Shown: piece by piece, positions 1-64,000 of the stretch | How positions within the stretch are numbered: position 1 is the stretch's first letter | Layout of the letters: each line of letters opens with the position of its first letter | The notes under the pieces: generated by a model | The model's database searches: none | The model's input: only the letters and a program-made list of their open reading frames with translations | What the model was told of the DNA's origin: nothing | Translations under genes and position numbers: made by a program | Origin: Blasia pusilla | Lineage: Eukaryota | DNA length: 64,000 bases | Direction of reading: 5' to 3' | Assembly (NCBI GenBank): GCA_050084515.1 | Contig: CM114271.1 | Span: 47,554,001-47,618,000 of the forward strand

Positions 1-116
1 GCACACACAACCCATGACTGAATTTTACTGCACACAGTAAGTCGCCACTACAAGATGACTGGATTCTCGACCACAAGACAAAACACCAGAAAGAAAAAGA
101 AAGTGTTATCATTTAC

Positions 117-3100
117 CTTGCCATAATCATTGATAACCGTCCCACGTGTAATTTCCCAAACCTTCACAATACCTTCAGCATCCTGCATACATTAATGCCA
201 AAGTATCAACATCACTACATCTCTTACACCCTGATAAGTTAAAAATTTGCACAGGAAGCACCTATTCTATTTTCTTGAATCTTACCTGGCTACAGAGTCA
301 GTATTTCTTGCATCGTCTATGTTAGTTATCAACTTGTCTATAAAGTTATGCTCGTTCTTGGAGTGAAGATATGTGAAGGTTTCTCTGAGATTGTGGAGAT
401 GTAAGAAGGAGAATCAGCGATGCTTAAATGAAAAGCCCATCACTTGGGCAATTTAGCATTTGAACCACAATTACATAACTTGATGTGATTAGGTGATTAC
501 TTATACAGATGACAGATTGATCACCCAGTAGCTTTTGGTACACTACAGCAAGAAGCAGTTGCCGGATAACGTGGAGAATGACTTAAAACTTGGCTGACCA
601 TACCTTGGTCAAGACATGACGACGATCATTCAAGATTGCATGCCGTACAATTCCTGCAGTACCGGGAATAACTGCAGATGGGGTTGAGTGTAGAGGCACC
701 TGATAACCAGAACCCACATCTCCAGTAATCAAAGTCCAGACCACAGAATGCTAGACACTTAGGCACAATTTAAGGCGTCCACACCACAACACCATCCTGA
801 CCACCAAAATTATCCGGTCGATCAACTTCATCAGAAGAAAAAAAAAAATAAAGAAACATTGAGGCACCGATTGGGTACATACAGGTGCGGAGCCATCTAA
901 ACATGCCTTGGCTCGGGCGAAGGGTAAAGACCCAGCCACAAATGAGCTAGCTCTTTGGAGCTTCTTGTGCAACATTCGCTCCCGAGCTGGCCACTTGTTA
1001 AGAGAAGAATCAGTTGTAGCAACCCACAACCACTCATCTCCCTGCAATGCCAGCTGCAACACCGGTTGTTGCTCCATACATAAAAGTGTACTTTCACGAG
1101 TCACGAGATCTGTGAGGTACACCTGACATAAACATTGAAAATCAATTTGTGGGAAAAATTGGGGACGGCTCCCTGTAATTACAGGGGAAAAGGCATCACA
1201 ATGTGTACTGTGTTAGACGTATAGAGATTTAGAGCAATAGAGATTTTCCACAAGCAACCTTACAAAGTTTTGCATTTGAAGCTTACAGAAAGATCCCTTC
1301 CACCGCTGTAGACGTGGCTGAATGAAGGAGTGCTTGCAAGAGCCCACACAGAGTCGGTGTGCACGGCATAAGAGTGAACACATCGCTGTTGACCCAAATC
1401 CCAAAGACTGCAAACCATTTCCTTACATTTGAGTGCCAATAAGAGAAACTCCCCAAAATATGAAAAATAAAAACTCAGCTTTCAACATCGACCATCCCTG
1501 ACACGCCACACAACCCCAACATGCGTGCATATCCAACCCCAACACACATGCATATCCAACTTAAATTTCAAAATGCGCGAACTTCTAATCAAAGAATATT
1601 TCATCTCTGATTTATATATTGTGGAAAAGAAAGTTGACGCACCGAATCATGAAGTCAGAAGAACCAGATAAGCAATATCTGCAGTATCCAAAACACCATC
1701 CCAGATAAGTTGAGTAAATGTGCCAGTCCAGAGACTACAGTTGACAGAAACATAAGGCCTTTGGATTGAGATGATGATGACGGTAGGCAGAACTCGTAAA
1801 AATAGCAATGGAAATCCGCACAATACCTGCCAGTTGGATCCAGAAGAAGCGCTCGTACATTGTCTGTATGACCTTTCAACTTCATTTGCTTAGTGCCAGT
1901 CCTTGGATCCCAAACCCTTACAGCCTGGAGGAGGTTGACAAAGTAAGAGGTGTGAGGAATTTGCATTTGGTCAATAATCCAGACCAGATTTTCATGTAAG
2001 AAACCCAAAACATCAAAAACTCCGCATCAACAAACATTAAAGTTTCTCCACAACTTGGCAATGATAGCATACGGACCTTTTCTGTACCACCAGACACGAG
2101 AGTGGTGCCAGCATCATTCATAGACAAAGCGTAGATGGACTCCTTGTGGCCCTTCGCTGGAATAGGTGCATAACCTTGTGGAGGAGTCCCATGAGGTGTA
2201 GACGAGTCAGTTTTGGTATTAACAGTGCGATCACTTGTTGATACAACACCAGTTGTGAAGCTGCCATCTTGTGTTCCCTCGTCAGTGCCTTCATGTGTGA
2301 CCTTTGCAATTGGCACCATTGCTGCTTCTAGATCCCATATGAAGACCTCACAACCAAGGCCACCAGAGGCGACAATATTGCTCTGAAGGATGACAACAAT
2401 ACACAGGCACGTTGAAATTAAAGGATAATTCATTTTTGAACTACATGTCATGAACTACTATGCCTAAAACATCATATACAAATATGAGTTTGGCAGTACA
2501 CCCAGCGCATGTCATACAGAAAATAGTTCAGGTCCCTTCCAGTGTCCCCAGCTTTTGTTTGGCTACCTTGTGCCTACCACTTTCAACAGATTCCTCTCTA
2601 TTTGAAGAGGTGTTGAGTGGGAGTTGAAGCCTGGTAACTATGGATGAGTCAAACTTATGTTCATGCAGACAATATACCAGTTCACTCAATTCTACTTTTG
2701 CCACTGGGAGTATAACGTTGCTTGGATTGTGACACAACTCCAATGCAACTGACTCACAGAAATTTTGACTACTGGCGACTAGGAAAGAAATTGAACTCAC
2801 ATGTCTGGCAGAAGCCAGAGCTGTAACATAATCAGAATGGTGCCTGAATGTCCGTGTACATTCCCGATTGGAGAAAGCTTGCCAGGTCTGCAGACGCAAA
2901 CCATATTGCAACTTGCCGTTAATCTTGTGTAGAATTTGTGCTGTAAAAATATGTCTACATACTGGTAGATACATCCCAATTGTACTATACCTTGAGAGTA
3001 GTATCTGATGAGCAGGACACAAGCGTGTCATCACCAGTCAGCACTACATCATTTACCTGGTAAGGAAAATAAAACTCATTAGGTTCTGACCTTCTCCCAT

Positions 3101-3859
3101 CGCACCCACAAGAAGAGGCCATCAGTAGAAACGAAAGGACTCCTGGGTGGTGAAGATGAAAAAAACTACACAAGGGCTCCGTGCCTAAGAATACAATCAA
3201 TTCTTTCAAGTTGTGCCATCTGGAAAGAGACTATATTTATTAAATCCATAGCCCAATTTCAGATTCATGTTCAAAGAGGAAGCAGAACTGTGGTCTGACT
3301 AAGTGCGATCCATGTCCTAGCCAAATATGGTGTTCTTTGCGCAGCACAAATGCCCTAATTTCCAGGGTTTGATCATTTACCCAGTCTACATGCGACTCAA
3401 ATGTAGACCGACATACTGCGGCATCCTCACCCAGGTCCCATCTCTTCAGAGTTCCATCCCTACTTCCTGTGAAAAGAAAATCTCTTCCTGTGCCTTCTGC
3501 TTGTCTCCCGACCTTGACACAATTGATGCCTGAACAATGCTGCTCGGAAGAACCAGGCCAGAAGGTGTGAATGAGTTGATTAGTCGACCAAACTCTATTT
3601 TTCTACGAAATGCAGATTGGAAGCAGGATGATCGCATATTTTCACAGAGAAACGCTGGGCAATTCTGTAATTTGAAATGGACTAGACTAAGCAACAATTT
3701 AGGTTGAACACACTAAGAAGGTCGATTAACCGTCCACAGAAGTGATGAAGTTTCCAAGACCTTGTAGTCATTGGAGTCCCGCAACACATAGGTGAAGCGT
3801 TTTTCCTTGCGAGGGCGTGTCGAATTTGCAGTATTTCCAGTGCTGCCGACGCGATGCAT
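117..3859 (-). CDS. WDR48: WD40-repeat protein WDR48/UAF1 (plant LRS1) homolog, multi-exon, 3' part continues beyond the left window edge
   Basis: ATG at 3859 gives [30 protein letters not shown] exons then encode HCSGINC...[12 protein letters not shown]...[13 protein letters not shown]...[33 protein letters not shown]...[14 protein letters not shown]...[15 protein letters not shown]...[49 protein letters not shown] and VKVWEITRG. These match WDR48-family peptides. Confidence 0.92.
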
Positions 3860-6440
3860 ACCGACTGTTGCCAGCACTAAGTTATTACTCTGCTCTGTGG
3901 TTCATCACAGACTGCCCACTCGATATGCCTGTAAGAAACCTGGAAACCTTTTGCGACTAGCATCTCTCGCTCATTCTCCAACGCGACCTTCACTTAACCC
4001 TCGTTTGAGTTCTAATACAATTGTATTCACAGCCCCTGGTCTTCCTGTCAGTACTGCATTACACAGTGAACCATTCGTAAGAACTTTAAACAGAAGGTCA
4101 TCAATCGGGTAGGATTTGACCCACATGCGAAGCCCTGGCCGGAAACATGTCAGAAGGCAAAATAAACGCGTAAGAACGAACAAATTGACGCTGTAGGAAG
4201 CAAATCGGGCGGAAACGCACTGCAACTGTGGGAAACGAGTATGACTGATGGAAGACGGCAACAGCGCCGGATGTAGTTAAGTTGCAGGTTTCCGACGCAT
4301 CAGATGGGAAACGCCGGCGGCCAGAGGCCGAGTAAAGCTCTACACGCAAAGCGTTACGAGAAAATCCGAGAACAACCCACTCCAGGACTAAGTTCGTTTA
4401 CGGGGTCACAAAAAGCACAGCACAAAGAAAAGAGAGAGAGAGAGAGAATGTCTATATGTATGTACGAAGAACGAAGTGTCCACGGGGACCCGATAGGGCC
4501 ATGCGACTACGATTTGAGAGCGAGAGAGACAGAGATTAGTAAGCCTTGAGACGAGATGCTGGTACAAACGATAATTCGGGACAGATAACGCCCGCTCTGA
4601 ACAAAAGCGAACGGGATCAGCCAGAGAAAATAAAAAAGCAGACGAAACTGGAAATTTCAGTAGTCTGCGCACGGCATGCAAGCGAACGCGGAGGCAAGCA
4701 GCAGGCAGACAGGCCTGGTGATACTGAAAAAAAAAAAAGCGAAGAGATAAGTGGCAGAGTGAGGTTTTTACTGTTCGCAAGTGTACAAGGTGCAGATCTA
4801 TGGATTGATGGATGTAGGCAGGATGTCAGGCTGGCCTGGTGGATGAAGTAGGAGCCGGGTCCAAACAAGAGTAGAATATGACCACGAGGCAGATACCGGG
4901 GAGCAAACAAAAAAGATGCCGCAGGACCGTGAACCACCCCCCTCGCGCTCACACACGCGTTTCGGCACGAGTGCTTGTAATTCTCACTTCCTTCCTTCTA
5001 GAAAAGGGGGGGGGGGGTTTGGGGTGGAGGGGTGAATTAAAACACGCAGAGGTAATTACAGTCTCATCATCATCCTCGACGACACATGAGCCAAACACAG
5101 AGAAAACGCTCATAGGCGGCAATCTTCCGACGCATCTCCGCGTAGAATTTTCTTACGATGCTCCTCATCAATGCTCTGCTCAAATTTGTGCCCAATTGTT
5201 AGCTAGGGCAGCGCAGTTCTCTGCTCCCAATTGTTAGCTAAGACGAGCTTCCGCTTCTCCATGCGCTCCCGCTGACGCATCCGGGCAGCGCAGCGTGTCG
5301 TGGCTTGTCGAACTCAGCCCCAGCTCCCGTCGCGCTCCCGACGTCGTCCCGTGCGCCGTCGCCCGGTGAGAACACTTGGTGTATACGCGTTGTCCGACGG
5401 TTCAGAGCGGTGCTCCGTCAACTCGACGTTGACATGGAAGACGAGACGCGTTTGTCCGCTGGTACGATGGGGGCGTCTTACCGCTTGGTCAATGGCGACA
5501 GTGATGTCCGAAGGTATGACGATGGATGGAGCTCGGGAAGAGAGGAGAAGATGCAGTACAGAAGCTCAGCTATTGTCATTAATTAATTAATTATATATAT
5601 ATATAATTAATCTATTATCTGTAAAATTTCGATTTCTATGTATATCGTATGATGTTTTAAACGTGACGATTACGATTTATTGTTTCTATCTAATCGTCAA
5701 GATTACTGGAAATTACCGCGTGGGCCCGTCTAGATTGGTGCACGCGGGAAATAAACATGGGAAATTCACTATTCGTCTTATTTATTGGAAATTAAAGTAT
5801 TTGAAATTAAAGGAGCGATTTAAGAAAGCCACGTTTCTTTTCGAGCGCTCAAAATGTTTTTAAAAACTGGATTTTTTAATTCGAAAGTTTCCTGTTGAGC
5901 TTCTCCGGAGCGAAAATCTCCTACTCATCCTCTCAACTTCCTTTCTAAAATAGCCATATTATTATATTCATTCTTTTCCTTCTCTCCTTTTCCTTGCTGG
6001 CGTTGACGTGGCGGGCCGACCCCGGGGTTTAGGGTTTCACGGGCTCGTTCCGTAGCATGCACGAGGAGCTAACGGCAGCAAGAGCAAGCAGAACGAACAT
6101 GGTGGAAAGCGGTGCCCGCGATCGATTTAGCCGAAGCGGAAATTGCTTGATCTGAGGAAGAACGATGGCAGGAAAGATCGGGACCAGTGTGCTTCGGTGT
6201 GCCGTGAGGCGAGGAGGGGAGGCGGAACGGGGCAGGATTTTGTAGGCGTCGTTTGAGCGATGACAGAGGACAGAAGTGGGAGGATTGAGAAAATAGTCCC
6301 TACTCTCTGCGATGGTCGCTGAAATTGGTGAGAGCGTATGCGGTGGATGATCGAGAAATCCGTTACAGCGATGTATGTTCGGAAACCCTGGGTTGCGGAT
6401 CTCCGTTGAGGGAGAAGGAAGGCGGTGATGACTTTGCTTA

Positions 6441-8887
6441 ATGGCTTTTAAGAGCAAGAGGTTGGCAGGGGAGTCGGAAGAATACAAGCCTTGCCAGCAT
6501 CTGTTGGACTACCGCGCGAAATATGGTCTTCAGGGTTTCCGAGTTTTGCAGAAATGCTTGAAGACAGGACCGCCGGGACGAGCGAGTATTAGACGAGAGG
6601 AGAAGGAGGTTCCTCGTTGCGCGATCTGCGGGAAAGCCCATGGCAGACTGTATGCGTGCCTGGTGTGCGCAACAATAGGGTGTTGGGTTCCACCGGATCT
6701 GCTACACTCTCGGTTGCATGCGCAATCGAAGCCCGGGCACGATCTCGCTGTGGATGTAGACCGGGCCGAGCTTTTCTGCTGCATTTGCAATGACCAGGTA
6801 TACGATGCGGATTTTGACAGGGCCGTTATCGGCGCACAGTCTTTAGTTGCGTTAGGTGGAAAAATAAATGGGAAAGAGGCCGGTCGCAATGGCCGAGAGG
6901 GAACAGATGGAAACAGCACTGCGGCAGATGGTAAGGGAGTACGTAGTGTCAAGGGTAGCTTATCGCTTAAAAAGTCTGAGAGTCAAGGCGCGGCTACTAA
7001 CGGCCATACAGGTAGCGAGTCCGACAGTAAATGGGAGGATAACGAGGAGAGTCGTGAACGCAAACGGAGGAAGGGAGCGGAGTACAAGCCCTGGGTTCCT
7101 ACTCCTAGCGAACAACTCGCTTTGAGACAGGGCTCCACTCCCTTGATTGAAGATTCCTGTTTACCATCGGGTCTCAGAGGGCTGAATAATCTGGGGAATA
7201 CGTGTTTCATGAACTCTGTGTTGCAAGCGCTGCTGCACACTCCCCCTTTGAGAAATTACTTTTTGAGCGACAGACACAATCGAGCCATTTGCCAAAGGCG
7301 CGCGGCTCATCTATGTCTGGGCTGCGACATGGATACCATTTTCTCTGCAGCTTTTTCTGGAGAGCGCACTCCTTACAGCCCCGCCCAGTTCCTCTACAGG
7401 TTCGAATTTGGCCTCCACGCCTCTTTGGATTCCCATCTTCTGCTGATCTTCTGTTTGGTTGTGTGGTTGCACCAGCCATTGACGGTTGTGTGCTGAGTTT
7501 CCCTACTCCGCTCAAGGGAGAATCGCCAGGTCTCTCTGTCTTAACTAACATCACATCAATCTGCACCTGGCCGAGCCTTGCAATCGACGACGTTTGAGTG
7601 TGAAGGAGCACAAGGGAGAAATAACTGTGTCATCCGAAGAATGCCGATCTGAAATCTTTCAGATCAGTAAAAAAATTTCCCACATTTGTCATTTGTTTGT
7701 CGCCTCTTATCGATCCGTTTTGGTGATTGCAGTTGGTGGAGACATGCCGCTAACCTTGCTGGCTACGAGCAGCAGGATGCCCATGAGTTCTTTATTTCTA
7801 CAGTAGACGGTATACATGCCAACTCTGGCACCACATCTCCAAGGGCCAGAAATTCACAGACTGGCAGGTAGTGGTTGCGAATTGACGCTCGCTGACTTCT
7901 GCAAGTAGTAGCGTGTGGTTTTTGGGTTGGCAAAATTGGATTAGCTGTTCCTTCTGTTCTGTACATTTTGTGGTCGAAATTGGAGGACCACAGCTTTTAT
8001 TCATCCGACGCACCTTTTTCTGAACTCTCTCCTGATGCAGGGGGGGCGATGTGGACTGCCGCTGTATCGTCCATCGGGTATTCTCCGGCCTATTACGTTC
8101 TGATGTCACGTGTACAGTGTGTGGATTCACCTCAACTACTTATGATCCGTGTGTAGATATCTCCCTAGACTTGGAGCCTGACATCCGCCCCGATTCAAAA
8201 GTTTTCATGGATTCTATCATTGGCAATGCCGATGGTGGGCGTTCGAGTCGAGGTGCTACTGCTAATGGTGCCATCGGAAATTCAACTCTTCTGGGATGTT
8301 TGGATCGCTTTACTCGGCCTGAAAGACTGGGTGCAAATGAGAAGTTCTATTGCCAGCGTTGTCAGACTCGGCAGGAATCTATCAAGCAAATGTCAGTTCG
8401 GAAGTTGCCACTTGTTCTCTGTTTCCACATAAAGAGATTCGAGCATTCGTCGACCAGAAATACCTCCAGGAAGGTGGATCGGTACATGCAGTTCCCTTTC
8501 TCTCTCGACATGGCCCCATATCTATCCTCGGCTATTGTGAGATCTCGGCATGGAAACAGGTTACTCTTTGTAGATACAGAGGAGATGTGGTCATCCCAGA
8601 GCCCTTCCTCGGAGTTCGAGCTTTTTGCCGTAGTGACACACTCTGGCAAGCTTGACTCGGGGCATTATGTTTCATTCATCCGACTTGCCAGCCAGTGGTA
8701 CAAATGTGATGATGCATGGGTCACTCGCGTCAGTGAAGAAGTTGTACGTGCATCACAAGGCTACATGTTATACTATGTCTTGAAAACACTGTCCTACAAA
8801 AGTAGTGATCTGCCGGATTCGAAGACTGGTCACGAGAATGAGGCCAATGGAACCCATGGCCATGCAGGAATGGCGAATGGTGTTTGA
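6441..8887 (+). CDS. UBP22: Ubiquitin-specific protease 22 (zf-UBP + C19 peptidase; SAGA DUB module), 3 exons ~6441-7399, 7733-7867, 8041-8887
   Basis: N-terminal zf-UBP (CAICG...CLVC...H...[13 protein letters not shown]), Cys box [33 protein letters not shown], His box [13 protein letters not shown] and WYKCDD. The GT-AG introns keep the frame. Confidence 0.93.
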
Positions 8888-11800
8888 GATCTCCCTTCAA
8901 ACATGGGGTCAAGTGTTGACGTGAGTTTGTGGCCCATCTGGTGTTGACATGTTCCTGGAGATTGAGAGTTGAGATATAGTTCTTGGCCTGCTCTGAAACT
9001 GATCATCAACTTTCTCACCTACAGCACCTGGGACCTTTGCACAAAATTAGTGGAGACCATTTTGTAGAGTCACTGGCCATGCGACTGCTTTACTGGAGTG
9101 CGGGAGGTTTGGCCGAGTCATCACTGCCCATGTGACCACATGAAACGACCTCACGGGAGATGCTACCCTAGACTCCAGCAAAGTCTAAGCAGCTGGAGTA
9201 CTTACTGGCTGATTAATTTCTTGGCAGGGAACGTTTTGAGGACAAGTGAGTGAGCTGCCACTCTGCTGAATTAAAACTTGCTGGACCGGAAAGTGTTGTC
9301 TTGCCACTCATTCTGAAGATTTGGTACTCAGGTATTCAAGGTATTCTTAGCCAATTTGGGAGGACTAGTTTGTTTTGAAAGCTGAGATCCTCCCATCAGT
9401 CCCCCTCCTGTGACTGTATAAGTGTCAACCAAAGTAAGGAGCTGCTGAACGAATTCTCTAGGAATATACCTGAAGTGTTGGTGATCAATGTTCAATAGCC
9501 AGAAGAGCTGTATGTCTTGTGAAGTCTGACAATAATACACAGATTCTCATGAGCTGTATTGTAAACAGTATGGCAGTTGATCAGTTCTCCACTGGAGGAG
9601 AGCTGCAAACGGGTTTGTCCAACCCCATGAATAAGAGAGTATCAAGTCTGGAAGAGCAACTGTATGACAAGTGATTCTAAGTCAGAGGCAATGGCACAGC
9701 AGACCTAACTTTCTTAGCTGTAGAACATGTAGTCATAGCTCCAGGGTAACCCTGACTTATTTGGATGACAGACACAGGAAGATCTCGAGTCTCCACCATG
9801 GAGCTCTCCAGGATATCATTTCTGTGTCAAACAAAATTTTTGGAGCAGCTCCATTGAGGCTCCCCTGTCCCATGTACTAAGACTTTTCTGACACTCCAGC
9901 TCTATTGAGGTTCCGTAGTTCATGTATTTAGACTTCTGACACTGCAGGCAATCTGCAGGAGAAAATTCAAGTGCTTGAAGGCCATCGGTAATGGCCCGAG
10001 GGTAGAGAAAGTTTGTCATGTACATTAATTCAATCTTACACCTCAAATGCCAAATAGGGGAGCACAATACACTGCCCCCTACCGCACGTATGTATTGCCA
10101 AGCCTTCCAAGGAGACTAAGGAAAGATGAATGGTGGATGTGCTTTGGCATCACGAAAGGTGATTATTTAAGGGGTTGTGTAGGGTGTGCCTCGGATCTCA
10201 CAGATTTAGACGGACAGGTGTAGACAGACTTTTGGTGGTGTCTGAAGCATTGGACTTGTCACAATGCTCCACGCCGGTGAAATTAGGTTAATCCTTCGGT
10301 CAGTTTCTGATAAGCCACCAGGGTGAAACGCGTAGCCTTTTCATGGCTAGTGAAGAGACGAAACTGGAGGCTAGAATAAAAAAAAGTTCCCGTCTTCTGG
10401 CCTTCTGTTTCGTCCCTTAACTAGATCTAGACTGTACTTGATGTTAAACTCAAAGGGACGGGAATATATGGATGAAAAACTACGTTTTGATCCGTGATAC
10501 CTAGAGTACAGAATTCAAGTATGTCGACAATCTTAGGGAAATAGACTCTTGGATCAATTTTAAGGTATCTTGGGTCCTCCCCTGGTCTAAATCATAATTG
10601 GGGACCCTACACGTATAATAAGACAAACATGGTCGGAATTTTGTGTCTTGATCCATAATTGATATATTTCGGGAGTGGAAATCCAAAGGGGTGAGAGGAA
10701 ACAAAAAGTGATAAGCACACGCGGATAGGTTAAATGGTGAGGAAACAAAATGAATGGGTTGGGAGGAGACTGGAACTGATAAACATGGACGACATGCGGA
10801 TAGCCCAAATGGTTAGGAAACAAAATAGATGGAAAATACATTTAATTAATTAATGAATTTATTAATATGTTTTGGTCGAAATGTGATATTATTAAATTTT
10901 TAATTGATAAATGAAATTATTTAGAAGAGTGAAATGGTATTATTCCTTTCAGATTTAAGGGAAGAAATTTGTATGACATTTTTGAATGAAAAATCATAAC
11001 TCTTTTAAAAATGCTATTTTATGAAGGGACGAGGCCCGACCCAATGTAAAAGTCACATAGAGAAAGCCCGCATCCATTTGGGTATCATAAAAGGTAGTAA
11101 TTTTGTTTTCATAGTCCATACCCATAGAGGGTAATTATATTTGGAATGCAAGTAGAAAACACAAATGTTCTCAAGAATTGTGGTCAGTTACTTCCCCATT
11201 TTTCTGTCACCAATTATAACAAAGCGTGTTGAACACGCCATGTATCTTAGTGGTAGTAGCACTTTCACTTACTTCACTTGTCCTGAACATATGACTAGTA
11301 GTGAGCTAATTCCATAAGTTCATGTCATGCTGAGTTTTGAAATTTAATCGTTCCATTGCACTTTCTTAACTTTCAAAAAAAAATTACACGTTCGTGTTAA
11401 CCGTTTCTGATTGGAAAATTACTATCAAATATTGAATTGATGGAAAAATGTTCCTTTTATAAAAATACACTGATTAGACGTGTGGAAACTATGTGAGACG
11501 GATAATTCTTCTTTTTCTCATAGGAAAATTTGGATATTTTCTTTATTTGGTGCCACGTCGCTTCGTTACAATAAATGAGGAATCTATAGTTAGTTTTGAT
11601 CCTTTTACAAAATAACTACATTATTTTGTAAACTCGCTTGCATGCATGACATGTGATTGATCGAATTTAGGAAGAAAACACTAACCAATGCATTCCGTGC
11701 TCAAGAAAGCAACAGTAAGATAATTTTGGCACATAGTTTCTTTGTGATGGGTGTGAAAGAAAAAGCGAGATGCGTTTTTTTGAGTGATGTGATCATTTCT

Positions 11801-12543
11801 AATTTCTTTAATAGAAAAACATTCTACGTACTATTTGCAATATAATTCGGAATAGAGGTTATCGTTACATCATTAGAAGATAAGTTTATGATCGATTGAA
11901 ATTTTTATATATGTTTTCATGAATCTTATGGTGTTAAATGTCATCAATATTATCTTATATCTTACTTATTAAAATGAACAATATTAATGTAGACATTCCC
12001 AGTGACTCGCTTGACTCATGGATGCCAAGATTATCACTTGCAAGGGTAAACTTCTAATCCTTGAGACGACTAACTGGTTCAAATAAGAGACCTACATCAA
12101 AACTGGAAGTAGAAGGAAAGAAGGATGACCATGAGGAAACATTCAAAGAAGAGTCTTTCAGTGCAATGCAACGATTTGATTAATAATCATATCGTATTAT
12201 ATTTGCTTTATTAGCCGGAGAAACATATAGAGAATCCGAGTGACAAACCAAAGTAGACTTTTCTATGCCCTTGGATGTAAGCAATAACTCGACTCTAACC
12301 TTTCTGGTTTTTTATGATAGCGAAATTGTATAACTAACCGCTTTATTTGCGACACAAAGTAGCAAGAGGATGGTATCGACCACCTTACGTGGTCATAGCG
12401 CCACAGCGTGAACTAAAGTATATGCTCTATGCAAGAGGTTGATTGAGGACAGGAGGGTATTTGAAGTGCCTTGATGGTAATTTTGAAGTGCTCTATTCCT
12501 TACGAGCACTTCAGAGGCTTCCCGAGTGGAAGGAGGAATGGTT

Positions 12544-15500
12544 CTAAAAGCTAGGGATCCTTCTCTTCTTCTTGGAATTGGGGGTGCCGTGAACCTGTGC
12601 TTTGATGCCATAGGTCTTCAATTGGAAATTCTCAAACGCTTCGGAGACGACCTCCACCTGGAATTTCGAAGTGGCATTCAAATAACATGAGGATATCGAG
12701 TACGGCCTTCAAAATATAAATGTTTAGACATTGCACATTGTTAAGGTTACCGATGACTGCTCTTCAAAATAGGAATGGAGAAAGAATGGATCTCCAGAGG
12801 GAAGGAGAAAATACCAGCTCAGGTTTCTTTGAGTAAACACGAACTATTCTGTCGAGGAAGAAACCGGGTAACAGATGACTGATGCGGTCCTTTGGAATAT
12901 GAAACTTCTCGTTACTCTCATAATCCTGCAATTCAAATAGGTACATGTAAGGTACATATTTCTATTCAGGTTGGGTCCAACAGATACCCAGACCACTTTC
13001 CAAAGCACAGAGGCTCTAACTCTCCGGTACTTTTCTGAAATGAGAAACATATCCATCAGAAGCCGGGGCACCAAGCCATGGTGACACCCCAACGTTTGAG
13101 TACAAACACACACGAGGGATACGAAAATTGTAAATACCTGGAAAAAGCTGACACTGTAGAGTAGCATTCATGCATCAAAACCATGCAGAAAAATGGGTAG
13201 TTAGCTTCAAGTACTGAAGAATTTCTCAAATAACAAGAGCACAAAATAAGCCAAATTTGGGCTATAATATGAGATCATTGCGTTTACAGTCAAAAGTACA
13301 ACGCTGCATAAGTATGGTCCACGTGGTAGATTAAGTCCCGCTAGGTCTAGTGTAACTGCATCAGGTCCATGTTTGACAAACAATTGTCAAGCATTCCCAT
13401 CAAAAAAGCAGTGAAAGCCATGAAAACCGTGATGTGTATGCTCAAGGCACAATGCTTGTTGAGCCTGCCTAGCGAGAAAAAATGCGCCTCCATATCGTTT
13501 ACGTTGCAAATGATAAGACATTTTACACAGAATACGACCTCACATAAGGTAGATGGAGACATTATTAAACTGACTCAAGCGCCGATCGCAAGCAACCATG
13601 ACAGATTATGTGAAAAAATATATGAGGCAATACCCCATATTAAATCCAAGATGTGAGTCTAACATAACAGAGACTCGTCCCTGCAATCGGCAACCTGGGT
13701 CCATCTTTTCTTGATAATAAGCGACAGTAATATTTGTGGACTACTAGCAATTGCGTAGCCAGAAAATCTCAATGGTAAAAGCACAATATTAGGGAGTCTA
13801 GAAACCCAAGAAAAAGAAAATCCAAGTTGTGTGGTAAGGTACCTCTTTACAGGATCCTCTTGACCCCGGGTTAAGTCAATCTTCTGATTGCTCACAACAA
13901 TGTCTTCCTCTCTGAGCTCCACCCCAGACCGGGTCTAAACTTGGGAAAGAAGTGGACAGTTAGCAGTTCGGTACGAAACTCCTTTGTGTAGATTTTGAGA
14001 AGAAGCAAAGCTCAAACTATTTTGCACTTGCTCGAATTAGGCAATGCTGTATGGCAGAATAATCCCTGAATGTCCAAGTATTCCAGGGGAAACGCAAAAA
14101 TCACGCATTCCATTCATTGCAGGAAATTGATATCTCTTCCACACTCCCCGAGAAATTTCTCCCAGTGTCCAACCTGGGTTCAGCATCCCCTTTAGTATAA
14201 ATTTCAGAAAAGACACTTCCAATTTCAATAGAAGAGAAATGACCTGTGCACAAATGATGTCTTTGGCTGTGACTTGCTTGAAGTGCTCCAATTGATCTCT
14301 GGGCACAGAGTACTCATTGCAAAACTGTCCAATACCACAGACACAAACTTCTCAATTTTCTCTAAACCCTAGATGAACGTGGAATTCAGTAACAGCTTCA
14401 GGTCCGCAGCATCTGTCAGATCTCTTCAATTAAATTGTGTAGCGTTACACTTTTTCAAGCTTATAAAAACTTGGGAACGCTGAGAATTCAAGGGCCCTGT
14501 CTTCTTATGCAAGAGGCTACATAGAAAAAAGCTTAGTTTGAATTCCTAAATTTTCTTCCTAGTCTAAGCTAGCTCATTTATTCCATAAGAATGAGTCAAG
14601 TTTGTTACTTTCTTCCTTTCAGTTCAGAAAAAGCAAGTCTAGTAAATACTAGCAACTGTGGTTGACAATTCACAACGACAAGTGAATGCTTAGAAATCAG
14701 ATGAAGTGGTTACAAGTCATAAAGTCGGTGTGTGTATCTGGAGTTTTACAGGTCCACAATTCAATTGGACAAGTGTCTCAAGCCAACTCCCTCATCAATC
14801 TATCTGGTATGATTTGAATCAGAAATGTTGTCAGGAAATTAGAGGTCAGGTACTTATTTCTTGAAGGATGCCCTAATGGGAGTACCTTAGCCAACCAACC
14901 ATAGAGGCATTCATCTCTTAAACAAAAATACCTGATAAAGCTGCCTTCGCCGCAAGCGGAGGATGACATCCTGGGCTGGAAGAAGCTCGGGCTGAACAGC
15001 AGTTTCGATGGCCTTCAAAATTGTATCATCCAACTGGAACAACGCCCTTGTCAATCTCACAAAAATTAAGAAATACTACTAGCAGCAGTTCACATCTTAA
15101 CGTAGATCTTGTGTTGAATGTATATGAAGACCAATGTGTTGAAAATGCCACTGTGAGTTTGGACTGACAAGTTTTCTTAGTATTTGCTGAAGCTTAGTAG
15201 CCTATCCTTGTCTGTAAACAGTTTTATTCAGGGGAGGCCTATTTTTGAGCAAGGAGATCTTTTGTCAAGAATTCCTTTTGATCCAAATGAGTATTTCCTT
15301 AAGACTGGCCTACTGTTTTTAGGGTTCAGTTAGAGGTGTTCTCTTCAACTTCGTGTTCCAATTTCTCTGCAAATCGTTAGATCCCAATCAATTCAGGTAG
15401 CCAGTGAAATAAAGAGCTTCTTGATTAATATTTTGAGGCTCCGCACAAACACTCTTTATGGTCAGCACTCACACTACATGAGAGTCTCCCTCTTCTCATA

Positions 15501-18500
15501 TGCTACCTTCTTCAGATCTTCGTCTCCATGAACCCATCCCCAGTCTCTAGAACTGTCCAGGGTCTACGGTCACAAGACTATGACAGGCGCTACTCGATGA
15601 GTACAGTCTGTATATCCTTGCTATGTAATAGGTATTACGCAATCAAGGTAGTCTACTCAACTGAAAAGCTGTAATCCGAAGCTAATGGGCGCACAGTTCT
15701 AATTTAGATATGGTTTCCAACTGCCAATTTTGTGAAATTGACCATCCAAAAGATCGATTACCTTCCAAAATTCCTCAGGAGTTCGGGCCTGTTCTGCTAT
15801 CATGAGATAATCATTCGCCAGAAGAAATGCATCCGCCAACATTAACTCCATGGCCTAAAGTTATGCAATCACAAAAGGGAAACTTGATTCAGAGTTGTTT
15901 GCCTAATACACTCGACAGGAAATCAAAAAGACTAACTCCATCAAAGAACACCTACCAACCCTTATAGAAGTGACTAATGAAGGGTTTTATTTGTGACTCC
16001 ATTCATTTCAAAGAAATTATGTTGGGATACACAATTAGTAGTCACCTTCACTTTTGGATGAGTATAAACAGTTCTGTGGAGATCTGCTCTTGTTTGAAAC
16101 AAGTGATAGACATTTCTGGCTGAACGACAACCAAACCAGAGAGCAGACACTGTCTGTTAGCAACATATATTTAGACACACTAGGATTAAGATTTGACTAT
16201 ACCATAAGCACGAGATGTATGAAATTTTGATGAGTACAGTTCTTCAAAGGTGGAACAGGGAGTCGGATGAAATTAATGGTCTGTCAAAATTTCTCTGGAG
16301 CTTAGAAGAATAGGGACAACCTCGGGTGTCAATGACACTTGCCTATCGTTTGACAACCTCATGAACTGTAAATACAATGTATACAGTAGACCCAGGAGCT
16401 CACCTTCCTTGGCTCGGTAGCAGATCTCGTTGTCAATTACCCTCATATTCTCCATCAGCCTGGAATAGTTGAAGCTGTTCCCAATTCCGCATGCACGAGT
16501 ATCTCTCTCTATGTAATCAAATCTGCGTCCAGTAATTTTTAACTCATAATCTAAAGCTTTGCACACCTCAATCAAAAAATGAAAGAGGGAGAACAGCCAT
16601 CCATGTTGTGAATCACCTTGGCACTACACATGAATATTATCTGTTGACTCTAGTATTCTTAGTTCCTAGTTCAGATGTGTGCGTCAGTTTGGAAAGTCTT
16701 AGGATAAAAGAATACTTAGTTCCTAATTTATTTCAACCTCGGTAGAAACAGTGTATAGCCATTTCACCTGCTGTTTCTAGTACTTTAAAAAGGAGGCCTG
16801 ACATAAGTACCAAGTATTTTGCTCCACTCCCATAAAAGATTGAGAAGTGTCAAATTAAAGCCATGAGGGAAACAGTGAATAGTAAGTCCACAAAAATCTC
16901 TCTATTCCTTTTGAATTCAAGCATGATACCACTCTAAAATGTCAGTAAGAGCACTTACTTGTCCACATCTATCCCATTGCGTCCATTTGCCACAATATCA
17001 AAGAGGAAACGCTTTTCTCTGGAAGCCTACACATATTACAAGAAGAGCGTAAGTGCATCTTACTGAGAACGTCCAGAACACAAGTACCATGGGAGAGTTG
17101 CGAGGGATGAACTAATCTTAGAGCACAAGGAATCTCATTGTGAATCTGTGTCAATTCACAATGACTTCAACTGGTAAAAGAAGGGAAATCTGAAGTGAAG
17201 TGAAGGTCCGTCACCTATCATCTACTTTACATGTAGCTGAAAATTAGAAACAGAAATCAGGACAAGACATCTCATGTCTTACTTGGATATTTACAGTAGC
17301 AGAGCTAGCAAGTATCATTTCCTGCACCAGATCATACAACCATTATTACATTACCAATATTCTTGCCAGAAGTATCCAACTATCTTAATGCCTTCAAACA
17401 GAATCCTGTACATATAGCAAATTATATAGCCACAGCCTTCGCTTGCTACAGCACCTCATTCCTCCTGACGGATTGTACCATTGACATGGTAAAGAAAATT
17501 CATGTTCTGCCTTACCTTAACTCTTCGCAATTGGCCTGAGTCAATATCAATATGGTGCAGATCAACTATATAATCGATCATGTCAACCGACATTTGTTCG
17601 TGGGTCCTGCAGGCCGAAAGCACACAGAAAAAAATTATTTTCAGTACACTTCAATGGTCTGGGTTGATGATTTCATTGGAGCCAGCAGAGCTTAAGGCCA
17701 CGAAATTTTAACCTTGAAATCTGCTATTAGAAGGGAACCAAACTGACCATTTTTCACCTGGCAATATCTTAGGAAGGAACTCATTATCGAAGACATGGCT
17801 GAAGGGGCCATGACCTAGGTCATGAAGTAGTCCTGCAATGGTGCATGCCAAATTGACACAAAAAGGCTTAATTGCGGCAATTGTCCAGTTAAGACTGATT
17901 TTGGACCATCACCTTTCAAGATGAAAGCAGATATTTAGGTGAAATCTAGTGGTCACTTAGACACTTTACGAACATCAGGAGACTCACCTCTCAAACTGAA
18001 ACGAGAAACCTACGAAACCCTACAAGGTATGACATCAACATCCCTAGTGTAGAAAGCGAGTAATAAAACCAGCCTATTTTCTCACATGCTCGTATGTATG
18101 ACCAATCATAATGAGTGAAGTTCGAACCTGCTAATTTGACTGTCCTGACATCGTACGAGTCGATGCCAAGTTCATCTCCCTGAAATTGCATCGCTCCATA
18201 TGGTTAATCTATAGGGCTCAAGTTCCCGTGGCAAACTTTCTTTGCTTTCCATGCACAGCCGTTTTCCTGCAAAAGCTATGTAACGCATACACCCTGTCCT
18301 TGCTTCTATAATTTACCAGTTTCCTAGAATGTAACTTTGAAGGACCAGATGGGAATTACTTGGAAATTTTTGAGCCGACTTATAGCTTGATCGGCTAAAT
18401 AGTAAGTCCCAAGAGAATGTTCGAATCTGGTGTGCACTGCCCCAGGAAAAACCAGGTGGCAAACACCTGTCAAGACAATAACACAACTGTGTCAGACCTC

Positions 18501-19945
18501 AAGGAGACATAGCAATCATCGGAGGTGCATTTTCCGGGAGATTTCACAAAACATTTTACGTATTTCTGGTAAATATTACCTACTTAACAGGAAAGACTAA
18601 GTAGTCTGAATCTAAATTTCCCCCCAAAACATACACCGAGTCTCATGAAGAAAGATCATCTTTGTGAGCAAAGAAAGTGCAGAATCGTGTTACCTAACTG
18701 CCTCACATCCCGTAGTCTGCATCCGTTCACAAGTAAACAACCAGGAAGTTGCCGAAGGTTAGCATGGGCAAAAGTAATCACATCTTAACCAATGTCTCGA
18801 TAGAAATCACCATGGCAGATATTATTGAGCAAAAGAAGTTCTCACGCCACCACACCCTATTTCTATCGTATTTTTAAGAATTCGATTGAAGCAAGTGATA
18901 AAACTCAATATGGTAGATTTCCCCACTAACCTCTGAAACTGTTCGGTGTCCACGAAACTCAGGCTTAGCTGCAAAATAAAACAAAGCGTTCAGTCCTATT
19001 CGAATTGAAGTGTCTCGAGTCTCTAGTCTTCTACAACAGCTGGAATTCTTGGAAAGAGGTATGCAGAAGAACACATGGTCAGCATGTGCACTCCGACAAA
19101 GAGACGCAAGTTTCGCAATCAGATTCTAGAGTTCAAATGTCAGGATAAGCCTGATCGGCAATCCTTAGTGCTACCTTAGTTGACGGCATGCTTTAGGAGG
19201 GGGTAAATTTGAATAGTGTCAAGACTCTTTTCATCGCGCTTGGTCGAGTGAGGGATATGAAGAAGGGGCAGACAGTGGATTCTCATTCGAAGCAGGTCCA
19301 CCGAGGATGGGACTAAGCGACGCATAGATTTTGCTTCACGACAGGGTAACGACAGCGCCTGATGACCATCCTACGGACCTTAACTGAGATTTTTTTGCAA
19401 ATTGGTCCTTACAGAGTCACCGAAGGGTCCGAACTGGAAACCGATTTCTTATTGGACTGTTTCTGGACTTGAACGTTTAATCCGCGAAATTGAAAAATGG
19501 CGCCGAGATGTACAGATTATGACCAATTGCTTTGCTCTTCGAATTTACAGTCCACCGAGTCACCGATACACTTTTGAATTGAAAATTTTGGACCATATCG
19601 AGCCTCTCATAGGGCGGGAGGACGGGAATTCTCAGTGGGATAGCGAATATCAGAAAGAGACAATCTACTAGGAAGACAATGTCTAATTTCCTCCTTGAGC
19701 ATCTCTTCGTAACCACGAGGTGAAAGAATGGAGTCTGTTTAAACAACTGTATCAACCAATTTTTTGCCGCCCTCTCTTTCTTGCAGAATTACAAAATGAG
19801 AACAAAAACAGACCGGATCAACATAGATCGATTGGTGCACATTGTCGTGCATGCACTTCGTGTGCCGACGCTCTTGAAACACATGCCCGGTGGCATTCTG
19901 CGAAAGCGTCAAAGCGTCGTCATTGTCACTGTGACGCAATCCCAT
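12544..19945 (-). CDS. VEN4: HD-domain dNTP triphosphohydrolase, SAMHD1/VENOSA4 homolog, many short exons
   Basis: Exons encode [73 protein letters not shown] and, at the C-terminus, [30 protein letters not shown] ending at TAG 12544-12546. The start may be 19945 or the upstream in-frame ATG at 19984. Confidence 0.88.
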
Positions 19946-21346
19946 CGCTCTCGGCAATTTGCAGTCTCCAAGCTCCAAAATCATGTCGAAGAAAAAGTCT
20001 AGCTCTTCGAATTCGCAACCGAATTCACCGCATTCCGCCCCATAAAATACTCCTCGCTACACCGATGAACAACCCGTACAATAAACGAGAAATCCGCGCC
20101 CCCCGCCCCCCCACCCCTTCCCCGGCGGCAAAAGGCAGCAATTTCAAACCTGCAGCAACTCCCAAATCAATCAAGCAAGCAACGCTCGCAGCTTCTGCCG
20201 CTACCGTCAGCAGCCGCGCCGCCACAGCAAATAAAATTAGATATCTGAAGCAAACCATCACACGGCCACGGACACGAGCTCGATAGGATTCGAACCCGTA
20301 CGACGCGCTGTCTTACGCGTACCCTCCCTTGTTTCACGTTCCTCAGCCAAAACGCGCAGAATATTCGCGCTGCGAGTAGCGCTCCACCAGCGGACAATAG
20401 AAAGTGGAAGCCGAAAGAGAGAAATAAGACCTTCACCTCACATTAGCTTCTGCAACTTCACTTCTGCAAGGTCTCCAGTCACGTGTGCCATTTGTCCTCA
20501 GTACAGTGCGACTGCTCCTCATATCAAGCATCTCGCGGGATGAAGTAGCGTCTTCCGTGACAGTTCCGTCCGCCGTGAACGTTGACGTCGTCTCCAGCAC
20601 AGCGACCCATCTACACCGGAATCACGACGGCTAGCGCCTGGCCTCCCTCCACTGTCCCATCTATTCCTTCTTGCCACGTTGTACGGTCATTACGGTATTA
20701 GGGGAGTATTTGACTACTGATTCGGGAGCTCGTTTATTTATTTATTTATTTTCTAAACCCATTTGATTTTAATCCATTCAAAACTGGCAAAAAGTAGATT
20801 GATTAGCGTATGCCTAAACCCTGAATTACCTTCCAAAATACCGTCGAGTGTCATTTTCAATCAACTTCAAACCATCTTATTGATTAAAAAGGCAAGCGAT
20901 CCTGTGAAAAATGAAGAGTCATTCTCCAAGATAAATTTAAACGACCGCAGTTGAATGTTTTGTAAAAAGGGAAATACGTCTCTCCATGCTGCAAGGTCGT
21001 ATTTTACATAAGGAATCTTTCATTTTACTAGGTATTGTTTTGTGTATAGCGTTTATAGCGTGCAATTTAAATAGGTAGGCAGTGTGGTTGGATATCCCAC
21101 GTAAGGAGGTGTGTATCTCCTCCGGCACCCCGCACTCAAAAGACGATAAGTTCATACAAAATTACTATGGAATGATGTCCATAACTATGGCATAAAATTT
21201 GAGACGCCATAGTAATTCATTGCTTATTTAAACAAGATACCCAAGAAACACTTTAGTATACCAAGGTCTTGGTTAGAGTTACAACAATTTTCCATATCCT
21301 CAAAATGAAGAGAGAACATCATTTAATTTTAATTTTTCTATAAATA

Positions 21347-24300
21347 CTAGTAAGATGCTTGTGCCATACGTCGGTACATAAATTTGAGAATTGAGAATAA
21401 ATATGAATGTCTAAGATATCTTAATCCCATTGAAAAAAAAATAGGAGTTTATTTCATGCAAGAATTTTTTTATACATCATATTTCGGGTGTAATCATCTT
21501 TCTCATCGGAATGTCTATCATTGCCATTCATAATATGAATTGAACGCCTTTGTCCTACTCTAAATCATGCCACATATAATTGGCAATGAGAAAATACATG
21601 CGTAAGTAAGTAAATTCCATTTTTTTGATCTTGTGACTTATTAATAATTATAGTCCATGGAAGGATAGGGAATTGCAATCTACATAAATCAAAAGACAAG
21701 CCCAACTTAGAAGCAATCAAAGTGATATGTGGAATGAAAACTCGATCTCCAAGGTTCTTCCCAATAGTGATTTTAGCATCTATAACATGTCACATGAATC
21801 CACAAATGATCAATCGAGTGTCACACGCTTGTCCTTTTACATTGTTCATGTTTCAAAAATAATAATTTTTGCATCTATCATGTAGATTTTGGAGGTAGTC
21901 AAGAAGGTAAGATTGTATTCAAGAATTTTTTGGGATGGATATAATTCATTCCCTAGTATGAAAAGGACGCAACACTAAGATAAGTTGGCTCATATACATA
22001 CCACACAATGCAAAAAAAAATTCCCAATAATTCTCCTAAATAGGATTATTTCATGAATTAAGATACAATTATTTAGAGTATCAACATTAGGAGTAGTGAT
22101 GATAATCTCTTCTTAAAATCAAGACATGACTTCTACATTTATGTCATCAATATTTATATTTTTTTATGTGAGAATAGTTGTATCTCTTAAAAATTTGATG
22201 ATATAAAATCACCGAAGATCATTCCTATATATAATATCAATAAAATAATTTACATCCTTACTATAAATAACCATGTTACATGGTTGTTAAATAATCGTCT
22301 CCCAAAGAACTCTGTAGAGACACACAACCCTCTCCTACCTCCAATAACCAATAAAAAAAAGATGTTGATGAATACGCATATGCTCTCCCAAAATTTTGAA
22401 CTCTCATATTTGTATTAAGCTTCATCATCCTCACATAAGATGATAAATTTGATCTCTCTAAAGTGGCTTGAATAAGTTTTGGATGATCCCTATGGCGAAT
22501 GACAAAGAAAACTTGACAAAAATCACCACCAGAAATAATGAACTTTCCCCAAAATTTTCGTATGTCTACATAGTCTCATTGAACGTAAATCTTTAGTATT
22601 GCAGAAGCGTGCGTTCAATAGGACACACTCTCAATGTTGATCTGCATCTAAACACTCACTCACATTAGTCGAGTCTGGGTCAATTAACATTCTACCTTTC
22701 CAAGTTCTCGACTCGGCCTCTCATCAAGCTCAACCTTCCTAGTTTCTTAGTTTACAACACATGCAAGTCTCTCAAGACTTGGGACACACTTTCTGCTCGG
22801 TTGAGGAACCACAAACGGCGTTTGCATGCTTGGCGGTCCCAACTGTCCAATGGAAATCCAATGAGTCCCTCACTGAAACTCAAAAAAATGAGTCGCGGGT
22901 TGGAATCCAAGTGTGGCTTAAGAAATCCACTCCCTTGCATTAGATTTGGGTTTTGAGTCCCAACGCCAAACTCCCATTCCATCCCGTGCCCTTGAGGCGC
23001 CGTTTGGCGCCCAAATTGGGGTTTGGGTTCCAAAAAACTTTGGAGACATTCCCCCTTACTAGTACTTTTGGGGATCTCCCGCCTTCCTCTAACTTTAGGG
23101 AAAGACCGAAGGTCCGTAAGTGGGCCCTCGGCCTGTGGTTGGCCGTCACGGGGGGCACTCCCTTCCAATCAACTACATAGATGCTACGATCTCATACGAA
23201 AGCTAAGCACACCAGTGTGCATCATGTTTGTTTATGCGGCCATTATTCTATGTGATCTCAGGTTAAGTCTCTTTGAAGCTGGCACACGAACCAAATAAGA
23301 GCAAATTGAAAAAGGGTGCAGCTCTCTCCTTGCCGTAAGGGATCTCATCGCTCAACCAATTATGCTGCTCAAGCAACTGCAGAAAATGCCGCGCAAGCTG
23401 CCATTCAATACAATCGGGCCCCTTATTTTGGCCCTCAATCCAACTCCTAAACAGTCTTTTCCGGAAAATATCTCAACCTTTGCTCGAGCGTTTTCTTAGA
23501 TCTTTAGTGCGTTGTAATCTTCTTTGCATAAGCTTTCCAACGCCACCTTATCTGTTCCAAATGCATCTTGGGACTTAACGTTATGATCCAAAACACAGTC
23601 AAAATCCCCAAATGCTAGACGCGTTCCAAATCTGGTTCTCACCTCTTTGGCAACCAACTTCTTAGACTCAACTCATCTCAAGTCTTGGTTCATGTTTGGT
23701 TCATGTTTCGTGATCGCGACCATAAACGCATGAAACGCACAAACTCTATTGCGCATTTTGTCTCTTGGACTTTTCCAGGAGACCTCTCCAAAGCGCAACC
23801 ATCCTAGCGTGAGCCCACTAAAGTTGTGATGTTTCGCTTGGCGTTCGTTTGGTGGTAAGTGCCTTGTACATAGTGCATCTAACAATGATATAACTATCCC
23901 ATTGGATGAGATAACTAAAGTAGCACCTCTTGGACTTTTTATATTTGCAAGGAGAAGATTATATAAGAAAGTCGTCCCTACTCCACTTGGGCCATCAATG
24001 ACTTTTTTTCCAAAAGGTAGAATATTATGTGTAATTTTATCCAATTAATCACGTATAGCATCCTAAATGATTTGTCATCCATCAATCAAAGACAGTCTCC
24101 CTACTTCTAACTTCTTCACATAACCATCTCAATCATTCTAGAACTCCTCTTCCTCCAAAACTCTAGGGGAATAAGGGATTCAAAGTCTGGGTCATGGCAT
24201 GTTCGAAAAATGAGATATCTGAATCTTGCAAATGATGATGTACTTCCAAACCACACGTGAAATCCTTCAAAATTTTCCTGGATCGAGTTTTGAAGGCCAA

Positions 24301-24430
24301 AAATTTCTTAGGATAGTGATGATGAGCTACGTTTCATTTGTCTTCCATGAGAAAGATTCAATTGATTCTATTAGGGTACTCCCTCCAAGTGAGATTTATG
24401 TGTCAGTCGCTAGAGATTTATCCTTCCATG
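21347..24430 (-). mobile_element. Degenerate Helitron (Pif1-type helicase remnants), interrupted by a repeat insertion
   Basis: Minus-strand fragments IDGPSGVGTTFLYNLLLA (Walker A region) and GKFIISGGDFCQV...KLNTNMRV, plus FSHCQLYVA-like residues, with many stops and frameshifts. Candidate 3' end is CTAG|T at 21347 with an imperfect GC hairpin just inside. Confidence 0.7.
22600..23870. repeat. Dispersed LTR-like repeat ('family Z') inserted in the Helitron
   Basis: 23400-23870 is the reverse complement of parts of 49259-49930, and 22615-22760 resembles 47715-47835. It ends in TGTACA at 23870 and splits the helicase fragments. Confidence 0.6.
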
Positions 24431-24677
24431 TAATTATAGCCAATGCACATACATGATGTACTAGTATACTAGTGAGTGCCCTGAGTCGGTATTATGCATG
24501 AAAAAAAAAAAGCCTTTAAATTTTATGTAGACATATATGACAATTTTCTTAAAAAGTATCCTGAATTGGGTCACCTTAAGAAATTTATTTTTGAGTATAC
24601 AATGTCGACCGAAGTAACACACCGAAAAGATGCATCTACTAGTTAGGACCCGTGAGGGGACCGTGCAGCGTTTAACT

Positions 24678-24697
24678 CTAAACCCTAAACCCTAAAC
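24678..24697. repeat. Short interstitial plant telomeric repeat / telo-box (CCCTAAA)n
   Basis: ctctaaaccctaaaccctaaac. Confidence 0.5.
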
Positions 24698-27600
24698 GCC
24701 TCATTCCCGGTCCCCAACTTTGAATGTTACTTGAATGCCCCCTATCCGAATGCCCATGCCACGTGATGGACTATCACTGTCGCCAATTGACAATAATATA
24801 GATTTATGACCGCCAATAGTCACTTTGTAAGCAACTTGACCATGATAAAACTCCACGCTAGTTAGTGATAGACTCCGTATGTAGATATCTACGATCTAGA
24901 ACCCTAGTGTGCACAGGTCATGTGAATTTAAGGAGAACAAACCGATGCTTAGTAGTAATGCGAAATTAATCTACAGAAATCCTTGCAAAACTTATATATG
25001 AGAAAATATTCGACGCAAGGATCCAGATTGACGGCTACAAGTTGACATGATCATTGTGATCAATGAGACCTCCCCAAATTATACCGCGTAACAATTTAGA
25101 TTCTCTTCTTTGGGGTTTAAGTCACCACACATGAGATGACGAATTTTCTTTCAATAGACCCTACCCATCTAATTTAGATGTTCTCCTCTCACCGTACCCA
25201 CCCCAGCGAGTTTACAATGCTTTTTCCCCCACTCTTATCTGATGTCAGATTTTTTATGGACATTAGCCCGATGTATTTATTCTTTCCCCTCTTATAGTTG
25301 TCCTCTCGTTGGAAAAGGGGGTAGAGAGTTTTTTTCGCAAGGATTTTATTTCAATTAAAACAAATCTTTCTCATCTCGTCTTCTACGATGATTTTTCCTT
25401 TCCAGTTTTGGGTCACCAAAATTTTGTAGAGACTCAAAAAAATTCCTTTATCGTCCAAACCAAAATATTATTGATTGTCAAACCAATTCTACTTTGCTCT
25501 CACATGCATAATACTCTCACGGTACTCTAGTAAAAATTTCATGATCTAATTTCAACATACTAAACCTTACCCCAAAAATATGTACATGCAAAAATTTGAG
25601 CACTGCTTTAATAGTTGTTATCTTCAATTCAAAAAGTACCTTTAAGCAAACATACACACAAACTTGAATATTGTACTGAGAAATTTTTTTCTTCTGCCCC
25701 GTCGTCATATGCACTCTCCAATAATAACGAAATGATATGGGAACAAGCACAACACGGAACTCCAAAGCAAGTGCGCGTTTCTTAGCCGCTTAGAACAACC
25801 TCACGAGAAGGGCGATGCTGAATCTCGTTACGAGCGATGGGATTCCTTCTATTCTATTGTTAGGAGGAGCAAATGGCCCCGTGAGATTGTACTCTTCCAC
25901 GCAGGCATGCGCAGTGCGCACATGAGATTCTGTCACTTCCACGCGCACACGAAAAGCGAGCTAGCAAGTAGCTCGCTTGCTTGCTGATGAAGTGGTCGAG
26001 ACGGTTGCGAAGGCGGCTCGGAGGTGAATGATTTTCGAGGGAGTCTGTAACTCCTGACGTCCGTCCAGGTGGTTGTTTTTAGAGAACCGGTACATCTCGT
26101 TCTTCAACAAACGCTCGCGGTACACGATTAGGAAGGCGCCTCGGGGGGGGGGAATATGGTGACATTGCTATTCCCGACTCAAGACCGTGAAGAGACGACG
26201 AGTTCAGAAGAGCGGCAAGAACTTGATTCCAGATTCCCGCAAGCGCAGAAGTGACAGATTAACCACATCGTTTGCGCTGCTCCACCAATCGCAATCGACC
26301 TCGCGCAAGAACAGCCATAGCAAGAACTTGGCTCATAATTCTCTAGCTTCAAACTCCCTCTCCTCCCACATTTCTGGTATTTATAATTATAATCGTGGAT
26401 GCCAGTTTTTTAAGTTTCTCCGATTTTGGTCGGTTATTTGATACGAAATACAAAGGAATCTTGTGTTTTCAGTTAGATTTAAGCCGGAAATTCAGGAAAG
26501 GAACGTTGAGATTTGAACCAGATCAACAAGTAACCCTGGTTGTCCGGGACGTTGGTGAGTAATAGTCCTCATTATTCGTTACTAGTAGGTTGTTCGTGAT
26601 ACGCTTTCCTCGATAGAAGACCTTAAAAAAAAATAGAAAACCTTAAAAAACAGGTGTTAATAATAGTTTTAAAATTTATATTTATGTTTTAAAAATTAAT
26701 TTAATTTTAAATTTTAAGTATAATTTTTATTTAAAAAAATTTTCATCTTGAGAAACAATACCCATCTACCCTTAATAATTTTACTCTTCCGTAAAAATTG
26801 GAAAATAACTATTTTTCCCCTCTCATTCTTCCCACGAAAATAATATTGAATAATTTAATTATTAATTAATTTTAATAAATGAAATAATTTTAAATTTTTC
26901 ATTCAAATTCGTTTTCCTTTCCCAAAATATCACATGTGAATTAATAAATTTATTTTAAAAAAATTTAATTATTCTTCCCAAATTTTAAATATAATTTCTA
27001 TTTTCTAAAATCTTAGAAGAGTATTAAAATTTCATTCTTGTAAGAAATTACAATCCTCCATTCAAATTTAAATAATATCCCAACCCCCTAAGTAATTTTA
27101 CACTTCCATTAAATTTAACCTAAATCTACTCCTTCTCAATTAAAATTTATTTTCCCTATCCATCAAATATGAAGTAGGACATAAATTCTAAATTTTTTGT
27201 TATTTATCAAAATTATTTTACTTTATTGATACTTTTAATAATACATTATAATATTAATTAAATTATTCATTGATTAATAAAAAATTCCTTTTCCATTCAA
27301 AAATTTCCTCTCTCCCTATTTCTACCCATTTAATATGATTCAAACAACGAACTATCTTGTCTTATTATCTCGCTATCTTGTCAGATTATGCACATGGGAT
27401 TGTCAATTATTATATAGATTCGTAGCATATGCCTTCGGGTAGTGCGAATTGGAATGTCACGCTTCATTCACAAAATAATTCACGCTTTCGGATTAAATTG
27501 TAAAATTTTTGACATATGTATGTAATGTTATTAAATGGTCGTTTATTTTTTAGGAGTTAGTAGTATTATTGGATAGGATTTCATTTATATTAAAATTTAT

Positions 27601-28412
27601 TTTTTTCAAAGTATAAGAAGCATCCGATCATACGGAGATGACTACCAACATATCATCTAACATTGTGAGGTATCCTCCTACTCACAAAGATTTATGATCT
27701 CAACCAAGACCTGCAAATAATTTTCTGGCATATTTTCCGAAATGATTCTTTTCTTTGATGTTGCCTCATATGTATTTTTTAAGGGTTACTAGTGTGATGA
27801 TGTTTATCGTTACGATTTGTGTTGTGTTGATTTCAGGTCCCCTTTCTCTAGAAAAACCAAAAGTTGAATGGAATAAAGAGAAGGAAAGAATATTTCTTGA
27901 TTTGAATGAAGAGTGTTACTTCCATCATCGTAATTAAATGCAATGTGAGCTAAGATCAATAGCCATTTCTTACAAGTCACATGAGTTAAAGATCCAAAGG
28001 GACCATACCGCATGAGCTACAACAATTAAGAAATAAATCAGATGGATTAGTAAAAATGTATAAGAACAAAAAAATAAGATAAGGTAAAAGGGGTGCCAAA
28101 CCAAGTGAGTGGGAATATTATGTTCAAATACAAGTTTAGAGGTCTATCACCAAAGGAATCATAAATATCAAGTACATATGATGGTAGTACTCAGATCCAA
28201 GAATCCGCTAGAATAAACTTTTTTTTTTTAATAAAGAAGAGTTCATCCATATTGAATCTCAATCGTCATTTATTCATATTATATCCAATGAGGGCAAGAA
28301 AGTTATAGATTAGTTGAGTTATCCAACTTTTCATTCATCAATAGATACAACATAACATGAACCACTAGATACACTTATAACCCATACATCAAATATGAGT
28401 TCAAGTGAAATT

Positions 28413-29053
28413 TGTCGTGCGCATACACATCGCTACACAACATACATCGTTGTCACCGAACACACACACAAACACGCATGATCCTATGCTAACTCATGGC
28501 ATCCAAACAACGAGACAAGAAGTACCAAAATATCTCCAATAAAGTAAGATCCAATCTTTCTCTACATCATCTCACACCATAGCTCTCAAAGGTGTGCACT
28601 CTCTCTCATGTCAAACCAAACCCACTCTCCTAATGAGAGGCTCGGGCTACACTCACAAGGCAAGGGACCATAGCTCCGCCGCCTCATGCTAAGAGGTTCA
28701 ACAAAGAGAGAATGAGTTCTCAAGCTCTCTCTCCTTGAGGTATACTCCTCCCCTCTCCCAAGCTCTCTCCATGGTAACCTATTCTCCCAAGTCACCTCCT
28801 TGGCTCTTGACCTGATGTAGGAGGTCAAGGGTCACTTACCAAAAATAGTAAGTCGATCATATACTCAAAATGGTACTTACCTAAAATAGTAAGTTCCTCA
28901 ATATGGCTCCAAATGAGCCGAAACGAAGGGGAAACCTGCTATCTCAGGTTTCGAAGGGCCTCAGCAGGTCACCCTCGACCTATTGGGTGTGTCCTCCACT
29001 ACTCATGAAGGCGCTCTATTAGATCTCACCGATCTATCCTAAAAGACGTGACA
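28413..29053 (-). mobile_element. Solo A-B terminal repeat of a second split-repeat retroelement family ('W'), with 4-bp TSD AATT
   Basis: Minus strand starts TGTCACGTC (29053) and ends GCGCACGACA (28413). AATT flanks both sides (28409-28412 and 29054-29057). The A part is homologous to 63139-63644; the last ~45 bp are nearly identical to the B end of the element at 59728. Confidence 0.8.
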
Positions 29054-29479
29054 AATTCCACATATAGGAAAAAGTCAAAGAAGCAAAGCATGCTCTCAAC
29101 GGGGTGAACAACTCAATAGAAAAACAAAGCCAAAAGATACTAGTGATAATATTACACAATCAATGAATGTTTTTATTTAAGTTTTGAAAGAGACAATTGA
29201 GAAGAAAACCCAACAAGAAGATAATAAATCAGAGCTAATATCTCAAATGTTCAAACTTCATCATAGGGAGTTTCAGTTGAAGAGAGAAAAGCCAAGTGAA
29301 AAATCATCAACAATGTCTACTTCTAAAAAATAAGTTTGTATGATCTACCTCAAATTCTATCATTGCTCAAGTAAAAGTGTGTGTTGTAACTTTAAAGAGT
29401 CATAAGACTCTTTAAATAATTTTGCTCATACTTATTCACCCAAGATTATTCTTCTCCTCTTAAGTGCACTTCCATGTTG

Positions 29480-30700
29480 TGATAGGATAATTCCAGCATT
29501 TATCCTCTTATATATCCACTAGATTGATGTCTTGTAGTAGGGGCTTTGCATGTAGTATAATAAAGTTATACAGACCTCTATATGCAAGCGTTACTTTAGA
29601 CACCAATTTTAGAGATATTAAATAATCGCGTAGAATTGTCCATCATTTTTTTTCAAATGATCAAAAGTATTTTCGATTGTCACTCTTGCCTTTGATGTAT
29701 ATCTATCAAATATGTTTTACAATGGATTTCCTTGATGTAGGTGTTGATGGAAAAGCTTCAATAGCCATGGTCGTAGGAATTAGGCGATATCATCAAGTAC
29801 TATAGACGGAATGACTTGAACCTTTCTATTTTCAAGTGGCAATGTGATTTCTGGTTGAGAGAGGATATATTTCTCTTCAATGCATTGAAACACTATGGAT
29901 TGACTTAAATGTGTAGCATCATGAGTGGATCCAAGTTTGGTACAACATAAATCCCCAAACTTCATATCAATATCATATATACTATGAAGAAGCATTGAAT
30001 AATCACATACACCTTGAAGAAGCATCAAATACTTAGAGTAACAATCCTCATAGTACTCTGGGAAATATTTCATAGCACATTTGAATTTAAATTTTATGTG
30101 AGGCCCATCTATGGCTCCTATGATTTGTGAAACTTTACATATACGCTTCTATTTGCGCGTTAAATCATTTCATCAATTGTTGGCCATCTAGCATGTTTGG
30201 CATATAATTAATGTCTACTCATTAGAATATCAGTGATAATGGATGTGTATGTGACGATTTTTAATTTCGAATCCCATATAAGTCGCTTAGATTAGAAGTG
30301 GTAGAATAAAGGCAAATCAATAGATAACTTTGGCCACAAAATTTTCTATCTCAACTCTCTTTCTTGCTTTTTCCCACGTTGACATAGGTGGCATGAATGG
30401 TTCAATTACATCTATTAGTTTCTAGATATTTTCAAAAGACATTCTATATTGACTTCTCATGTCAATGTAAAAAAAGATGTCATTATAAGTTCTAACCTTC
30501 TTATGAATGACCTCCCATCATGTGAATCATCTTGGTATCACCCAAAACTCTCTTCCTCCACTTGATTGAAGTTCATGTCACTCTTCATCATGGAATAGAG
30601 CATGAGTAAACCTTGAATATCGACTTTGTCATCTTCTATGGTCTCCATCACAAAAGTAATGAAATAGATTTTGCTAAATGTTCCTCCTTTAGGAAACCAC
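29480..30700 (-). pseudogene. Degenerate PIF/Harbinger (HARBI1, DDE_Tnp_4-like) transposase
   Basis: Fragments GAIDGPHI, LLQGVCD, GSTHDA and RVTIENTFDHLK with stops and frameshifts. A possible Myb/SANT partner remnant lies on the plus strand near 27850-28020 (VEWNKEKERIFLDL). Confidence 0.65.
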
Positions 30701-31900
30701 ACAAAAGAATAACTAATTTTTTTTTGTAAAAATTTCCAAAATAGTCTCAATGAAGGCCTCCTTATTCTTCACCTACCTCAATATGTTTGTCCAACTTCTT
30801 TTTCTAAAATTAAATAAGAAGTAAAGAAAAAGAATGGACACTATGACCCCCTTAAATGTGATGTGACTGTGTGAAATTCTCTATAGTTTGTACGAAGGAG
30901 ATTTAGTTGGTACCCTAAATCTCTTCCTTCCCTTCCTTAACCCACGACTTTAAAAATACTAAAAGAGGGTTAGAACAAAGTCTAATGTAGTCCCGTTGGT
31001 GGTGAACGGAGCTAGAGAAGTGCGATTCCATGTGAATTTCCCTTCTTACACCATTTATATCGATTTGGAACAGGATGGCTCCAACACCAAATGGAGACTT
31101 CTATAAAAGAGTAAGAGCTACTTTATTCCATTTGTTAGGCTGAGGAAGCTTGAAATTAGGTGTGAGAGTCACGAAAGGGAGTTAGGGTCGGGTTGCATTT
31201 TTCACAATTATAATCTTAAGGGTTTATGACATACCAAGAAGCTTTTCTCATTTTAATTTTCTTTCTCATATTTCATCAATTTTCAAATATTTCATGAAAA
31301 TTTTAGTTAATTGAGTGATATTAGGATTACATTCAACATATTTTTAACGTGTTTTTATTGAAGGATTATTTTTTTGGTGAAGAAGAATTGCAATATCTTT
31401 TGAGGATTGCAATAAAGCATGACATTGAAGATCATCATGGCCATGGGCTCTTCATGTTCTATTTCATGGTTCTTGAGTGCCAGCAAAGTGAATGATTAAC
31501 AAGAGAAACAATTCAAAAAGATTTTTGGATCAGACCAAGGTTATTCACATAGTGGGAGGTCATTCACAAGGAGGTATGGACTACTAAGGAAGATTTTATC
31601 TACTCACATGTATGAGGTAACAATATAGAATATCCTACAAAAGTTTCCAAACACTAGTGGACGAGATAGTACCGCTCATGCCAACTATGTTCGAATGGGA
31701 GAGAGAAAGAAAGATAATTGATTTCGCTAAATTGTTGCACAAGTCATGTATTAATAGAACATGAAGAGAACCCTATGAACCATGGTCTCTTGGCTCTGTC
31801 TAAAGAATGGAAAACCTAGTATATTCTAAATCTCACGTATTTGTTAATATATTAGTAGAATATTTTTCTCAACCAAGGAGGAAGATACAATATGAGCACG

Positions 31901-32006
<106 letters not shown>

Positions 32007-32547
32007 GGTTGCTAATTTCATGACTTGCAAGGACCGGATTTAGATTGCCAAGTTCTTATACAAGTGTGTGAAAGCTAGAGAGCATAACCTAGATTGTTTG
32101 AAGATCTATTAAATTATCCTCCTATGAGCGCTTCTTGCTCAAATCTCGCACAATTTTCCAATCAAAGTCCCATGATGCTTGATCCAACCCCCCCTGGAAA
32201 AAAAACATTGACTTCTTAGGTTTTTGGCGTAGGATTGCATGCTTGTGCATGAGTTTATTTTAGTGAGGATCTGAATGGATGTTTTTACGAGTGTTAAAAG
32301 GGGCAATAATTATATAAGTTTTATCTTTTCTCTTGATAAATATGTGAATTTTGGAAAAAAAATTGTTGTATCTAAGGTAATTCTTCAGATAACCAATCAA
32401 TTTCTATCAGCCAAGAAATAATCTTGGCTAAAAAGTCCTTCTTAATTTTCCACTCTAACTTTCCTACTTTCCTTTCTACTTCTTTCCTAACTTCCTTGTA
32501 TTTTTTTCCCCTATTTCCTTCATCACATCCTTGGAAGCAAGGATCAT

Positions 32548-32740
32548 TATCATATCTTAGTTAGCTGACATGTAGAGTTCAACCATATTGATGAGGTAGA
32601 GATCAACAACCTATTCGAGTATAAGTTTATCTTGAGATGTCAGATCTCATTGGAGATAGCTCAATCCATTGCTTCAAGATGGTCATTTAGGATAATTTCC
32701 CTCTTTTACTATTTTGGGTTAAGTGATTTGCTGACTAAAT
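32548..32740 (+). repeat. Old truncated copy of the A repeat of the split-repeat family
   Basis: tatcatatcttagttagctgacatgtagagttc... aligns with 59731 onward (ttagttagctgacttgtagagttc) and with the A start tgtctcatctgagtagccgat at 59110. Confidence 0.55.
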
Positions 32741-33949
32741 CAAGAGCTAGGGTGTGAGAGTCGAGGGTGAGGAGGCTTGACAGAGGTGAGATTAGAGCAA
32801 CGAGGCTAGGTCTGCCAAGGGTGGGATCTGAGAAGAGACGAATGAGGCCTCAAGGGGGGCTAAGTGTGAAAGGGAGAGTCGAATAGAGAAGTGGTTGTGA
32901 TAGAGCTACCACAAATTGCGTTAGAGCCTAGAGCGTACGAGATGGATGATAGAGTGGAGGGAGCTTGATGGAGCGGACGTCCATAGGGGCTACACCATGG
33001 AGTTGGGAGAGTTGAAAATGGTGAAGGCTATTGTCAAGTGAATGGATGTAGTGTGTGAGGTAGGGTTGTCATCACAACGTACTTCCATGGTTCGAAAGAA
33101 TGGGGTAGTTTGAGCAATGTTAGTGGCATTGCATAGATTGGAGTAAGATACCAAGGGGATGGTTGAATGTGTGGGGCTGTGTTTAAGACACAACAAGGAG
33201 CGCAAATATCCAAGTTAGTCACAAAAGAAATCCAAATATCCCCAAAATGCATGAAACGGATTTCCCCAAAATTCCTATTAACCTTGAAAGCCTTTAGATC
33301 TCAAGGAACCAATGAAATTTGGAGCCTTCTCAAAGAAAAGGAGGAAAACATGGAAAATCAAGATAACTGGTGTTAATTAGCCCCTAATCCCTTCCTTATA
33401 AGCATTTTGGGTTCACTTGTGGGCCCTTTGATTATGGTTTTTCTCCCAAAATAGGTTTGGGAAGGGAGAAGAGGATGAAGGCATGTTCAAATCTAGCCTC
33501 CACCAATCCTACACTGCTACGTGCAGCCGGGGGGTTTGGGGGATGTGGGCCAAACGCGAGCTTGGCGGATAAGTCAGGGGCATCCACGTGACAACGCCCA
33601 ATTTTCTGGACGGATTGGTGCCAATGGCGCGGGCTACACGGCAGGCTACAATTGGGCAGGGATAGGCCTAGGAGCGTAGGGCACGGGCTGGGGTGGGCCT
33701 TTTTTTGGGGCCAACATGATCGATGCGAGGAATGAGGACGGACGGATGCAATCCCGACTCGTTCGTGATGGGGGCTCCGCGAGGGCTACAAATCCGGTGT
33801 TAAAAATGGGCGTCGGACAAGATACAGACTGGTCAAGCAAGGATGGAATGCTCGGGTGCCATGGGCCTAGGTCCGGGCCGCGGATATGCGGGCCCATGGA
33901 TCTTGCACTTGGGCTAGCATGGACCTGTTTGTCCTCGGGATGGACATAA

Positions 33950-35900
33950 GTCCGCGTGAAACCTTGGCATTGAGTCTAGTATCTCTTGGAAATCACACCA
34001 TGTGTCAAAATCTTGGATGAATTCATCAAGATCAATGGTCTTCACTGCACTCGAGAAATGATGCATACCCATGTGGCTCATGTTGTCCATCTCTCCCTCC
34101 CCACACAACACTATCTCCATTTGCGATCTCACACTAGACCCGTTGTCTAATGATGACGATGGTCATCATTGGACAACGGGTCTAGTGATCGTAGTTGGGA
34201 TGGTTTCTCAAAAATGATCCTCCATATCTCTGGCTACTGTGTATAATGTCAATGCCATTGATTTGGCATCGAGTAACCTCAATGCCATAGCGGAAATCTT
34301 CTACTATAGGTGCTCTATTTGAGTAGCCATCCCAACCTCACGCCTTGAGTCTCCCTTGACTTGTCTAGGTGACGGACCTCTACCTCCTCCACGGGCATAT
34401 CCCCCACCCTCATGGAAAAATCCTTTCCATGTCCCCCTATCAGATCACCTGGTGCACGAACTCTATGCCCACCCAGACCGCCAACTCGCTCTGGTCCTTG
34501 GTCCGGACGTAACTCAGGGTGTAAACTAAAATACCTCGTGCGTGTATGACCATACCACTGACAATGGTCACACTGGTATACTCCTAGTTTCGGCCCATCT
34601 ACTCCTCTAGGCTAGGGCATGCATCCACTACCTTGATGAGTGCAATCTTATTGGCGATGGGCTTCTTGACATGCCCATCAAACACTTTGGAGGCAGTTGC
34701 TAATCCGTATATGACGGCATGAGTCTCTATGGCACATGCTCGTAGTAACCTCCCTAAGCTCGCGGTGCCACACTCATATTTCAAAATCCATGTTGCTTCA
34801 TTGGTGGTGCAAGAAATCGTGACTACTCTCACGCATGACTCATGACTATTACACTCTCCTCGGCCATGTTGTGCTAAAAAGAACTATGCCATCCCAAAGA
34901 TATATCTCAACGTAGGTAAGGTGCGCATCAGAAGTACTGCATCCCTCACCCGTTTCTGTATGTCTTATTCTAACATCCCATACCATGCTTGAATAACCTA
35001 GGCCTCTGTCATCCCCTAAGTGATGGTAGTCAGAGAACGCATGCGAGTAAATGCCTCCCGCAAACGCTCCCTTGTGCGCCTATGGAAGTTATGGATGTTG
35101 TGCAACTTCTCAATCCATACCCCTTGGTGTTTTTCCGTAACTCCGCAAAGAATTCAACCAGAGGGTTGAAACTAGGAAAAACCCCCTACTAGACAATGCA
35201 ACTGCTTGAGTCAACTAACCCTCCTTGAACCTCACTAGTGGCAGACAAAGTAGCCTCCCCTAGGTCCTCCTCCTCACCTAGAAATCGCTTAGTCCATGAC
35301 ACGTAATGTGGATCATAGTGGAGTCATCACGCCTCAATCTCAGATGCATACCTCAAGGAAAAATCATGTTAATCATCCATGTACCCCTCTCTAGGTGTTG
35401 GAACATCTCGTTCCATGTTGTAAAAGGATTAAACTCTCTAAAGTTCCTAGCCTTTTATGAGTCATACTTACTCCTAAACTAGGCAATGAAGTGGTGTAAC
35501 TCTATGGTATCCACAACTCCCAAAAACCTACGCGATCCTCTATCCTCGTCGTCCATATCGTACACCCACACAGTAGGACCACTCATTACGTGCGATGATG
35601 CACTAAAATACTCCCCCTCTATATCCTTTCCCTTGTGTGAGGATGATATAGAAGGAGGTCGAGACGGTCCCTCATATGGAGCCCTCAAAACCTCCCACCT
35701 CTCTGCATAAACCCTCTAGAGCTACTCTCAAGCACACCACCTTGCCTCTCAAAGTCCCGGAAGGATACCGTGATGACCCCCATGCCCTTCTCACACGATC
35801 ACTCTCACTCTTGCGAGTAACCCCCCAATCACTCATCCTAAATATGCAACACTCAATCTACACTCCCTCTCATTGAGGCGTGTAATGTACGACAACCAAT
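33950..35900 (-). mobile_element. Rearranged, degenerate gag/protease remnants related to the element at 49931-59728
   Basis: ORF 33914-34132 (EMDNMSHMGMHHFSSAVKTIDLDEFIQDFDTWCDFQEI) matches gag at 51742 (EMDDMCHRGMRRFSGAVGTIDLDDFIQEVDTWCDFQEI). 35479-35688 (RRFLGVVDTIELHHFI) is a second gag N-terminal fragment, and 34599-34832 resembles the protease C-terminus. Confidence 0.7.
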
Positions 35901-37329
35901 GGCGTGGTGCGGTAAGTCAAAAAAGTTTCTATGATCTCATCGAGGGAGTATACCCGCAACTCTAGACATCCCACACAAGTCTAGGCCTCTAAAATTATAC
36001 ATCAATGATGCTCTCAACATCTACAGAAACCCAATATCCCTATTGACTGACCAATACCCAGAAATCCCTCATACTTGCAAGGCTAAAGACCAAAATTGGT
36101 AACGTGAACAATGTCGATGTCGCTTCTAAGCAACTGCAAACTTGAACCCAACTCGGTTATGAAGATAACTCCTCCAATCAGGAAGTTGTACTTCCCTAGT
36201 GCTTACGATGCTCAAACCTCCTCGATGTATGGTGCGGGTATAACGGTATGATGCGGTACAATGCGGTACTAGCAACACGGAACGACTAGAAAAATTTGGC
36301 ATTTGGGGACGGGATGCAACATGCAGCGGCATCCCGTCCTCTATCAGCCATAAACGCTTTGCTCCTCAATGTTGGTGCGGTTGTACGATGGAGACCACGA
36401 GCGGCATGGCGTGTTGCAACTACGGTTGTCACAGTACGTTATTCAATCATTTTCAAGCAACTACTAACCATTATGCATGGCTGACCATACCTCCAAACTC
36501 ATCCCCATCCGTCGACGACATTTGAATAGCGACAAGCGGTGGTTGACAATCTTGAAATAAACGATAGTGGTGGAACGATAGATGGCCGATGAAGATCAAT
36601 GGTAATTATCGTATGTGACACATGGATAAACATGGTTCTATTTTAACCTTATTCAAAATTTAATGTCTTCTTCTTTTTCCACTCCACTAACCCCTTTAAA
36701 AAATGGTCAACTCACTAAAATTACTCCACTAAGCCCCACAAATCTTAGGTCAATATCCATTAGATAAATTTTTCACTTGAATTCACCCTTAGATCACTTT
36801 TTCTCTTATCTTATATACTAAAATAAAAGGATGTTTACTTTTCTAGCTGCACCAAATGAAGTTATAAGATTTAAAATTTTTTTACCTTCATGCATTGGCT
36901 ATAGCTGAGCTCCAATGTTGAAATTGCACACCATTTCTTCGATAATGTGCATGACTTCCTAATCTACAACAAACATCAAATCAGGTTATTCATCCAACCT
37001 TTCATCTGAAACTCGTAGCGATTGTAGTGCAACCCACGGCCTAAACTCCTACAAAAAAATCAATAGCGCTTCCACACTGATTTCTTACACAAAAAATTTC
37101 AAACCTATACAAATGAAATTTAGCAAGCTAACGGGTGCTACAATGAGCACCAACATGAAGAATCCAATCTCCTTACTCAAATTTTATAAAAAATTGGGTA
37201 GCACTTAATTCCGTGCATCATTCTCTCGTACAAATATCTGCCCAACAAAACATTCAAATGAATGGCTCTTGCTCCCATGAGCAATCCCATGAGTCACTGG
37301 ATAGGGAACGCAGTCCCCAACTTGCAACA

Positions 37330-37627
37330 ACAACGAGAAACCACTGAGCTCCCACATTGTAGCGCTCTCAATCTCTTATTCTTGGCTCTTGACTTGCTAT
37401 AGGGATAAAGGGCCACTTCCCAAAGTGGAAAATCAACTCTACTCCTAATGGTAACTTAATTGAAATATTAAATTTCTCTTTATAGCCCCAAATGAGCCAA
37501 AACAAAGGGGAAACTTGCTCTCTCAGGTTATACATGGCAAGTCATCCTCGATCTCTTGAGGCTATCCTATGATATCCTTGAGGGCGCTCTACCATAAGCT
37601 TGTCAATCCATCCTAACATATGTGACA
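37330..37627 (-). repeat. Degenerate fragment of family W A repeat
   Basis: cttggctcttgac...cccaaatgagccaaaacaaaggggaaacttgct...ccatcctaacatatgtgaca parallels 28799-29053. Confidence 0.6.
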
Positions 37628-37659
37628 TACTAGATCATGTCATGTGGATGTGGTGTATG

Positions 37660-37826
37660 CTATTTGGTGTTAGGGGGATCCAACTACCAATTAGGAGGGA
37701 AATTGTGTGGATTGGTATACAAACATGAGTGTATTTTTTGTTTGAGTGGATCTACTCATGCGTTAGAAAGATTGATGTTGTGTTAAAGATGTGAGCATCA
37801 ATATAGATTGTGAAGCGATGTGTATG
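37660..37826 (+). repeat. Degenerate PPT region plus B repeat of the split-repeat family
   Basis: gttagggggatccaactaccaattaggagggaaattgtgtg...gcgatgtgtatg parallels 58937-59100. Confidence 0.6.
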
Positions 37827-38199
37827 AAAATGATATCATTTACAATTCTACACTCAATCCCTCATACATGTTCTCTTTTCCATTTACTTATCCTATCACA
37901 ATTTTACATCCTTGGCAAGACTTAAACCTAGATGGGCCTCCCACTAATTGGGATCCAAGGATCCTACCCCTCATAATACTTGAAGCTCTTCATAAGAAGC
38001 TACAATTTGCTACAAAAGGGTTCCCAACTCCCACTCCCCCGCTATCTTACATATTTAGAATACTAAGTGGACTTAGAAACTTCTGAACCTCATTTACAAC
38101 CTCTATTGGAGTGTTAGAAATATATCTTGTGAGAATGGAGTAGACATATCTAAAGTGTGTAGAATTCTACCAAAGTATAACAAAATCAACTAAGAGATC

Positions 38200-39000
38200 T
38201 TTATAATCAAGCGTTGTCCCCTCTAAGGCAATCCTAAGCACCATCCTCAACTTTCTTGATTTGAAATTGCCTTTAGAAAGTTAGGTCTTGTAAGTTTTTT
38301 ATTGGAGAAGTTCGACAATCCAACAAAAAACTTCTTGAAATCATATATCTCTTTCACGATAAGAGGTTTAGAGGAATAGAAATATTCAATAATCTTCTCT
38401 AATGAATTTAAACAACATAAATTCTTGTGACAAAGATGTCAAGAGAAATGACTAAACATTTGATCAATTTGATCATGAGTATGTCCAACCATGAAAAACC
38501 CAACTTTCACTTTATGGAATACCTCTTTCTCCACAAGCATATTAAGATACGCAAGTAAATGCTTATTTTCATTTCCCCGCATAATGTTTTCAAGCTGCAA
38601 GTAGAGGACAAGAGGAAGATTAGCTTCCCATTCTTTGATAATATTATGTAAAACTTTCATGGTCAAATTCATCTTATTTCGAATGTTCGGGTAATTCAAA
38701 AAAACCCTAGACAATGACTTCTTGTTGAAGTTGAGATATCGTACCATATGTACTAATATGAAATACTTCTTTTCCATATTTTTGGGCATACAAATGAAAT
38801 GAGGTAGTTCTGATTTCTTCGGATCCATCCCATAGATAACCACTCCAACATACTTTTCTAGAGAAGTGAATCATTTCTTGCAATGTTTCAAAAGTTTCTC
38901 CCTCTCTTTCATTTGTTGATTTCGGTGTGTAGCTAATGCGAACACATACTTTTCTATGCAAGAATATATGAACTTGTCAAACTATCTCATGATGAGCCCT
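38200..39000 (-). pseudogene. Degenerate DNA-transposon transposase fragment (Sola-like / DUF7869-type)
   Basis: GMDPKKSELPHF, LYLQLEN...NENK and FFMVGHTHDQIDQMFS motifs; frameshifted. Confidence 0.55.
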
Positions 39001-41379
39001 AATCTTGTAACAAAATGTCCTACAATTGAACACTTTTCATTCCCCATCTCTAGGTTATGACCTAGAGTGATTGTTCGTAGGACTCCTCTACCAAACTTTT
39101 TTCACAAAGTTTCTTGCAAACTTCCATATTTGGTTTCAATTCGCTAAGCTCATGACTTACAATGATTAGTCTTAGGACTCACATTCTAAAATGTGTTCTC
39201 CTACCAATTTCTTCACGACATAAAAAAAAGTTTCAAGTCCCAAGTCTCACAAATAACGGACCATAAGTTTTTTTAGATGTCCCTTCTATGATTATGCCCG
39301 ATTCCCTCAATGTTGTAGCTCAACAATGATCCATCGGACGAGTCTATTCGATAATGTAATTCAACATCATAATTGAAAGTGTTGAGTATGAGGAGAGCCA
39401 AAGCATACTTCTTTCTAAATGCAATATTCTAGCTTACGATAGCCCTTTAGTCTTGGAAGTTTCTCTCTTTCCAATGAGCCAATGGACGTAAGCTTGAAGT
39501 ACATAAATTCTTATTTTACAACTCAAGGGCTTACAAGAACCGGCTAAAAATGGCCTCTTAATGGTAACGCCCCTCCTAAATACGTCCACCTCTTTAGGTC
39601 TCCAACTATTCAGCCTTGCTTTAAGGCATATGGAGAGAATTCAATACCCTCATTGCACCAATAAAACTATCATCAAACTTGCACGTACACTCCCAAATTT
39701 TTTTGAAGGCTGGAATAACCTCAAATATTAATGCCATGGAACTTTCTGCCCTTTATCTAATATCGGGACTGTTAGTTATGCACCAGGAAGTATTATCGGG
39801 CTGTATGAAAATTTTCACTCTCCGCTTTCAACGCGAATCGGCAATGTGGACGTGGTGTTCGCTTCTTCATCACTCCGCAGTCACGCAATGTCCGAAGTGA
39901 TTTTGGAGTGAATTCTCGCTCGTCTCGCAAGAGTGATTGCCCATGGTTCCGGTCCTCACCGGTGTAGAGCAACGGTGCAGCAAAACCTTCCGCTTCATTT
40001 TAGCGAATGGTTCAAGGTATGACTCCAACAACTGACTGCAGAGGTTGCCAGACCTGGCGTTGGCGAGGGGAAACTATCATCTGTATTTCAATCGGACACA
40101 ACATCTCCATCTGAAGCTGGTAGGAGATTATAATATCGATAATTGAACAACGAGACCGGCTATCATAGCTTTCTTTGGACTCTCGGCCCATGGTTGGTGC
40201 ACGCAGGATTGCACCTTCTTAGCGCCGAATTTGGGAAACCAAAAATCCATGATCAATAGAACTTACAGCATGAGGGTGCAGCCTTGATCAATGAGTGCGA
40301 AGCCTTGCATGCGCCTAACTAAAACTGAAACAGTAGGAGACCAGAAAAACTTAATCCATTGACAGAAGCTCCCGAGGATTCACTGGACGTTCCTGAACTC
40401 ATGGGTTCAGAAGAAACTGCCACAAAAGTTGGAACACACGAAAAAGTTACACAGAGACATTTTAGCCTGGCAAGATGTACGAGTGCGAGGCCACAGATAC
40501 TTTCACAGGAACACGAAACCAGAAGGTCTTAATCAATCCATGAACGCTTTCTAAATTTGTGGATTCATACGACGCTGCCACGAACCTGGAACACGACCGT
40601 AAGAAAGTAGAGCACGAATTTTCAGCCTTGCAGGATCTATTAGTTCGAGGTCTCGCATCTACTATTCACGGAAACGGTAAGACCCTAGAAGGACCTAATC
40701 CACGAATATATTGCGGCCTCACAGAAGCTCCCAAGTGCTCACTAGATGCTTTCTAAATTGAAGTGTCCAGAAGCAAACTGCAAGGCTTCTGGACTCTTCA
40801 CGAACTTGGTGGCTAAGTTCCATGGCTACTGATTGTGGAAAGCAATAAGTCGACAGTTCTGATGACTTTTATATAATAGGACTTTAATGACAGACCAAAA
40901 GGAATGAGCCGTTGCCATTCCTGGATTTTTGGATGCGATAAGACCAGCTCTGATAAATGAGGAAATCTCAAAGAGGGGAGAACAATTCTCCCCAGAGTTC
41001 TATTGATTATAAATGTTGTCTTCATTCTTCGTTCGGAAAACCCACTGTACCTTGTAGATGCTGATGCTTCAATGATTGGGGATTCTCTACCACAATTTTC
41101 AACAATCGAATATGCACTGAGCATTATCATAATCTTAGCAACTAATCCGAGGCCAGCTACCTGTTGCCTGGGATCCCTATGAATGTAGAATACATATATG
41201 ACATTTTATACACCTGATAAAAGTAGTCGAATTGATCGGGGTTCGGGCTCCCTTTGACGGTGGAAGGGAACACTATCTACAATACCCCTGTATAGATTCA
41301 CTATCCGTTGAAAACTATGATCTGCGTCTCCTCAATTTGTGAGGAAGGCGACGAAGGCCACAATGTTGACTCCCTCGGC

Positions 41380-44300
41380 CTATAATAGGTTACAAATCGA
41401 GTTGTAAAGCATTAGGGTAATTCCGAACTGAGGACTGGTCTTCAACACTCGTGCGACACAGCCCTTGAAGAGAGCTCCTGGTCCCTCCTTTTGTAAGATC
41501 AACACAAAGCACTGCCAAGCATTGTCGTAGCGGTCCCCTCCATCTCCGACCTCCATCTGCACGCGCACATTGAGTGGAGTCAGTCACCTTAAAAACGAGT
41601 GAAAAACGAACGAACGGATGATTAAAGATGAGAGCAAGGTCATTTTGAATACAAGGTCCTATCCTTTGGGGATCAAGGACTACCGAGAAACCCATGTCTT
41701 CCAATCCAACTCTATGACCTTGAAAGACCACATTCCGAATCACACAAGATACCCTAGATCTGGTCACCATCTACTGGCGACTTCGGCGTTTCTGAGTATC
41801 GATGGAGGAACATAGCGTGGGGTGCCTCCATAACTTGGCAGGGGTAGGAAATGGAGATAGAGGTAAGTTCTCCACATCATCTAAACCCATTGTCCAACAT
41901 GGTCAGTTCACTACGATGTTGACTGTAAAAACTGCAGTTGGGAACTTACAAACATGTTCCCAAATTCCAAAAGTGTATGGCCGCAACTGTCAGATTGGTT
42001 CTGCTTCTACAACTCCTTCACGACTAGTTTCCTTCGCAGGCTGCAGCTTCTGAACCTCTCTACTGGCCTTCAATGGCCAGATGTGATCGGCCTGGTTTCT
42101 CGGCCTGTACGAATTTCATGCATAGTGCAGCAACGGATTCTTCAACGGTGAGAAGAACGAGAGAACTACCTGCAGCCTCGTCTTGATGACGTCGAGTGGG
42201 GTGACTAGAACAGTAGCAGGAATCGCGGCGAGGCACCCGGCCATGAAGCTTTGCTCGGGGTAAAGTTGTCTTATGAAGGTGTAGATGGCGAAGAAAATGG
42301 CCGTGCTAGGTATATCACGGGCCATCGTGACGCCAGATCCGTTGTACAGACCCTGCAATCCAAGCTCTTTGACGACATCCCAGGAGTTCTTTTGCTTTCT
42401 ATCCTTCGACTGAGTCTGTAGCCGAACCTTGACGATTTCCATGGGATTTGTGAAAACCACCTGAGAAAAACCTCCTCCTCCTCCCGCAATCAGCTCCAAC
42501 GCCCACACACCAACCCCTGGCAACTGGCTCTCCAACATCTCCATGAGGACTTCATTGACCGTGAACTTTATTGCCTGCAATCGACCAAACAACAAAACGT
42601 AAACACAAGTGATATCACAGGAGATATGGTCATCGACATCTCTGTGATTCTGCTGGGGACAACTCCTTTATAGTTTACTCTCATCCAGGGCGACAGAGGA
42701 ACCAACATTTGATGGAAATGCGTAAAGAAACTTGCCCCCAAATACCAACAATTTCCGACTGCAAGAGTTCATAGACATGACAAACTTTCTCCCCTCCTGA
42801 GAGAAAGCCGAACTATTTCACACACTCGAATCAGAGTATCAGCTCATTTATTTGCATGCCCAGAATAAGAGTTGCAACTGCGTTGGCTTTGAGTTTGCCA
42901 ATCTCTCGATGGAATACCAAAAGAAGTCGAGGTGGGTCCACCCTTCGAGCAACATAAGTGCTGAAATCGAAGAAACACGGAAACAGGAAGGAGAAGGGCT
43001 CATCGTCCCACTGAAGAGGAGATGGGTTGGTAGGGATTGGATCGTAGATCGATCGAGCGTAGAGGAATTGTACCTTCTCGGGGGCTATGCCAACAAGCTG
43101 AGGAACCAATCCACAGTAGAGAGAAGCCAGGCCTTCATCCGCAATGAGCTTTTTCAAGCAGTCCCATTCGTCCTTGTAGTGCGGCTCTTCTCCATCCTTC
43201 TGCGAGACCACCACAAACACAAACTTCAACACAGGTTTCTACGATCTTCCACAATCCACACACAGGAGACGTTGCAGCGCTCCTCCACTCGCTACTTCTC
43301 GCAGTGTCTGCTTCACAGCTTTGGCTTTAGAGTCTTCGACACTTCCAGATCCGAACACTGAACTCCCAAGGTGAAGTGCGTAAAGAAGTATTCGGGGGAC
43401 GGTGCAATTAAGAAGGTACATTCAAGCTCTGAGATCAAGAATACGTACAGGAGTCTGTGCTTGCATCCGTGTCTTGACGGTATCGAGCGGATAGACCAAA
43501 GTGGCACCCATTGCTCCTGCTACTCCTCCTCCACCAAAGTGCATCATCATTCTGGTCATGAGATTCATGCCAGGAACCGGTGCTCCTTGCAAAGCGGCCA
43601 TGGTATTCACGACGGCTGCTCCCCCCGCAGGCCCAACGCTTCGACTCGCGGCGGAGACAACCGTTCCGAGTGGCACGGCGGTCACCGCCACGAGGTCGGG
43701 GCCTTCCATCATCTCTGGTGCGATCCTCTGAGCGATAGAGTCGGACGATTTGGAGACCGCTGTTGTGGTTGAGCAGCTGACGATGCTTCTTTGTGGTTCG
43801 GGCGCCCCGGCGCCTTCCGTCACAGAGATGGCTATTGGGTACGGGGAGCTTTTGTCATGAGCAGCTCCATGGGCGGCCATAACAATCGTTGCAGCAGGGA
43901 TCTTGTCCTTCCCTTGGATCAGGTCTGTGGAGGAAACTTTAAATATGGGGACGAAGAGGGTTTCCGTCCGCTTTGTCGACACATTCTTCCCATCCTCGTC
44001 CACTTTGCTATCCAATTTGTCTTCGACGCCGACAAGAAGCTCCTGCCGAACGCGATCGTCGATCGACAAGTGAGTTACAGGCTGACCTATCTCGTCCAAC
44101 CAATCCCTTTGTGCTTTGATTTCCGACTGAAGCTGGTGCATCAGCTGGGTCTCGATACGCGTTTGGAAATTCTCAGAGATTTGTGATTCGGGCAACGCAC
44201 CGAAGGCTTCGCCGCTGGGGCTCGCCAGCGCAGATGAGCAGAGAGAAAGAGACAGACCTGCTACCGCCGCAGCTGTCGCGAATTTCCGTTGACACAGCTT

Positions 44301-44945
44301 CCATGAATGAGAGTTCTCCACGGCCAGGTTGTCGAGGAACCCGAAACCAGATCGTAGCCTTGGATAGTTCTCCTTGGGAATTCGTGCGTCTCTTTCATCC
44401 ACCATCCCGGCCACGCAGGGTCGAGAGTTGCTCGCTCTTCTTTTCGACCTTGCTGACCGTTTCTCCACCGGCCGACTGCCCTCAGACCACGCTGAGTTCC
44501 TAGCCGCCCGCGGAGTGCGCTGTTTCCCGGAAGATGTGGTTGATGATGCAGCGCTGTGTGTTCTCGGGCTGATGTTCTCCCCGGAAAACTGACTTCTAGC
44601 TCCGCATCCGCACTTGAAAGAATCGTAGCGAAACTTGTCTAGCGGTGCAGCGTAAAACCTCTCCGAATGTAGGTATGAGGTGCGCCCTTGGGTTTTGGAC
44701 CAACCTCTTGAAGTGGACCTATCGATGCAGAAGTTTTTCAGCATTCTCGGCTCTTTCTTGGCAATCAAGGCATGGTGATTAGGGTTCACAGATCGAGAGC
44801 CAAGCCCCACTTCTTTCTGGGAGAGGCCACTCGAGGTGCCGTAGATATTGCTCGCCTCCCACTTTGTAGACTTCTTCTTCACAATAGCGACGTCATGATC
44901 CACCGAATTCCTCTCGAAAACCAGAGGATGAACCAGAGCACTCAT
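41380..44945 (-). CDS. Mitochondrial carrier family (SLC25) protein, aspartate/glutamate carrier (AGC1/citrin)-like, with ~460-aa N-terminal extension; exons ~43449-44945, 43074-43199, 42170-42574, 41380-41556
   Basis: Three carrier signatures PX[DE]XX[KR]XR: YPLDTVKTRMQ, NPMEIVKVRLQ and TPLDVIKTRLQ. AGC-type peptides PQLVGIAPEKAIKFTVNE, ARDIPSTAIFF and ARVLKTSPQFGITL. GT-AG introns are in frame. Confidence 0.85.
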
Positions 44946-47294
44946 GATTCTTCCCAACCCTCCGACTTCACCTCATGAACTACCGCCCGCAGCAGAATAA
45001 CGCCGACGTGATTCGCGCCTCGGCGGAGGAAAAATTAGGATTCGATTTCAGTACAAATGTATTTGTGGGAATTCCAACAGTGCAGTAGCTACCTTCAGAC
45101 AGGCCGTGCCTTTCTCGGAGTCCCAGATCACCCACCGAGCGTCGTCCGAAGACAGCAGCAAATTGGATACCGAATGGAGAAGGCGAGGTCAGTCACCACA
45201 TTTCGTCAATTGAAGAAAGTGGGCTAGTCCCCAATAGCGGGACACGATATTGGTCTATCGGAGAATGAGCACAGTTCGCGCACCGACTGCGGGAAGAGCA
45301 CCTTCAAAATCCCTCGCTCGCTGTCGTCAATTGCCACCGGGAAGACGTTCCAGCTCTGACTGAGAAACTACCGCTTCTGAAAGACTTCTGAATTCCTCGA
45401 ACGCAGAAAAAATTGACTACGCTGTGCGATTCTCTGATCACGAGGTCCTCGCGATCCCAAAAAACCCAAACTTCTTTCTCTTGAACCCCGTGACGCTCTC
45501 CGAAACCGCGACCTTTGCAGAATCTTCTCCAATCTTCCTCCAAGCTCTCTCCGAGTGTACGTCGGCCTTTCAACACTGCAGTTCTAGTTCAACGAAAGCC
45601 ATCGACCGCAGCCACTGATCCCAATTTCCCGTCAGCACCGCAATTTCACACCTCATCAGAGCACCCGTCGCGTCTACCATCCCCGCAATATCTCAAAATC
45701 CATCTCTCGGACCGTCTCAAAACCCGGCGCGACAAGGACGACCGAAGACGGGCTTCCAACGTTGCGCGGCAGAATCAAGAAGAATCAGGGTCAAGCAATA
45801 ATCGCAACAGTTCATTGAGATTGACAGAGACTGGCAGCTCTCGAAGGGTGAAACTGAGAGAACTTGCAGAACCCTTTAAGAAAGATCTGCGTGATGTCAT
45901 CTATTGTGACAAAAGGGGTCCATTTCTCTGTATTGTACTTTCCGGAGATCGTTTCATCGTCCGTCCTCTTTCCCGTTCTCAGAGGGGGTGATGGGAGCCG
46001 TCAGATTTCGTCCATCGACGGTGAAAAGTCGTGGCTTCACCAGGTATTGACATCACTCGCGCACGGGCGCTCCAGATCCTTAGGAAGTCGAAAGTGAGCG
46101 CAACGCGTGGCACTGGTGTAGGAGATCTCCAGATCGGAAGACAAAAGTGGATGTCAGGATTTCGCCCGCGCCATCGCCAGCGCGTTAGTCACTGGCTCTC
46201 GCAGACGATAACCCGACGGCGACTCTCTACCCATCTCTCCGTTCCACCGTCGTCCTCATGACGGCGCAAGAGGAGCCGTTAGTCCCTTGTCGGTGACCCA
46301 CGCCACCTCGTAGGGAAATTCCCTCCACGTAGGCTTTTTCTTTCCCTTCTCTTTCCTTTGAAGCTTTCAGGGGCCTTTTCCATGACTAATGGAATTAACC
46401 TTCGAATTTGAATATGTCGCAGCTCCTGATTGGGCCTGGGCATAGCAGGAACTCCTTGTGAAACATGAGTTCGATTGTAGAATAAGAATAACGTGGAACG
46501 CTATAATGTAAAATAAAATAAATGCTATATTTGGTTTGTTTGTAAACCGTGTTCACGTTCAAGTCATGGGAAACCTAGGTTGCTAGAGGTCTTCTTTGTT
46601 GTTAGAGTTGGGGCCCATTGCCTTAGTTTAAATTTATTTATTTTTTAGTCATGAGGTGGGGTTGTTTCTTTAACTAAGTGCACATGCTCCTTTTTTTTCA
46701 ATTTTTCTCTGCGTGTATTTTCCCATCTTCTTTCTCCATGATCTTTCTTGGTCTTCTTTTTATGGCATCTTTCTTTGAGTGACCATCCACCTTGCTTTAC
46801 AAATTCACCTAGTGGCTAGAAAATATTTCTTATCTTCATGCTAAAATCTTTTTCATATGATTCGAGATATTCTCCACATAGAACACGTGAATTAAAGATC
46901 TAGAACTATCTCCCAACCACAACCAGAACTACTTTGATCCATCACAATTGAAGTGAGAGAAAATATTGGGAGCCATTTCCTTTTCTACGTTGGTTCTTCT
47001 AAAATTCACCAAATCACACTTATTTGCATTTTTTTTTCCCGTTTCAAATTGCTTTCTTTATTTTTAGAGCTACGTAGTTAAATTTCAAAAAATTGATTGC
47101 AAATAACACCTTCATTTTGCTAGACCCCATTACAAATAGAATATGTAAAAAACTTAAATCAAATGTGCACTAAGAAAACTTAGGAAAATAAGTACAAAGA
47201 TAGTTTGGATGAGTGTACTACTAAAATAAGAAATTTTGTGGTTAATTATTGATTTAAATTTTTAATTTCCATCATTTTTAATTTATTAATTATG

Positions 47295-47668
47295 CGACCA
47301 TGGATCACCTAGTCACCTACGCATATAAGTTATCATTGAAGAAGGTTGTTTTTAAGGGGAAGAGCTTTTTGGCTCTTCCCTAAGCTATAAGAGAGGGAGA
47401 GATGGCATTCTCAAGCCATCTTTCTCATGTTGGGTCTTTGAAGTAGCTCTCTTGCTTGGATTATAGTAGGAAGTAGGGTGTTAGCGCCTAGATTCCCTCA
47501 TAACATAGGGTGGATATGGTTCAATATAACGATGTAGATTCGACGAGGTATGTTGGCCATATGAGTCGCTTTTACTTTGATTTTTTTGTGTGATCTTGGT
47601 ATATATAGGTGAGTATATTTTGTTTGTATGTGGATCTACCCGTGTGTTGGGAAGATTGGTGATGACAT
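47295..47668 (+). repeat. Old A-B copy of the split-repeat family
   Basis: ggggaagagc...ctataagagagggagagatggcattctcaagccatctttctcatgttggg...gatttttttgtgtgatc...gggaagattgg aligns with ~59300-59670 across the A/B junction. Confidence 0.7.
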
Positions 47669-47849
47669 GCGCCTATTCTCTTGAACGTCGATCTTATGCA
47701 ATGCTAAAGCTTGTGTTTAGTAGGACACCCTCATATTGTTGATCTCCATCCAAACACACTACATTACATCTGGTTTGAGTCCATCAACCTTACATTTCCC
47801 TAAGTTCCTAACCCCTTACTTCCAACACAAACATGCGAGGAAGGAGAGT

Positions 47850-49258
47850 GCTTAGCTAGCGCTACAGTGTGGTCCATGACACATTTAAGGTGCTATCTAT
47901 TTGGTAACCCTTTCATACTTATCATTAATCATCAGCCGTTGAGATCAATGATAAGTCAAGATGGCTAAACCAGGATGCAGTTGGGTCGAGTCGCAACCCA
48001 TACTCGAGTCAGAGAGACAATACAGGAGTTTGACGGCACGGAGAGAGTGATGAGGAGATGGTGCCCGGTTGGCATGCATCTGCCTTCCTTTGTTGGTTGA
48101 CTACATCAAGTTAGCAGTAGGTGGTGACTTTAATGATGGGTGAGATGATGAGTCTCCATATCCAGAGGTCAATGAGGAGACAATGGGTAATCGTGATATC
48201 CATAATGACATGGAGTTTTTGGAGTTCCTACGTAATGACGTCATAGCAATGTATAGTGAGTGTTAGGGAGCATAATTGGATCCTATAGAGAGCCAAGAGG
48301 TTCAAGTAGGAGGGGACACACCTTTTTTGAATGTAGGGGGATGATAGAGTACGAGTGGTGCCTCATCTTTCCCAGCAAGCACATGTAGTGCGACATGCCC
48401 ACGAGGAATTGGGGCACTTTGGTATAAAGCGTCCTTATAGCTTACTCCACCTTAAGTATTGGTGGCGCAACATGCATACTGAGATTCAATAGTTTTTAGC
48501 CAAGGGTATGGTATGTGACCAAGTGCGAGCATCCTTCAATGCTCCCACTTCACAGTTGCATCCATGGCTTGCAGCGAGGACATTTGAGGGATTGAGACCT
48601 ACAGTTGCCATGGTTGGCCATGGGGTATTGCTTTAGTTGGCAGACATTCTTTGCATTGTTTGCGCCATACCTTATGCTCTATGGGAGGGAGTTGGCCTTA
48701 CTTATAGCTATTCAACGTAACATGGCAGAGGTTTTGGATCTTGATGACCTAGATATTTGGGTACAAGCATGTTCTCAGAGGGCGGAGCTTTTTTGTAGAG
48801 TTATGCCCATTGCATTTGAGAATTTAGCTATTGCTCACCATAGGGATACATTGAGGTATGCTTTCATTTGTGGAGGGGGTTATTGCCTAGGGATTAGGAT
48901 GCTCCATGTTGAAGATTATGTGTATTTACACCATGCGGAACCCATCACTATAGGACGCACGATTTTGTATGTGCGTGAGGTGTTATCGCATGGAGTGCTT
49001 ATTTTGGAGGGACAGTATGGTATGGTTTGGAAGGATCGTGTGCACAATTGTGCGCCATGTTATCTTCAAAATGTGGATAAGATAGTGGATTTGATCGTAG
49101 CAATGGTATGGGCTTGAGGTGTATGTTGCATGGATTTGCGAGGGGTGCAGTCACCAGTTGGTGTGTGATGGTTGTTCTCGAGGGTGACATACATCGTGTG
49201 TGACACCCCCTCTTGATGCAATTCCCACGAGACTATGCTTATGTCCTAGATGTGTATA
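47850..49258 (+). mobile_element. Older, internally deleted copy of the RNase H-integrase-PHD region of the same retroelement family
   Basis: Nucleotide similarity to 57030-58893. ORF 48605-49117 (LDLDDLDIWVQACSQRAELFCRVMPIAFENLAIAHHRDTLRY) matches 58072-58548, with a decayed PHD at ~49118-49258. Confidence 0.85.
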
Positions 49259-49930
49259 TGTCGCGACCCTCATAACCAAACAACACCAAATAGGCGCCAA
49301 GCGGAACATCAAACCACTAGTGGATTCATAGGGCCTAAGTCTTGGTTTACATTTGGTCCAGGTTTCCTAGTTCGCGATCATAAACGCGGGAAACAAACAA
49401 CTCAATTCCACGTTTCGTCTCTTGGACTTTTCCAAGAGACCTCTCCAAAGCGCAATCATAGTAGCATGATGCTTAATGTCACCATAGGGCGCACGATGAT
49501 CATGCTTTGGAGAGGTCTTTTGGAGAGGTCTCTTGGAAAAGTCCAACAGACGAAATGCGGAATTGAGATGTTCGTTTCATGCGTTTGTGGTTGGGACTAG
49601 GAAACCTAGACCAAACGGAAATCAAGACTTGAGATGAGTTGAGTCTAGGAAGGTTGGTTGCCAAAGAGGTGAGAACCAGTTTTGGAACATGAGTAGCGTT
49701 TGGGGATTTTGACTGTATTTTGGACCATAACATTTAGTTCCAAAATGCGTTTGGGAAAAATAAGATGGCATTGAAAATCTTATGTTGAGAAAATTCCAAC
49801 GCACCAAAAATCTTAGCAAACGCACAAGGATCGGTTGAGATATTGGCCGAAAATAATTGTGAGAGCAATTGGGTTGAGGGCCAATTTGAGGGGCCCAACT
49901 TTCTTTCCCTAAAGTTAGGGGAAGGGCGGG
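49259..49930. repeat. Family Z fragment containing a ~113-bp inverted repeat; abuts the left end of the main element
   Basis: Starts TGTCGCG. 49337-49450 and 49518-49630 are reverse complements of each other. Homologous to 23400-23870. Confidence 0.65.
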
Positions 49931-50376
49931 GATCAGCCAAGATCTATCGTGGATAGGGCGTAGGAGCCAGCAGACTATCTTGAGTGTAACTATGTCCCAC
50001 GACGTCGGATGAGGTTGAGGATAGGTCCATTGTGTGAGGAACTTCGTTTCTGACAACTTTCATGTTGAGGTCTTTTACAGCCGGGTGACTTGTTGACCAG
50101 GTCATCCACCCTTGGTAACTTGTGCGCACAGGTTACAAATGGGAGGGCTATTTTTAGGGTTTAGGAACCCTATATAAGAGAGGAAGATGGCTTTCCTAAG
50201 CCATTTTTCTCATGTTGGGCTGTTGGAGCACCTCCCTTGTATGTGTGTGAGATAGGACTAGGGTGCTAGCGTCCGGATTCCTTGATAGCACAGGGTGGAC
50301 GAGGCTCGATATGCCGATGTAGATTGAGGAGTGGAGTTATACGCCGGGTGTGACGTTTTTACTACTCTTTATTTTT
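49931..50376 (+). repeat. Repeat A1 (5' terminal repeat; first ~18 bp missing)
   Basis: Aligns with A2 from gatctatcgtggataggg to gtttttactactctttattttt. It is not followed by B. Confidence 0.9.
50171..50177 (+). promoter_or_regulatory. TATA box of the retroelement promoter in repeat A
   Basis: ccctatataagagagg is identical in A2 (~59385); ctataagagaggg occurs in the older copies at ~47386 and ~59993. Confidence 0.65.
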
Positions 50377-50390
50377 ACATGAGAAAGATG
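50377..50390 (+). other. Primer-binding-site position; self-complementary to 50202-50215 (putative self-priming site)
   Basis: ACATGAGAAAGATG pairs with CATTTTTCTCATGT (one G-U pair) 31 nt downstream of the TATA start. No TGG tRNA-type PBS is present. Confidence 0.7.
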
Positions 50391-51704
50391 TCAGGGGGCT
50401 GGTGGGAATTCGTTGTTTGCAGGTAGGCAAGCGAGTTGCCTTGGTCAGGAGCCCGTGGAGACGTTGGTTGGCGTCGTATTTGTCATTTTTTTTGTTTGCA
50501 AGGCCGTGGGCGGAAGCGCTGTCCGTTTTTCTCAAATTTTGTTGGTGCACGGGTATTGGGGACATCGGCAGAGTGTAGTACGGAGTGGGCGTCGGGTGTA
50601 CGCGAGTGAGGGTGTCGAGAGAGAGAAGAAAAGAGAGTTAGGTCTTGTAGCCGCTGGGGGCGCTGACGGGCGTGTAGGTTGGCGGGCGCGGACAGACGGC
50701 AGCCCATAGGGGTGCGGCCCCCCCCCCCGTGCGGGCATTTAGGGCCCAAGGGGCTGCATAGGGCCGCGTGCCAAGTTTCCCCCCTCCAACATGGTAGGAG
50801 TGGATGTGGTGGAGTTGTAGGGGCAACATGGTAGGGGCAACGTGGTTGCGCATGGGCACCGTGGTGGCGGGGAGGATGATGACCGACATAGTTGGACAGC
50901 GGACGTGGATGATGTTGGATGATGTTGAGCTACGTGGTTGAGAGTGCGGATGTGGTCGGGGTCATGTTCACGTGGGCGGACATGGCGTATGTGGTAGGAG
51001 TGGATCCGACATGGGTGAGTTCGGTTGCGCAGTGGAGAGTTTTGCGGGACTTAGTGTCTCACGAGCGTGGATGGGATTCGCGATAGCACTTTGTCGGTTG
51101 TTACGAGTAGGTTGGAGGACGACTCATTAGTTCTTCAATGACTGGGAATTGTGAGCGTTGTGATGGGGACACACGAACCTACACTGACGGGAGGTTTGAC
51201 GTGTTGGTCGAGGAGAGTGTCGTGTTGGGGAGATTGTCATATCACGTGGAGGAGTGCATGTTGATGGTATAGCAGGTTGGAGGGCGTGATCAGGTTACCC
51301 ATTCGAGTCCCTTTTCCTGCACTTGTCGTGTGTGATTGAGAGTGCTGGGTATCGGGTAGTAGCTGGTGCTAGGTGGGTGCAGTGATGGTGATGAGTGTAG
51401 ATTCTTTTCATGTGTACCATGTTGGTGGATATACTGGCGGTTGCTTTAGTAGGGTCGCGTGTATGACCCGAGAGAGTGTCGCTAGGTTAGGTGAGTCAGT
51501 TGGGAGGCTCATGGTGAGCCCGAGTGTTGAGTGTGCGTGAGGCCGGGTATGTCATCACGGGATTGATGTTAGCATAGGTGAGCTAGTGAGGAGTGTGGGA
51601 GACTTGCGGTGTGTCTGAGTGCTTGAGCGGGTGAGACAGGGTTTGTCATCACGGCGTTCTTCCAGGGTTCGGAAGAACGGGGTAGTGCGAGCAGTAGTAG
51701 TGGT

Positions 51705-53714
51705 GTGACACGCAGTGGAGTGAGATACCGAGGGGTTACCAGTGAGGAGCTACCTCGACATCCATCCGTGGCTGGATCGTCATCATTGGACCTTTGGGTC
51801 AGTGATGAGATCGCGCATGAGAGACGAGAGTACTTGGCAGGAGATGGACGACATGTGCCATCGGGGCATGCGTCGTTTCTCGGGTGCAGTGGGCACCATC
51901 GACTTAGATGATTTTATCCAGGAGGTCGACACATGGTGCGACTTCCAAGAGATACGGACCCCGACACCGTTCAACCCTTTCATGGCATGGAAGGGGTTGT
52001 TCCAGCACTTGGAGGGTCCTCCGATGGATGACTACATGGAGTTTCGATCACTATATTCAATAGAGATCGATGCTTGGAGGATGTATTGGGCTCCAGGGTA
52101 TGTGTCCACTAGTGGTCGCGAGGCATATGATGGGATTATGAGAGGAGAGAGACCCACACCATCAGCCCGGAGACTAGATGGAGAGGAGGGCAGTGAGACA
52201 GGCGATGTGGCACAGACCTCTTGTGGTAGAGGGCCACCCGGCAAAGCCCCACAAAGGGAGTTCTTCGGCGGTTGGGGAAGAGCTACCAGGGCGTACGCAC
52301 CGACAAGCTTAAGAGTCTACAGGATTTTCAGCGACGATCGGGTGAAAGTCTGAGAGAGGCATTCACACGCATGAGGAGGCTGATCATTGCTACGTTTGGA
52401 GTGATTGAGGCGCAGTCAATCCAGTATTGGTACGGGGTTCTGGACCGAGAACTACGGAGGAGAGTCCAAGATGCGGTGCTGATTCACATAGCGAAGCCCA
52501 CGTTGAAGGTGGTCTTTGAGTTGTCTGAGCGTATTGAGCTCAACATGAGTGAGGAGCAGGTAGTGACCGCTGGATTTTCTCAAGAGTCGACGGGTCCACG
52601 AGCGACGGTGACCCCACAGGTGCCACAGCAAGCACCAGTACCACGGGAGCGGGCCAGGGTGCCTAGAGAGTAGGGCGGGTACCGTGAGCCTATGAGGAAA
52701 CGACCCGTACCTACATATGTTGCCTAGCAAGGACCGATGTGGTCTTGATGGACGTGTGGAGGGGCCCATAGGCAGAGAGATTGCCCACAGCATGGAAGAG
52801 GACCACCAGCGCCTCTAATTTCTCAGGAGCCACAGAGGATGGCCCCACCACAGCACCAGTGTGACCATTGCCACAGATATGGTCACACTAGGGATAGATG
52901 TTTTGACCTTCGTCGAGGGGCACGTCCGGAGGTAGGCCGAGGGCCTGGGGGTGGTCATCTTGGAGGAGGTTGGGGAGTTCTTCCTGGACGTGGTGGTAGA
53001 GGACCACCACCAGCCAGAGGAGATGGAGCAGGAGCACAAGAGCCGACACTTCTCTTACGCATCGATTAGTTGGAGCAGAGGATTGCTGCCATGACGATGA
53101 TGCAGCTTAGGGAAGGCACGGAGCTACGAGCAGCTAGTGTGACTCCAACTTCTACCTCTTACCCTAACCCGGGTGAGGATCTCGCAAAAATGGGATTTAT
53201 GTGTAGTGCAGCCCAGGTTGAGGCAACTGCAATGGTGACTCGGGGTGCTGCGAGAGGCACCGAGCCATCGAGAGGTAGAGTTGAGATTGACCCATCAGAG
53301 GGGACCGATGGGCGGCAGGCCAGGGTTCCACAGTCATTCACATTGTCGGAGGCACTACGCACACCATCGATGGTGCCTCGACGACCAGCGGTGCCTATAG
53401 CTCAGACACCTACATCGACATCACGAGGAGTTGGAGTGACAACTCCTATGCCGGCTCGAGTGGAGTCAGTGTCGACCATAGTGTTGGAGGTGGCCACCAG
53501 AGTGAGTCAGACTCCACTATTTTCTGCCATAGAGTTGGCGACGTTGGGAGTTGGACCAGCTGAGGTGTTCCGGTTGGCCGCCACGTTGTGTGAGCGTGGA
53601 GAGATGACCGCTTCTTGTTCAGAGGTAGTTGAGGAGGTGGTGGACTTGCCCTCAGAGCCGGTGCTCAGGATGTTTCCCATAGAGTCATGGCATGCGGCGC
53701 GGCAAAGTTGGTAG
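51705..53714 (+). pseudogene. gag: gag (capsid-like region plus CCHC zinc knuckle), disrupted
   Basis: Begins with TRSG. Retrotrans_gag-like FQRRSGESLREAFTRMRRL, zinc knuckle CDHCHRYGHTRDRC at ~52860-52901, then an RG-rich tail. Frameshifts and stops are present. Confidence 0.75.
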
Positions 53715-53716
53715 AT

Positions 53717-54100
53717 ATGCCAGCTCGATCGGCCATAGAGCGAGCAGTGGTGACACCTGGAGTAGTGTTACTGGATAACCGAGCTGGAGTATTTCGCTTG
53801 GTTAGTCCGACGGGGACTGTATACCACCCGCAGCCCGTCCTACTTGATTCGGGAGTGCAACCCTTGATGTTAGGGAAGGCGGCGTGTTTAGCGTTGGGGT
53901 TACGGAAGGCCGACATTGAGCCTTGTCCCTTCCAAATACAGACCTTGATTGGGGGCGTATCACCCACTCAGTATATGACTCGACATGAGATTGTTGTTAG
54001 AGTCCAGCTAGAGCATGCAATGGATAGTGCTATGGTGCGCACACGTGCGATTACGACACCAGCTGAGTTGTACGATGTGTTAGTGGGGAGTACAATGTGA
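53717..54100 (+). pseudogene. Retroviral-type aspartic protease
   Basis: VLLDSGVQPLMLG active-site motif and YDVLVG (D-x-L-x-G) C-terminal motif. Confidence 0.75.
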
Positions 54101-54565
54101 TATCCCCTAGGATTCATCCTTGACTTCTGGGAGGAGACCGTTGCTTATCGGCCAGGATGGCGGTCAGGTGACGGCCGGATGAGTCAGTTACCCATGCAGT
54201 TTGCGGGACAAGGTGGTCGATCACTAGGCGAGTCTGTGACCACGTTGGCGGCTTTCACAGGTAGTGTTAGCTGGCCAGGAGAGTTGTTGGAGGGGAACGC
54301 ACATGCGGAGGATGTCCCAGTAGCGGATAGTCCCACGGAGAGACAGGCCATGGCGGGTGTCTCTTCCCATGTTGGCAAGGCCTCTTCACCATTGTGGGGT
54401 ACGACTCGAGAGCTACAGAGGAGTGACGACGACCTCGTGAGGCAGGCGTGGAGTCATGTTTTTATCCCAGAGCAGCGAGAGTCACGTGGCAATCGGGCTC
54501 TTGGAGTGGAGACATTGACCCCACTGGATACCACACCCGTTGTGTGGCAGTGCCTAGAGGAGGGT

Positions 54566-55515
54566 GTTAGGGTGTTAGATCTTTTCAGAGGGATTAGCAC
54601 CGGATTGGCTGCACTATTGCAGGCGGGCATACGGGTGCATCAGTACCTTTATGTGGAGAGAGATGAGACCGCACGGCAAGTATCATTACGTCACGTGGCG
54701 AGATTGGTCTAGAGGTATCCTGAGTTGTTGCCGGTATCTGCAGTACGGGGATATCAGCATACACTACATGCCGACATCTCTTTGGTGGGGGCGCAGGATC
54801 TGGATAGAGTTGGCACCATTCATTTGGTGATTGCTGGATGGCCATGTTAGGGTCATTCATCAACTGGCCGAGGATTTGGATTGCAGGATCCGAGGTCAGT
54901 GATGTTTTGGGAGATGCTGCGAGTAGTACGACACTTGCAGGAGAGTCAGATATGTTCTCCAGGGTACATTTTGGAGAACGTGCCGTTGCTGGAAGACACT
55001 CGTGCACGTGTGATGACGAGTGTACATCAGGTGAGGTCTTGCTTGGGACATGCTGTGTTGTTAGATGCAGCGAGAGTTGGGTCACGTGCCCATCGTCCAT
55101 GACTGTGGTGGACGAACCTGATACCATCAGAGGTACTGAGTCGAGCATACGGTGGAGTCCAGAGAGCACCACATCTCACAATGGATGCTATTTTGGGCTC
55201 AGGGCGTCGATCTCAAGTGGTGATACGGGATGATAGACCACCGTTGGCTATGGCCAATAGGATGGGGGAGTTGAGGGCAGCCTTACCTACGTTGGTGAGC
55301 TTCCCAACATCCCATGCCTTTCGTCAAGGAGGGCTAGGCATGATTTGGGATGAGGTGACCGGAGCATTGGAGGAGCCTAGAGCAGATGAGCGCAAACGCG
55401 CCATGGGGTTTGCTACCGGTACTACGGCGGTGCCAGGGATGACTGAGGCATCCCGGAGATAGGTGTTGGGGCAGGCGATGGACCTCAACTGTCTTACATG
55501 GATAGTCAGCCTAGG
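54566..55515 (+). pseudogene. C5 cytosine DNA methyltransferase domain, DNMT3-like, in frame with the protease
   Basis: Motif I VRVLDLFRGIS; II YVERD; III ADI; IV LVIAGWPC*GHS (Cys 54845-54847); V GLQDPRS; VI YILENV; VIII DAARVGSRAHRP*LWWTNL; IX ERKRAMGF; X RR*VLGQAM. All lie in one frame with four in-frame stops. Confidence 0.88.
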
Positions 55516-55899
55516 TATGGCTGAGCAGAGACGGATGCAAGTGTCATCCATGCCGTCACGTCCACGAGTTGGACCATTGCCTATAGGGTCTGTACAGGCA
55601 TTGGCTGGGGGCGAGACGAGGAGAGATAGGCACCCATGGACTTCTTGGGACGTCGTTCGAGCAGAGAGTGTGAAGGCGGCTAAAGTAGCACATGTTCATT
55701 TTTTGGATGTGAAGCATGGTGTAGGAGGTCAGAGTGGAGTGGCTGTTGCGGAGGTGGCTAGGGTTGCTACATAGCAACCAAAACCGGAGGTTGCGTCCTC
55801 TCCAACTGAGGTCACGATGGAGACTTGGGAGCCTGTGACTGGAGTCTCAAGTTGATAGGAGGAGAGCGACGGCGAGTTCATAGGTTTCTGAGAGGGCAT

Positions 55900-57250
55900 G
55901 TCAGTTGTTTTGCATTCAGTATGAGAGACTTGGGTACGCTAAAGGTCCCGGGATACGGATTGAGTTGGCTAGTGATACGCCGATCTTTCGTCGATCCTAC
56001 AGGTATTCTGATATGGAGCGAGCCTTGATTCAAAGCAAGAGTCAGGACTTGTTGGAGGCAGGACTTGTGGAGTTATCACATGGGGAGTATGCATTTGCCA
56101 CAGTCATGCCGGCGAAGAAGGATATGTATGGCAATTGGACGGATAGGCGGATGTGTGGAGATTACCGTCCTATCAACCGACAGACGAGGTCAGATTGGTA
56201 CGCCATGCCTACTCCTGAGGAGATCTTTGATGCGGTAGGGCATGCAAAGATCTTGATATTTTTAGATCTCCGTCTTGGCTATCATCGCTGGCCCTATCGA
56301 GTTGGAGGACAGGGAGAAGACAACATTGTGGGGGATAGATTGGTTCGGGAGAGATTGCTTGTATCAGTGGTGGTTCTTACCATTTGGGTTGAAGAACGCG
56401 CCTGCAGAGTTTCAAAGAGTGATGGATAGGATTCTGGCTAGCTTGGATTTTGTACGATGTTACATAGATGATATTCTTATCTTCAGTTCCACGATTGAGG
56501 AGCATGAGCGACACTTGGAGGATGTGTTTAAGCGATTGCGATTACATGGGTGAAGTTACATCCGAGCAAGTGCAGATTCTTTCAGGAGCAGATTGAGTAC
56601 TTGGGACACACCATATACCCGAGTGGGTTAGGCGTTGATGAGCGAAGGTAGAGGCTATTTGCAGATTCCACGCCCTCTGAGATGTGAGTCGAGTTCGAGC
56701 ATTTCTTGGACTGGCCAACTTCTATCGATGGTATGTCAAGGGTTTTAGTGCGATCGCAAAGTCTTTGACCTTGTTGACGAGACTTGATCAGGTTTGGTTG
56801 TGGGGAGATGATCAGGAGCGAGCATTTTAGGAGCTCAAGGACAGGTTGTCGTCCTCACCCATTTTACAGAGACCGGTTAGGGGTCGCCCATTCCAATTAC
56901 ATACAAATTGGAGCATGTTGGGTCTAGGAGCAGTGCTTACTCAGAGGGATGACGAGGAGAGGGAGTTCGTTGTGGCCTACGCGAGCCGATCGAACAACAT
57001 TGCAGAGGTGAAGTACAGCTCCTACGAGGGAGAGTGCTTGGCCGCAATGTGGGCCGTGGCACATTTCAGGTGCTATTTATTCGGCAACCCTTTCACACTT
57101 ATCACTGATCATCAGCCGTTGAGGTGGTTGATGGAGTCCGACAAGCTTACGAGAAAGCTTGCCAGGTGGGCTCTATTACTGCATGAGTATGAGTTTGAGG
57201 TGGTTCATAGGCCAGGTTGGCTAAATGAGGATGCGGATGGGTTGAGTTGT
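55900..57250 (+). pseudogene. pol: Reverse transcriptase and RNase H (Ty3/Gypsy type)
   Basis: RT: RMCGDYRPIN, LDLRLGYH, PFGLKNAPAEFQRVMD, YIDDILIFS. RNase H: LHTNWSMLGLGAVL, AYASR, YSSYEGECLA, LITDHQPLRWL, NEDADGLS. Confidence 0.93.
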
Positions 57251-57649
57251 AACCCATGTCCGAGTCAGAGAGACGATACAAGAGCTCGATGGCACGGAGA
57301 GAGTGATGAGGAGATGGTGCCCGGTTGGCATGCATCTGCCTATCTTTGTTGGTTGACTATGGCAGGTCAGCCACAGGTGATGACTGTAGCGGTGGGGTTG
57401 GATGATGAGTCTTTGGATCCGGAGGTTAGTGAGGAGGTGACAGGTGGTTGTGATATCCATGACGATGTGGAGGTTGTGGAGTTCTTGCGCACTGGCGTCA
57501 TTGCAAGAACACTGAGTGCTAGGGAGCGGGATCGGATCCTATAGAGAGCCAAGAGGTTCAGGTGGGAGGGGACTCACATTTTGCGGGTGTGGGGAGATGG
57601 TAGGATACGAGTGGTAACCCATCCTTCCCAACGAGCACCTGTAGTGCAA

Positions 57650-58893
57650 CATGCCCATGAGGAGTTGGGACATTTTGGAGTAAAGCGTACTTACAGCTTA
57701 CTCTAGGTTCAGTATTGGTGGCGCGGCATGCAACTGGGGTACAGCAATTTGTGGCTAGATGTATGGTATGTGACAGAGTGCGAGCATCCTTCAATGCTCC
57801 CACTCCGCAGTTACATCCTTTGCCGATTATGGGTTTAGGTTATCGGTGGAGTTTAGACTTTGCGGGACCTTTGCTATTGACGGGGCGTCATAATAGGTAT
57901 GTCCTGGTCATGGTGGAGCATTTCTCCAAGTGGATAGAGTTGGTGGCACTACCAGACAAGGCAAGCAAGGGAACAGCTTATGCGTTTCTAGATCGTGTGC
58001 TTAGTCACTTTGCTGCACCGACGGAGGTGTTGACTGACCAGGGTACCGAATTCAGGGGAGAGTTTTAGGCCTTGTGTGATCAGGGGTTGATAGATCACCG
58101 CACCACGTCCAGAGATCATCCTGAGGCGGATGGATTGGCGGAGAGAGTGGTACAGACGGTGAAGAGAGGATTGCGCAAGTATGGCTTGCAGCGGGGACAC
58201 TTGAGGGAGTGGGACCTACAGTTGCCATGGTTGGCTATGGATTATCGCTTTAGTCGGCACACATCCTTGGCATCATTTTCACCGTACTTTTGGCTCTTTG
58301 GGAGAGAGCCAGATTTACCTGCAGCGATTCGAAGTGACATGGCGGAGGTGTTAGATCTTGATGATCGAGATGTGTGGATACAAGCATGTTCTCAGAGGGC
58401 AAAAGTTTTTCGTAGAGTTATGCCTATGGCCTTTGAGAACTTAGCTATTGCCCAACATAGAGATACATTGAGGTACGCGACCATTCGTGGAGGAGGTTAT
58501 TGTCCAGGGATTAGGAGGTTTCATCCTGGAGATTACGTGTATTTATAGCACGCGGCACCCACGAGGCTAGATGTCACTGCAGGGCGCACGATCCTACGTG
58601 TGCGTGAGGTATTACCGACCGAAGTCCTCATGTTGGAGGGACGGGATGGTATGGTTTGGAAGGATCATGTGCGCAATTGTGCGCTATGTCATCTTTCGAA
58701 CGTAGATGGGACGGTGGATCCGAGCTTGGCAGTGGTACCTGCAGGCTTGAGGTGTATGTTGTGCGGATCTGCGAGGGGTGGAGCCACCATATTGGTATGT
58801 GATGGTTGTTCTCGAGGGTGGCATATGTCATGCCTGAACCCCCCTTTTGATGTGGTTCCCACGAGACGATGGATGTGTCCGAGATGTGTATAG
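57650..58893 (+). pseudogene. DDE integrase (HHCC + rve) with C-terminal PHD finger
   Basis: HEELGHFG...CMVC zinc domain; catalytic region WSLDFAGP, LTDQGTEF, ADGLAERVVQTVK; FHPGDYVYL; C4HC3 finger CMLC...LVCDGCSRGWHMSCLNPP...WMCPRC then stop at 58893. Confidence 0.9.
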
Positions 58894-58935
58894 GGTAGTA
58901 GGTCATGTCAGAGAGATGTGATATTTTCTATCTGG

Positions 58936-58970
58936 AGTTGGGGGGATCCAACTGCCAGCTAGGGGGGCGG
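58936..58970 (+). other. Polypurine tract AGGGGGGCGG preceded by a small hairpin (agttgg-ggggat-ccaact)
   Basis: Lies directly upstream of B1. The same arrangement is conserved at ~37668-37700. Confidence 0.7.
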
Positions 58971-59728
58971 TTGTGTGATCTCCATGTATATGTATGAGTT
59001 GATTTTTTTACATGTGTGGATGGACCCGTGTGTGGGGAAGATCGATGTTTTGTGGTGTAGATGTGACCAGCGATGTATGTTGTGTAGCGATGTGTATGCG
59101 CACGACAACTGTCTCATCTGAGTAGCCGATAGGCCGAGATCTATCGTGGATAGGGAGTAGGAGCCAGCAGACTATCTTGAGTGTAACTTTGTCCCACATT
59201 GTTGGATGAGATTGAGGATAGGTCCATTGTGTCAGGAATGTCGTTTCTGACAACTTTCATATTGAGGTCTTTTACAGCCGGGTGACTTGTTGACAGTCAC
59301 CGCCCCTGGTAACTTTGTCAGGCACGTAGGTTACCAAGGGGAGGACTATTTTTAGGGGAAGAGCCTTTTGGTTCTTCCCAACCCTATATAAGAGAGGAAG
59401 ATGGCTTTCCTAAGCCAATTTTCTCATGTTGGGCCGTTGGAGCACCTCCCTTGTATGTGTGTGAGATAGGACTAGGGTGGTAGGGTCTGGATTCCTTGAT
59501 AGCACAGGGTGGACGAGGCTCGATATGCCGATGTAAATTGAGGAGTGGAGTTTTAGGCCGGGTGTGCCGTTTTTACTACTCTTTATTTTTGTTGTGTGAT
59601 CTCCATGTATATGTATGAGTTGATTTTTGTACATGTGTGGATCGACCCGTGTTTGGGGAAGATCGGTGTTGTGTGGTGTAGATGTGACCAGCGATGTATG
59701 TTGTGTAGCGATATGTATGCGCACGACA
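58970..59728 (+). repeat. 3' terminal structure B1 (58970-59107) - AC - A2 (59110-59590) - B2 (59591-59728)
   Basis: B1 and B2 are both 138 bp with 6 mismatches by eye. B ends CGCACGACA and A starts TGTCTC. Confidence 0.92.
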
Positions 59729-59730
59729 AC

Positions 59731-60328
59731 TTAGTTAGCTGACTTGTAGAGTTCTACAGCGTTGACACATAGAATGTCAACAAGTTGTTTAGGTGTAACT
59801 TTTACCTGAGATGTTGGATAAGGTTGGCGACAGGTCTATTGCGCCATAAACATCATTTTTGAAGAAATCCCTATTTTGGTCTTAGTCAGTCAAGTGACCC
59901 CTTGATCGAGTCAACGGTCACCCGATGACCTGTGCATACAAATTACCATTTGTAGCTATTTTTGGGGGAAGAGCCTTGGCTCTTCCCAAGGCTATAAGAG
60001 AGGGAGAGAATGGCTTTCCCAAGCCATATTTCTCATGTTGAGCTTTTGGATCACCTCTCTTGCATATGTGTATTGGAACTAGGGTGCTAGCGTCCGGATT
60101 CCCTCATAAGAGAGGGTGGATGTGGCTCGATGTACCGATGTAGATTCGGGAGTGGAGTTGGCCGCGTGAGCCGTTTTTATTCTAATTTTGCCGTGTTGTC
60201 TCAATATACATGCTTGAGTTCATTTCTTGTATGTGTGTGGATCGACCTGTATATTAGGAAGATTGGTGTTGTATGGTGTGGATGTGATCATCGATATGGA
60301 TTATGTAACAATGTGTATGCGCACGACA
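59731..60328 (+). repeat. Diverged A'-B' copy of a related subfamily, directly abutting B2
   Basis: Aligns loosely with A2-B2 along its length (gggaagagcc...ctataagagagg...ctagggtgctagcgtccggattcc) and ends gtgtatgcgcacgaca at 60328. Confidence 0.8.
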
Positions 60329-62934
60329 TTCTTCATTTTTTTCTTTTAAAAAATCATTTTTTTGATGAGAAATTATATTAAAAAAATATTAATAAGGGAG
60401 GAATGAGGACTAAGGGATTTTTTGAGAGAGGGAGGAGAGGGGGTGGGGGCCGAATTTAAGAAAAAATATTTTAGTTTATTTCCGCTATTAGTTGGTAGTT
60501 GTTTCTTTAATTTCTTTTTAATATTACCCAATACTAAATTAAAATATAGAATGAGCAAAAGGTTTTGTAATTACATCTCCTTTCATTTTTTAAATAACAT
60601 GAGATTTTATATAAATTTCTGAATCTTCTTAAGTCTCTCTTTTATCTTCATCATCTTCTCTATATAATTTTGAATTATTTATCCGAAGTGCACAATTGAA
60701 TTTGAATGATCCTATTGGCTTAGACAATTAACGATTAAATTAACGATTTTATTGGTTGAAAAGGACTTGTGTCAAAAATAAAAATAATCTCAAAATGCAA
60801 AGACGCTCTCCAACAAAAAAATAAAATAAAATATATTTTAGATAAATAAAATTTTAAATTTAATATGGACAAAAAGTAAAAAAATAAAAGAAAATATTGG
60901 AACAAATTATTCCTCAAATTTCTGAATGAAAGTGATCGAAAACTAAAAAGTGAGGATGTTTTGGTTAAAATCGCCTTGAAATCACCCGAAGCTGGTTCGG
61001 GAGAGTCTCGGGGGTCTCCACTTGACCCAAGAAAGAAGGGCCCCTAGGGACTCAACCCATAGTTGCAGACTCTATGGGGCCGCGCCAGACGCCCATAAGT
61101 ACCCCATAACGTTTTAACTCCGTGGGACCTCACCGGTGCAATTGTAGAACGCAGCCGCAGAGAATCCACGCATTCCTCAGAGTTCGGTTCTACGCTCGGG
61201 CGGTACGCTCTCCTGGAAGTGGACGGGCAATGCGAAGGTTCGAACTGTGCCGCGGCGGCTTCTGTGGACGTCGTCGATGGTGAGTAGGAAGGATCGAATG
61301 GATATCTGCACGTTTGCTTAGGTCTCAGCAACAGCGGTCGCGTTTCCGTGTGGACCTGTGTATGAATTCCCTCCCGTACTCTGAGGGTTCCTCGTCATCG
61401 CACGACGGATTCCGTCTTTCCGCGGCTGTTTTAGAAGCGTCTATGTATTTGTAGGTGTGTGGTGCCGTTCAGCGGGCGATGATGCTAAGATCCATTGGTC
61501 ATCCCCAAAGAAGACAAACCAATGACTCCGGAGAAAGTAGGATGAAAATTTGCGACCTAGATTGATCTTTTAGATTGACTTTCACTTTTCGGGTAGATTT
61601 GCATCATCAAGGACGGCATTGAAGACGTCTCCCCTCCTCACCGATCCTCGCTTGACTTCTCAAAACGCCGGTGACCGACAGCATTGCAGGGTTGAGGGAA
61701 CCCGCAAAGATACATTTGACGGCTTTCCGTTAAAGTAGGGCATATCTACCTGTTCAATCCAACCGTCATTCAAGCTGACGGATCCGAGATTTACGTCAGA
61801 GCAGGTTCGGTTGTCTCAACGAAAGCCACCTTCGACTAATTGATTGAAGCATGATACCTATTCGTGTAACTTACATGTCAGTAGTTTTGTGAAGATCTGC
61901 TCCGTGGAGTGTTCACTTCCTACTTTAACGCTCTGAACTCCCATTGGTTGAGCAAACCGGTTTAGTCGTTGATAACAACAGGCGAGGCTGGCTTCAACGC
62001 GAGTCCGCCGATAAATATAGCTAGTAACGGTGATAACAGAGTAGCAGGTAACAAGGGGTTTGAGGGGAGAAACCTTTGAAAGCGGAACGAGTTGAGGGGG
62101 TGCCGCGTGACATGGTAGAATGCATTCGGAGTGAAGGTAGTTCTTGATCCTTCATCCGTGTCGTTAGGTCAAGGGTTTGGTTAATGCATGGCCGAAGGAT
62201 CGGAGAATCTGATATATGTCTGAAAATCGATGGTGTTTATGGTGTTTCTTCCTGTCCCAATATTTGAGGTAGATGTAATGGTGACAAAGTTTTTCTGTTT
62301 GTCTCGTTCCAATTGTGGAGTGTTGGTAAGACCCGTCCTATGACCGTTTGGACGATAATTCTCCTTGGTACCATTTGGAGTCACACTAAGATGCATCGGT
62401 CCCATCATCTCTCATCATAAAGATGATAGTGCATTCAATTGGATTTGGAAATTGTTACTAATGATAGGAATAGGATGGAGTAAGCCACATGAGCTTCGGC
62501 ATTCATAAAGATTCATTTGATTATGACATAAGTCCACACGATATGGACTTTGTTCACATGCAACCTTATATGATGCGGACGCCTTTGCGGTTATGATACG
62601 AGCATGGTGGGTCAAGTGCGGGATGGTGGGCCAAGCGGGTTGGAAGTTGGGCCAGGCGTGGGTTGGTGAGAAGGCGGGATGGCAGGCGGGCTTAGTGTGG
62701 GCCTCTCTCGGGCCGAGAGGACCAATTGCAAACCCTATCCACCAAGTAGTATGAAGTCTACAACTATAATACCTATGAAGCTGTACTTTAAGTTGCGGAA
62801 TAAATTTCAAGGCAATCACTTCTTTTTTGCAATAAAATCCACAATATTGAGGGAAATAAACAATCAGATTGAGAGGGAAAAAGTTATGTTTACAAACGGC
62901 TTGACGCACAAACCTAGAATTCCCTTTCCAGATA

Positions 62935-63138
62935 TGTAATGACGTATTTCAAAAAAGAATTCACTTAAATGAGTGAAAGAAAGAATTGAAGTAGCTAATG
63001 AAAAACTATTTCTCGAATGGAGATGATGAGCACGATCCGTAAGGAATGAGTCAAACATGTCCCTTATAGCCCCATATATCTCTATGGCTAAGGGGACCAA
63101 TAAATTCCCATCATGAAGGAAACTATAGAGATGGGTCT
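62935..63138 (-). pseudogene. Possible non-LTR retrotransposon remnant (restriction-like endonuclease C-terminus)
   Basis: LVPLAIEIYGAI...FL resembles the F-x-P-x-A-x-E-T-x-G motif of RLE-type LINEs. It is short and truncated by the W insertion. Confidence 0.3.
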
Positions 63139-64000
63139 TGTCACGTCTCTTAGGATAGATCGGTGAGATCTAGTAGAGCGCCTTCGTGAGTAGCGGAGGA
63201 CAGGCTCAGTAGGTCAAGGATGACCTACTGAGGCCCCGGGAAACTTGAGAGAGTAGTTTTCCCCTTCGTTTCGGCTCATTTGGAGTCATATTGAAAAACT
63301 TACTATTTTAGTTAAGTACCATTTTGAGTATGTGATCAACTTTATATTTTTGGTAAGTGACCCTTGACCTCCTACATCAGGTCCAGAGCCAAGGAGTTGA
63401 CTTGGGAGCATAGGTTACCATGCGGAGAGCTTGGGAGAGGGGAGGTGTATACCTCAAGGGGAGAGACCTTGAGAGCTCATTCTGTCTTTGTTGAACCTCT
63501 TGGCATAAAGTGGCGGAGCCATGGTCCCTAGCGTTGAGAGTATAACCCAAGCCTCTCATTAGGAGAGTGGATTTGGTTTGACATGAGTGAGAGTGCAAAC
63601 ATGTGAGAACTATGGTGTTGTGAGAGAGATTGGATCTTATTTTGCAAAGAGAGAATGAGTGAGTGAGAGAGCTTCATGGTGGAGCTCGCTGGTCACTCAT
63701 TGGTTTTGCAGGTTGGGGATTGTATTCCTTGTTCACCGGTTAATGGGAGTGCTCACCGGAGCAAGAGCCGCTTACTTGTGAACATTTCCTTTGCCAATTT
63801 TTCATGTGGAAGAGTGGCGCGCGGAAGTGCTACCCAATTTTTAATAGGAATTGAGTATAGGGGCGGGTTGCCCCATGCCGGTGCTCTCGAGAGCATCATG
63901 TAACTTGCTGATTTGTATTTTTATAGGTTTTACATTTTTGTTGGGAGAAATCATCGCGGTAGCGCTACCAAATTTTGTGGAGGAGAAAGAGACATTGGGC
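63139..64000 (+). mobile_element. 5' end of a family W element: repeat A (63139-63644) followed directly by self-complementary PBS and internal sequence; continues beyond the window
   Basis: Starts TGTCACGTCT. It is the reverse complement of ~28545-29053 and diverges from that copy right after ggatctta, exactly where CAAAGAGAGAATGAG (63645-63659) begins. Confidence 0.75.

Follow-up and report, generated by a model that had tools for sequence, protein, structure and literature searches.

In textbooks, split direct repeats go with tyrosine-recombinase retroelements, and DDE integrases go with identical LTRs. The locus described here raises the question of how a retrotransposon family with a DDE integrase can carry split repeats, a combination that breaks this link. 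The element occupies positions 49931-59728 of a 64,000-nucleotide stretch of Blasia pusilla DNA (the window, to which all coordinates refer). With about even confidence, we regard it as a decayed copy of a retrotransposon that has the Ty3/gypsy order, is present in high copy number and belongs to the streptophyte Gypsy-DNMT3 lineage; its order A-internal-B-AC-A-B would have arisen from a cDNA circle cut by integrase.

Repeat architecture and coding domains

The Blasia pusilla element lies on the plus strand and consists of A1 (49931-50376), an internal region of 8.6 kb, a polypurine tract (PPT), B1, the dinucleotide AC, A2 and B2, ending at 59728. The four repeats had been placed in this way in a sequence-only reading of the window, and BLAST and alignment showed the placement to be correct. 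A1 matches 59128-59590 of A2 at 88.3% across 461 columns (BLAST, E 1.9e-168) or, in a second alignment, at 92.6% across 443 aligned bases plus 23 gap columns, and B1 (58970-59107) matches B2 (59591-59728) at 95.7% (E 4.5e-62). The PPT, read from the sequence as the purine run AGGGGGGCG (58961-58969), is located directly 5′ of B1. The complete A2 (59110-59590) begins with TGTC and B2 finishes with GACA; the AC spacer (59108-59109), seen both in the sequence and in reads, separates …CGACA from TGTC…. Two junctions named in the same reading were both recovered, namely the head-to-head ends CACGACA-AC-TGTCTC at 59101-59115 and the fused edge TATTTTT|GTTGTG between A2 and B2 (59590/59591). The integrated TG...CA termini correspond to the A start and the B end, while the primer-binding site (PBS) adjoins the A end and the PPT adjoins the B start. 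Rather than two identical LTRs with inner ends at PBS and PPT, the element has A only at its 5′ end and B-A-B at its 3′ end, i.e., split direct repeats of the DIRS order (PAT/Ngaro-like).

A1 is the sole repeat at the 5′ end and lacks the initial ~21 nt of A, being cut short against an older relative. Its left edge had been attributed to overwriting by another repeat, family Z, but this family (49337-49896) never reaches A1. At the 3′ end, B2 adjoins an older A3-B3 unit. An AC following B2 was considered as a conserved spacer and rejected, as it belongs to the 5′-truncated A3.

The coding domains follow each other on the plus strand as gag, protease (PR), Dnmt3-like methyltransferase, reverse transcriptase (RT), RNase H, DD35E integrase and PHD finger, the methyltransferase sitting between PR and RT. 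The Pol order PR-RT-RNaseH-integrase of Ty3/gypsy elements is present, based on a PR motif and on matches to RVT_1, RT_RNaseH, Integrase_H2C2 and rve. A frameshifted gag-like region (51724-53066) was recognized by a zinc knuckle found by eye and by a tblastn match to another copy (33965-35559, minus strand), and the aspartic protease region (53633-54097) by its motif LLDSG only, with no Pfam match. The Dnmt3-like C5 cytosine methyltransferase domain (54572-55489; PF00145, E 9.4e-08) contains four in-frame stops, and the whole frame 53633-55771 contains five. Downstream lie a frameshifted RT with YIDD (55884-56550; RVT_1, E 5e-16), a Ty3-type RNase H (56831-57190; RT_RNaseH, E 1.1e-33), the integrase (57545-58545) with an H2C2 zinc domain (Integrase_H2C2, E 4.1e-05) and an rve core (E 2.5e-11), and a C-terminal PHD finger (58753-58887; PHD, E 4.7e-11). 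The integrase retains the D, D-35-E residues (spacing counted by hand) and has one in-frame stop and one frameshift. A DDE integrase had already been proposed for the element, which agrees with the DD35E residues, the H2C2 domain and the lack of a tyrosine recombinase (Phage_integrase) match at E up to 1 in 65 frames (41 plus-strand frames of at least 45 aa and 24 minus-strand frames of at least 70 aa). A chromodomain was likewise not matched among the reading frames of the element.

A Dnmt3-type C5 methyltransferase within the Pol frame is a feature of the streptophyte Gypsy-DNMT3 elements, and the Blasia element has it. The methyltransferase is 40% identical to a Closterium polyprotein across 311 residues, and a Marchantia relative has its best match in DNMT3A/3B chains. 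The proteins nearest to those of the element come from Marchantia and Closterium. In relatives whose long polyproteins are open, rve, DNA_methylase and PHD are present, and no K. nitens protein is named among the 10 and 27 protein matches listed. The Dnmt3-like domain, the PHD finger and the self-priming described below were absent from the sequence-only reading.

Self-priming site and ends of reverse transcription

A TATA box (TATATAA, 50172-50178; the same motif in A2 at 59386-59392) was read from its motif as a putative promoter in A1. The 14 nt directly 3′ of A (50377-50390) have a complementary site (50202-50215) that lies 30 nt past this box and is the putative RNA 5′ end. In A1, 13 of 14 positions are complementary, in the older copy A0 14 of 14, and in the sister family Y 14 of 15 and 15 of 15, there with a different sequence. 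None of 1000 shuffles reached any of these four scores, and the MFE folds pair both sites. A tRNA primer site was rejected, the site adjoining A being the self-priming site.

In Tf1/sushi and plant Tcn1-type Ty3/gypsy elements, the primer site at U5 complements the first part of the element's RNA itself and no tRNA is used, as described by Neumann et al. 2019 (PMC6317226). The Blasia element resembles them in that its U5-adjoining primer site complements its own predicted transcript start, but those elements have ordinary identical LTRs, and the Blasia element has a PHD finger and no chromodomain match. The complementarity fits Tf1-type self-priming, with the U5 end probably placed at the end of A. 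This self-priming pair is a new finding; it covaries between two families and would fix the end of reverse transcription. From a U5 end at this position, reverse transcription should yield B-A LTRs, whereas integrated copies end TGTC(A)...(B)GACA. In support of the sequence-only reading, the predicted ends of reverse transcription, set by the self-priming site behind A and the PPT in front of B, do not coincide with the integrated TG...CA ends.

The layout in reads and in further copies

Public reads of the same species (run X20) were examined for joints between parts of the element, the listing covering 15 of the 208 joints and 24 of some 5290 loose-end rows. Among the joints listed, the end of A is connected to the start of B in at least 489 X20 reads, 407 of them exactly from 50376 to 58970, and the end of B to the start of A (B-AC-A) in at least 280. 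Of these 280 reads, 215 match the window through …ACTGT and 173 join 59112 to 49936; in 100 of the 173, an identical 20 letters fill in the start of A that is missing from A1. Also among the joints listed, both junctions occur in one contig under a second species label (X7), and A|B occurs in at least 52 contigs of X1 and at least 3 of X4. Joints from the B end to the PBS and from the PPT to A are absent among the 15 of 208 listed, the weakest X20-only row of which has 41 reads. Such short reads look alike for A-internal-B-A-B and A-B-A-internal-B, and the ends of individual copies are not visible in them.

Read depth reaches ~2100 within A (at 50314) but 930-1130 at the internal 3′ end (58816-58910), a ratio which fits two A repeats per internal region; the mean depth of the first A bin is ~1110, not double the internal depth, perhaps due to divergence of A1. 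The depth implies hundreds to thousands of copies, i.e., a high-copy element. Variable, AT-rich sequence follows the B end in at least 2192 and 948 reads, counts that are confounded by family Y, which has the same last ~40 nt of B and from whose sequence at least 2294 and 1077 reads enter there.

An A-then-B order had been reported at three further sites and was found at each, but the B of the copy at 47295 is truncated and the copy at 28413-29053 belongs to the sister family on the minus strand. The unit A3-B3 (59729-60328, plus strand) is older and contiguous and matches A2B2 at 75.5% (BLAST and alignment); A3 is missing roughly 5-7 nt from the start of A, and B3 ends in GACA followed by unrelated DNA. 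According to repeat comparison, A0-B0 (47295-47664, plus strand) is also an older unit, a contiguous A-B piece with both ends cut off. The solo A-B of family Y (28413-29053, minus strand, found by BLAST) runs from TGTCAC to CACGACA with AATT on both sides, and its BLAST similarity to the main element is confined to the final 45 nt of B (93%). This 4-bp flanking duplication comes from one sister-family solo only; no target duplication is readable at the main copy, whose flanks are other repeats. A 5′ end of family Y (63138-63659, plus strand) shows flanking DNA, A_Y (63138-63643) and a self-priming site (63644-63659), with no B. In a third copy, 71% diverged, alignment revealed the internal end, PPT, B and then unrelated DNA (37628-37835, plus strand), with the PPT-B adjacency kept at 37690-37703. 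Alternative forms of the element had been predicted as well, and this copy may be one example. Copies of diverged relatives in the window meet unrelated DNA with a TGTC(A) start or a (B)GACA end.

An older relative, X, comprises a 3′ internal part from RNase H to PHD (47840-49258, plus strand, about 79% to 57026-58892) and a PPT-like end directly against A1 (49913-49930, plus strand, compared with 58940-58969 and 37670-37702). In X, A (from position ~22) and not B comes after the PPT-like tract, an order that needs an extra deletion and counts against the cutting of a circle. In A0, the order A0, B0, internal sequence is not what a cut circle predicts for a 5′ end.

Since A|B and B-AC-A are both common in the reads, and the sister family and the third copy are arranged likewise, the layout is not a private rearrangement. 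Based on these results, the unusual A...B-A-B order pointed out in the sequence-only reading is confirmed, and we consider it supported as family-wide, not as damage or misassembly of one copy.

Routes to the permuted insertion and their meaning

The interpretation in the sequence-only reading is supported in part, and the step that it proposes, a circular intermediate with integrase cleavage at the internal GACA-AC-TGTC, fits best. Transcription would run from a start about 30 nt 3′ of the A1 TATA box to an end in A2, and Tf1-like self-primed reverse transcription would give linear cDNA with a B-AC-A LTR at each end. Joining of the blunt cDNA ends would then form a 2-LTR circle and create the A|B junction TATTTTT|GTTGTG. 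Integrase would cut after CA on both strands at one pre-existing internal junction, CGACA-AC-TGTCAC; with the cuts staggered by 2 bp, the ends would be equivalent to 3′-processed ends, and integration with a short target duplication would result in A-internal-B-A-B. Only this permutation retains an upstream promoter together with a downstream terminal repeat, and a further round of replication would thus be open to it alone.

IS3/IS30-type elements are known for a DDE enzyme that cuts circle junctions of abutted inverted ends. Likewise, foamy virus and HIV-1 integrases are reported to cut palindromic LTR-LTR (2-LTR circle) junctions (PMC1180852, PMC1905944). What these systems share with the proposed cut are abutted inverted ends a few bp apart in a circle, from which DDE cleavage yields an integration-competent linear form. 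However, the junction cut in those systems is made by circularisation, whereas in the Blasia element it would already be inside each LTR, and the A|B circularisation scar would persist after integration.

For PAT/Ngaro-type elements, a circular intermediate is an accepted idea. A DIRS/PAT-like route would close the circle by template switching with an internal B-A bridge, integrase still opening it at B|A; we think this unlikely. The repeat order is that of PAT/Ngaro-type elements of the DIRS order including SymbioDIRS-Dnmt3, given as A1-internal-B1-A2-B2 in the Fig. 1e legend of PMC5890265, and the 2018 authors termed the KnitGypsy repeats DIRS-like (PMC5890265). On the other hand, a self-priming site at A and a PPT at B are hallmarks of the ordinary two-jump LTR cycle, which would end at the exact A|B edges fused at 59590/59591. 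The 65 frames gave no tyrosine recombinase match, and the RNase H is Ty3-type. PAT/Ngaro-type elements themselves have a tyrosine recombinase and no DDE integrase, whereas the Blasia element has an H2C2 and DD35E integrase, TG...CA ends and, at the sister-family solo, the 4-bp duplication.

Entry by homologous recombination within A, either of a one-LTR circle, in which B-AC-A closes A-internal-B, or of cDNA with a resident solo A-B, is quite improbable. A single crossover in A derives exactly the observed order, and resident targets exist, the copy lying within or against A0B0, X and A3B3. A pre-existing A-B would, however, be required everywhere, with its own TG...CA ends and flanking duplication left unexplained; the copy number, the variable AT-rich sequence after the B end and the conservation of a DD35E integrase in the lineage argue against it as well. 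Even less probable is a head-to-tail insertion, in which the unit would be A-internal-B and integrase would have placed a separate, internally deleted A-B unit 2 bp away. The possible A-internal-B end at 37628-37835 and the solo A-B units would suit this, but a transcript from a promoter in A cannot regenerate the upstream part of A without a downstream A, counts of A|B and B|A of at most about one each per internal region fit a fixed unit better than random tandems, and the 2-bp spacer does not agree with the 4-bp duplication. We give least credence to ordinary identical LTRs with loss of the 5′ B and gain of B2 by nesting, deletion or misassembly: the 5′ end is truncated against other repeats and the 3′ end adjoins the older A3-B3, but raw reads and contigs from independent runs contain both unusual junctions in abundance, the two joints expected for identical LTRs are absent among the 15 of 208 listed, and the same split exists in family Y, in the third copy and, as reported, in Klebsormidium (PMC5890265).

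The architecture itself has a precedent. De Mendoza 2018 (PMC5890265, section 9 and Fig. 4c legend) describes KnitGypsy-Dnmt3 of Klebsormidium nitens as having Gypsy domains and DIRS-type repeats, which runs against the earlier statement that A...B-A-B repeats are characteristic of tyrosine-recombinase retroelements and not of integrase-bearing Gypsy elements. In the literature searched, this 2018 figure legend on one alga is the only mention of split repeats on a DDE-integrase family, and section 9 and the Fig. 4c legend offer no mechanism for them (PMC5890265). As far as its description allows comparison, KnitGypsy-Dnmt3 is likewise an LTR Gypsy element of the streptophyte lineage with a Dnmt3-type methyltransferase inside Pol and DIRS-like repeats, and judged against the legend text the A-coding-B-A-B structure is the same (PMC5890265); it differs in its host, the nearest named proteins of the Blasia element being from Marchantia and Closterium. 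By its architecture, the element belongs to a known but unexplained kind. Added here are the finding that the layout is standard in a high-copy family from a second, land-plant-like host, the precise sequences of the junctions, a covarying self-priming site, which would set where reverse transcription must end, and an internal head-to-head TG/CA junction with 3′-processed-end geometry. Together, these make the question of how an integrase inserts permuted cDNA directly testable; Marchantia, which has the nearest relatives, is a laboratory model. Split-repeat families of this kind will be mis-annotated by LTR finders built to look for two identical LTRs.

Somewhat more tentatively than for this copy, we propose that the whole streptophyte lineage inserts a circular permutation of its cDNA, with the circle being obligatory and the DDE integrase cutting a palindromic att within each LTR. 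If true, a circularisation scar would be fixed in every integrated copy, the lineage would be the retroelement counterpart of IS3/IS30 circle-junction transposition, and split direct repeats would have arisen independently of tyrosine recombinases.

Split repeats and coding content of the element

Repeat finding and BLAST bore out the repeat map that the sequence-only reading had drawn for the decayed Ty3/gypsy-order retrotransposon at 49931-59728, with a repeat part A alone at the 5′ end and B-A-B at the 3′ end. On the plus strand, the parts are A1 (49931-50376), B1 (58970-59107), A2 (59110-59590, of which 59128-59590 matches A1) and B2 (59591-59728). A1 and A2 share 88.3% identity over 461 columns in BLAST (E 1.9e-168), and 92.6% over 443 bases plus 23 gap columns in the global alignment, while B1 and B2 are 95.7% identical. 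The corresponding K2P distances of 0.079 (443 sites) and 0.045 (138 sites) rest on too few sites to decide on equal age. A1 is joined directly to internal sequence, without B. At the other end, a purine run (AGGGGGGCG) lies immediately 5′ of B1, after which come AC and TGTC, the start of A2; A2 then passes gaplessly into B2 at TATTTTT|GTTGTG, and B2 terminates in GACA.

The outer borders of this copy are eroded. A1 lacks approx. 21 nt and adjoins the PPT-like terminus of X, an older relative (47840-49258 plus 49913-49930), with a member of the separate repeat family Z (49337-49896) inserted upstream. B2 adjoins an older unit, A3-B3 (59729-60328), in which the first 5-7 nt of A are absent, and no target site duplication is readable for the copy. 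Reading B2-AC-A3 as a repeat of the B1-AC-A2 junction was rejected, as the A3 alignment begins at about position 6-8 of A. Family Z contains an internal palindrome (arms 49372-49449 and 49519-49596, 86% complementary) and has a relative at 23416-23812 (81-82%) beside a PIF1-helicase-like fragment (23676-24044, minus strand); judged by sequence, it may be Helitron-related. Host-type genes flank the repeat cluster at 1658-8884, with WD40 pieces (minus strand) and a zf-UBP/UCH ubiquitin hydrolase (6432-8884, plus strand), and at 42119-44972, with a mitochondrial carrier (minus strand).

The interval from A1 to the PPT is 8.6 kb long, GC-rich and interrupted by many stops and frameshifts. Pfam domains follow in the order RVT_1, RT_RNaseH, Integrase_H2C2, rve and a C-terminal PHD finger, and the integrase retains its D, D-35-E residues, counted on the translated sequence. 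Further upstream, a frame at 53633-55771 encodes a protease followed by a C5 methyltransferase (DNMT); it has five in-frame stops and matches PF00145 with an E-value of 9.4e-08 when translated with X at the stops. No tyrosine-recombinase family was found at E-values up to 1 when 41 plus-strand frames (≥45 aa) and 24 minus-strand frames (≥70 aa) were scanned.

Compared with reads of the family from X20, a raw whole-genome run of the same species, the element carries private frame changes just upstream of RT, because most reads lack one base each at 55839 (855 of 908 reads) and 55843 (801 of 900). Nearly no family reads cover 50496-51111, where summed depth is approx. 87 and 25 compared with about 1000 on both sides, and no skip joint (a read-supported junction of two window positions) spans it among the 15 joints listed of 208; this GC-rich stretch of about 600 bp is either private to the element copy or a hypervariable leader. 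Across 49880-59112, 1769 of the 2837 places at which at least 5% of X20 reads differ from the element are C>T or G>A, a share that fits decay through deamination of methylated cytosines; the element itself encodes a DNMT.

Junctions in public reads and in neighboring copies

A sample of about 1 in 100 of the X20 run was mapped to 49880-59112, an interval in which A, the internal region and B each occur once. The family is high-copy, since summed depth is approx. 950-1600 across most of the internal region. The end of A runs into the start of B in 489 reads, exactly from 50376 to 58970 in 407 of them, and the end of B runs into A in 280. Among the latter, 173 joints connect 59112 to 49936, and identical 20 letters in 100 of these supply the A start absent from A1. 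The A|B junction is also present in contigs of two other runs of the same species (52 and 3 contigs), and a run labelled as a second species yielded one contig for each of the two junctions. If the LTRs were of the ordinary A-B kind, reads should connect the B end with the primer site or the PPT with A; neither connection was present among the 15 joints listed of 208, where the weakest entry seen in X20 only had 41 reads. Long arrays are argued against by the junction counts, each of which reaches at most about one per internal region, and a depth of 2115 at 50314 in A compared with 932-1134 at the internal 3′ end (58816-58910) agrees with two A per internal region. For B, depth ratios were left out because its last ~40 nt are common to family Y, a diverged sister family in the window; family Y reads (2294 and 1077) likewise confound the variable sequence past the B end (2192 and 948 reads). 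Thus, the A...B-A-B layout is not private to the copy at 49931-59728, as both junctions are abundant in reads and other copies in the window agree, with A-internal-BAB and ABA-internal-B being indistinguishable in short reads. Of the words sampled from the 3′ repeat region, 15-28% were present in air-metagenome runs (X6, X9-X11).

Family Y provides a solo A-B copy at 29053-28413 (minus strand), which reads TGTCAC...CACGACA with AATT on both sides, and a 5′ end at 63138, at which unrelated DNA gives way to A of family Y and this, directly, to a non-B leader. A third copy, 71% diverged (37628-37835), shows the internal end, the PPT and B, followed by unrelated DNA that matches nothing in the element. 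Just downstream of that B, an ORF at 38442-38870 (minus strand) matches DUF7869 (E 3.3e-29) and is probably a piece of a different transposon. At 33965-35559 (minus strand), gag-like pieces of a related element are probably the interior of a family Y copy whose A starts at 37627 and lacks about positions 255-514. By BLAST, the two families share only the last 45 nt of B (59068-59107 and 28413-28456, 93% identical); the rest of the repeats gives no BLAST alignment, with the first ~40 nt of A aligning loosely. The similar A starts and B ends would fit conserved integrase-binding ends. Two older arrangements both need extra deletions: relative X has its PPT followed by A, not B, and the unit A0-B0 (47295-47664) leads on into internal sequence behind B0. 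Nothing in the element matches the 175 nt that separate B0 from the internal part of X.

Self-priming signature and the proposed route of insertion

The 14 nt that begin directly behind A (50377-50390) match, in reverse complement, the site 50202-50215, which begins 30 nt past TATATAA in A; 13 of 14 positions pair in A1, and all 14 do so in the older A0. Family Y likewise has 15 nt after A that pair with the equivalent site (14 of 15; 15 of 15 in the solo copy), using a sequence unlike that of the main family. None of 1000 shuffles reached any of the four complementarity values, and minimum-energy folds pair the primer site with its complement in A. At the sequence level, such a pair after A is the signature of Tf1-type self-priming, which is described for the plant Tcn1 and TAR lineages in the accessible text of PMC6317226. 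A tRNA search found no tRNA genes in the window. A TGGTGG motif that follows A by 23 nt in the main family and by 33 nt in family Y was rejected as a tRNA-type primer-binding site; it does not abut A and differs between the families after 6 nt.

As the self-priming site abuts A, U5 must terminate where A does, and the transcript is predicted to start within A. Because the primer site follows A and the PPT precedes B, an ordinary two-jump cycle must give B-AC-A LTRs at both ends, and the integrated copies are a circular permutation of this reverse-transcription product. Blunt joining of the cDNA ends would be expected to produce the A|B junction. The outer ends of integrated copies each correspond to one half of the internal CGACA-AC-TGTCAC junction; a cut after CA on both strands would leave 2-nt 5′ overhangs, like 3′-processed retroviral ends. 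We infer that a circle opened by integrase at the internal junction is the best explanation, because it would account for the A|B joining scar, the identity of the outer ends with the junction halves and the 2-nt overhang geometry. The integrases of foamy virus and HIV-1 are reported to cut palindromic LTR-LTR junctions (PMC1180852, PMC1905944, as far as accessible).

Relatives and precedent

The closest protein matches are from Marchantia polymorpha and annotated as hypothetical; they share 59% identity across 95% of the PR-DNMT stretch and 68% in the DNMT part. Unnamed environmental polyproteins and one polyprotein of Closterium sp. NIES-53 come next. In many of these relatives, long open frames encode RVT, RNase H, DNA_methylase, H2C2, rve and PHD. 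The DNMT lies between PR and RT in the element (54572-55489) and in the Closterium polyprotein, whereas three metagenome polyproteins (P0007-P0009) have it between RNase H and integrase; consequently, PHD-bearing Gypsy elements have either two DNMT placements or two captures. In the Marchantia relative, whose best matches among solved structures are DNMT3A and DNMT3B, it lies close to the C terminus of a 1278-aa protein of gag-PR type. A metagenome scan with P0007 gave one locus (35% identity, 5.9 kb), at which no direct repeats were found. Seven IMG/VR viral-contig loci from the alignment-based scan match the DNMT part over only about 65-145 residues and were set aside as probable phage methylases.

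The observation of split repeats is confirmed. Within the interpretation given by the sequence-only reading, the family-wide layout and reverse-transcription ends out of register with the integrated ends were upheld, but the claim that A...BAB is foreign to integrase-bearing Gypsy elements was too strong. The architecture has a precedent, since KnitGypsy-Dnmt3 of Klebsormidium nitens is described, in the available portion of the source, as an LTR Gypsy element with Dnmt3 in Pol that combines Gypsy domains with DIRS-type repeats (de Mendoza et al., 2018, PMC5890265); a 2026 preprint, in the part available, names “streptophytes (Gypsy-DNMT3)” (10.64898/2026.05.21.726589). In the literature searched, which covered few subscription journals, the name KnitGypsy occurs in a single paper, and there was no further description of split repeats on a DDE-integrase element, no explanation of the layout and no report of a register shift, an internal att-like junction or self-priming. 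The element is thus a further case of a known but unexplained architecture, and its mechanistic detail makes the question of insertion testable.

Follow-up and report, generated by a model that had tools for sequence, protein, structure and literature searches.

In fission yeast, the retrotransposon Tf1 primes reverse transcription with its own mRNA, the 5' end of which is folded onto the primer-binding site (PBS) in a duplex of 11 nt and cleaved by RNase H. In plants, self-priming has been predicted in 12% of the LTR retrotransposons surveyed by Neumann et al., 2019 (PMC6317226), in Tcn1, a group of Ty3/gypsy chromoviruses that is related to Tf1/sushi and occurs in mosses and club-mosses, and in the Ty1/copia lineage TAR; the preliminary description of the DNA studied here, which called self-priming unusual for plant elements, was therefore overstated. 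According to the text of the same survey, 95% of Tcn1 elements carry a chromodomain with an aromatic cage, and in that text, taken apart from its additional files, there is no mention of liverwort, Marchantia, Klebsormidium, PHD or methyltransferase.

A second point of comparison is KnitGypsy-Dnmt3 of Klebsormidium nitens, which has Gypsy domains, a methylase and DIRS-like repeats in the order A-coding-B-A-B (de Mendoza et al., 2018, PMC5890265, legend of Fig. 4c). The portions of that paper concerned with KnitGypsy-Dnmt3 make no statement on its priming, polypurine tract, termini or target duplications. A streptophyte 'Gypsy-DNMT3' is mentioned in passing in a 2026 preprint (10.64898/2026.05.21.726589), whose relevant passages do not address its priming. 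Among open-access papers and preprints, the name 'KnitGypsy' was found only in de Mendoza et al., 2018, and no account of priming was found for Gypsy-DNMT3 or split-repeat Gypsy elements. For the elements of the DIRS order, the primer of reverse transcription is stated as unknown (PMC7192593).

Here we describe related elements in a 64,000-nucleotide stretch of Blasia pusilla DNA, hereafter the window, in whose coordinates all positions are given. Two families in it, A and W, carry at the position of the primer-binding site a sequence complementary to the predicted start of their own transcript. We consider Tf1-like self-priming, at a probability of roughly three in four, the best explanation for the tRNA-free start of minus-strand DNA synthesis predicted in both families.

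Split repeats, integrated ends and coding content

The repeats had been assumed to be ordinary LTRs. Self-comparison of the window and reading of the joints lead to a different arrangement, that of split direct repeats, in which element A has the order A1-internal-B1-A2-B2 (Table 1). An A module measures ~450-500 bp, starts with TGTC and contains a TATA box and r, the predicted transcript start segment; a B module measures ~140 bp and ends in GCGCACGACA; P denotes the candidate self-primer binding site. The A2|B2 joint consists of an exact A end followed by a B start. The primer site had been placed 'right after A1', which is accurate as to position, but A1 is half of a split repeat and not a complete LTR. 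A1 of element A comes after the polypurine tract (PPT) of an older upstream copy. The minus-strand A-B unit of family W is flanked by AATT on both sides (29057-29054 and 28412-28409).

Table 1. Features of the window; internal domains of element A were located by Pfam scans and by tblastn with the ORFs of the relative L011.
Feature	Position	Strand	Remarks
Older A-B unit, family A	47290..47675	+	carries CATCTTTCTCATGT at 47417-47430
Older-copy remnant: RNase H, integrase, PHD region	47840..49258	+	its polypurine tract, ~49900-49923, adjoins A1
A1 of element A	49924..50376	+	without about the first 20 nt; 88% identical to 59133-59590
TATATAA of element A	50171-50177	+	inside A1
r of element A	50202..50215	+	predicted first 14 nt of transcript; complement of P
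P of element A, predicted self-primer binding site	50377..50390	+	begins at first base past A1
Internal region of element A	50377..58969	+	decayed: many stops, frameshifts
gag-side piece	51811-52089	+	element A
Protease and C5 DNA methylase	53675-55531	+	element A
RT	55887-56679	+	element A; Pfam RVT_1 at 56266-56648
RNase H	56831-57541	+	element A; Pfam RT_RNaseH
Integrase	57545-58065	+	element A; Pfam Integrase_H2C2 and rve
PHD finger	58549-58890	+	element A; Pfam E 4.7e-11
Polypurine tract AGGGGGGCG	58961..58969	+	directly 5' of B1; G-run at like place in relatives
B1 of element A	58970..59107	+	ends GCGCACGACA; 93% identical to 59591-59742
Spacer AC between B1 and A2	59108-59109	+	
A2 of element A	59110..59590	+	starts TGTC
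B2 of element A	59591..59728	+	joined directly to A2 end
Older diverged A-B unit	59731..60328	+	A 59731-60192, 5'-truncated; B 60193-60328, ends GACA
Family W A-B unit without internal region	28413..29053	-	A 29053-28541, B 28540-28413
Third family W copy	37046..37627	-	~258 nt missing, removing TATA box, r and P
Family W A1	63139..63644	+	starts TGTCACG; TATA 63448; r 63476-63490
Family W P (predicted)	63645..63659	+	internal region continues beyond window end

Two ways of reading these repeats as ordinary LTRs were rejected. If the LTR were B+A at both integrated ends, copies would not start with A (TGTC) beside unrelated flanks and end with B (GACA), with 4-bp duplications at these points. 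If it were A+B followed by the primer site, P should come after B, where only A or flanking sequence is found.

Relatives were sought in metagenome contigs with an RNase H alignment, which gave 80 related loci, and the 51 of at least 7 kb were self-compared. When the window repeats were compared with these loci by BLAST, only the last ~40 nt of B proved conserved in DNA; the relatives were therefore analysed through their own repeats. The complete order A1-internal-B1-A2-B2 was found in L021, L032, L033 (B2 cut short), L042, L044, L050, L071, L079 and L080. As L079 and L080 are near-duplicates, the complete relatives count as 8 distinct copies out of 51 loci, referred to as family M, with an RNase H 42-51% identical to that of the window. 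Eleven further loci show B1/B2 pairs alone. A1 was not found in L040, L045, L064 and L068, and a candidate B|A joint in L003 was rejected, the downstream sequence not being an A module.

In the relatives, A starts with TGTCATG, B ends with CACGACA, a G-run stands directly 5' of B1, and the B|A joint ACGACA-NN-TGTCA is seen in ~20 loci. Seven copies retain both ends, and their flanks were read by eye: four carry a perfect 4-bp duplication (L032 ATGT, L042 AATG, L044 TCAT, L079 TTTA), the flanking bases of L021 and L071 match in three of four letters, and L050 has no match. Taken with these duplications, the TGTC...GACA ends indicate that the integrated unit is bounded by the first bases of A and the last bases of B, in keeping with insertion by a DDE integrase. 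In L004, L009 and L010, flanking sequence comes immediately after PPT-B, a form that fits either a one-repeat circle or recombination of B by B.

Judged by its domain matches, element A is a decayed Ty3/gypsy relative with protease, cytosine methylase, RT, RNase H, integrase and PHD finger. The order RVT_1, RT_RNaseH, Integrase_H2C2 and rve matches Ty3/gypsy, with a DDE integrase present, and no match to a tyrosine recombinase (PF00589) was obtained in the scanned window ORFs or the two long ORFs of L011. The latter is a near-intact relative, in which ORF1 (1369 aa) carries Asp_protease_2 and a DNA methylase (PF00145, E 1.8e-13) upstream of the RT-to-integrase domains, and ORF2 (1047 aa) carries RT, RNase H, integrase and a PHD finger (PHD E 2.6e-10). 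Both of these ORFs align collinearly with the window element. Its own Pfam match to a C5 DNA methylase is weak (54851-55099, E 0.003); across 53675-55531 it is 39.5% identical over 625 aa to the methylase region of L011.

A protein search with the RNase H ORF returned 107 matches at E <=1e-10 among 2052 candidates. The best named matches are from liverworts, namely Calypogeia fissa (69%), Riccia sorocarpa (68%) and Marchantia polymorpha, and one Klebsormidium nitens protein (P0078) is among the 107. A PHD finger (PF00628) was found in 23/107 of these relatives, PF00145 in 5/107 and a chromodomain (PF00385) in 1/107. The chromodomain expected of the Tf1/sushi-Tcn1 clade is absent at the integrase C-terminus of both the window element and L011, where a PHD finger is found instead.

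Pairing between the primer-site position and the predicted transcript start

In family A, positions 50377-50390 (ACATGAGAAAGATG) are complementary to 50202-50215 (CATTTTTCTCATGT) through 13 Watson-Crick pairs and one G:U, and the complement begins 31 nt past the start of the TATA box at 50171. The older copy of the family reads CATCTTTCTCATGT at 47417-47430, the perfect complement of ACATGAGAAAGATG at 50377-50390; the A2 copy of r (59416-59429) has 2 differences from the complement of P. Family W presents a like geometry in another sequence, with 63645-63659 (CAAAGAGAGAATGAG) complementary to 63476-63490 (CTCATTCTGTCTTTG) save for one mismatch and the complement beginning 28 nt past the TATA box start at 63448. 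The two pairings and the complement in the older copy were already in the preliminary description, every quoted letter of which was found in place. Its further claim of perfect pairing in the minus-strand copy of family W needs correcting. The sequence at ~28718, CTCATTCTCTCTTTG, is indeed the perfect complement of the family W primer site, but this copy (28413-29053) has no P of its own, its A running into a B module instead, and the pairing sets its repeat against the primer site of another copy.

When the 30 nt around the repeat end were shuffled and duplexes scored without any demand on position, the real score was equalled or beaten in 25/2000 shuffles for family A and in 13/2000 for family W. 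A like geometry recurs in three further families, M, K and N, each with its own sequence and from independent metagenome contigs. The r and P sequences of the five families are unrelated: the r/P sequence is CATCTTTCTCATGT in A, CTCATTCTCTCTTTG in W, AGTTTTTCTAGAATT in M, GACATTCTTGTCAAGT in K and TCTTTGAGT in N, with pairing lengths of 14, 15, 15, 16 and 9 nt, respectively. The distance between the repeat boundary and the first base of P is 0-3 nt in every family.

More specifically, the segment AAT|TCTAGAAAAACT of family M spans the A1 end and is complementary to AGTTTTTCTAGAATT, located 31-33 nt downstream of TATAAAAGG. This 15-nt pairing is perfect in L033, L042, L050 and L071, and is shorter or has one mismatch in L021, L032, L044 and L079. 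In family K, represented by L011, CTTGACAAGAATGTC after A pairs with GACATTCTTGTCAAG(T), 26 nt past the TATA box, in 16 perfect pairs; when inverted repeats were sought downstream of all B|A joints, this locus scored 40 and the other rows 18.5 to 33. Family N was sampled from A1 in L005 and L006 and from A2 in L002, L007 and L016; ACTCAAAGA pairs there with TCTTTGAGT, 35-36 nt after TATAAAG, over 9 nt, and over 7-8 nt in its own A1.

In a paired control, the 23 nt around each A end were compared with A itself and the longest run of perfect pairing was recorded. At 12 A-to-internal junctions the longest runs were 10, 8, 11, 10, 15, 15, 11, 15, 15, 13, 7 and 16 nt, and the complement lay 26-36 nt after the last TATA in 12/12. 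The 15 A-to-B control junctions gave longest runs of 5-8 nt, with 0/15 in the 26-36 nt zone. In this measure W (8) and N (7) stay within the control maximum of 8; it is position and register, not run length, that set these two families apart. Because the eight M loci make up one family, the independent support comes from five families and not from twelve copies.

These controls bear on the suggestion that the complementarity is fortuitous, a product of low-complexity sequence rich in purines or pyrimidines. The segments involved are AG- or CT-rich, the runs of W and N fall within the control range, and shuffles of the eight M loci reached the real score 0, 1, 1, 2, 4, 31, 43 and 216 times per 2000, the weakest locus, L044, accounting for the last figure. 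Register and TATA distance nevertheless recur in 12/12 junctions of five families as against 0/15 controls, and the pairs are perfect over 16 nt in K and 15 nt in M, so that a chance origin is very unlikely.

Alternatively, P could bind the 3' end of a host tRNA, an internal half of a tRNA or some other small RNA, its match to r being incidental. Such priming has a precedent, half-tRNA priming being reported in ~2% of plant elements in the text of Neumann et al., 2019 (PMC6317226). Scans of the window and of 52 loci yielded no tRNA genes with which P could be compared. In the present case, TGG is missing from the first 20 nt after A in all five families (A, W, M, K and N). Five unrelated P sequences, each matching its own r at a like distance from TATA, would furthermore call for five host RNAs together with five coincidences, and we regard this explanation as improbable.

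Predicted folds, transcripts and genomic reads

The r-P helix is part of the minimum-energy fold in family A, family W and 8/8 M loci, for RNAs running from r to just past P, a choice of ends that favours the helix; in family N it is weak, with a pairing probability of at most 0.21. That the helix dominates the predicted folds would equally fit a purely structural role, in which it serves as a leader element that would close off the 5' region, for packaging, dimerisation or translation control, and the real primer is another RNA, for example a tRNA fragment that binds at some other place. In families A, W and N, such a place could be seen in the motif TG(G)TGGGA/TGGAG, 22-37 nt downstream of A. 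This downstream TGG motif varies between families, whereas a tRNA site would be conserved, being reset in each cycle; family M is without TGG in the 20-60 nt examined after A1, and TGG first appears at ~+44 in family K. TGGTGG at 22-34 nt downstream of A was accordingly rejected as a tRNA site, not being conserved between families.

The structural explanation also has to accommodate the coincidence of the P start with the repeat boundary in five families, which is expected of a primer site and not needed by a stem. This coincidence supports a primer role because, in LTR-type replication, the minus-strand primer sets that boundary. We therefore judge a purely structural helix unlikely, though less so than a host RNA primer, and retain self-priming as the preferred reading.

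Three raw RNA runs and one DNA contig set with the same species label were mapped on 49900-59130 at a likeness of at least 85%. Family A is transcribed, mostly in the sense orientation as expected for usual stranded libraries. At position 50205, C is read in 20/21, 21/21 and 12/13 of the first-mate-minus RNA reads of the three runs and makes up 18193/18224 of the DNA word depth. The reads thus show that other copies hold the perfect complement of P and that the T is private to the window copy, which fits a site that would be reset in each replication cycle. Both A|B and B|A joints are present in RNA and DNA, and the joint 50376->58969/58970 occurs in reads and contigs.

In the three RNA runs no pile of read starts was seen at 50202, and depth upstream of this position equals that downstream; the depth before 50202 is as high as after it because read-through from B1 into A2 covers the predicted start. 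The predicted transcription start is placed by TATA distance only. The earlier argument, that covariation in two families indicates self-priming, is strengthened by the three additional families, by the absence of the geometry at A-to-B junctions and by the C at 50205, with a transcript start that is only predicted.

A proposed replication order and its relation to known elements

We propose the following sequence of events. Transcription would start ~30 nt past the TATA box, inside A, and the first 12-15 nt of the RNA (r) would fold back on P, from the first base after A1 onward. The RNase H of the element would cut the RNA at the r-P duplex, and the freed 3' end would, as in the Tf1 mechanism, prime copying of the remaining A, beginning with its last base. 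A start of minus-strand synthesis there would explain why A ends exactly where P begins. The plus strand would be primed by the polypurine tract directly 5' of B1.

Ordinary strand transfers would then give B-A-P-internal-PPT-B-A, with B+A as the terminal repeat. With the primer site after A1 and the PPT before B1, the integrated TGTC...GACA ends would be circularly permuted relative to the reverse-transcribed repeat. The integrated form A-P-internal-PPT-B-A-B could result if the ends of the cDNA product were joined and the molecule were next cut open at the B|A site upstream. The A2|B2 joint resembles a junction of two cDNA ends, and the B1-NN-A2 joint (GACA-NN-TGTC), a nearly palindromic sequence, looks like the site opened by the integrase; two nicks after CA in it would leave integrase-type ends. 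Integrases are able to cut palindromic circle junctions in vitro. The alternative opening, which would yield A-B-A-internal-B, was not seen, and the joined-end model gives no reason for its absence. Joining followed by opening at B|A, drawn from anatomy alone, is accordingly put forward as a tentative suggestion that may well prove wrong.

Compared with Tf1/Tf2 of Schizosaccharomyces pombe and with Tf1/sushi in general, the elements share a repeat-abutting sequence complementary to the start, here predicted, of their own transcript, an apparent lack of a tRNA-type site and the Ty3/gypsy domain order. In contrast to Tf1, the duplex here comprises 12-16 nt, and the start of the RNA and the RNase H cut are predicted from sequence. 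In contrast to Tf1/sushi, the integrase is accompanied by a PHD finger and not by a chromodomain, and the repeats are split as A-internal-B-A-B instead of forming two whole LTRs. With Tcn1 and TAR, the likeness lies in self-priming predicted from sequence in plants, Tcn1 occurring in bryophytes and the closest named relatives here being from liverworts; a PHD finger, a DNA methylase and split repeats distinguish the present lineage from Tcn1.

KnitGypsy-Dnmt3, as far as its published figure legend describes it, is alike in having a C5 DNA methylase in the polyprotein, Gypsy domains and the order A-coding-B-A-B, and a Klebsormidium protein is among the relatives; the window copy differs in being decayed, its methylase being weak in Pfam but collinear with that of L011. 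The DIRS order (Ngaro, PAT-like) shares the arrangement A1-internal-B1-A2-B2 and an internal joint that mirrors the joined ends; those elements have a tyrosine recombinase and no target duplication, whereas the present ones have a DDE integrase, TG...CA ends and 4-bp duplications. A canonical Ty3/gypsy element has two whole LTRs flanking PBS...PPT, unlike the arrangement here, in which A alone precedes P and the PPT is followed by B-A-B.

Self-priming in a split-repeat lineage seems, by this comparison, to be new, in that the mechanism is known and the lineage would be newly tied to it. Equally tentatively, a Gypsy lineage of bryophytes and charophytes might combine self-priming at A1|P, a plus-strand start at PPT|B1, joined ends and opening by a DDE integrase, a mode of replication between those of LTR and DIRS elements.

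The placement of P directly after A1, of the PPT directly before B1 and of integrase-type ends at the B|A joint offers a testable replication order for a split-repeat retroelement. In bryophyte and charophyte genomes, such elements will be missed or mis-annotated by annotation pipelines built to find a pair of whole LTRs together with a tRNA primer site. If the proposed order is true, split direct repeats, those of Ngaro and PAT included, might generally mark self-primed elements with a joined-end intermediate.

Coding content of element A and comparison with other copies

Element A, the Ty3/gypsy-related split-repeat retrotransposon of the window, encodes a C5 cytosine DNA methylase and a PHD finger; this copy is decayed, and both domains are listed in the table below. 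In L011, a near-intact relative, the region 976-8226 comprises two long ORFs that share one frame and are separated by one stop codon.

RNA reads and DNA contigs carrying the same species label were used to compare the window copy with other copies. Over the leader at 50516-51131, the depth of DNA contigs from other copies is 35-215, against thousands elsewhere, and the corresponding RNA-read depth is also almost nil. This part of the leader appears to be private to the window copy. Further downstream, at the point where the window copy changes frame (57702-57708), about one third of the RNA reads contain an additional C after 57702 and lack a base at 57708; neither the extra C nor the missing base is found at 57702-57708 in the DNA contigs (set X1). 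The RNA reads with these indels probably derive from other copies.

Features of the window and B module ends of close relatives
Feature	Location	Strand	Context
C5 cytosine DNA methylase	53675-55531		element A, decayed copy; upstream of RT
PHD finger	58549-58890		element A, decayed copy; C-terminus of integrase
Host-type genes (WD40 repeats; ubiquitin carboxyl-terminal hydrolase with zf-UBP; mitochondrial carrier)	1658-3602, 6432-8884, 42119-44972	-, +, -	
PIF1-like helicase fragments (E 7e-13) and DUF7869 ORF (E 3e-29)	22279-24044 and 38442-38870	both -	
Inverted-arm element	49259-49900		arms 49337-49469 and 49519-49896
Relative of inverted-arm element	23416-23812		
B end, L004	2750		close relative
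B end, L009	9312		close relative
B end, L010	3582		close relative

Other probable mobile-element remnants

Besides host-type genes, the window carries probable remnants of other mobile elements. A short element with inverted arms, of which a relative is also present, is placed between the coding remnant and the polypurine tract (PPT) of the older copy; in appearance it resembles a non-autonomous DNA transposon of small size. The PIF1-like helicase fragments suggest a Helitron remnant and the DUF7869 ORF a transposase-associated gene.

Variant arrangements of the repeat modules

In three metagenome relatives (L004, L009 and L010), the B module follows the polypurine tract and leads directly into unrelated flank, without A2-B2. 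Such copies could have the form A-internal-B, or they could have arisen by B-by-B recombination. The end of the L011 contig (9240-9317) resembles its start (1-40), and here A is followed by P, the predicted self-primer site, instead of B. Either L011 represents a tandem array, or the assembly joined A2 to the A1 path. A genuine tandem of this kind exists in the window, where the older copy and element A are arranged in the order internal-PPT-A-P-internal.

B ends shared between families

The final ~40 nt of the B module are conserved across families and in relatives from other sources. RNA reads running off the B end (window 59068-59113) pass into A starts of the type found in family W (GT-TGTCACG...), the second split-repeat family of the window; families A and W therefore have B ends in common.

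What the first reader, a model, noticed from the sequence alone, without database searches (positions are those of the whole stretch)
54566..55515. Gypsy retrotransposon with a DNMT3-like cytosine methyltransferase built into pol between protease and RT
Seen: C5-MTase motifs I-VI and VIII-X in order and in the protease reading frame, including the catalytic PC (GWPC), ENV and DAARVGSRAHRP(R)LWWTNL, flanked by PR upstream and RT downstream. Established: motifs VIII-X of this form are typical of the DNMT3 family, and ordinary plant Ty3/Gypsy pol has no methyltransferase. From memory, DNMT-carrying retrotransposons have been reported in dinoflagellates and a charophyte alga, so the concept has precedent; I cannot say whether this land-plant Gypsy lineage is described. 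Inference: the MTase was a protease-released pol subunit packaged in the particle that methylated the new cDNA or the insertion site.
Basis: partly seen in the sequence, partly recalled or inferred. Interest (0 to 1): 0.9.

Follow-up and report, generated by a model that had tools for sequence, protein, structure and literature searches.

The report
Liverwort Gypsy retrotransposon carrying a methyltransferase
This is a decayed copy of a jumping gene in a liverwort genome that carries its own DNA-methylating enzyme among its replication genes, an arrangement first described in one alga and shared here by relatives in liverworts, mosses and green algae.

Summary
Window 54563-55525 (+) encodes a complete, collinear C5 cytosine methyltransferase domain. 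It lies in the protease frame and is broken by four in-frame stops. Its nearest solved relatives are DNMT3A/B/C.

It is not a one-off capture. The order PR-DNMT-RT recurs in 14 Marchantia polymorpha proteins, one Sphagnum protein and one Closterium protein. It also recurs in 46 of 80 metagenomic loci, and 24 more are compatible. DNMT, RT-RNaseH and integrase trees are congruent. Non-synonymous divergence is far below synonymous divergence.

The host is a liverwort. The element also has a PHD-finger integrase and DIRS-like split direct repeats, A-internal-B-A-B. The same repeat layout is published for KnitGypsy-Dnmt3 of Klebsormidium (PMC5890265).

This copy is dead. Sibling copies are numerous and weakly transcribed.

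What the enzyme does is unproven. Self-methylation of new cDNA is the leading inference. The Klebsormidium enzyme gave no activity in yeast, which its authors call inconclusive.

Verdict: a new land-plant member of a known kind, of moderate interest.

The parts
49936..50376 (+). 5' terminal repeat A1. Its first ~25 bases are missing compared with A2.
   Evidence: It matches 59133-59590 at 88.5% counting gaps. Substitutions are 29 of 438 aligned bases, K2P 0.069. Alignment.
50377..51843 (+). Untranslated leader between A1 and gag.
   Evidence: There is no homology to relatives' proteins before 51844. Relatives also have a leader of about 1.1 kb or more.
51844..53639 (+). gag with a CCHC zinc knuckle (52860-52901). 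It is split over two frames and carries in-frame stops.
   Evidence: tblastn of M. polymorpha P0002 gives 67% and 45% identity. CCHC pattern. No Pfam hit at E<=0.01.
53699..54235 (+). Aspartic protease region with D-S-G at 53846-53854.
   Evidence: It is homologous to the protease part of P0002, P0009 and P0018. In the intact relative P0036 the matching region hits Asp_protease_2 at E 2.8e-04, below Pfam's cut-off. The window piece itself gets no Pfam hit at E<=1.
54236..54562 (+). Linker between protease and methyltransferase, in the same frame.
54563..55525 (+). DNMT3-like C5 cytosine methyltransferase domain with motifs I to X in linear order. Four in-frame stops lie at 54710-12, 54848-50, 55100-02 and 55460-62.
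   Evidence: It differs from relatives at 6 of 51 columns that are at least 90% conserved in 53 relatives: two stops and four substitutions, one of them at a motif I glycine.
55526..55892 (+). Linker between methyltransferase and RT, containing a frame change.
55893..56648 (+). Reverse transcriptase (YIDD at 56461-56472), spread over three frame pieces.
   Evidence: RVT_1 E 3.9e-16. 73-80% identity to P0009. Motif.
56642..57586 (+). RNase H and the connecting region, with three in-frame stops.
   Evidence: RT_RNaseH E 1.9e-33 and RT_RNaseH_2 E 1.1e-30.
57661..58716 (+). DDE integrase core, with two in-frame stops.
   Evidence: rve E 7.4e-13. 46-47% identity to algal P0023 and P0025.
58747..58893 (+). 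PHD finger at the integrase C-terminus, followed by the pol stop codon.
   Evidence: PF00628 E 4.3e-10. Nearest solved sequences are the CHD4 PHDs, PHF12, DPF3 and KDM5B PHD1.
58960..58969 (+). Polypurine tract directly upstream of B1.
   Evidence: Sequence read. A run of G stands in the same place in all 5 relatives examined.
58970..59132 (+). Repeat B1.
   Evidence: 95.7% identity over 141 bases to B2.
59133..59590 (+). Repeat A2.
59591..59750 (+). Repeat B2.
59751..60328 (+). A further, more diverged A3-B3 unit. The block ends with the same short terminal motif as B in relatives.
   Evidence: 58970-59728 matches 59591-60328 at 75%. End sequence.

Best explanation
WHAT IT IS (high confidence). 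The finding is the methyltransferase domain of a dead copy, about 10.4 kb long, of a Gypsy-type retrotransposon in a liverwort genome. The layout is: repeat A1, leader, gag, protease, DNMT3-like methyltransferase, RT, RNase H, DDE integrase, PHD finger, polypurine tract, then repeats B1-A2-B2(-A3-B3).

The methyltransferase is an inherited, integral part of the element's single gag-pol reading frame. It has co-diverged with RT-RNase H and integrase. The copy belongs to the streptophyte branch of a large green-lineage group of DNMT-carrying Gypsy-like elements. That branch includes Closterium, Marchantia and Sphagnum and has the order PR-DNMT-RT. The other branch is seen in chlorophytes of the order Sphaeropleales and has the order RT-RNaseH-DNMT-IN-PHD.

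The published KnitGypsy-Dnmt3 of Klebsormidium is the closest described relative. It shares the odd A-internal-B-A-B repeat layout.

HOW IT WORKS (inferred, about 0.35). The enzyme is translated as part of Gag-Pol, so it is present where cDNA is made. It most likely methylates the new cDNA or the fresh insertion. The PHD finger would steer the integrase to chromatin with a given histone H3 tail state. Together these would place the new copy in a chosen epigenetic state.

What is shown: domain identity, position, inheritance, selective constraint, and transcription of sibling copies. What is not shown: catalysis, substrate, protease release and packaging.

This copy itself cannot make the enzyme.
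For: Identity:
- PF00145 scores above its cut-off.
- The single sequence against the PDB hits DNMT3C/B/A first, at 1.3e-07 to 1e-05. DRM2 follows at 1.3e-03 and HhaI at 8.6e-03.
- A 17-sequence profile gives DNMT3A 2.3e-22, DNMT3C 6.4e-21, DNMT3B 4.9e-20, tobacco DRM 2.9e-12, DRM2 6.1e-09, HhaI 8e-08 and DNMT2 4.4e-07. No DNMT1 appears among the 58 hits.
- Motifs run in linear order.

Family trait:
- 26 of 8000 scored candidates hit. 14 are M. polymorpha proteins at 55-73% identity, one is from Sphagnum fallax and 11 are unnamed.
- P0009 reads PR-DNMT-RT-RNaseH and P0002 reads gag-PR-DNMT.
- Closterium P0040 reads zf-CCHC, protease, DNMT.
- P0036 is one unbroken 2188-aa reading frame with zf-CCHC, protease, DNMT, RT, RNaseH and integrase.
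- Domain order in 80 metagenomic loci: PR-DNMT-RT 46; PR-DNMT then contig end 15; contig start then DNMT-RT 9; DNMT alone 6; RNaseH-DNMT-IN 2; deletion forms 2.

Inheritance:
- DNMT (54 rows), RT-RNaseH (42 rows) and integrase (38 rows) trees each separate the two architectures by one branch, with SH-aLRT 99, 100 and 99.
- The DNMT and RT-RNaseH trees, the two that were drawn, give the same branching order on the PR side. Adding Closterium keeps the split.

Constraint:
- Window against 33 loci: pN 0.21-0.34 against pS 0.67-0.77.
- Within the two identity tiers the DNMT ratio (0.60 and 0.39) lies between RT (0.40 and 0.35) and protease (0.71 and 0.48).

Host:
- A ubiquitin hydrolase exon is 92% identical to M. 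polymorpha, 91% to M. paleacea, 88% to Calypogeia and 87% to Riccia.

Repeats:
-, and the legend of Fig. 4c of PMC5890265.

Transcription:
- 110, 101 and 125 RNA reads from three runs lie on 53600-58900. Nearly all are 95-99% alike and nearly all on one strand.
Against: - No assay shows that any Gypsy-borne DNMT3 methylates DNA. The KnitGypsy enzyme gave no methylation in yeast, and the authors call this inconclusive.
- No host DNMT3, DRM, CMT or MET1 sequence and no Klebsormidium sequence could be placed in my trees. 'DNMT3-like' therefore rests on ranked similarity to solved structures. Kinship with KnitGypsy-Dnmt3 rests on the shared architecture and repeat layout described in a figure legend.
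- The Pfam hit covers only motifs IV to VI.
- The protease has no Pfam support in the window.
- The trees are unrooted quick searches, and Closterium joins another long branch.
- Almost all PR-side loci are broken. In 78 loci the longest open frame through the DNMT centre is mostly under 450 aa; the best are 847 and 728 aa. Current activity of this branch is therefore uncertain.
- Within-tier dN/dS of 0.4-0.6 includes neutral decay after insertion.
- Synonymous sites are saturated in the window comparisons.
- The RNA reads come from sibling copies, at low depth.
- The 5' end of this copy is truncated and abuts another copy, so no target-site duplication can be read.
Confidence: 0.85

Rival explanations
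1. One-off capture or nested insertion: a host DNMT3 gene, or a fragment of one, landed inside this single copy.
For: Only one DNMT copy lies in the window, and the neighbouring related copy lacks its 5' half, so the window alone cannot decide.
Against: - The same slot, frame and flanking linkers are found in 14 M. polymorpha proteins, in Sphagnum, in Closterium and in 46 of 80 loci. A further 24 loci are compatible.
- The DNMT tree mirrors the RT-RNaseH and integrase trees.
- No repeats bound the domain.
Confidence: 0.01
2. The domain is kept for a role other than DNA methylation. It could be a DNA- or chromatin-binding module that helps targeting, or an RNA methyltransferase acting on the element's transcript.
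For: The KnitGypsy enzyme was inactive on DNA in yeast. The same paper raises RNA methylation for its LINE-borne enzymes. The pairing with a PHD finger fits a targeting role.
Against: The catalytic Pro-Cys, the ENV motif and the Arg-rich motif are among the 51 columns that are at least 90% conserved in 53 relatives. A pure binding module would not need them. The yeast result is declared inconclusive, because human DNMT3B also failed there.
Confidence: 0.2
3. The enzyme acts in trans on the host genome or on competing elements rather than on its own cDNA.
For: The family is high-copy in this species: 46491 contig pieces were laid in one DNA run. It is transcribed. The published discussion considers such side effects in Symbiodinium.
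Against: Nothing here shows protein or activity. K. nitens has an ordinary plant-like methylome despite its copies. Marchantia has its own MpDNMT3b, which accounts for non-CG methylation in sperm.
Confidence: 0.15
4. The broken frame is a host DNMT3 pseudogene that merely lies next to retrotransposon debris.
For: None beyond the presence of stops.
Against: It is continuous in frame with the protease for about 2.1 kb. It has no introns. Its best relatives are polyproteins.
Confidence: 0.01

Closest known systems
KnitGypsy-Dnmt3 of Klebsormidium nitens (de Mendoza et al. 2018, PMC5890265; passages, sections 10 and 11 read; figures and supplements not seen)
   Same: A DNMT3-related, non-rearranged, intronless methyltransferase sits inside the Pol polyprotein of a Gypsy-type element. 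The repeat layout is 'the same as that of a DIRS retrotransposon' (A-coding-B-A-B). The host is a streptophyte. There is evidence of purifying selection.
   Different: The host here is a land plant, a liverwort. I could not see the order of domains in the Klebsormidium element, nor whether it has a PHD finger, and I could not compare sequences. The paper speaks of an acquisition 'in the K. nitens lineage', whereas relatives here span liverworts, mosses, Closterium and chlorophytes.
SymbioDIRS-Dnmt3 of dinoflagellates (same paper)
   Same: DNMT3-type domain in Pol. A-coding-B-A-B repeats. Two coexisting domain orders within one group. These enzymes were shown to methylate CG de novo in yeast.
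   Different: Those elements use a tyrosine recombinase and are DIRS elements. This one has a DDE integrase, and relatives carry 4-bp target-site duplications. The paper regards the acquisitions as independent.
Host de novo methyltransferases DNMT3A/B/C, PpDNMT3b, MpDNMT3b
   Same: These are the best solved matches. Motif order is linear. Motifs IV, VI and VIII to X are shared.
   Different: There is no PWWP or ADD domain and no plant N-terminal domain. It has no introns, is embedded in gag-pol, and is only distantly similar (profile E 1e-22 against 1e-50 to 1e-160 among element copies).
Chromoviruses (Ty3/Gypsy elements with a chromodomain after the integrase; PMC6317226, passages)
   Same: A histone-reader module is fused to the integrase C-terminus of a Gypsy-type element.
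   Different: REXdb clades were not tested. My recollection that the Chlamyvir clade carries a PHD finger was wrong.
EpiLTRs (bioRxiv 10.64898/2026.05.21.726589; passages)
   Same: LTR elements that combine DNA methyltransferases with a chromatin-reader domain.
   Different: Those carry an adenine methyltransferase plus a DNMT4-related enzyme and a chromodomain, in euglenids and other protists. The preprint itself sets them apart from 'streptophytes (Gypsy-DNMT3)'.

Membership tests
C5 DNA cytosine methyltransferase (Pfam PF00145) | Profile match above the curated cut-off | tested here: met
   33.8 bits against a cut-off of 22, E 3.3e-08, residues 90-172 only. Intact relatives score 35-48 bits.
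C5 DNA cytosine methyltransferase (Pfam PF00145) | Catalytic motifs: I (AdoMet-binding glycines), IV (Pro-Cys), VI (ENV), VIII (Arg-rich), X. The motif numbering is recalled. | tested here: met
   All are present in order and conserved in the family. In this copy a motif I glycine is replaced and two of the four stops fall at conserved columns.
DNMT3 subfamily | Linear motif order, not the permuted order of DRM | tested here: met
   It aligns collinearly with DNMT3A/B/C from motif I to X. DRM2 aligns only over its second half.
DNMT3 subfamily | Groups with DNMT3 rather than DRM, DNMT1/MET1, CMT, DNMT2 or bacterial enzymes | tested here: inconclusive
   Ranked profile E-values favour DNMT3 by ten orders of magnitude over DRM, and DNMT1 is absent. 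No tree with host enzymes could be built.
DNMT3 subfamily | Enzymatic de novo methylation of DNA | not testable with these tools
   The only published assay of a Gypsy-borne enzyme was negative and is called inconclusive.
Ty3/Gypsy (Metaviridae-type) LTR retrotransposon | Pol order protease, RT, RNase H, DDE integrase | tested here: met
   The order is kept, with the methyltransferase inserted after the protease.
Ty3/Gypsy (Metaviridae-type) LTR retrotransposon | Two identical long terminal repeats, a tRNA primer-binding site and a polypurine tract | tested here: not met
   The repeats are split: A1 ... B1-A2-B2. A polypurine tract is present before B1. No obvious tRNA-type primer site follows A1; this was judged by eye only.
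Gypsy-DNMT3 (KnitGypsy-Dnmt3 type) | DNMT3-related domain inside the Pol reading frame of an element with Gypsy-type domains | tested here: met
Gypsy-DNMT3 (KnitGypsy-Dnmt3 type) | DIRS-like A-coding-B-A-B repeats | tested here: met
   Window. Relatives, 17 loci examined: complete in 5, partial in 4, not found in 8.
Gypsy-DNMT3 (KnitGypsy-Dnmt3 type) | Sequence kinship with the Klebsormidium copies | not tested
   No Klebsormidium protein surfaced. The paper's supplements are closed.

The most novel reading that the evidence does not exclude
The window's element may be one leaf of a very old, green-lineage-wide clade of Gypsy-like retroelements with these features:

(a) The clade captured a DNMT3-type enzyme once, before the chlorophyte and streptophyte element lineages split, and later moved it once within pol. 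It sits after the protease in streptophytes and after RNase H in chlorophytes.

(b) It pairs the enzyme with a PHD-finger integrase.

(c) It inserts with a DDE integrase from an intermediate that carries a repeat-repeat junction. That would explain the A-internal-B-A-B layout, the polypurine tract before B, the palindromic B|A junction and the 4-bp target-site duplications.

In this reading the published 'K. nitens lineage' acquisition is only the first sighted member.
Probability: 0.35. Interest if true: 0.7.

Novelty: new member of a known kind. Interest (0 to 1): 0.5.

Why it matters
Cytosine methylation is the host's main weapon against transposons, so a transposon that carries its own de novo methyltransferase is counter-intuitive. 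The one published plant-lineage case is an alga, where it was presented as lineage-specific.

The same kind of element turns out to be abundant and transcribed in a liverwort. It is present in Marchantia polymorpha, a genetic model with methylome tools, knock-downs and transformation, and also in Sphagnum. That makes an open question testable in a tractable land plant: what does the enzyme do for the element?

The two domain orders and the split repeats combined with a DDE integrase also bear on how such elements replicate and how pol tolerates new domains.

Tried and rejected
- Whole-genome search for other copies: no genome is held.
The natural M. polymorpha homologue gave only generic methylase clusters.
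- Structure prediction: not accepted twice. No fold or fold search was done.
- Naming Klebsormidium relatives: none surfaced.
- Rooting, or testing DNMT3 membership by a tree: no host DNMT3 sequence was obtainable.
- RNA holders in the run index: no RNA holder is listed.
- Horizontal transfer between mosses and liverworts: element identities between Marchantia and Sphagnum-like copies (72-75%) are no higher than between the window and Marchantia (69-71%), so there is no sign of it.
- Strong CpG decay: observed/expected CpG is 0.73 in the element and 0.66 in the DNMT against 0.77-0.94 in three host exons. This is a modest difference. The A1/A2 differences are not transition-biased, 13 transitions to 16 transversions.
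- The idea that the element supplies the only DNMT3 of liverworts: rejected, because MpDNMT3b (Mp5g09290) is a host gene.
- My recollection that the Chlamyvir clade has a PHD finger: wrong, it has a chromodomain.
- tRNA primer site after A1: none obvious by eye; not tested further.
- Target-site duplication of this copy: unreadable, because its 5' end is truncated against a neighbouring copy.
- Literature on split direct repeats in integrase-bearing Gypsy elements: the listing showed nothing relevant beyond PMC5890265 (listing only).
Full report
OBSERVATION

One reading frame runs from the protease region through window 55774 without a frameshift. Translating 54500-55771 with X at the stops gives 424 residues. 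The four stops lie at 54710-12, 54848-50, 55100-02 and 55460-62.

The quoted motifs are all present and in order. The translation hits Pfam DNA_methylase above its curated cut-off: 33.8 against 22 bits, E 3.3e-08. That match covers only motifs IV to VI.

Against the sequences of solved structures, the first 29 of 50 hits are DNMT3A, 3B or 3C. DRM2, HhaI and DNMT2 follow. A profile of 17 domain-sized relatives sharpens this ranking:
- DNMT3A 2.3e-22
- DNMT3C 6.4e-21
- DNMT3B 4.9e-20
- tobacco DRM 2.9e-12
- DRM2 6.1e-09
- HhaI 8e-08
- DNMT2 4.4e-07
- no DNMT1 among the 58 hits

THE ELEMENT AROUND IT

Mapping homologous polyproteins onto the window and Pfam scans of the X-read pieces give this order:
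- gag, 51844-53639, with a CCHC knuckle
- protease, with D-S-G at 53846
- methyltransferase, 54563-55525
- RT, RVT_1 E 3.9e-16
- RNase H, E 1.9e-33
- DDE integrase, rve E 7.4e-13
- a C-terminal PHD finger, PF00628 E 4.3e-10

The protease has no Pfam hit in the window. It rests on the motif and on homology to relatives whose protease region hits Asp_protease_2 weakly.

The copy is dead. The coding path changes frame at least seven times. It holds 14 in-frame stops, not counting piece ends.

In the methyltransferase it departs from the family at 6 of 51 columns that are at least 90% conserved in 53 relatives. Two of these are stops and four are substitutions, one at a motif I glycine.

HOST

A ubiquitin hydrolase exon at 8036-8887 is 92% identical to the M. 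polymorpha protein. It is 91% identical to M. paleacea, 88% to Calypogeia fissa, 87% to Riccia fluitans and 76% to Sphagnum. The window therefore comes from a liverwort close to, but not the same as, those Marchantia species. No genome is held for it.

A FAMILY TRAIT, NOT A CAPTURE

Named relatives:
- Searching longer proteins with the domain gave 26 hits among 8000 scored candidates. 14 are M. polymorpha proteins (55-73% identity), one is from Sphagnum fallax and 11 are unnamed.
- Their sequences show gag-PR-DNMT (P0002), PR-DNMT-RT-RNaseH (P0009) and gag-PR-DNMT-RT-IN (Sphagnum P0021).
- A Closterium sp. NIES-53 protein reads zinc knuckle, protease, DNMT.
- An unnamed 2188-aa protein, P0036, is one unbroken frame with zinc knuckle, protease, DNMT, RT, RNase H and integrase.

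Size of the group: the exhaustive representative search found 2578 proteins at E<=0.001, 754 at 1e-10 and 225 at 1e-30. Most are long polyproteins.

A scan of metagenome contigs found 371 pattern matches and 267 confirmed relatives, and kept 80 loci. Their domain order is:
- PR-DNMT-RT in 46
- PR-DNMT then contig end in 15
- contig start then DNMT-RT in 9
- DNMT alone in 6
- RNaseH-DNMT-IN in 2
- deletion forms in 2

TWO ARCHITECTURES

A second class carries the enzyme between RNase H and integrase, again with a PHD finger. It includes P0023, P0025 and 141 hits among 8000 scored candidates. Its named hosts are Monoraphidium, Tetradesmus, Hariotina and Enallax, all Sphaeropleales by my recollection. 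Its two loci have open frames of 2014 and 2033 aa.

The backbones of the two classes are homologous to the window's element: RT about 42%, RNase H 43-45%, integrase-PHD 46-47%.

Trees of the DNMT (54 rows), RT-RNaseH (42 rows) and integrase (38 rows) domains each split the two architectures by one branch, with SH-aLRT 99, 100 and 99. The DNMT and RT-RNaseH trees, the two that were drawn, give the same branching order on the PR side: P0036, then a 34-47% tier of loci, then L026 and L025, then a clade of 18 DNMT rows. That clade holds the window, M. polymorpha and Sphagnum-like loci. Adding Closterium keeps the split, though it joins another long branch.

These are unrooted quick searches. Rows with under 60% of a domain were left out.

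The enzyme has therefore been inherited with the backbone. Whether it was captured once and moved, or captured twice, cannot be told without host enzymes in the tree.

CONSTRAINT

Between the window and 33 loci of the nearer tier, non-synonymous differences are 0.21-0.34 per site. Synonymous differences are 0.67-0.77 and saturated. Ratios are 0.08-0.19 where computable.

Median dN/dS within the tiers:

| Domain | Nearer tier | Farther tier |
|---|---|---|
| DNMT | 0.60 | 0.39 |
| RT | 0.40 | 0.35 |
| RNase H | 0.40 | 0.34 |
| Protease | 0.71 | 0.48 |

These values are inflated by decay after insertion. The methyltransferase is about as constrained as the other pol domains.

TERMINAL REPEATS

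The window has A1 (49936-50376), then the internal part, then B1 (58970-59132), A2 (to 59590) and B2 (to about 59750). A further, more diverged A3-B3 runs to 60328. A1 and A2 differ by 29 substitutions in 438 bases. B1 and B2 are 95.7% alike.

17 relatives' loci were examined:
- 5 show the complete A1-internal-B1-A2-B2 layout (L036, L043, L049, L063, L042)
- 4 show part of it
- 8 show none

In those five complete loci:
- a run of G stands directly before B1
- the B|A junction pairs inverted ends, a 16-base palindrome in L036
- the outer ends are inverted
- 4-base target-site duplications are perfect in 3, off by one base in 1 and absent in 1

This is the 'A-coding region-B-A-B' layout that PMC5890265 describes for its DIRS elements. 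Its Fig. 4c legend says KnitGypsy-Dnmt3 shares that layout.

My reading that insertion proceeds from an intermediate carrying a repeat-repeat junction is inference.

STATE OF THE FAMILY IN THIS SPECIES

Three RNA runs carrying the same species label as the best DNA holder laid 110, 101 and 125 reads on 53600-58900. Only 5, 3 and 5 of these are at 99% likeness or more. Nearly all have the first mate on the minus strand. They therefore come from sibling copies, mostly in one orientation and at low depth.

At the first base of the second stop, 20 of 21 RNA reads carry another letter and read a sense codon.

One DNA run laid 46491 contig pieces, so the family is high-copy. Among that run's 48 places of difference, 30 are transitions where the window has A or T, and 10 are the reverse. 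This copy has drifted towards A and T.

WHAT IS KNOWN

PMC5890265 reports DNMT3 inside a Gypsy Pol in K. nitens 'lineage'. It finds Ka/Ks below 0.2 and no activity of that enzyme in yeast, which it calls inconclusive. It proposes that cDNA is methylated on reverse transcription. It does not mention Marchantia, a protease or a PHD finger in its main text.

Later texts speak of 'streptophytes (Gypsy-DNMT3)' and of DNMT3 embedded in retrotransposons 'in streptophytes and dinoflagellates', citing that paper.

Searches found no description of such elements in liverworts or mosses. Only listings were seen, apart from the papers named above.

Marchantia methylation papers list host enzymes only and show a host MpDNMT3b.

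MECHANISM

Shown:
- the enzyme is encoded in the gag-pol frame
- it is conserved
- it is co-inherited with the backbone

Inferred:
- it is made in or beside the particle
- it methylates new cDNA or the new insertion
- the PHD finger guides integration. Its nearest solved relatives are the CHD4 PHDs, PHF12, DPF3, KDM5B PHD1, PHF21A and AIRE. By my recollection these mostly read unmodified H3K4.

I give this about 0.35. The rivals are a non-catalytic or RNA-directed role (0.2) and action in trans on the host (0.15).

VERDICT

The finding is real and correctly identified. It is a land-plant member of the known Gypsy-DNMT3 kind, in a dead copy. Its value lies in showing that the kind is widespread in bryophytes, including a genetic model, and in the extra anatomy it reveals.

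Noticed in passing
window 47350-49258: A second, truncated copy of a related element lies directly upstream. It has an A-end plus B remnant (47350-47664), then RNase H, integrase and PHD (47840-49258), about 79% identical to the main copy. It abuts repeat A1, so the two copies form a composite.
   Followed up: partly
window 49337-49630: A 300-base near-palindrome (78.7% self-complementary) lies between the upstream copy's PHD finger and repeat A1. The main copy has only about 76 bases in the matching place.
   Followed up: no
window 33986-35541 (-): A gag remnant of a related element lies on the other strand, 38-57% identical to M. polymorpha P0002 gag.
   Followed up: no
loci L036, L043, L049, L063, L042: Relatives combine a DDE integrase with DIRS-like split direct repeats. 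They have a G-run before B1, a palindromic B|A junction, inverted outer ends and 4-base target-site duplications (perfect in 3 of 5).
   Followed up: partly
loci L054, L079; proteins P0023, P0315, P0338, P0347, P0353: A chlorophyte class carries the same enzyme between RNase H and integrase, in open frames of about 2000 aa. The Monoraphidium protein adds a Tudor-like domain after the PHD finger (PF21743, E 3.8e-05, below cut-off).
   Followed up: partly
window 58747-58893: The integrase ends in a PHD finger rather than a chromodomain. Its nearest solved sequences are the CHD4 PHD fingers, PHF12, DPF3 and KDM5B PHD1.
   Followed up: partly
loci L001-L080: Nearly all PR-DNMT-RT copies in the metagenome contigs are broken, whereas both RNaseH-DNMT-IN loci are intact. 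The nearer tier clusters tightly with the Sphagnum fallax protein P0021.
   Followed up: partly
window 1918-2454 (-), 6432-8887 (+), 42116-44972 (-): Host genes flank the repeat cluster: a WD-repeat-like exon (judged by eye), a ubiquitin C-terminal hydrolase 22-like gene, and a mitochondrial-carrier-like gene with a 516-aa exon (judged by eye).
   Followed up: partly
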